Positions 1 to 27,633 of a stretch of DNA of 27,633 bases are shown here, one piece after another; within the stretch, counting starts at the first letter, position 1; each line of letters opens with the position of its first letter. A model generated the notes under the pieces. It was not told where the DNA came from, did not search any database, and worked only from the letters and a program-made list of their open reading frames with translations. The DNA comes from a virus (Duplodnaviria; Caudoviricetes). Made by a program: the position numbers and the translations under genes. Location of the stretch: positions 1-27,633 of IMG/VR virus record IMGVR_UViG_3300047384_000133. One strand, written 5' to 3'.

Positions 1-2
1 CT

Positions 3-1664
3 TTTAAATATTACATAAAAGAGGGATCTAATTTTAACGATATTACTCCTCTTAGGGAAACAACCTCTGCTGGCGATGCAACATTTGCTAAAGTTGGAAA
101 TAGCGACGCTACGATAACAGTTACTGAAAATGGACATGGAGCTTCAATTAATGATTTTGTAACCTTTAGTGGAGCTGCAAGTTTAGGGGGTAATATAACA
201 GCAACTGTATTAAATCAAGAATATCAAATTGCTAGTATTGTTGATGGTAATAGTTATACCATTGAAGCAAAAGATACTAGCGGCAACTCTGTTTTAGCCA
301 ATTCTTCTGATAGCGGAAATGGTGGTGGTAGCACAGTAGCAGCTTATCAATTAAATGTTGGATTAGATTCTTTTGTAGCTTCTACTGGTTGGGGTGCTGG
401 AACTTGGAGTTCTAGTGGTTGGGGTTCTTCTACTCCTTTAGCAGCCAACAATACATTAAGAATATGGACTCATGATAATTTTGGCGAAGACTTAATAATA
501 AATCCTAGAGCAGGTTCTTTATTTAGATGGGACGCTACCAATGGATTAACAACTAGAGCAGTAGAATTACAAAATATATCTGGAGCTAATTTAGTTCCGA
601 CTCGTTGTTTGCAAGTACTAACTTCTGATATTGATAGGCATTTAATTGTTTTAGGTTCTGATACTTTAAATGCAAATGGTACCGCAAGAACTGGCGTAAT
701 AGATCCATTATTAATATCTTTTTCTGATCAAGAAAATTTATTGGAGTTTGAATCTAAAGCTACTAATACAGCTGGTTCAATAAGAATATCCTCTGGATCT
801 TTAATAGTAGGGGCATTAAAAGCTAGGCAAGAAACTTTAATCTGGACTGATGTTTCAATGCACTCGCTACAATTTATTGGCGCTCCGTTTACTTTTGGAG
901 TTAATTTAATTAGTGAGAGTGTTGGTTTGATTGGGCCAAAAGCAGCAATAAATGCAGACAACGGAGCTTATTGGATGGCAGCAGATGGATTTTATTTCTA
1001 CAACGGTTCTGTTCAAAGATTGCCTTGTTCTGTTTTAAATCATGTTTATGATGATATGAACTTAAATGAAGTTTACAAAAACTTTGCTTTTACTAATAGA
1101 GAATTTAATGAAGTAGGCTGGTTTTATTGTTCTAGTTCATCTACTGAACCAGATAAATATGTAGTCTTTAATTACTTAGAACAGGTATGGAGCATAGGAG
1201 AATTAGCAAGATCCTCTTGGATTGATAGAGGTATATTTCAATACCCTATGGCAATTGGAAAAGATAGTAATTCTTTTTACTTATACGATCACGAAAATGG
1301 TAATGATGCTGATGGCTCGCCAATGGATAATGTTTTTATAGAGTCAGGAGATTTTGATTTAGAAGATGGCGATAAATTTATTTCAGTTAGAGAAATAATT
1401 CCAGATATAAGATTTACCGGGAGCAATGGTAACGCAGCATTAAATGTTGTTTTAAAAACCAGAGACTTCCCAAATGATACACCGACAACAAAAGTTACCT
1501 CATCAATCACTAACACAACAAAAAAAATAGATACTAGAGCAAGAGCTCGACAAGCGATTTATAGAATAGAGTCTGACGATGACAACGATGTGTCGGTAAG
1601 AAACGGTATGGAGTTTAGATTAGGAGCAACTAGATTTAATTTTAGAGAAGACGGAAGAAGATAA
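3..1664 (+). CDS. Tail/packaged-DNA stabilisation protein (P22 gp10 / tail tubular B-like), 5'-truncated
   Basis: Frame is open from base 3 (FKYYIKEGSNFNDITPL...GWGAGTW...DNFGEDL...) into the track ORF, so 609 is not the start; beta-rich, EVGWFY and WSIGELARSSW motifs, C-terminal FRLG...DGRR; lies upstream of ejection genes. Confidence 0.75.
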   Translation, partial: FKYYIKEGSNFNDITPLRETTSAGDATFAKVGNSDATITVTENGHGASINDFVTFSGAASLGGNITATVLNQEYQIASIVDGNSYTIEAKDTSGNSVLANSSDSGNGGGSTVAAYQLNVGLDSFVASTGWGAGTWSSSGWGSSTPLAANNTLRIWTHDNFGEDLIINPRAGSLFRWDATNGLTTRAVELQNISGANLVPTRCLQVLTSDIDRHLIVLGSDTLNANGTARTGVIDPLLISFSDQENLLEFESKATNTAGSIRISSGSLIVGALKARQETLIWTDVSMHSLQFIGAPFTFGVNLISESVGLIGPKAAINADNGAYWMAADGFYFYNGSVQRLPCSVLNHVYDDMNLNEVYKNFAFTNREFNEVGWFYCSSSSTEPDKYVVFNYLEQVWSIGELARSSWIDRGIFQYPMAIGKDSNSFYLYDHENGNDADGSPMDNVFIESGDFDLEDGDKFISVREIIPDIRFTGSNGNAALNVVLKTRDFPNDTPTTKVTSSITNTTKKIDTRARARQAIYRIESDDDNDVSVRNGMEFRLGATRFNFREDGRR

Positions 1665-1993
1665 TGGCCAAGATACTAGAAACTAGATTGCCTTTAGCTG
1701 GGTTAGAAATAACGCCAGAAGTATTTAATAGATTAGTCAGAATATTAGAAATAAATCTGCAAAAGGTAGACTTAAATGCTACGCCTATAACAAACGAACA
1801 AAGAAAATTAATAGATAATTTTAATCCAGGAGATTTAGTATTTAATACTGATACTAATCTTTTAGAATTTTTTGATGGTTCAGGTTTTAAAGATATTACA
1901 AGTACATCAAAAACTTCTTTACAAGCAAATGCTTCTTTAGGAGAAGTAACTGTTAATGAAGAAGGATCAATATCAATAAAGGTGAGTATATAA
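1664..1993 (+). CDS. Small virion-associated protein
   Basis: Start overlaps the upstream stop (TAATG); GDLVFNTDTNLLEFFDGSGF resembles short tail-fibre-type beta motifs. Confidence 0.55.
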   Translation: MAKILETRLPLAGLEITPEVFNRLVRILEINLQKVDLNATPITNEQRKLIDNFNPGDLVFNTDTNLLEFFDGSGFKDITSTSKTSLQANASLGEVTVNEEGSISIKVSI

Positions 1994-1994
1994 A

Positions 1995-2471
1995 ATGAGT
2001 AAATGGGATAGCGATACTAAATTAAGTAAAAATTTTAAACTAAAAGAGTTTGAAAAAAGTTTTGTAGCAAAGAGAAAAAATATAGATAATTGTGTTCATG
2101 ATGAAGAAACTTTTAAAAACCTTGAACGACTATGTAAAAACATCGTTCAACCAATTAGGAATCATTTCAAAATTCCTTTTAGCCCTAATAGTGCTTATCG
2201 CAGTATCACTCTTAACAGATACATTGGCTCTTCTGATACTAGTCAGCATGTATTAGGTCAGGCAGTAGATTTAGAAATACCTAGGGTAAACAATCAAGAT
2301 CTTTTTGATTATGTAAAAAATCAATTAAATTTCGACCAAGTAATTTTAGAATACTATGATGGTGTAAATCCAAGCAGTGGCTGGGTCCATATATCTTATG
2401 TATCAGACAAAGATAATAGGAACAGAGCCATGACTTTCGATGGTAGCCATTATAGAATAGTAGAGGATTAA
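1995..2471 (+). CDS. Peptidase M15A (Zn peptidase), putative endolysin
   Basis: LSKNFKLKEF, SAYRS, SQHVLGQAVD (SxHxxGxAxD) and WVHISY motifs; adjacent to a holin. Confidence 0.9.
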   Translation: MSKWDSDTKLSKNFKLKEFEKSFVAKRKNIDNCVHDEETFKNLERLCKNIVQPIRNHFKIPFSPNSAYRSITLNRYIGSSDTSQHVLGQAVDLEIPRVNNQDLFDYVKNQLNFDQVILEYYDGVNPSSGWVHISYVSDKDNRNRAMTFDGSHYRIVED

Positions 2472-2476
2472 GTATT

Positions 2477-2860
2477 ATGATTGAATCACTAGTAAAGCCA
2501 GTAAGCAATTTAATTGGTAAATTTGTTAAAGATAAAGATTTACAAGCACAATTAGACCATGAGCTATCGACTTTATTTCATAAAGCTAATCTAGCTCAGA
2601 TAGAAGTAAATAAGATAGAAGCTCAAGGTAAGCCCTTTCAAAGAAACTGGCGACCTTCTGTTGGCTGGATATGCAGCTTTGCATTAGGTTATCATTTTAT
2701 ACTATCTCCTATAATTGAGGTTATAATAAAAGTTTCTGGCTTACAAATAGATATGCCAGAGTTTGATTTTTCGCAGTTATCTGCGATTCTCATGGCACTT
2801 CTAGGAATGTCTGGGCTTAGGTCATACGATAAAATGAAAAAAACTGACACTAAAAAATGA
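2477..2860 (+). CDS. Holin of 3 TMs (GTA_holin_3TM/DUF3154-like)
   Basis: NWRPSVGW motif, hydrophobic segments, LLGMSGLRSYDK C-terminal motif and basic tail; GAGG RBS. Confidence 0.85.
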   Translation: MIESLVKPVSNLIGKFVKDKDLQAQLDHELSTLFHKANLAQIEVNKIEAQGKPFQRNWRPSVGWICSFALGYHFILSPIIEVIIKVSGLQIDMPEFDFSQLSAILMALLGMSGLRSYDKMKKTDTKK

Positions 2861-4425
2861 AAAATATAAATAAAAATCAACAAGGTTTAAAATCATTAGC
2901 ATCTGAAAGACCAGATGTAGTTAGAAAAATGGGCTATGATCCAGAAAGTTTTTACGCTGGCGGTTTAGCTATGTTGGCAGATGGTGGAGGAGTTGATCTT
3001 GCTGGATTATCAGATCTTTTTGGAGGCATGGCTAAAGAAGAAACTACAGCTTTCAATGCCGTCATGGGAGATGCTGTACCTGCAGCTAAGGCAAGCGTAA
3101 CAAGAGTTGGTGGTTCTATGGGTCCAGATGACGCTATTGAAGAATACAAAAAAAGACAAGCGATAGAAGAAATAGAAGACCAAAAAGAAGATGAAGAGAT
3201 AGCTGAAATGTTTATGGGCGGCATCATGGATTTTGCTAAAGATATGGGCAGCGGCATGATGGCTGGTTTAAGAGCACCAGTAGATTATGCTAAAGACAGA
3301 GTCGGCGCAGCTAAAGAATATTTCTCTCCATCATCTCCGGGCGTAGAACTAACTGAAGGAGCAGAAAAAGGTATAAAAGAAATTGTAGAAGACGCTACAG
3401 GCAAAGATGCTGAAGATCTTACAGAAGAAGAAAAGGCAGAGGTTTTAGCTGACCAGTCAATGGACAAAAAAGAAAAGAAAAAAGCAACTGCTGGAAAAGT
3501 AGCAGATGGTTTAGCTGCTCTAGCAGAAGGTATGGGCGGCATGGGCGGAGGCCAAATGTCTGAAGGATTTGTAGGACAACCTATCGGAGCTAGCCAAGTT
3601 CCTTTTACAAGAGTTGGTATGGCTGAAGGCGGAATGGCTGAAGACGGTATTAGAAACATGTTTATGGGAGGAGAAGCTACATTTACTTATGCTCCATTAG
3701 CTAATTTATATTCTGGTATTGGAGGGTTAGGAGATGCTGGAGTTTTTAATAATCCTGTATCTGCTAATATGTCTAGATCTTCAATGGAAGACGAACAAGC
3801 AGCAAGTCAAAGAGAAATGTTATCTTTAATAGACAGATCTCCTTTGTCAGCAGCTGATAAAACAATTCAAAAACAATTGATAAACTTACAAGTAGGACAG
3901 CAGACATTACCTTTAAGTCCTCAGTATGTAGCTTCTGACGCACCATACAAAGCGCTTTACAGACCATATTTTTCTGAGGTAACAAAAGCTTACAATGCTG
4001 CTAACCCCGGACCTTTTAGCGCTATGGCAGCTCCTCCTAAAGAAAGAGTAGATTTTAATTTGGGTATGCAAGCAGATGGTAAAATGTCGGCACCAAGAAA
4101 AGTCGCTGGCGTAGAATACGCAAATGATGGAATGTTAATTGAAGGCAAATTTTTTCCAGAAACAGATGAATTAGTATCTGGCCCTGGAGGAGAGCGTGAA
4201 GATAAAATTCCAGCAATGTTAAGCGATGGTGAATTTGTTGTTAATGCTAGAACTGTAAGAGGTTTAGGTATGCAAATGGGTGCAGACCCAATGGATTTAG
4301 AAGAACAAAAAGATATAGGCGCTATGGTGCTTGAATATTTACAAGATACTTTGGGACCTAATGGAGAGATGGCTGAAAAAATAGGCGAAGAAGGATTAGG
4401 CGCTTTAGTAAGAAGCATGGCATGA
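2857..4425 (+). CDS. Probable internal virion protein with repeated xxGG motifs
   Basis: Gly/Ala/Met-rich 522 aa; FYAGG, LADGG, MFMGG x2, MAEGG; C-terminal GPGGEREDKIPAMLSDGEFVVNA; ATGA overlaps at both ends. Confidence 0.6.
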   Translation: MKNINKNQQGLKSLASERPDVVRKMGYDPESFYAGGLAMLADGGGVDLAGLSDLFGGMAKEETTAFNAVMGDAVPAAKASVTRVGGSMGPDDAIEEYKKRQAIEEIEDQKEDEEIAEMFMGGIMDFAKDMGSGMMAGLRAPVDYAKDRVGAAKEYFSPSSPGVELTEGAEKGIKEIVEDATGKDAEDLTEEEKAEVLADQSMDKKEKKKATAGKVADGLAALAEGMGGMGGGQMSEGFVGQPIGASQVPFTRVGMAEGGMAEDGIRNMFMGGEATFTYAPLANLYSGIGGLGDAGVFNNPVSANMSRSSMEDEQAASQREMLSLIDRSPLSAADKTIQKQLINLQVGQQTLPLSPQYVASDAPYKALYRPYFSEVTKAYNAANPGPFSAMAAPPKERVDFNLGMQADGKMSAPRKVAGVEYANDGMLIEGKFFPETDELVSGPGGEREDKIPAMLSDGEFVVNARTVRGLGMQMGADPMDLEEQKDIGAMVLEYLQDTLGPNGEMAEKIGEEGLGALVRSMA

Positions 4426-4907
4426 GTAAATTTACTTTAGATAAACTTTCTTTTAACGAACAAGATGGCAAAGATATAGCTGACTTTTTAGCTAGATATT
4501 TTCATGCCGAACATTCCTTAGATGGCGGCAAGTCTCCAAAAATACATTGGGGCAAAACATCTTGGCAGATAAACAATGTCTTATTAAAAGGCATTGTCTA
4601 TGTGGTAAGAAAAAACGAAAACATCATTGGTACTTTAGGTTTAAAAGAATGCTCACACTGGTGGTCAGATGACGCTTTTATAGGTGATACTTGGTTCTTT
4701 GTTAGACCAGAATTTAGAAATGTTAAAGATGATGTAAAGCCTTCTAATATGTTATTGGAAGCTGGCATGAAATATGCTGAAGAACAAAATTTACCATTGA
4801 TTATGGGCATATATAATGTCGGCAGTCTGGATAAAGCAGAAAAATTATTATTAAATAAAGGGTTTCACCAAATAGGTGGAACTTATTATAATGGCATAAA
4901 TAGGTAA
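4422..4907 (+). CDS. GNAT-family acetyltransferase
   Basis: IIGTLGL, WWS, WFFVRPEFR (acyl-CoA binding motif A), KGFHQIG; sits directly before the ejection genes as in many podoviruses. Confidence 0.8.
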   Translation: MSKFTLDKLSFNEQDGKDIADFLARYFHAEHSLDGGKSPKIHWGKTSWQINNVLLKGIVYVVRKNENIIGTLGLKECSHWWSDDAFIGDTWFFVRPEFRNVKDDVKPSNMLLEAGMKYAEEQNLPLIMGIYNVGSLDKAEKLLLNKGFHQIGGTYYNGINR

Positions 4908-4911
4908 TATT

Positions 4912-6045
4912 ATGGGTTGTACTTGCGAACAAAAACAACAAGAAGGGCCACCAGCTAAAGCAGTTGAGTTGCCTACTACTGGTTATTCTTTTATATCTCC
5001 TTATATAGAGGACTATAGTAGAAGAATATTAGGATCTTATTTTGGAGAGCCTGGACAATACGAAGGCTTAATATCTCAAGAAAGACCTATACCTATTGAA
5101 GGCACAGCACAACTATCTGATTTAGAAAGACAAGCAGCAACTGGTGCTGGAGGTTTAGAAAGATTTGCAGGCTATACTCCAGAAGGCATTAATTATTTAA
5201 GAGATGCTGGCGCTTTAGCGAGAGATCCTATGGCAGCAGCTCAAGCTAGATTTAATCCTTATGAAGATGCTGTAGTACAACAATCGATAGATGATATTAC
5301 CAAAGCTTATCAACAACAGGATATTGGTATAAGAGATGATGCCTACAAAGCTGGAGCTTACGGCGGTTCTAGAGGAAGACTAGCACAAGCAGAAAATCAA
5401 ACTGCTTTAGGTAGAGGTTTGCTAGACGCTGTTAGTGGTATTAGAAGACAAGGATTTCAAGATGCTCAAACTCAAGTTGGTCAGAATATAGGTCAACTAT
5501 CTAATATTGGTAGTGGTATATCTAATCTCGCTGGCGCTGGACAACAACAAGCGATCGGCAGAATAGGTGCAATGGCTACTCAAGGTGCTGCTGCAAGAGG
5601 AATAGAACAAGCAGACATGAGTAGAAGATTTAGAGCAGCTGATAAACTAGCTGATGAACCATTCAACAGACTACAAAGAGGTCAGCAACTACTAGCTGGA
5701 ATGCCTGCTGGAGGTGTTTCTGGGGGCACAGGAGCTCAAATATATCAACCACAAGTATTTACTCAACCTTCACCATTATCTCAAGCAGCTGGATTAGCTT
5801 CTGCTGTTACTGGTGCAGTAGCCATGAGTGATGTTGAGTTAAAAGAAAACATTAGAAGAGTAGGAGATTATGACAACAACCTTGGCTGGTACGAATGGGA
5901 TTGGAATAATAAAGCTAAAGAAATAGGAATCGAAGCAGAACCTACTGCTGGATTCTTAGCGCAAGAAGTTCTTGAAGTAGAGCCAGAGGCAGTAACTATT
6001 AAAGATGGTTACTACGCAGTTGATTACTCGAGGTTAATGAAGTGA
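4912..6045 (+). CDS. Internal virion/DNA ejection protein with C-terminal peptidase S74-like (intramolecular chaperone) domain
   Basis: Gln/Gly/Ala-rich; NPY..VVQ and AGAYGGSR motifs; C-terminal SDVELKENI...YEWDW...GFLAQEV...P.AV...GYYAVDY. Confidence 0.75.
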   Translation: MGCTCEQKQQEGPPAKAVELPTTGYSFISPYIEDYSRRILGSYFGEPGQYEGLISQERPIPIEGTAQLSDLERQAATGAGGLERFAGYTPEGINYLRDAGALARDPMAAAQARFNPYEDAVVQQSIDDITKAYQQQDIGIRDDAYKAGAYGGSRGRLAQAENQTALGRGLLDAVSGIRRQGFQDAQTQVGQNIGQLSNIGSGISNLAGAGQQQAIGRIGAMATQGAAARGIEQADMSRRFRAADKLADEPFNRLQRGQQLLAGMPAGGVSGGTGAQIYQPQVFTQPSPLSQAAGLASAVTGAVAMSDVELKENIRRVGDYDNNLGWYEWDWNNKAKEIGIEAEPTAGFLAQEVLEVEPEAVTIKDGYYAVDYSRLMK

Positions 6046-7172
6046 GCAAAGGTATAGGTGATTACACAAAATACCTTGTCGGAGATGAAGGATTTCTTAT
6101 TGACACTAGTAATCCTGGATCAGCTTTACTGGATCTTGGCATTTTAGGTTTGGCTGCTACTGGAGTTGGAGCGCCTATTGCTGCTGGATTAAAAGCTGGA
6201 ACAAAAGCAAGAAAAGCAAAAAAATTAATAGAAGAAGCCAAGAAGGCTCGTAAAAGACGTTTGGCTGAAGCTGGTACAGCAGAGGCTGGAACTTCAACTG
6301 GAGAAATTGCAGGTTTAATTATGGGGGTTGACGGTATGGCTAAAGGTGGCTTAGCTGATTTACCAGTGCAGCATGCTTTTAAAGGTCTTAATGTAGGTAA
6401 AGCGATTGCAGATTATTTTCTTAAAACAAAAAAAATAAAATCTGAAATGCCTACAGGACAAGCTGGACCTTTTACAGTTAAAGGAAAAGAAATAGACCCA
6501 TCTAAATTTAAGTCAGAAAAAGAAATTAAAAGTTTAGATAAAATGAATGTAGCAGAAGCTGGATTGCTTACATCCATATTAGGTTTAATGGGAGGTATAT
6601 CAGCCACTAAAGACAGAACTAAAGAAGAAGTTACTGAACAAGCAGCTCCAGCTTCAATTAAAGAACCAGAGAAGGAAACATTCTTAGATAAATTAAGAGA
6701 CATGGACCCAGCTTTAGCTAGAGCTTTGATTGCAGGTGGGGCAAAGATGTTGCAACCAACCGAAGGTCCAGCAAGAAGTTTCTTAGGACTTGGTGAATTT
6801 GGCGAAGGATTCTCAGAATCTTTAGCTGCTTCAGAAGCTGGTAAACCAGTTGAGCAAAAGGCTTACGAGGCTTATGTTGCTTCTATTCCAGAAGGACAAA
6901 CAGTTCCTACTTTTGCTGACTACATGAACTATTTCACTTTAAAACAAGAAGATAGAATGGCTATAGAGTCTAGAGTAGAAGAAATTCTTAAAGAAAGACA
7001 TGGTAGTGACACAAAATTATCAAATGTAGTTCTTGTATCAAAAGATCCAGTTACTGGTAAAGACAAAGTAATAAGAGCAAATGAAGCTTTATTAAACGCT
7101 GGAGTCAATTATAAAGAAGTAGCTAATAAAATAGCTGCAGAAGCAATACCAGCAGCTAAATTGGAAGAATGA
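6042..7172 (+). CDS. Probable internal virion protein
   Basis: GTG start overlapping the upstream stop with GAGG RBS; Gly/Ala-rich hydrophobic helices; MAKGG motif; synteny. Confidence 0.55.
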   Translation: MSKGIGDYTKYLVGDEGFLIDTSNPGSALLDLGILGLAATGVGAPIAAGLKAGTKARKAKKLIEEAKKARKRRLAEAGTAEAGTSTGEIAGLIMGVDGMAKGGLADLPVQHAFKGLNVGKAIADYFLKTKKIKSEMPTGQAGPFTVKGKEIDPSKFKSEKEIKSLDKMNVAEAGLLTSILGLMGGISATKDRTKEEVTEQAAPASIKEPEKETFLDKLRDMDPALARALIAGGAKMLQPTEGPARSFLGLGEFGEGFSESLAASEAGKPVEQKAYEAYVASIPEGQTVPTFADYMNYFTLKQEDRMAIESRVEEILKERHGSDTKLSNVVLVSKDPVTGKDKVIRANEALLNAGVNYKEVANKIAAEAIPAAKLEE

Positions 7173-7175
7173 CGC

Positions 7176-10100
7176 ATGCCTGTAATAGACATAGACGGAA
7201 AGAAAGTTTTTGTCCCAGAGGGTACGTCTGACCCAGAATCAGCAGCAAGAAGAACATTAAAATCAGTTTCAGGAGGAGAAAGTTTTCTAGGTGAAGTTGG
7301 TAGAGGTATAGGTGCTGGCTTAGTTGGCATACCTCAAGGTATTGCTACATTAGGCTCGACCATAGTTGATGGTGTCTTTGATACTGATTTAACTGACAGT
7401 CTTAATAAATACTTTGAAGAATTTAAACCAGAGACAAACAGCACGGCTGGTCACATCGCTCAATACATAACTCAATTTGGTATTCCTGGGATAGGAGTTG
7501 CTAGTGCTTTATCTAAAGCTGGTAAAACTGCACAGATATTATCTGCTGGTGCTGTAGATGCAGCGGTTGCTACTGACGATGTAGAAACTCTATCGGATTT
7601 ATTTTTTGATGAAGTTAGCGATCAAGAAAGATTAGCTTCAATCAATGGTTCTGAAGCAGCGGCCAGTAGATTGTTAGAAAGAGTTGCAGTATTTGGTGAA
7701 ACTGCTGGAATAGTTGGAGCCTTACCAGTAGCTTTAAAAGCTTTAGCCAAAACTGGAAAAGCAACTGTAGATGTTGCTGGAGTAGCAGCAGCACCATTAG
7801 TAAAAGCAGTGGCATCTAGCCCAGTTACTACTGCTGTTACTAATAGACTCATGCCTTCTACTGGACAAAAATTTACTAGCGTGGAAGATGCAATAAATGA
7901 AAGATCAAATAGTTTCATGGACTTTGTTAAAGATAGATTTACTTTTCAAGGTGGATTAGTAAGCGATGATATTGCTCAATTAAAAGAAGCTCAAGTTCAA
8001 GAAACGAGAAGACAATTAGCACAAGTAGAGCAAGACTTTGGAGAAGTAATGACCACAATAAAAAAAGCTGGAGTTCGAGGAACTTTAAATGCTACAGATC
8101 AAGATAATTTAGCTAAAGCTATTGGTGATTATTATTCGCCATTGACTAAGCTTAGTTACAGAGATGATGCTATGGAGATATTAGCTGATCCAAATTTAAA
8201 AAGAAAAGTTGCAGAAGATATTCAAAATAGAGCTTTACAAGTTATTAAAAGTTACGAAGATGGAGTTGGAAATAAAATAGATTATAAAGCTTTAGGCATA
8301 CCCGATAATCAAAAAATATCTACTTTACTAGAACAGCAAAGAGAGATAGTTGATTTAAATTCAAAAGCGATTGATGACTTCGCTAAAGATTTTGATAACA
8401 CATTTATACCAGAGGATTATGGCAACATCTTAAAAGATAACTATCTTCTTTACACAAACAGAAGTTACAAAGCTATGATTGATAATAGTTATGTTGTAGA
8501 TCCAGAACAAAAAGCAAAAGCAATTACAGAATTAGAAAATGCTTTAGTAAGTTCTGGAATGAAAAATGGTACTGAAGCAGAAAGAAAAATATTAAGAGCT
8601 AATGCTGAAAAAGCCTTTGATGATTTTACATCTGGTAAAGCAGATGCTTTTCAATTTGAAAGTCCACAAGGAAATGCAAATGTTTTAACTGGAGCAGTAA
8701 GAAAAGATATTTTAAAAGGCAGAACTTTAGATAACTTGCCAGAGGTAAGAAAAGCTTTAGGAGAAGTAGCTGGATATTTAGAACAAGACTGGAGCAAATC
8801 TTTAGCCAATACACAATTACAAGCTTTTCAAACGGTAAAGAAACAAGCCAATCTAGTTGGTAGAGTTCAATTGTTTGATGATCTTAATAAATTAAATAAA
8901 GATGCACAGCTGTATGACATCAAACCTTTTATCTTTGATGAACAACAAGTCACTGGTTTAGGAGTAAATAGGTATCAACCCGGCGAATCATTTGAAGTAG
9001 GCGGTAAAGAGTTTGTAAAGTTTGATGATAAAGCTGGGCCACTAGCTGGTAAAGTTGCATCGAAAAGATTTTATGATGCTTTATTAGATTCTACAGGAAC
9101 TCGTTTAGACAATATTTATAACGCTTTAGGCACACCATACAAAACTTTTTTATCTTTGAAATCAGCAGCGCAATACAACAAAACAGTATTGAGTCCGTCC
9201 GCACAAATTAGAAACCCAACTGGTGGTATTTTAATGACTCTTGCCGCTGGTAATATTCCAGGGGCTACTACTTTAGCTAAAGCTTTCGGCAAAGTATTTA
9301 ATAGATTTAACAAAGATCCAGATAAAAATACTTTTGCTGTAAAGCCAGACAAAGATCTAATAGCTAGTGAAACTGTTAAGTTAAAAAAATTAGGAATCAT
9401 AGATGACAGTGCTGCGGCTATGACTGGTGAGATTGAAGACCTAGCCAAGTTTGCTGAACAATCTAATTTTGTTGGTAAGGTTGCTAACAGTAAATTAATA
9501 AAAGGATTTAGAAATAGTGGTTTTAATAAAGGTGCTAGAAAAGCTTACACTGGATCAGATAGTGTTATTCGTGTAGTTAATTTTTATCAAGAAAGAGACA
9601 CTTTATTAAGAGCTCTATTAAAACATGGTGATAGTGCAATACCAGTTACATCTGTAAAAAATAAAACAGCTATTCAAGGAACCAACGTAACTGGTAATCA
9701 ATTGCTCGGAGCTGAAAACGTAGCAAAATTAAGAGAAGCTTTTGAAACAAAACCAATAAAGAAAGGTAACATTGAAAAATTTTTAGATGATAATTTAGGA
9801 AACAAAGAATTAAAAAATAAATTCATGAGTTTTTTAGACGAAGAGAGTGCACAGTTAGCAAAGAATCATTATCAAAATTACAACAGAGTAGGAAATATAG
9901 TTGGCGATTTAGCCAAGTTACCTATTGGTAACTTTGCTGCTTTTCCATCTGAAATAATTAGAACCATGGGTAACATTGGTTATCGAGCTGCTCAAGAGTT
10001 AGCTAGTGGTAATCCAGAGCTGCAAAAGAAAGGTATGAAAAGAGCAGTAAGTGCATTGACTGTAACTACTGCCTTCCCAGCCGCTATGGTTGAGCTAGGT

Positions 10101-11258
10101 ACACAACTGACTGGAGCAGACAGAGAGCAGATAGATGCTTATAAAAGATCTTTTGCTCCTCCCTGGGATAAGACAGCTACATTGGTACCAACTGGAACTG
10201 ATAGTCAAGGCAACATAACTCAAATGATGAATTTAAGTTATACAAATCCTTATGATTATTTATCTAGACCTTTTTCTAGATTGATAGCGGAAGCTGAGGA
10301 AGGAGAAGCTAAAGGGGAAAGTTTAGTTAATAGATATACTCAAGGATTTATGTATGGTTTGTACGAACTAACTAAACCTTATGGAACTCTTTCTATTTCA
10401 ACTCAATTGCTTCGTGATACAGTAATAGGGGAAACAGAAACAGGCAGAAGACTTTATTCTGCTAGTGATACTTTTGGTGACAAGGCCACTAAAGCTTTTG
10501 TGCACAACCTACAAGGCATGGCTCCACCAATTTTACCTTTTGATATTACTTCTGACCCAGCTGGTGGTATTTTAGGAATAGGTGCATCAATAAAAGATTT
10601 TCCAACAGCGGTGTTTAATAGCACTGGCTTGATGGGAGATGATAAATTAATTAATAGAAAAGGAAATAGAATAGATCCAGCTGAAGCTTTAGTGCAAGGA
10701 TTCAGTGGTTTAAAAATTATCAAACCACAAATAGGCAGAACTTTAAGATATAGAGGTTTTGAAACTAACGATGTAATTAGAGCAGCTGCTAACGAATTTA
10801 ATAGAGTTGCTAGATCTGCTAATGTTAGAGAAGCAGAAGACTTTACCAAAGCTTACATAGAATCTAATGAAGGTAGATACAGAGGTATGAGAGATCTTTA
10901 TTTAGCTATAGAAGATGCAAGACTTTTGGGTTTGAGTGAGCAAGAGATATTAAAAGAACTTAAAACAGCTAAAGTTGCTAACGCTGATTACGTTATGGCT
11001 GGCTTGTTTAAACCTTCAGAACTTAGTAAAGAAGTTATCACAGAGGCTTATAGAGAAGATTACAATAAAGCTAGAAACTTTTTACCAACTTCAGACATTG
11101 GTTTTGCGCAAAGACAATTAACAGGACAGTCATTAGAAGGTGGTTATCAAACTCCGCAAGAAATAGCTGATCAAGTTAAGCCAACAAGAACTAATGTAGC
11201 TCCTCAACCAAGCGCTTTACGACAACAAGAACTTAATAAGTTATTAGGAATAGATTAA
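7176..11258 (+). CDS. Large internal virion/DNA transfer protein (1360 aa)
   Basis: Last and largest gene of the virion operon; N-terminal Gly/Ala-rich amphipathic helices; helical composition typical of large podovirus ejection proteins. Confidence 0.65.
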   Translation: MPVIDIDGKKVFVPEGTSDPESAARRTLKSVSGGESFLGEVGRGIGAGLVGIPQGIATLGSTIVDGVFDTDLTDSLNKYFEEFKPETNSTAGHIAQYITQFGIPGIGVASALSKAGKTAQILSAGAVDAAVATDDVETLSDLFFDEVSDQERLASINGSEAAASRLLERVAVFGETAGIVGALPVALKALAKTGKATVDVAGVAAAPLVKAVASSPVTTAVTNRLMPSTGQKFTSVEDAINERSNSFMDFVKDRFTFQGGLVSDDIAQLKEAQVQETRRQLAQVEQDFGEVMTTIKKAGVRGTLNATDQDNLAKAIGDYYSPLTKLSYRDDAMEILADPNLKRKVAEDIQNRALQVIKSYEDGVGNKIDYKALGIPDNQKISTLLEQQREIVDLNSKAIDDFAKDFDNTFIPEDYGNILKDNYLLYTNRSYKAMIDNSYVVDPEQKAKAITELENALVSSGMKNGTEAERKILRANAEKAFDDFTSGKADAFQFESPQGNANVLTGAVRKDILKGRTLDNLPEVRKALGEVAGYLEQDWSKSLANTQLQAFQTVKKQANLVGRVQLFDDLNKLNKDAQLYDIKPFIFDEQQVTGLGVNRYQPGESFEVGGKEFVKFDDKAGPLAGKVASKRFYDALLDSTGTRLDNIYNALGTPYKTFLSLKSAAQYNKTVLSPSAQIRNPTGGILMTLAAGNIPGATTLAKAFGKVFNRFNKDPDKNTFAVKPDKDLIASETVKLKKLGIIDDSAAAMTGEIEDLAKFAEQSNFVGKVANSKLIKGFRNSGFNKGARKAYTGSDSVIRVVNFYQERDTLLRALLKHGDSAIPVTSVKNKTAIQGTNVTGNQLLGAENVAKLREAFETKPIKKGNIEKFLDDNLGNKELKNKFMSFLDEESAQLAKNHYQNYNRVGNIVGDLAKLPIGNFAAFPSEIIRTMGNIGYRAAQELASGNPELQKKGMKRAVSALTVTTAFPAAMVELGTQLTGADREQIDAYKRSFAPPWDKTATLVPTGTDSQGNITQMMNLSYTNPYDYLSRPFSRLIAEAEEGEAKGESLVNRYTQGFMYGLYELTKPYGTLSISTQLLRDTVIGETETGRRLYSASDTFGDKATKAFVHNLQGMAPPILPFDITSDPAGGILGIGASIKDFPTAVFNSTGLMGDDKLINRKGNRIDPAEALVQGFSGLKIIKPQIGRTLRYRGFETNDVIRAAANEFNRVARSANVREAEDFTKAYIESNEGRYRGMRDLYLAIEDARLLGLSEQEILKELKTAKVANADYVMAGLFKPSELSKEVITEAYREDYNKARNFLPTSDIGFAQRQLTGQSLEGGYQTPQEIADQVKPTRTNVAPQPSALRQQELNKLLGID

Positions 11259-11434
11259 ATACCAAACTTAATATGATCGGCACTACCATTTTTCTCAGCT
11301 ATTTCTATTTCTTTAGTAGCTTTTTCGACCAACCATTCAACCGTGTTAGCACGGGTTCTATGAGTTAATGATGCGAGTTTGCCTAGTTTTTTGTGAGTCT
11401 CTTTGTTTACTCCAATGGTTACATGGGTTGCCAT
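11255..11434 (-). CDS. Ribbon-helix-helix (Arc/CopG-like) DNA-binding protein, 59 aa (not in ORF track)
   Basis: MATHVTIGVNKETHKKLGKLASLTHRTRANTVEWLVEKATKEIEIAEKNGSADHIKFGI: alternating beta strand then two helices; AGGAG RBS; stop overlaps the convergent stop (TTAA). Confidence 0.7.
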   Translation of the reverse strand: MATHVTIGVNKETHKKLGKLASLTHRTRANTVEWLVEKATKEIEIAEKNGSADHIKFGI

Positions 11435-11483
11435 ATAGCTTCTCCTGGTATGTCAATTGTTTCTTAAAATATATAAAAAATTG

Positions 11484-11497
11484 TATAATAAATTATG
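11484..11497 (+). promoter_or_regulatory. -10 element (TATAAT) 5 nt upstream of the ATG; candidate leaderless promoter
   Basis: TATAAT 11484-11489, AAATT, ATG 11495; no SD; weak -35. Confidence 0.5.
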
Positions 11498-11827
11498 GGC
11501 TATAACAAGTACGGAGCTATAAAAGTGAAGCTAGATGGTATCACATTTGATAGCAAATTAGAGGCGGCAAGATATAAATTTTTAAAAGAATTAGAATCTG
11601 CTGGCGCAGTGTCAGACATAGAAGTTCATCCACAATTTCCATGTTTTGTTGAAGGTAAAAAGATCTGCACTTACATAGCAGACTTTAAATATAAAAACGT
11701 CAAAGGAGAAGAAGTCATAGAAGATACTAAGGGAGTATTGACTGATGTCTTTAAATTAAAAAAGAAATTAGTAGAAGCAATATACCCAGACGTAACCATA
11801 GAAATTATTCAATCGCCTAGGGCCTAA
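11495..11827 (+). CDS. DUF1064-family PD-(D/E)xK nuclease
   Basis: NKYGA..V..DGITFDSKLEAARY, YIADFKY, IEDTKG motifs. Confidence 0.85.
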   Translation: MGYNKYGAIKVKLDGITFDSKLEAARYKFLKELESAGAVSDIEVHPQFPCFVEGKKICTYIADFKYKNVKGEEVIEDTKGVLTDVFKLKKKLVEAIYPDVTIEIIQSPRA

Positions 11828-12318
11828 TGTCTCAAAAAACTAGGACTTGTACGCTTTGCAAGAAGAGACGGAAGATTAAATTTTTTGAAGCTAGAGAACA
11901 AGTTGGTGGTGGCACAACCTATCGTGGTCTTTGTAGAGATTGTCATGTGATAGATAGAAACAGAAAGCGATCATCAAGTTACAAAAGTTTTTTAAATTTA
12001 CTTCACAATCAACTAAGACATACTAGAGTTAGTAAGAATCCAGAAAGAGAATGGGAGATAACGCCAGAAGATTTAATAGAAATATGGGAAACTCAAGATG
12101 GTCTTTGTGCTTTGTCTGGCGTATTGATGACTCACTATCGAGATGGCAGTGGTAAGAAAGATTTAAATGTAACTATCGACAGAATAGATCCAGAGGAATG
12201 GTATGTCAGATATAACATTCAATTGGTTTGTCAGCGTGCCAACATCATTAAACACACTCTGAGCGAGGACATGTTGCTCTGGTGGTGTGAAAATATCATA
12301 AGAAATAAAAAGAAATAA
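11827..12318 (+). CDS. HNH-like (His-Me finger) endonuclease with N-terminal zinc finger
   Basis: CTLC...CRDC; QDGLCALSG; TIDRID...Y...NIQLVC..AN..K. Confidence 0.7.
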   Translation: MSQKTRTCTLCKKRRKIKFFEAREQVGGGTTYRGLCRDCHVIDRNRKRSSSYKSFLNLLHNQLRHTRVSKNPEREWEITPEDLIEIWETQDGLCALSGVLMTHYRDGSGKKDLNVTIDRIDPEEWYVRYNIQLVCQRANIIKHTLSEDMLLWWCENIIRNKKK

Positions 12319-12328
12319 AAAATTTTTT

Positions 12329-12356
12329 TTATATACAAAAATATTTTGTATATAAT
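12329..12356. promoter_or_regulatory. Perfect 12-bp inverted repeat overlapping a -10 (operator-like)
   Basis: TTATATACAAAA-ATA-TTTTGTATATAA (12329-12355); TATAAT at 12351-12356. Confidence 0.5.
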
Positions 12357-12362
12357 CCGCGC

Positions 12363-12461
12363 ATGAATTTGAAGAATATACTCACCGGGAGTGCTGGGTA
12401 TATCATTAGTGTCAGCTTCTCTATATATATGATGAACATATATTTAGCGATCTACACTTAA
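12363..12461 (+). CDS. Small single-TM peptide, 32 aa (not in ORF track)
   Basis: MNLKNILTGSAGYIISVSFSIYMMNIYLAIYT; ATG 6 nt after TATAAT; fills the intergenic gap. Confidence 0.5.
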   Translation: MNLKNILTGSAGYIISVSFSIYMMNIYLAIYT

Positions 12462-12469
12462 ACCAGTGC

Positions 12470-12727
12470 TTACTTATAGATCTGTTTTATTTTATAGCCT
12501 TTCTCAGAGTTGTTAAGGTTTATCATCTTGCGTTCTAATTTTGGTAATGATTGCCAGAACACTGGAGAGTGTTGGTAATCATATAAACCACAAACAGAAC
12601 AACGACCGTTTTCCATACTGGTAGGCCAGTGGCAGGCGTTGATGCAAGGATAATCAGCGAGACTAGTAGTTTCGCCTCTAAGACTAGCTATGTTTTTAAA
12701 TGTATTTAATTTAAATATTTTAGCCAT
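12470..12727 (-). CDS. DUF1289-like Cys-rich small protein
   Basis: PCINAC...GRCSVCG...W..L...ER pattern; GAGG RBS. Confidence 0.55.
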   Translation of the reverse strand: MAKIFKLNTFKNIASLRGETTSLADYPCINACHWPTSMENGRCSVCGLYDYQHSPVFWQSLPKLERKMINLNNSEKGYKIKQIYK

Positions 12728-12793
12728 TACGCACCTCTTTATAGAGATATGCGTATTATATAACGATTTTTATATATTATTGCAAACTTTTTG

Positions 12794-13654
12794 TTAAAAA
12801 GGTGTAGGTATCAAACCAAATATAAGTTCGTGATCAGGACAATTTTTCTTATCCATTTGTTGTTTTGGATTTAATAAAACACCTTTCTTACCACAACGCC
12901 AAGTAGCCCCGGAAACTTCTATCATTGGCTTTGAATGTTTGCAGTTTCTACAGTTTTTAAACTCTGGTTCTGCCCTACCTAGATAAACTTCTTTAGATTC
13001 TTTTGGTAAGTTCTTAACCTTCCAATCGTTTTCACTCAAGAATAAATCTGGTGGCTCTGGCGAAGTAATAATTCTTTTCGCCTTCTCTATCAAAGATTGA
13101 AAGAGCTCATCATTATATTTAATTACTTCAGTATAAATATCAGAATTGTTTTTGTTGTAAACCAAAGCTAAAGACTTAGGTAATTTAAAAGCACCCATAT
13201 AACAATGCACTTGCGCTTCATATTCTAGCGACCAACGCTCGTAACTACTTTCACTAACTAGATTATTAAATCTTCTGTCATTGGAACTCTTAACTTCTAG
13301 GACCATAGAATCATCATTATGTTCTGGCAAGTTTTTAACTACGCCATCTATGTGCCCAGAGAAGTGATCGCCAAGTAAAGAAGCTTTGAACTGATCGCCC
13401 TTTTTATCTTCAGTAAATACTTCTACGCCATCTGCTTTTTTAAGATACTCAATGACTACATCTTCAATAACATTACCTAGTTCTAAGATCCTAGATACTC
13501 TTGGCTCAAACTTATTTGGTGGTAAACACCATCTAAAATTTAACCACAACATTCTTTCGTCTGGATTACCAATCTGACTCATACCTAAATATGGTCGATA
13601 CTTTGGTGGTTCAGATAACATTACATGATCTATCATTTTATTTATTTTGCTCAT
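12794..13654 (-). CDS. Cas4-like/PD-(D/E)xK phage exonuclease
   Basis: RPYLGMSQIG, GHIDG, LEVKS, QVHCYM (RecB-family motifs), C-terminal CRNC...C...C; AGGAG RBS; ATGA overlap with the helicase. Confidence 0.8.
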   Translation of the reverse strand: MSKINKMIDHVMLSEPPKYRPYLGMSQIGNPDERMLWLNFRWCLPPNKFEPRVSRILELGNVIEDVVIEYLKKADGVEVFTEDKKGDQFKASLLGDHFSGHIDGVVKNLPEHNDDSMVLEVKSSNDRRFNNLVSESSYERWSLEYEAQVHCYMGAFKLPKSLALVYNKNNSDIYTEVIKYNDELFQSLIEKAKRIITSPEPPDLFLSENDWKVKNLPKESKEVYLGRAEPEFKNCRNCKHSKPMIEVSGATWRCGKKGVLLNPKQQMDKKNCPDHELIFGLIPTPF

Positions 13655-15321
13655 AGAAATATCTCCTTATCATTAAAAATTATTTTCTTTACATTAAAAT
13701 ATTTACCTTCTCTTTTTATGCCAACAGACTTAACTCCTTTAAGAGCTCCTTGATTTATCTTGGCCGCTGCTTGTTCAGAAGTTCTAGGCACACCCCAAAT
13801 TTTTGGATCTACTAAACGGCACCAATGGTTGATTGCTAGTCCGTGCATTCTTGAATGACCAAACATAAGTGGCATCATTCTAGGTAAGAATTGATTATCA
13901 ACATAAAAGAATACCTTACAATATTTGTTGCCATTTTTAGAGTCAGCAACAGCAGCACTAACACTGGTTACAACTTCTAAAGAACTCTTGTTCTTTTGTT
14001 TCTCGTCAGAGATAACTGCTCCAGAATCTGCCTTGGTTTTCTTAGCTACCTTTCTTTCTTCCATAGGCACTAAGAAAGTTAAGAACTCTGCTACTGGGAA
14101 CTCTTCATTGCATTCGACACATTTCTTTGCATGAGGTGGATTGACAGCCAAACAACTGCCACAGATTTTAGGTCTTCTTATTTTTACTTCTTGATCTGGC
14201 TTGGCTGTATCAATACAACCATGTCTAGCAATGTTCTCGCCATAATCTAAAAGCAAACAATTATCTTTCCCTGGGTACAGTCGCATACCTCGGCCACACA
14301 TCTGAACGTAAAGCCCTAAACTTTTGGTTGGCCTTAACATAGCAATACAATCTGTTCTTGGTGCGTCCCAACCTTCTGTTAAGACGCCGACATTACAAAC
14401 AGCATGTACTTTTCCAGATTCAAAATCTTCTAGTATTTGTTTTCTTTCTTCTCCAGGGGTTTCGCCAGTTAGTAATCTTGATTCAATCCCATGCTTCTGC
14501 AAATGCATGTTCATTTTCATAGCATGCAATACCGATACACAAAAAAATACGGAAGCTGTTCTGCCTTTGGTATATGCTTTGTCTAACCAATCGTTAATGA
14601 TTGCGACGATGGTCTTCTCATCCATAGCTAATTTTTCTAAATCGGATTCTTTATAATCGCCACCTTTAAATTTAAGCTTGGCTTTACTAGCGTCAATAAT
14701 AGTATTGTCATCTACTTTATAAGAAGTAATCCTAGCTAGATAACCTTGATCTATTAGTTCTGGTATCTTTGCTTGATAAGCAATGTCATGAAAGAAATGA
14801 TCTTTTCTTTTGCCATAAATATAACCTTGACCCATACGATAAGGCGTAGCAGTACAACCTAAAACACGCATAGCTCGTTCAGCAGACAACTCATTGATTA
14901 TCTTTTGGTATCTAGTTTGTTCGTCCGGGGATATGTTATGGGCTTCGTCAATAATGGTATAATCAAAGTGCCCAACTTTTTTTAATCTAGATCCAGAGGC
15001 TAACGTATCTCTTGAAGCTACAAGTATTTGAGAATCCAACTCAGATCTTTTCAGCCCAGCTGATAACACACCGACTGGTGCCTCTGGCCATACAGATTTT
15101 ATTTTTTCTTCTGCTTGTTCGATAAGTTCTTGTCTATGTGCTAAGACTAAAAACCTAGCGTCAGAATATTTTTTTATGGTTCTTTTAATAAAGTTAGAAA
15201 ATATAACTGTCTTGCCAGACGCAGTAGGCAAACTGAGTAGAGGGTGTTTCTCTATTGACTCAGTTGCAAACCAACTTTCTAGTGCAGTGATAGCGTCTTC
15301 TTGATACGGTCTTAGTTTCAT
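13651..15321 (-). CDS. SF2 DEAH helicase (RadD/YejH-like) with zinc finger
   Basis: LRPYQ, LPTASGKT, IIDEAH, TAT, LTEGWD, QMCGRGMR; CGSC...CVEC. Confidence 0.92.
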   Translation of the reverse strand: MKLRPYQEDAITALESWFATESIEKHPLLSLPTASGKTVIFSNFIKRTIKKYSDARFLVLAHRQELIEQAEEKIKSVWPEAPVGVLSAGLKRSELDSQILVASRDTLASGSRLKKVGHFDYTIIDEAHNISPDEQTRYQKIINELSAERAMRVLGCTATPYRMGQGYIYGKRKDHFFHDIAYQAKIPELIDQGYLARITSYKVDDNTIIDASKAKLKFKGGDYKESDLEKLAMDEKTIVAIINDWLDKAYTKGRTASVFFCVSVLHAMKMNMHLQKHGIESRLLTGETPGEERKQILEDFESGKVHAVCNVGVLTEGWDAPRTDCIAMLRPTKSLGLYVQMCGRGMRLYPGKDNCLLLDYGENIARHGCIDTAKPDQEVKIRRPKICGSCLAVNPPHAKKCVECNEEFPVAEFLTFLVPMEERKVAKKTKADSGAVISDEKQKNKSSLEVVTSVSAAVADSKNGNKYCKVFFYVDNQFLPRMMPLMFGHSRMHGLAINHWCRLVDPKIWGVPRTSEQAAAKINQGALKGVKSVGIKREGKYFNVKKIIFNDKEIFL

Positions 15322-15324
15322 TGA

Positions 15325-15468
15325 TCATCTTCCTTGTCCTCTATATGCTTTGAAGGACTTTCTTTTATTCTTGTTCATACTACTGAACTTTACGTTGCGT
15401 GAACCTTGACTAGTTTTTTTATACTTAGCCCTAGATATGTGTATTTTTACTTCTCTTCTTATAGCCAT
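15325..15468 (-). CDS. Small basic protein ending in YRGQGR, 47 aa (not in ORF track)
   Basis: MAIRREVKIHISRAKYKKTSQGSRNVKFSSMNKNKRKSFKAYRGQGR; start overlaps the upstream stop (TGATG); fills the gap before the helicase. Confidence 0.8.
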   Translation of the reverse strand: MAIRREVKIHISRAKYKKTSQGSRNVKFSSMNKNKRKSFKAYRGQGR

Positions 15469-15896
15469 CAGTGTCTCGTTTTATCCTTGCTTTCCATTTG
15501 AAGTTTAACAGCGTCGAGTACTTCTTCTTCATCAAGCTCCTCTGGATCTATTACATAATCTTCATTCATAGAGTTCCAATCGGTGTTAGCTCCTCCAGCT
15601 AAATTGCCTAGCATATCTGCTTGAAAGAAAACTTCTTTTCTAGTCATGCCTTTTTCTTTAGCAATATCGTTAATGACTCTGCCCCAGGATGCACCGATCA
15701 ACATCGTTGCTTCATTGGTACTGTGTTCCAATACGTCGTAAGTGACGCAACAAACATAGGTTAATAATACTTCTAATAATTTATGTGGACTTTTGATTTC
15801 TCCCATTCTTTTGTTGAATGACATCATGTGCATTCGTAATTCTTCTAACAATTCCTTCTTGGAGATCACTTCCAAATCTATTTTGTCTTCTTTCAT
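15468..15896 (-). CDS. Hypothetical protein
   Basis: 142 aa in operon; AAGGTG RBS; acidic C-terminus. Confidence 0.7.
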   Translation of the reverse strand: MKEDKIDLEVISKKELLEELRMHMMSFNKRMGEIKSPHKLLEVLLTYVCCVTYDVLEHSTNEATMLIGASWGRVINDIAKEKGMTRKEVFFQADMLGNLAGGANTDWNSMNEDYVIDPEELDEEEVLDAVKLQMESKDKTRH

Positions 15897-16047
15897 ATAA
15901 CACCTTCGCTCTCTTTAATCTGTTTATCGAAACAACACAAGCCGCAACTTCGTCAAATAATTCAACTGGCAGTATGTGATTGTTTAACTTATATATTTTT
16001 GCTAACAACTTCTCAGAGTTAGCGACTAATTTTTTATCATCAATCAT
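15781..16047 (-). CDS. Hypothetical protein (its RBS is the predicted sRNA target)
   Basis: 88 aa; TAGGA RBS; 3' end overlaps the next gene by 116 nt. Confidence 0.6.
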   Translation of the reverse strand: MIDDKKLVANSEKLLAKIYKLNNHILPVELFDEVAACVVSINRLKRAKVLYERRQNRFGSDLQEGIVRRITNAHDVIQQKNGRNQKST

Positions 16048-16066
16048 ATTTGTTTCCTAATGTGTG

Positions 16067-16114
16067 CCTACCGAGCTCGTAACGCCGCTCGTATTAATTA
16101 ACTTGCTCGGTAGG
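16067..16114 (-). promoter_or_regulatory. Intercistronic GC-rich stem-loop (10-bp stem, 28-nt loop)
   Basis: CCTACCGAGC (16067-16076) pairs with GCTCGGTAGG (16105-16114), directly upstream of the RBS of 15781..16047. Confidence 0.65.
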
Positions 16115-16136
16115 ACTTTTTTGGGAGATGACCCAG

Positions 16137-16616
16137 TTATTTATCCCAAGGCATAGCGTCATCTTCTTCTTGTAAAGGTTTCGCCGCAGGCGCTTCCTCA
16201 GATGTAGATGATGTACCTTTGGCTAAATAATCTTGTATCTTATTACTGTCCTCGTACCCATTTGTTCCAGGTTCAATTTTGATCTTGGCTTGGAAAGGAT
16301 TGTTAATCATTTCGTCCAAGGCACTAGCATTGAAACTGACATCGGTGCTTAACCCTAACGCTTTACGCCAAGCTTTAATTTTCCTAGCGGTTACGGTTAC
16401 AGCATTACCTTCAAGAGTAAAATACTCCCAAAGTTTTCTATTAGAATGGCTTGGACCGAGTACTTGAAACTCGATTTCAACCATTGCATTTCCAGCTTTA
16501 GATGTTCTCTTTTCCCATTTGTTAGCAACTAATTCATAGTCGCCAGCAGGCATAGGTTTAAAGTCATCTTCTTGATCAGGCACTTCGCCTAACATTATTT
16601 CAAAGTCATCACTCAT
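16137..16616 (-). CDS. DUF669 protein (putative ssDNA-binding protein)
   Basis: FKPMPAGDY...SKAGNAMV..F.V.G...NRKLWE; acidic tail ending PWDK; start moved to MSDDF (GAGGAG RBS). Confidence 0.8.
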   Translation of the reverse strand: MSDDFEIMLGEVPDQEDDFKPMPAGDYELVANKWEKRTSKAGNAMVEIEFQVLGPSHSNRKLWEYFTLEGNAVTVTARKIKAWRKALGLSTDVSFNASALDEMINNPFQAKIKIEPGTNGYEDSNKIQDYLAKGTSSTSEEAPAAKPLQEEDDAMPWDK

Positions 16617-16729
16617 GATAAATTTAACTCCTCGCGAAGACATAAAGTACAACAAAGAAGGCCTTTGTATTTATACCCACCGTCTAAAATTTCTTCTCCA
16701 CAGTGGTCACACAAAATCTCCTCTGACAC
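16613..16729 (-). CDS. Small zinc-finger protein, 38 aa (not in ORF track)
   Basis: GTG start after GGAGG; MSEEILCDHCGEEILDGGYKYKGLLCCTLCLREELNLS; ATGA overlap with DUF669. Confidence 0.7.
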   Translation of the reverse strand: MSEEILCDHCGEEILDGGYKYKGLLCCTLCLREELNLS

Positions 16730-16730
16730 T

Positions 16731-17492
16731 TTATGCCTCCGACAGATTTTTAATTGATTTTTTATATTCGTCGTAAAACGAATCCCATTTGAGTTCTATC
16801 TTATCTGGAAGAGGAACTCGTCTCTTCGCGTCAAAGGCGGGAGAGAACTTCGTAAACAACATAGGATCACCCATGGCAAGTGCCCTTGTCTGCTCGTTGA
16901 AGCCCTTCCCTTCTTTCACAGTACGAACTTGATGGTTCGCAAAGAAATTGAAATCGACCCATTCTCTAATAATAGAAGCTGTCTTGTTGTGCAACTTCAA
17001 TTGATACCTATCATAAGGTTCTCTCTCTGGGTCGTTAAAAGTTCTAATATCTACATGCGAAAGCAAGATGACATTCATCTTCTTTTGGTCATGCAAGATA
17101 TCCAAACCTCTTAAAATCTTTCTAAACTTTTCTCTAGCCGCGGTGTAGCCTTTACCATAAGTAATCTCTTCGATACCAGATACATTTTTTTCTTCACACA
17201 CAGCTTCATGAGTAAGAATCTCTGCCCAGTCTGTAGTATCTAGGACAACTGTTTTACGGTCATGATCCATAGTGGCAAGTTTCTTTATGCAATCAATAAT
17301 GTCTTGATACTTTTCACACAATGGAAACTTCTTAACATTTAAAAATGCTGTACCTTTCTCGGTACAAATAAAAACTGGATTAGGTGCTTGAGAGCCGAAG
17401 GTACTTTTACCTATGCCATCTACACCACCGATATTCATTCTCACTGGACCGGGCTCTAAGCCAGATAATAATTCATCTTCAAGACTTGGCAT
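16731..17492 (-). CDS. AAA_24 (Sak4-like) ATPase / recombination protein
   Basis: Walker A GVDGIGKST, TVVLDTTDW, YGKGY, ILLSH, EWVD; upstream of DUF669. Confidence 0.88.
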   Translation of the reverse strand: MPSLEDELLSGLEPGPVRMNIGGVDGIGKSTFGSQAPNPVFICTEKGTAFLNVKKFPLCEKYQDIIDCIKKLATMDHDRKTVVLDTTDWAEILTHEAVCEEKNVSGIEEITYGKGYTAAREKFRKILRGLDILHDQKKMNVILLSHVDIRTFNDPEREPYDRYQLKLHNKTASIIREWVDFNFFANHQVRTVKEGKGFNEQTRALAMGDPMLFTKFSPAFDAKRRVPLPDKIELKWDSFYDEYKKSIKNLSEA

Positions 17493-17811
17493 TGTTGTAC
17501 CTCCCTGGAACTACTTCTGTACCTAATTTTTTCATGGTAGCAACAAAGTCTATTAAGAAATTAGCTTTGCCTTTGGTTCTAGCATGTGGTTCGATTTGAT
17601 CTCGATAATAAAATTGCATGAGACTTTTGTGAGTCATGCCTGAGATCTTTGCAATATGAGCAAAACTCAAACCATCTGCTCTTAAATAATCTACTGCTTT
17701 TACAAAGTCATTAATATTGAAATAATGTTTTGCATAATAGTCGTAAGCATCGGCAAACAACTTTTCCTTAGACTCGCTTTGTGCGGAAGTCATCTCTATT
17801 TTTTTACTCAT
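17479..17811 (-). CDS. HTH DNA-binding protein
   Basis: GLSFAHIAKISGMTHKSLMQFY fits an XRE-type helix-turn-helix; GAGG RBS. Confidence 0.6.
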   Translation of the reverse strand: MSKKIEMTSAQSESKEKLFADAYDYYAKHYFNINDFVKAVDYLRADGLSFAHIAKISGMTHKSLMQFYYRDQIEPHARTKGKANFLIDFVATMKKLGTEVVPGRYNNAKS

Positions 17812-18263
17812 TTGGTTTTCCTCTTTTCAACAAAGCTGACGTATGGACGATCTGATATTTCAGTAGTCAAACCTTCAGCTAATTTATAGTAATGGGATGG
17901 ATGTTGTTCAGCTAGAGTAGAAGTTTTTCTTTTGTCTTCTTTATACTCTATTTGAAATGGCCAAAGATTAGCTGGCACCTTGCCTTCGGCATGTATCTTT
18001 GCAACATAGTCTTGATCCCAAGATTTCTTCAAACGGTACTCAACTTTAATATCAGAATCTAAATCATCAAGGGTTACTCGATGAGATCCCCCGGTATTAC
18101 TAAGCTGAATTACTTGATCGTTTACTCTTGGGTGTCTTGCTATTGCAATGTCTAACTCTTTAGATTCCTCACGGAGTTTCTTTTGCCATAGCAAATTCTT
18201 TTTCTTTCTTTCGATAAGTTCTTGGAGTTCGTCGAACTCGGTTTTCTCTTTTATATCGTTCAT
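17808..18263 (-). CDS. Hypothetical protein, first gene of the recombination operon
   Basis: 151 aa with N-terminal coiled coil; ATGA coupling to the next gene. Confidence 0.7.
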   Translation of the reverse strand: MNDIKEKTEFDELQELIERKKKNLLWQKKLREESKELDIAIARHPRVNDQVIQLSNTGGSHRVTLDDLDSDIKVEYRLKKSWDQDYVAKIHAEGKVPANLWPFQIEYKEDKRKTSTLAEQHPSHYYKLAEGLTTEISDRPYVSFVEKRKTK

Positions 18264-18293
18264 AAAATCTCTCTTTAAATTTGTTCATTGCCA

Positions 18294-18322
18294 ATTAAAT
18301 AGATAAAGATTCAGAATGTCAA
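18294..18322 (-). promoter_or_regulatory. Sigma70-like leftward promoter
   Basis: TTGACA-N17-TTTAAT on the minus strand, upstream of 18263. Confidence 0.55.
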
Positions 18323-18363
18323 ACACTTTTTTAAATTAATTTATACAAATATGTAAAAAAAAA

Positions 18364-18392
18364 TATACATTATGAAAATGCTTCTCTATAAT
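18364..18392 (+). promoter_or_regulatory. Sigma70-like rightward promoter (leaderless cro-like transcript)
   Basis: TATACA-N17-TATAAT; ATG 6 nt downstream at 18399. Confidence 0.55.
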
Positions 18393-18398
18393 AACGCC

Positions 18399-18605
18399 AT
18401 GAATAAATTACAAGAATATATAAAAAACAGAGGCAAAGAGAATGTTGCAACGATATGTGATGTATCAGTACATGCAGTCAGCTCTTGGTATTATGGAACA
18501 AGACAACCTACAGTCAAACAAGCTAAAAAGATTATGTTGGTTACTAATAAAGCTCTTAACTGGGAAGACATCTATGGACCTATTGAGGAAGAGGCTGAAG
18601 CATAA
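18399..18605 (+). CDS. Cro-like HTH regulator
   Basis: VATICDVSVHAVSSWYYGTRQP; 68 aa from MNKLQEY (the track's upstream 9 codons overlap the -10); precedes the primase. Confidence 0.78.
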   Translation: MNKLQEYIKNRGKENVATICDVSVHAVSSWYYGTRQPTVKQAKKIMLVTNKALNWEDIYGPIEEEAEA

Positions 18606-18625
18606 CAAATAATTTTGGGAGAAAT

Positions 18626-20632
18626 ATGTCGCTGATACTAAACGAAAATAAATCTTGGGAAAATATTTCCGAGGAAGCCAGACAAGAGATGATTTGGTCT
18701 TTCTGGGAAGAAGGCTTTCATTTAATACCTTGTGGTTCTCGAAACGAAGCTATCCCAGAATACTTTAGAAAGCGTCATCCGTTTGAAGACGATGACAAGC
18801 TCAGTGCAAAATGGGCAAAGACACCCAGAGTCAGATGGGAAACTTATCAAAGAAGACAACCCACGCAAGAAGAATTAAGAGAGTGGTTGGCTCGATATCC
18901 GGGAGCCAACTGGGCTGCTATCACTGGGATAACTTTTGTTGTCCTAGATTGCGATAGCGAAGAGGCGGTCAAGTTCGTAGAATCTGGTCAAGTAACTAGA
19001 TCGCCTCTTAAACAGAAGACTCCTCGCGGTGGCTATCATTATTTTTATCAAGTCAATGAAGGTCTGAATGTCAGAAACATGACTGGTAAATTAGATGTCA
19101 GAGGCGAAGGTGGTTACGTTATGGTTTCACCTTCTACTAAATATTTTTTTGAAACAGCAGCTGGCTTGGTCGTGAACGACATCGATGATTTGCCGATGCT
19201 TAATATGGAAGACTTGAACAACATACATGATTACAATCAATCGGATAAGGTTACTTCGATTCTAGATAATAAAAACAAACTCACTGCTGACCCAGTAGAT
19301 GTTGGTCAAAGAAACGATACCTTGGCTAGATTGATTGGTAAATGGATTAAAGAAGGTTGGGGTTATCGTGAAGTCTTGATTAAATGTTTTGATTGGAATC
19401 AAACTTTGCAACAACCTTTACCCTTTCCAGAAGTATTGCAAACATGTATGTCGATTACCCAAGGACATATCAAACGACACCCAGAAGATACGGATGCTGG
19501 TATCTTAGAATGGAAAACTAGTGAATGGGAGATAGATTTAAAAGATGAACTCAAAGAGATTATGGATCAAGAAGATCCTATCATCGACCAAAAGCGTAAA
19601 GATGATTTAACAGACCCACTAGGTTTAAAACCTTACAACGATGAGTTCTGGACTGGCTTGGAGCCTAGTTCTATTGGTCAGTTTTGGGGTGATTGTTTTA
19701 TCTTTGAACAATCTAGATGTTTGTTGATTGGTAAACCCAAGATAGGTAAGTCGCATTGGCTTGGCGGTTTTGCTGCGGCAGCCACAACTGGACAATCATT
19801 TATGGGCAAACCTTTTACGCGTCCTTGTAAAGTTATGTGGTTGCAAGCAGAGATTATCCAAGAGTTCTTAAAAAATAGAATCGATACTTACTACCAACCT
19901 TACATGCATGACCCAGACTTGATGGCGATGGGACATGCTAACTTGATACCGACTGGTAGATTGAGAAAGAATTTAATGAGAGATAAAGATATTGATGGCA
20001 TCGCTAGAAGTATTGAATATCATCAGCCAGATATTGTGATGATTGACCCTATCATTAATTTTTTTGATGGCGAAGAGAACAGCAACCAAGAGATACATAA
20101 TTTATTATCTAGAGTAGATCGTTTGATTGAACTCTTTGGTGTTGCAGTAATCATCGCACATCATACTGGTAAAGAAAGAGCCGACGACGCTTCGTTTATG
20201 TCAGCACGTGGTGGTTCTGCTTTTGCTGGGTGGATGGATTCTGGTATCAAACTCATGGGACAAAAGCCAAATGTAACGATGTTCTATGAAGCAAGAAACG
20301 CAAGGGAGCCAGATACACACTTGGCTAGATTTGATTTTGAAAAAGGAACATGGGACATGGTTGATTTTGACGAGGGTCCAGATGAAGTAGATATTGCTCA
20401 GAAGGTAGCTGATGCAATGGATAGAATTACTTTCTATACAAGACAAGAGTTAGAGATCTTGGCAAGACAAGCGTTGAAAGAAAACAATTTACCTAGTGGC
20501 GAACGAGCTGCAAGATACGCGGTTAGTCATGTGCAAAAGTATTTAGGCGATATAGTTAAGACTCATGCTATCCCTGGAAAACAAACTTGGCATTATCGAT
20601 TTGATAACAAGGGTAGGAAACCTTGGGAATGA
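18626..20632 (+). CDS. Primase-polymerase (Prim-Pol + PriCT) fused to an AAA_25/RepA-like helicase
   Basis: VVLDCD, TPRGGYHYFY, DVRGEGGYV, GQRNDTL; Walker A GKPKIGKS, IVMIDP, HHTGK, RGGSA; GGGAG RBS. Confidence 0.92.
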   Translation: MSLILNENKSWENISEEARQEMIWSFWEEGFHLIPCGSRNEAIPEYFRKRHPFEDDDKLSAKWAKTPRVRWETYQRRQPTQEELREWLARYPGANWAAITGITFVVLDCDSEEAVKFVESGQVTRSPLKQKTPRGGYHYFYQVNEGLNVRNMTGKLDVRGEGGYVMVSPSTKYFFETAAGLVVNDIDDLPMLNMEDLNNIHDYNQSDKVTSILDNKNKLTADPVDVGQRNDTLARLIGKWIKEGWGYREVLIKCFDWNQTLQQPLPFPEVLQTCMSITQGHIKRHPEDTDAGILEWKTSEWEIDLKDELKEIMDQEDPIIDQKRKDDLTDPLGLKPYNDEFWTGLEPSSIGQFWGDCFIFEQSRCLLIGKPKIGKSHWLGGFAAAATTGQSFMGKPFTRPCKVMWLQAEIIQEFLKNRIDTYYQPYMHDPDLMAMGHANLIPTGRLRKNLMRDKDIDGIARSIEYHQPDIVMIDPIINFFDGEENSNQEIHNLLSRVDRLIELFGVAVIIAHHTGKERADDASFMSARGGSAFAGWMDSGIKLMGQKPNVTMFYEARNAREPDTHLARFDFEKGTWDMVDFDEGPDEVDIAQKVADAMDRITFYTRQELEILARQALKENNLPSGERAARYAVSHVQKYLGDIVKTHAIPGKQTWHYRFDNKGRKPWE

Positions 20633-20633
20633 T

Positions 20634-20642
20634 TGGTACAAT
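20634..20642 (+). promoter_or_regulatory. Extended -10 promoter (TGnTACAAT), leaderless MTase transcript
   Basis: TGGTACAAT, then 6 nt, then ATG 20649; no SD. Confidence 0.5.
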
Positions 20643-20648
20643 TTGTAT

Positions 20649-21932
20649 ATGAAAGTTTTAAGTTTATTCGATGGCATGAGTTGTGGTCAGTTGGCACTGA
20701 ATAGACTCGGCATCAAAGTCGATAAGTATTACGCAAGTGAGATAGATAAGTATGCGATACAAGTTACTCAAGCAAACTTCCCAGAAACAATACAAGTTGG
20801 CGATGTCTGTAATTTAAAAGCAGAAGATTATCAAGACATAGATTTAATTTTAGCTGGTAGTCCTTGCCAAGGCTTTAGTTTTGCTGGTAAGCAGTTGGCT
20901 TTTGATGATCCGCGTTCAGCGTTGTTCTTTGAATTTATTAGATTGTTGAAAGAGATCAAGCCAAAGTATTTTTTACTTGAGAACGTCAAGATGAAGAAAG
21001 AATTTCTGGAAGTCATTACCGATCAAGTATCAGCTTGTTATCCAGAGTTTCAAGGTAAAGATTTATTTGGTGGCAAGATTGAACCGATATTAATTAATAG
21101 TGCTTTGGTATCAGCACAATCTAGACAAAGATATTATTGGACAAACATACCTAATGTTGAACAGCCAGACGATCTGGGCATAGTATTGAGAGATGTTTTA
21201 GAAGACGAAAGTCAAGCAGATTTGGTTGGCAATAACGGTAGAGAAGCATTTAAAGAAAATATACAGAAAGGCACTGCTTTATTAGCTAGAGATTGGAAAG
21301 GTTGGAATACTTATGGCATGACTGGAGTACAAACTACACCCAAACAAGTAGGTATAGCATCAGATATTAATGGTCATGACATTTTAAAAAGAGTGTATAG
21401 CCCAGATGGTAAGTCGCCTACTTTGAATACTATGGGTGGCGGTAATCGTGAACCCAAGGTAGTTTCTGGAGGTGCTTTTCGCGGTAGAGCTTACGATGAT
21501 AAAGGCAAACGCATGGATAAAAATGGCAACTCGGTAGCTAACAAAACAAAACAAATGTTAGAAATGAGAAAAGACGATAAAGCAAATGCAATAACTACAG
21601 TAGGCAAAGATAGTATTGTGGTATCAGAAAAAACTAATCAGATAAATCCTAGTAAAAAAGCTAGTGGCAGACAACCTTACATACAAGACAGAGTCTTTCA
21701 CAAAGATGGTAAGTCACATGCTTTGACAGAGTCTTTTGCTGACAGAACAAATGTTGGCGAACACAGTGATTTAACTTGGCGGAAACTGACGCCCTTGGAA
21801 TGCGAAAGATTGCAGACAGTCCCAGACAATTACACTGATCATGTATCAAAGACACAAAGATATAAGATGTTGGGTAATGGTTGGACAGTCAGTGTGATCT
21901 CACATATCTTGAGTAATATGGAGAGTCAATGA
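20649..21932 (+). CDS. DNA (cytosine-5) methyltransferase
   Basis: Motif I SLFDGMSCG, IV GSPCQGFS, VI LENV, VIII QSRQRYYW, IX RKLTPLECERLQ, X LGNGW; start moved to MKVLSLF. Confidence 0.95.
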   Translation: MKVLSLFDGMSCGQLALNRLGIKVDKYYASEIDKYAIQVTQANFPETIQVGDVCNLKAEDYQDIDLILAGSPCQGFSFAGKQLAFDDPRSALFFEFIRLLKEIKPKYFLLENVKMKKEFLEVITDQVSACYPEFQGKDLFGGKIEPILINSALVSAQSRQRYYWTNIPNVEQPDDLGIVLRDVLEDESQADLVGNNGREAFKENIQKGTALLARDWKGWNTYGMTGVQTTPKQVGIASDINGHDILKRVYSPDGKSPTLNTMGGGNREPKVVSGGAFRGRAYDDKGKRMDKNGNSVANKTKQMLEMRKDDKANAITTVGKDSIVVSEKTNQINPSKKASGRQPYIQDRVFHKDGKSHALTESFADRTNVGEHSDLTWRKLTPLECERLQTVPDNYTDHVSKTQRYKMLGNGWTVSVISHILSNMESQ

Positions 21933-22774
21933 GAAACCCATACAAGATAGAAGGCCCCGCATTGATTAGTTTCTCTGGTGGTAGAACGTCTGGCTTCATG
22001 TTGAAGCAGATAGTAGATGCTCACGATGGTGTCCTCCCAGAAGATGTGCACATAACTTTTGCAAACACTGGTAAAGAAATGCCTGAAACTTTGGATTTTG
22101 TCAGAGATTGTGGCGAACATTGGGGCGTCAAGATCAATTGGTTAGAGCTAGAGATAGGTGAAGAACGGCCGATATATCGTACAAAAATAGTGAACTATGA
22201 GTCAGCTTCTAGAAATGGTGAGCCCTTCGCTGCTTTGTTAGATAGAAGGGCGTATCTACCTAACCCAGTAGCTAGATTTTGCACAGCCGAGATGAAGATT
22301 AGAAGAATGAAAGATTTTATGTGGAAGGTTCAAGGCTACAAACACTGGGACAATATCCTTGGTTTGCGACATGACGAGCCGAAGCGTGTAGCCTCATCGC
22401 GTAATGCTTCGACTAAGGAGCGTTGGGATAACTACATGCCTATGTATGAAGCAAAGCATGGGATAGATGAGGTATTAGAATTTTGGCAGAAAGCTAACTT
22501 TGATCTGAGTTTACCGACAATCAATGGTCAAACAGTAGCTGGTAATTGTGACTTGTGTTTCTTGAAGGGACGCAAAACTCTCAATGCCTTGATGAAGGAA
22601 CGACCTGATCTAGCAGATTGGTGGATTGCCCAGGAGAATAGATTCGGTAATGAGTCTGGCGCAACCTTTCGATCTGACAGGCCGCCCTACATTGAGCTCG
22701 TTGAGGAGGCAAAAAATCCTAAGATGTTGGATCTATTTGAGGACGATAGTATGTCGTGTTTTTGTCATGATTAA
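21929..22774 (+). CDS. PAPS-reductase-family (PP-loop, Cys-rich) protein
   Basis: ISFSGGRTS, NTGKE, RFCT..MK, GNCDLCFLK, terminal CFC; ATGA-coupled to the MTase. Confidence 0.85.
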   Translation: MRNPYKIEGPALISFSGGRTSGFMLKQIVDAHDGVLPEDVHITFANTGKEMPETLDFVRDCGEHWGVKINWLELEIGEERPIYRTKIVNYESASRNGEPFAALLDRRAYLPNPVARFCTAEMKIRRMKDFMWKVQGYKHWDNILGLRHDEPKRVASSRNASTKERWDNYMPMYEAKHGIDEVLEFWQKANFDLSLPTINGQTVAGNCDLCFLKGRKTLNALMKERPDLADWWIAQENRFGNESGATFRSDRPPYIELVEEAKNPKMLDLFEDDSMSCFCHD

Positions 22775-22784
22775 GCTAAAAAAC

Positions 22785-22948
22785 GGTTGTGCAACGCTAA
22801 TTGGCGATTTTGCACAGCGTCTGAAAAAAGTCAATAAAATCAATGACTTAACGATTGTGCAGTTGTGCAAGTGCACATGCCTGCACATGCGCACAGCGTA
22901 CGCTGAAACCCTTATGTTTATTGGGTTGTGCAGTTGTGCGGTTGTGCA
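22785..22948. repeat. Iteron-like TGTGC/GCACA array; putative replication origin (or packaging site)
   Basis: Ten cores at 22788, 22812, 22856, 22864, 22873, 22883, 22891, 22927, 22935, 22943 in both orientations; 8-bp tandem units GTTGTGCR. Confidence 0.7.
22838..22850 (+). promoter_or_regulatory. IHF-binding site
   Basis: AATCAATGACTTA matches WATCAANNNNTTR exactly, with an A-rich 5' flank, between iteron clusters. Confidence 0.6.
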
Positions 22949-22966
22949 CTTCTATAAGAAGGGAAA

Positions 22967-23009
22967 GAGTGGGGATAAATCCCACATTCCCACTCCCTTT
23001 TTCTTTCTT
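22967..23009 (+). terminator. Possible intrinsic terminator / alternative hairpin
   Basis: GAGTGGGGA pairs with TTCCCACTC, followed by CCTTTTTCTTTCTT; a second CCCAC copy competes. Confidence 0.4.
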
Positions 23010-23053
23010 AATATAATTAATAAAACAGTGAGGTAAAACATGGGAAGAGTAAA

Positions 23054-23176
23054 ATGAGAGGTACAAAGATAAGGTACAACGGAAGGTTGTCAGAAAAAAC
23101 ATTAGAAGATGTAAGAATCGGTGTGAATAGGAGATTGAATGCAAAGGAAAAGCAAAAGGCCAAAGTTGAACGATGA
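23054..23176 (+). CDS. Small basic protein, 40 aa (not in ORF track)
   Basis: MRGTKIRYNGRLSEKTLEDVRIGVNRRLNAKEKQKAKVER. Confidence 0.45.
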   Translation: MRGTKIRYNGRLSEKTLEDVRIGVNRRLNAKEKQKAKVER

Positions 23177-23345
23177 GATTATTCATACTGAATACACTTA
23201 CGATAGAGTTAATCGAGGAAAAGTAATACAATTATTAGATATGCAGTTTTTGTATCAGATGAAAGATGGTTCAATAAGGCATTGTATGTTTGATGAAGAC
23301 TGGAGATTTGTAACAGATGGCAAAACCAAAAAAGAAATTAACTAA
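23139..23345 (+). CDS. Hypothetical protein
   Basis: 68 aa; AGGAG RBS; overlaps the terS start. Confidence 0.65.
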   Translation: MQRKSKRPKLNDEIIHTEYTYDRVNRGKVIQLLDMQFLYQMKDGSIRHCMFDEDWRFVTDGKTKKEIN

Positions 23346-23823
23346 AATGCAAGAGGTCTTTGTGAACTTGATGGTGTATCAAGATCTCAATCAAAGTGAG
23401 TGTGCTTTTCGTGCTGGATTTAAAAATCCAGAAGTTATTGCCAGTCGTATGATGAACAATGAAGAATATTCGCATGTCCAAGAGAGGATTAGGGATATGA
23501 AAGCTCTGCAAAGGAAGAAGTATGATATTACTTTTGAGAATGTAGCCGGGAAGTTAGCAACAATTAGAGATGCTGCGGCATCAGATGGATCGTATGGACC
23601 TGCAGTAAATGCTGAGATAGCCAGAGCAAAATTAGGCGGACTCATGGTTGATCGCAAGGAAGTGCGGTTTGGTAAGATTGACTCTATGAGTAGAGAAGAA
23701 CTGGAAAATAGATTGAATCAACTCATAGAAGAAAATCAAATCAAATCAATAGATGGAGAAGTTAGAGTAATAGAGGACGAAGATGATAGTACAGAAGATA
23801 AAAGATTATCTGGAAGAAAGTAA
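23317..23823 (+). CDS. terS: Terminase small subunit
   Basis: LTKMQEVF...NQSECAFRAGF...ASRMM N-terminal HTH pattern of Terminase_2-like proteins, followed by oligomerisation-type helices; GGAG RBS. Confidence 0.72.
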   Translation: MAKPKKKLTKMQEVFVNLMVYQDLNQSECAFRAGFKNPEVIASRMMNNEEYSHVQERIRDMKALQRKKYDITFENVAGKLATIRDAAASDGSYGPAVNAEIARAKLGGLMVDRKEVRFGKIDSMSREELENRLNQLIEENQIKSIDGEVRVIEDEDDSTEDKRLSGRK

Positions 23824-23896
23824 TTCTCAAGGAATACTTATTGATCCAGAACAATTATTAGAATTAATTGGTGAATGGGAAACTGAAGAAGATTAG
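23783..23896 (+). CDS. Small acidic protein, 37 aa (not in ORF track)
   Basis: MIVQKIKDYLEESNSQGILIDPEQLLELIGEWETEED; GAGG RBS; stop overlaps the convergent stop. Confidence 0.5.
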   Translation: MIVQKIKDYLEESNSQGILIDPEQLLELIGEWETEED

Positions 23897-24036
23897 TCTC
23901 CTAATTCTCCACCTTCTGCGAGTTGTACTATTCTTTTAGATCTAGCTACTGGATCAGATATTAAAAGCATTGATATCAATTTATCGTTTTCGTAGCCACA
24001 AATTGCGTTGTTTTCTATTTTAAATTTAATCATCAT
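23893..24036 (-). CDS. Hypothetical protein, 47 aa (not in ORF track)
   Basis: MMIKFKIENNAICGYENDKLISMLLISDPVARSKRIVQLAEGGELGD; GAGG RBS. Confidence 0.55.
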   Translation of the reverse strand: MMIKFKIENNAICGYENDKLISMLLISDPVARSKRIVQLAEGGELGD

Positions 24037-24280
24037 TTAAATTATCCTCGTGTGTTGCGATCAATTTATTTAAATACCATCTTGCTTTGCGCAAATCATC
24101 TAGCATTTTTCCTTTGTATTCATGACGCCAGACATATTTCATAACATTACCTTTGAGATAACCTTGAAATTGTCTAGTGGTCATTGAAGCTTGAATGGCC
24201 TCAATACATTCAATATCCCCGGTGTTGTAGTGTGATGGGTTGTTTATTAAATCTATTGCGTTTGTTTTTTTATTCGCCAT
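24026..24280 (-). CDS. DUF3310 protein (T7 gp1.7-related nucleotide kinase-like domain)
   Basis: NNPSHY...IECIEAI...GYLKGNVMKYVWR..YKG...DLRKARWYL. Confidence 0.9.
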   Translation of the reverse strand: MANKKTNAIDLINNPSHYNTGDIECIEAIQASMTTRQFQGYLKGNVMKYVWRHEYKGKMLDDLRKARWYLNKLIATHEDNLNDD

Positions 24281-24458
24281 TGTTTACATTCCTACTTGTT
24301 TTCATATAACAAGCTCGGCAAAATCCTTTTGGATATTCATGTGGCCTAGTCATCTCGCCATTTACCCAAAGACCTTCTTCTTCCGGGACTTGTGCGTTGC
24401 AACTATCACAATAGTATTCAACAGCTTGAACGCCTTTCTTCCAAATAATTACTTCCAT
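24270..24458 (-). CDS. Small zinc-finger protein
   Basis: CDSC...CRAC; GGAG RBS; TAATG coupling. Confidence 0.7.
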   Translation of the reverse strand: MEVIIWKKGVQAVEYYCDSCNAQVPEEEGLWVNGEMTRPHEYPKGFCRACYMKTSRNVNNGE

Positions 24459-24637
24459 TAGTATTTTTCTCCAAAGATTATATTAAATTCTTCATCTGTA
24501 AGATCCAAACGAAGTTTAATAATATCCCAGGCGTTGTCAATTTGTGCGTCCTCTTCGGTATATGGCTTTGCTCGATTGTCAAATAGTTTTTTCTCGATCA
24601 CATTTACAGCTTCAACTGGCGTCATTTTATTTTTCAT
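24458..24637 (-). CDS. Hypothetical protein, 59 aa (not in ORF track)
   Basis: MKNKMTPVEAVNVIEKKLFDNRAKPYTEEDAQIDNAWDIIKLRLDLTDEEFNIIFGEKY; GAGG RBS. Confidence 0.7.
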   Translation of the reverse strand: MKNKMTPVEAVNVIEKKLFDNRAKPYTEEDAQIDNAWDIIKLRLDLTDEEFNIIFGEKY

Positions 24638-24749
24638 GTTCCCTCACAAATTCTAAAAGTTCTTGTAGTTTGTCTAAAAGATAATCTTCATAATCAGACT
24701 CATCTGCGAGTCTTTGCGACAATTCAATAACTAATTCGCTATATTTCAT
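24627..24749 (-). CDS. Small acidic protein, 40 aa (not in ORF track)
   Basis: MKYSELVIELSQRLADESDYEDYLLDKLQELLEFVREHEK; GGAGG RBS. Confidence 0.7.
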   Translation of the reverse strand: MKYSELVIELSQRLADESDYEDYLLDKLQELLEFVREHEK

Positions 24750-24942
24750 GCGTCCTCCTAAATTCTTCTATATCCTCTGGTAGATCAACAGAACAAATTT
24801 CTCCACCAAGCCAATCTGTTGATTCCCAATCTTCATCAAAACAAGACTTACCAGCAATCTCCTCTGCTTTTTCATAGGTATCAGCTTCTACTTCTATTTG
24901 TAAACATTCAGTAGCTATCATTTCAAATTTATATTTCTTCAT
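24739..24942 (-). CDS. Small acidic protein (DpnD/PcfM-like VEA motif)
   Basis: KYKFEM...IEVEADTYEKAEEIA; GAGGAGG RBS. Confidence 0.6.
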   Translation of the reverse strand: MKKYKFEMIATECLQIEVEADTYEKAEEIAGKSCFDEDWESTDWLGGEICSVDLPEDIEEFRRTHEI

Positions 24943-25310
24943 GCTTCCTCCTCTTGTAAAAAAATATCTTGGTTATCTGATTGAATGCTTTGGTATTTAT
25001 CTGGATTTTCTTGCATATCCTCTTGAGTCCATTTTTCTGCTAAATCCCACGCTAGATTCTCTTGATCTAAAAAGCTAACAAATTTTTCAACTGTTATCTC
25101 ATCAATAATAGTTCTCTCGCTACTATCAATAACATCATTTATTATTTGTTCGTCTTCAACTATCGACCATTGCGAATTGTCAGCAGTTTCATTTTTAAAT
25201 AATGGTGCTGTCCACAATTGATAAAAATAGCCATCAATAGTTTCCATAATATAAGCATTGCCTTCATACTTAGGAACAGTATAAATTTCTAATTGGTTAT
25301 CGTTTTTCAT
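24939..25310 (-). CDS. Acidic hypothetical protein
   Basis: 123 aa; GGAG RBS; coupled starts and stops. Confidence 0.7.
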   Translation of the reverse strand: MKNDNQLEIYTVPKYEGNAYIMETIDGYFYQLWTAPLFKNETADNSQWSIVEDEQIINDVIDSSERTIIDEITVEKFVSFLDQENLAWDLAEKWTQEDMQENPDKYQSIQSDNQDIFLQEEEA

Positions 25311-25525
25311 TATTTATTCTCCATTATTTTATAGCCATCTTCTTTTTGAAATTCATAAGTAGTACTGCCTTCAACCAAGCCATCACATTCTTGACAGATT
25401 TGTTCCATATCAATACCACTTTCCCTTTGCACAAACTCCCAACCTTCCTTGCAGTTAGTACAACTTCCAAGCACTTCAAAGACTTGATCTTCTAATTTAA
25501 CTTTCATACCTTTTTTATATTTCAT
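25310..25525 (-). CDS. Small zinc-binding protein
   Basis: CTNC...CQEC; AGGTG RBS. Confidence 0.65.
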   Translation of the reverse strand: MKYKKGMKVKLEDQVFEVLGSCTNCKEGWEFVQRESGIDMEQICQECDGLVEGSTTYEFQKEDGYKIMENK

Positions 25526-25526
25526 T

Positions 25527-25967
25527 TCAACACCTACAAAATTTAATTATTTCTTGGTCTATCTTGGGCGATAGTTCGTTTAATATGTTGATACCGCCTT
25601 GATACCTAGTAAAAAATTCACACGACCAACCGTCAGATTTAAAAGAATAATCATCAGATGGTTTGCCAATTGCGTTTTCAATCACGCCTATGACATTTAG
25701 TGCGAGTCCTTCATACTCTTGATCTAGATTATTAAAGTCTAATCCGAACATGCACCAATCATTTATGTCCTCTGGGTATTCGTTAACCCATTCATACTGC
25801 GGATTAAGTTCATCATCAAGTTTTGGTTCAAATAAATCTGCTTGATTTATCAGCCAGATTAAGTCCTCATGGTCTGTTTTATAGCCAAAGTGAATACACC
25901 CCCCTCCACTATGGAAGGGGAATAGCTTTTCATTTTTGCTTAGTAATTGTTTGCTAGTGTCTTTCAT
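25527..25967 (-). CDS. Acidic hypothetical protein
   Basis: Start moved to MKDTSK (TAATG overlap, GGAG RBS); HSGGGC motif. Confidence 0.65.
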   Translation of the reverse strand: MKDTSKQLLSKNEKLFPFHSGGGCIHFGYKTDHEDLIWLINQADLFEPKLDDELNPQYEWVNEYPEDINDWCMFGLDFNNLDQEYEGLALNVIGVIENAIGKPSDDYSFKSDGWSCEFFTRYQGGINILNELSPKIDQEIIKFCRC

Positions 25968-26149
25968 TATCCTAACTCCTCGTCCCATTCAAATTCCCAA
26001 CCAAGTTTAAGACATAACTTTTTATAAGTTTCTCTGCCACTTGTAGTCATTGATTGATAATCCCAACCGAGATCGTCAACCAAATTTGCGATTATTTGGT
26101 ACTGTTTAACTCCTATCTTTGAGATAAGTTCTTTTCTATTATCTTTCAT
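25967..26149 (-). CDS. Hypothetical protein
   Basis: 60 aa; GAGGAGG RBS; TAATG overlaps. Confidence 0.7.
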   Translation of the reverse strand: MKDNRKELISKIGVKQYQIIANLVDDLGWDYQSMTTSGRETYKKLCLKLGWEFEWDEELG

Positions 26150-26475
26150 TAGGCGACCTCCTCAAGTTCGTTTAAATAATCTGCTATGATTTCTTCGCCT
26201 ATGATATAAGCGTACATATTCACAACTTTTTCTGGTTCAGATAAATCAGTATAAACTTCTCCGAAGTTATCTTGCTCATAATCTTTAATAAAATTAATTA
26301 CATCAAAAGCCATATCACCTAGCCATTGTTTAGCTTGATAAGTGCCTATAATGTAATAGTCAGTATTAAAAGCGTGATGGTGGATATCATCTTTGTTTTC
26401 TTCTATCCATTCAACATCTTGGTCGTTGATAAAATCATCAAAGTATTCTTTGATTTCTTCTTTTTTATAATCCAT
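26149..26475 (-). CDS. Ocr-like acidic antirestriction / DNA-mimic candidate
   Basis: 108 aa, 29 D/E vs 7 K and 0 R; DDIHHHAFNTDYY segment and acidic end recall T7 Ocr; AAGGAG RBS; near the head of an early operon. Confidence 0.55.
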   Translation of the reverse strand: MDYKKEEIKEYFDDFINDQDVEWIEENKDDIHHHAFNTDYYIIGTYQAKQWLGDMAFDVINFIKDYEQDNFGEVYTDLSEPEKVVNMYAYIIGEEIIADYLNELEEVA

Positions 26476-26593
26476 TGTTATTCTCCTTCTTAGTTAAAAT
26501 ATTCAAAGGGTCGAAAGTAAGAATAAAATTCATAGCCTTTTTAGTATTTTTAATAGACTGTAACTCTTTGAGTTTCTTTTCATTTATTTTCAT
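26465..26593 (-). CDS. Small basic protein, 42 aa (not in ORF track)
   Basis: MKINEKKLKELQSIKNTKKAMNFILTFDPLNILTKKENNNGL; AAGGAG RBS; first ORF after the promoter. Confidence 0.6.
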   Translation of the reverse strand: MKINEKKLKELQSIKNTKKAMNFILTFDPLNILTKKENNNGL

Positions 26594-26620
26594 TGTTTTT
26601 CTCCTTGAAAATGGTTAATT

Positions 26621-26649
26621 AATATAAGAATTATTACATATTTTTACAA
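26621..26649 (-). promoter_or_regulatory. Sigma70-like early promoter
   Basis: TTGTAA-N17-TATATT on the minus strand with AT-rich upstream DNA. Confidence 0.6.
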
Positions 26650-26788
26650 TATGTGCATGACTATTTACATAAAATGACATATATATTTTAGATAATAAAA
26701 GTTAATAAACTTTTTCGCATTCAATTGATATAGATTAATAAACACGATTTCGACCCCCTCGCACACATAATCAAAATGTTTTCAGTTT

Positions 26789-26886
26789 GATCTAGTGCGA
26801 TCTGCGGTTTATGAAATAAAAAAAAATCCGATCTGCGATTTCCAGATCCGAAAATTTCGCCAGATCAATTTGCGATTTGCGATTTA
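26789..26886. repeat. Cluster of short GATYT/TGCGA repeats (five GATC in 78 bp)
   Basis: CGATCTGCG x2, CCAGATC x2, TTTGCGATTT x2; GATC at 26789, 26799, 26830, 26845, 26863. Confidence 0.55.
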
Positions 26887-26893
26887 TGTATAT

Positions 26894-26930
26894 AAAAAAA
26901 AAGAAACCCCAAGATCCGAAGATCTTGAGG
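26894..26930 (-). terminator. Rho-independent terminator with cUUCGg tetraloop
   Basis: CCTCAAGATC-TTCG-GATCTTGGGG followed by TTTCTTTTTTTTT. Confidence 0.85.
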
Positions 26931-26977
26931 CACCATTAGGAGAACAAATTTGTCGAGAGAGTTCGACAAGTGCGAGT
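26894..26977 (-). ncRNA. Candidate trans-acting small RNA with anti-SD seed (~84 nt)
   Basis: TATAAT (26988-26983), then hairpin TTGTCGA-ACTCTC-TCGACAA, unpaired ATTTGTTCTCCTAATGGT, then an intrinsic terminator; seed complementary to the RBS at 16048-16069. Confidence 0.65.
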
Positions 26978-27057
26978 TTAACATTATAAATGTGCGAATT
27001 GCTACTATTTAAATCTTCCGGGAGAGTTCCCGGGCCTGCGTTTTTTCATCTGGCTAC

Positions 27058-27094
27058 AAAAAAAAGAAGGCCCACTAGAAAAACTAGTGGACCT
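27058..27094 (-). terminator. Rho-independent terminator
   Basis: AGGTCCACTAG-TTTTT-CTAGTGGGCCT followed by TCTTTTTTTT, downstream of 27153..27470. Confidence 0.85.
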
Positions 27095-27103
27095 AGGGGG
27101 GAT

Positions 27104-27141
27104 GTGCGACCAAGTTTGTATTAGGGAGAGCTTGGTCGCAC
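27104..27141 (-). other. 3'-UTR stem-loop with C/U-rich anti-SD-like loop
   Basis: GTGCGACCAAG-CTCTCCCTAATACAAA-CTTGGTCGCAC (11-bp perfect stem). Confidence 0.65.
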
Positions 27142-27152
27142 GGTTTTGGAAA

Positions 27153-27470
27153 TCAGCCATTCTTCCAAGACAACTCTTTGAAGTCGTAGCCACCTAAAAC
27201 ATCAGAAACCAAGAAGCCCCATTCCATGTGGTACAAAGTACCATCATGGTCATCATCGAATTCGCCATATTTCTCTTGGTCTGACCAATAGCCACCATAG
27301 ACACCGCCATCCAATTCTTTTTTATCTAAGAAGAATGAATAGTCCATGAACCCGGAACTATTGATGTGAGCGTACATTTCAAAGGTTCCTTCTGCGAGTT
27401 CCAGTTTGAAACTGTAAGGACTTGCGTCCTCCTCTGTTCTGTCTAAGTACGCGTCATCCATAGTTCTCAT
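27153..27470 (-). CDS. Acidic hypothetical protein
   Basis: 105 aa, D/E and aromatic rich; GGGGAG RBS; ATGA overlap. Confidence 0.7.
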   Translation of the reverse strand: MRTMDDAYLDRTEEDASPYSFKLELAEGTFEMYAHINSSGFMDYSFFLDKKELDGGVYGGYWSDQEKYGEFDDDHDGTLYHMEWGFLVSDVLGGYDFKELSWKNG

Positions 27471-27619
27471 TTGTACTCCCCTGATCTTTCAAATTTATCT
27501 TCGCCGACTTGAATAACAAAGCCGACCTCTAATGCTTTCTCTAGTAGTTGGTCCTGGTCTAGTTCAAAACAAAAACTAGGTGCTTGTTCCAACCATAAAG
27601 ATTTTTTTGTATATATCAT
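27467..27619 (-). CDS. Hypothetical protein, 50 aa (not in ORF track)
   Basis: MIYTKKSLWLEQAPSFCFELDQDQLLEKALEVGFVIQVGEDKFERSGEYK; AGGAGG RBS. Confidence 0.7.
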   Translation of the reverse strand: MIYTKKSLWLEQAPSFCFELDQDQLLEKALEVGFVIQVGEDKFERSGEYK

Positions 27620-27633
27620 AATTCCTCCTAATG

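Follow-up and report, generated by a model that had tools for sequence, protein, structure and literature searches.

A candidate small RNA family with an anti-Shine-Dalgarno core in an uncultured marine phage lineage, and its possible target at the head of a helicase-nuclease gene block

The window, by which we mean the whole stretch of DNA analysed here (27,633 nt), comes from a virus record as one linear fragment of 27.6 kb, and its G+C content is 36.6%. PHROG matches place structural and lysis genes on the plus strand (3-12318), genes for SSB-like, Sak4-like, helicase and Cas4-domain exonuclease proteins on the minus strand (18263-12470), genes for an HTH protein, a primase-polymerase, a methyltransferase, a PAPS-reductase-like protein and the small terminase on the plus strand (18372-23823), and many small genes of early type, mostly acidic, on the minus strand (27619-23893). 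Among INPHARED phages there was no nucleotide match to 26600-27160 or to 12001-20000, and since the primase is at most 24% identical to those of cultured phages (the best being that of Roseobacter phage CRP-810, at the protein level), there is no cultured relative of use. Related contigs come from marine metagenomes, one of them a 54.8-kb record rated 98% complete, and all carriers of the element described below apparently belong to one uncultured marine phage lineage with genomes of ~55 kb. The only hint of a host is an 8-kb contig, L078, binned in a Lentisphaeria MAG.

The element that concerns us occupies approximately 26977-26895 on the minus strand, between two minus-strand early operons, past the terminator of the upstream one (27094-27068) and in the same orientation as both. 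Reading along that strand, a -10 box, TATAAT (26988-26983), is flanked by two ATTCGCAC/ACTCGCAC repeats; a simple sigma-70 consensus scan passed over this promoter, so its -35 region must be weak. A predicted RNA of ~83 nt (26895..26977), its ends placed from the -10 box and the U-tail, would begin shortly after. Sequence, fold and comparison agree on a first hairpin of 7 bp, UUGUCGA-ACUCUC-UCGACAA (26950..26969, hairpin 1), which is followed by a predicted unpaired stretch, the seed AUUUGUUCUCCUAAUGGUGCCU (26928..26949), containing a motif, UUCUCCUAA, that is found throughout the family and resembles an anti-Shine-Dalgarno (anti-SD) sequence. The last four nucleotides of the seed, GCCU, form part of the base of an intrinsic terminator (26894..26931) with an 11-pair stem (26931-26906), a c(UUCG)g loop and a U3CU9 tail, the stem being followed by UUUCUUUUUUUUU, which reaches 26894. 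Further 3' of the RNA there is a second terminator-like site with a T run (26848-26830). A preliminary description, made from the letters of the window, had listed the TATAAT box, the 7-bp hairpin, the unpaired seed and the cUUCGg terminator with its U-tail, and each of these lies where that description put it. The predicted RNA has a minimum free energy of -26.3 kcal/mol (z = -5.06), and none of 200 shuffled sequences folds equally well; with the RNA model R1, the window reaches a score of 117 bits and the related TARA scaffold L086 one of 116.6 bits. Scanning the whole window against Rfam 15 at gathering thresholds returned no match, and at E <=10 the region 26500-27250 returned five, all far under the gathering score and none an sRNA of similar layout, so that the earlier impression of an apparently undescribed RNA held against Rfam, the C4 and DicF families included.

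IMG/VR contributes 20 contigs with a copy of the element, and one TARA scaffold and one MAG contig carry it as well; the copies fall into three subtypes, A (that of the window), B and C. Within subtype A, which comprises eight distinct variants, 48 of the 51 columns from the 5' end through the seed are invariant, the seed itself up to GGUGC, while the sequence flanking this block of 5' leader, hairpin 1 and seed varies freely. The TATAAT box is kept in seven of the eight variants and reads TATGAT in L003. The 3' hairpin is conserved in another manner: 5 of the 11 pairs of the terminator stem are changed on both sides in a compensatory way, 95.8% of cells remaining paired, and one of these compensated pairs involves the last C of the seed, which becomes U as its partner G becomes A. 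The covariation score was reached by none of 500 shuffles, and slid controls pair at no more than 51%. Persistence of the element at its position is equally consistent; it is present in all nine loci found by way of a neighbouring 105-aa protein, despite identity of that protein down to 62-63%.

Searches by short patterns recovered mainly the same set of loci. Nine of the ten matches to a 19-mer in IMG/VR were true copies, two more loci carried a single mismatch, and further copies came from L086 and from L078, the 8-kb contig mentioned above. An 18-mer scan of genome contigs gave eight matches with one true copy (L078); four of the others fall within a single conserved coding region, flavobacterial or Chitinophagales, and the remaining three are unrelated. 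The pattern TAATGTTAAACTCGCAC, with which copies having an altered seed were sought, gave 11 matches, nine of them known subtype A copies, and no new seed; the remaining two, L063 and L069, are chance matches in coding DNA. A census with a family-wide pattern gave 23 matches, of which 19 are true copies (10 A, 5 B and 4 C), with L003 in addition.

Subtype B is represented by L103, L193, L209/L226, L225 and L229, and subtype C by L175, L204, L235 and L237. Their position is syntenic with that of subtype A, past the terminator of the upstream operon and ahead of TCGCA repeats (a search for clusters of these repeats in 80 primase loci found L103 only). Common to the three subtypes are a hairpin core, GUCGA(A)CUCUCUCGAC, invariant except in L003 and L078, the motif UUCUCCUAA, and a GC-rich 3' hairpin in which stem and loop sequences change between variants with pairing kept by compensatory changes. 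The B and C elements are predicted to fold into three hairpins, with (C/U)UUCUCC displayed in a 7-nt loop, and subtype C has a promoter-like TTGGTA-18-TATACT 6 nt ahead of hairpin 1. Past the 3' hairpin the B and C copies have CAUUCAAAAAAAA or CAUUUAUCUGG in place of a U-run, so that the 3' end is secure for subtype A only. The Hfq-type layout that had been proposed from the window would therefore apply to subtype A only; the window has the terminator with a long U-tail (11-pair stem, U3CU9) that this layout calls for, L003 and L008 have it in weak form, and subtypes B and C lack it.

As to the strand, three features speak for the minus-strand reading, namely the canonical terminator of subtype A, the promoter-like boxes whose short distance to hairpin 1 is fixed, and the orientation shared with both flanking operons. 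Evidence from G-U pairs is mixed: read as minus strand, the window, L008, L003 and L235 contain such pairs, but L005, L007 and L003 have A-C or C-A mismatches which would be G-U pairs if the plus strand were the RNA. Contigs from RNA libraries (11 runs from three studies), placed on 26300-27633 and 7634-27633, lie as short, low-depth pieces over the element and likewise over scattered structural and replication genes, and these contigs show neither strand nor transcript ends nor relative level. Taken together, the comparisons support the view that the window element is a conserved, structured, stand-alone unit of the minus strand, and we consider it likely, judging from its sequence, that it represents a new sRNA family.

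What makes the window's copy attractive as a regulator is a long complementarity with another part of the same fragment. At 16069-16048 (minus strand) the DNA reads AGGCAC-A-CAUUAGGA-AACAAAU, followed by the ATG at 16047; this ribosome-binding site (RBS) region, AGGCACACAUUAGGAAACAAAU (16048..16069), spans the Shine-Dalgarno (SD) sequence and the spacer up to the start codon. The seed would pair with it over 21 bp, in blocks of 6, 8 and 7 bp, each partner contributing a single bulged nucleotide, as the preliminary description had proposed, at a distance of 10.9 kb from the element. The gene that begins there, 15781..16047 (minus, 88 aa), belongs to no PHROG or Pfam family and heads a series of overlapping or coupled reading frames extending to the helicase (13651..15321) and the Cas4-domain exonuclease (12794..13654).

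The match is well beyond what shuffled sequences produce. Seed and target differ by an edit distance of 2 over 22 nt, and among 1500 dinucleotide-preserving shuffles none came within 2, one lay at distance 3 and 69 at distance 4. In a duplex scan of both strands the target was the best non-self site (-28.2 kcal/mol vs -22.9 for the next, against a background with a mean of -8.9 and a standard deviation of 3.4). Among 40 annotated RBS windows it again ranked first (-27.1 vs -16.5), a value reached by none of 400 shuffles, nor by any of 400 shuffles in which the UUCUCCUAA core was held fixed, the best of the latter being -27.0. A cofold model that includes intramolecular folding still puts the target first of the 40 RBSs, but barely (-16.6 vs -16.4 and -14.9). 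The expectation that this site would be the top-ranked one is thus borne out by the duplex scan and the ranking of RBS windows, and becomes marginal once folding is included. The site is partly buried in hairpins on both partners: an upstream hairpin of the mRNA takes up three target bases (AGG, 16069-16067) in its 3' arm, and the terminator stem takes up the GCCU of the seed.

Comparison of the target locus among 25 relatives gives a similar picture of a fixed core. The RBS core ATTAGGAAACAAATATG is invariant in all 25, with identity of the protein down to 59-60%; GGCAC is kept in 21, the other four having a different hairpin that ends in CTTCGC, and C16062 is replaced by A or G in six. The eight subtype A seeds are identical, and none of the genomes with a variant target shows both loci. 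Both are found on one contig in the window and L086 only (in none of 10 IMG/VR records, and in L086 among the 80 primase loci); in L086 the target is identical to that of the window, and the C to U change in its seed still permits a G-U pair. The syntenic gene of subtypes B and C carries a different RBS, AGAGAG(A/G)CGACATG, lacking complementarity to the seed, and in the 98%-complete subtype B genome no seed target stands out. Pairing of hairpin 1 of B and C with the AGAGAG(A/G)CGAC RBS was considered and dropped, since among 202 and among 184 candidate sites it did not come within the best 6. The long specific pairing, as predicted here, is confined to subtype A. With this scope, we regard gene 15781..16047 as a plausible candidate target on the strength of the modelled duplex.

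Shorter matches to other RBSs accompany the long one. The family core is complementary to UUAGGAGAA, and RBSs with at least six contiguous core matches occur at 6 of the 14 early-region genes (23893-27619) vs 4 of 27 elsewhere in the window. The matches already pointed out earlier, CATTAGGAG at the RBS of 27467..27619 and AGGAGAATAA at that of 26149..26475, are both present; the 'Ocr-like' label given to the latter gene is unsupported, its product being acidic (pI 4.05) with matches only to phrog_10208 and phrog_12228, both of unknown function, and to no Pfam family. In L265 and L268 an RBS of the form AAGGAGAACAAATAATG, ~650 nt downstream, matches the seed perfectly over 12 nt, and for subtype C the top-scoring site is an RBS belonging to an opposite-strand gene ~630 nt upstream (-22.6, first of 135 and of 65 sites). 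The longest perfect match to a local RBS (within 900 nt) is to the cognate seed type in all nine B and C loci and in four of seven A loci, the remaining A loci giving one tie and two losses, and the flavour of the seed (CUCCUAAU or CUCCUAAAGU) tracks that of the local RBS in 13 of 16 mutually related loci; these local comparisons were made post hoc on loci that are related and hence non-independent.

From these findings we consider a model in which the element encodes a member of a new phage sRNA family displaying an anti-SD core, and in which the RNA of the window blocks the RBS of 15781..16047 and, with it, the coupled helicase-nuclease block; we would put the chance that this model as a whole is right at about even. 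According to it, an RNA of ~83 nt would be transcribed from its own promoter and end at the U-tail, leaving a CU-rich stretch exposed for pairing with SD regions of the phage's own mRNAs. At gene 15781..16047 such pairing would occlude the site of 30S binding, and through the overlapping and coupled frames expression of the helicase and of the Cas4-like nuclease might be lowered as well. Matches of 7-12 nt at further strong RBSs, most of which belong to the early region, might make the RNA a broader brake on early translation. The TCGCAC repeats around the -10 box raise the possibility that the promoter is itself controlled by a DNA-binding protein. If the model is correct, a conserved RNA family that turns down the phage's own replication genes by RBS block, in an abundant, uncultured marine lineage, would extend RNA-based timing to environmental lytic phages, and would provide, in seed and target, a small pair well suited to testing.

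A more ambitious version, which we find doubtful, would treat the family as a modular anti-RBS RNA, consisting of a fixed scaffold (the invariant hairpin 1 and the structural 3' hairpin) and the anti-SD core, with flanks retuned in each lineage so as to time the early-to-middle switch. Its targets would then be replication and recombination genes in the lineage of the window and the first genes of early operons in others. In such a case, a lytic phage would time this switch by a trans-acting RNA and not by a RegA-like protein. RegA of phage T4 is a protein repressor that binds the RBS regions of several early mRNAs; it would be the functional analogue of the element in this broad reading, the effector here being a predicted RNA.

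Neither a full-text literature search nor the Rfam scans turned up a description of the element. According to the review PMC12197685, few stand-alone trans-acting phage sRNAs are known, most of them from prophages of enteric bacteria. The review presents c4 of P1/P7 as a phage antisense RNA that binds around the RBS of a phage mRNA and blocks its translation and downstream expression, and DicF of the Qin prophage as a phage-borne trans-acting sRNA that blocks translation by pairing with mRNA (PMC12197685). The element resembles c4 in being a predicted phage RNA complementary to a phage RBS region, but differs in being a separate unit with its own promoter-like box and terminator (bounds 27094-27068 and 26931-26906) and in having its candidate target 10.9 kb off, in another operon, at the head of replication and recombination genes. 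c4, for its part, regulates an antirepressor of a temperate phage and is cut from the very operon transcript on which its targets lie. DicF is likewise cut from an operon transcript, and unlike the RNA considered here, whose candidate target is a phage gene, it acts on host genes such as ftsZ.

Other precedents are similar in part. P22 sar and lambda OOP are short, cis-encoded phage antisense RNAs with a terminator hairpin that pair with phage mRNA; because they are transcribed opposite their targets they are fully complementary to them, whereas here the complementarity amounts to 21 bp with two bulges at a site 10.9 kb away. Cis-encoded antisense action of the sar/OOP kind was set aside for the window element, opposite which lies only a non-conserved mini-ORF. 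In bacterial chromosomes, RsaE/RoxS and the hairpins of RNAIII use looped or single-stranded UCCC or CCCC motifs to pair with several SDs. The (C/U)UUCUCC displayed in the 7-nt hairpin loop of subtypes B and C is reminiscent of these, although the element is phage-encoded and its motif is UUCUCCUAA.

The main rival to the model of RBS block accepts the RNA as real but regards the 22-nt match as a by-product of common descent of the two loci, which would share an inverted cassette of A/U-run, hairpin, CAC and RBS; we think this unlikely. The RNA would then act through hairpin 1 and UUCUCCUAA on many SDs, on a host RNA or on a protein. Directly upstream of the target RBS there is a hairpin, CCTACCGAGC...GCTCGGTAGG (16067..16122), followed on the plus strand by ACTTTTTT, an arrangement that resembles a terminator for antisense transcription and whose polarity persists in relatives even where an unrelated hairpin has been substituted. 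A promoter scan inside the target gene for an antisense promoter, as a cis copy of the RNA would have, found none. The target RBS is thus preceded by an A-run and a hairpin, and the order of features on the opposite strand parallels that of the 3' half of the sRNA, both loci being arranged as A-run, hairpin, CAC and RBS. In an alignment of element and target, the likeness extends into the 3' arm of the adjacent hairpin, with 28 of 35 columns matching by manual count, and model R1 gives a weak full-length match on the plus strand of the target locus (16027-16129; 9.6 bits, E 6.2). Because the likeness reaches into the hairpin arm, an inverted duplication could explain the match without any regulation, and one locus is probably, from this alignment, an inverted copy of part of the other. 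Inverted copying is a known route to trans-antisense RNAs, and it also leaves room for a match that is only a relic.

Descent as the sole reason for the match would also fit the limited sequence that A, B and C share, only hairpin 1 and UUCUCCUAA, the lack of a long target in B and C, and the nearly equal cofold scores of several RBSs. On the other hand, the seed flanks contribute substantial pairing in addition to that of the core (the 0 of 400 core-fixed shuffles above), the match stands in exact register with the SD and the start codon, and neither the seed nor the target core varies across relatives in which the neighbouring proteins fall to ~60% identity, which would be unexpected for a passive relic. 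Should the match nevertheless be a relic of duplication, the element would still be a new structured RNA motif beside a likely origin or regulatory region.

That surrounding region brings us to the proposal that the element works at the DNA level, as part of a replication origin or a regulatory region whose inverted repeats and TCGCA(C)/GATC repeats are bound by phage proteins, its look of an RNA gene being incidental; for binding of the TCGCA(C) repeats, the HTH protein 18372..18605 would be one candidate. TCGCA/TGCGA and GATC sites do cluster around it: 10 of the window's 35 TCGCA/TGCGA sites fall in 26715-27136, seven of its 103 GATC sites are packed into 133 nt (26789-26921), and the cluster of TCGCA(C) repeats and GATC downstream of the RNA (26715..26925) varies in copy number among relatives. 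The stem and the loop of hairpin 1 are both invariant, as they would be in a protein-binding site. Assemblies, moreover, frequently end at or near the element, the contigs of L082 and L085 stopping shortly before it, at the positions that correspond to 26806 and 26740 of the window. What makes us judge this explanation improbable is that the structure of the 3' hairpin is kept while its sequence changes, a typical behaviour of RNA hairpins, that the U-tail of subtype A is canonical, that the distance of the promoter-like boxes is fixed, and that the invariant 22-nt stretch is itself no repeat unit.

Still less probable in our estimation is a cis-acting 5' leader or attenuator, in which, on transcripts that read through, the first gene downstream would have its RBS masked by the anti-SD stretch. 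In its favour, in subtype C the element lies only ~130 nt upstream of a gene with the RBS AACAAACTTTAGGAGAATAAATG, matching the seed over 12 contiguous nucleotides, and in B and C alike the lack of a U-tail makes read-through plausible. Against it, the subtype C element is separated from that gene by a strong promoter, TTGATA-16-TATAAT. The window's next gene, 26465..26593, is preceded by a promoter-like region of its own (26657-26621) as well as by two terminator-like sites, each with a T run (26931-26906 and 26848-26830), and in subtype A the core match of the nearest RBS downstream extends over 7 nt only.

Finally, the plus strand could be the functional one, with a duplicated RBS, TAGGAGAACAAAT, serving a TTG mini-ORF (26950-27012, 20 aa), as the preliminary description had itself raised as an alternative, and for this the SD, the 7-nt spacer and the TTG are indeed laid out as in the real RBSs of the phage, a hairpin with a T run follows at 27017-27045 (terminator-like site 27017-27034, plus strand) and 4 of ~9 substitutions in the ORF within subtype A are synonymous third-position changes; but we consider it highly improbable, given that the frame shrinks to 10 aa in subtype C and is absent from B (which has no start within reach of the SD and an in-frame TAG directly ahead of the conserved TCGAGAGAG), that subtype A variants differ in stop and length (the stop being lost or shifted in L003, L005 and L006), that the scan found no plus-strand promoter and PHROG no match to the ORF, that the downstream hairpin is not conserved, and that the near-total invariance of the nucleotides exceeds coding constraint. 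Three other frames across the region, 26795..26989 (+), 26990..27124 (+) and 27005..27193 (-), were set aside as well; they have no PHROG match and span the repeats of varying number.

The replication block, which lies on the minus strand and carries the helicase and the Cas4-domain exonuclease genes, may itself be subject to antisense transcription from the opposite strand. A terminator-like hairpin on the plus strand at 16067-16122 sits in the middle of this block, a promoter-like TTTATA-17-TATAAT is found on the same strand at 12328-12356, and behind the late cluster, at 12318-12470, the search turned up no terminator on the plus strand. Because of these three features, a long antisense transcript spanning 12470-16047 is possible, and it would end beside the ribosome-binding site predicted to be the target of the putative sRNA. 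The gene behind that site (15781..16047, 88 aa) overlaps the next open reading frame (15468..15896, 142 aa) by 116 nt (15781-15896) in a different frame; either the latter begins later, for example at an ATG near 15806, or a frameshift joins the two.

The surroundings of the element, that is, the putative sRNA gene, are rich in repeats. TCGCA(C) sites are concentrated at 26715-27136, where 10 of the 35 counted over the whole window fall, and 7 of the window's 103 GATC sites are packed into the 133 nt of 26789-26921. The -10 box of the element has ATTCGCAC/ACTCGCAC copies on both sides (two). Comparison of related loci indicates that both the type and the number of repeats around the element vary, L006, a subtype A variant, having for instance ATAGATCGTAAT four times in its repeat region. 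The repeat clusters at 26715-27136 may represent an origin or an operator array. Downstream of the repeats, a motif, AAACTGAAAACATTTTGATTATGTGTGCGAGGGGG (26750-26790), is kept among the subtype A variants compared, and subtype B has a diverged form of it, TTTTGAAAACATTTCGCAAGG...GAGAGGGGGG.

In a tandem duplication of ~75 nt at 26796-26901 (family D3), the terminator tail of the element together with ATAxCATAAAxCGCAxATCGCA is present twice; the second copy brings a terminator-like site of its own (26848-26830), with a T run behind it. Upstream of the promoter lies a second hairpin, CCGGGA-ACTC-TCCCGG (27011-27034), which shares with hairpin 1 of the element the loop and the subsequent AAGATTT (family D5), and a perfect 10-nt palindrome, ACAAATTTGT (26944-26953), extends across the junction between hairpin 1 and the seed.

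Assembly ends of the relatives tend to coincide at two places in window coordinates, ~22464 and 26740-26990. A 55-kb contig (L081) terminates at 22464 and a 46.7-kb IMG/VR record (G001) has a similar end, by estimate at about 22,450; two other contigs end at 26806 (L082) and 26740 (L085), and several IMG/VR contigs begin or stop close to the element, at most a few hundred bases away. Lastly, an 8.2-kb contig from an open-ocean sample (L078), bearing a copy of the element of the type found in the subtype A variant L003, was binned in a Lentisphaeria MAG, which either hints weakly at the host or reflects a binning error.
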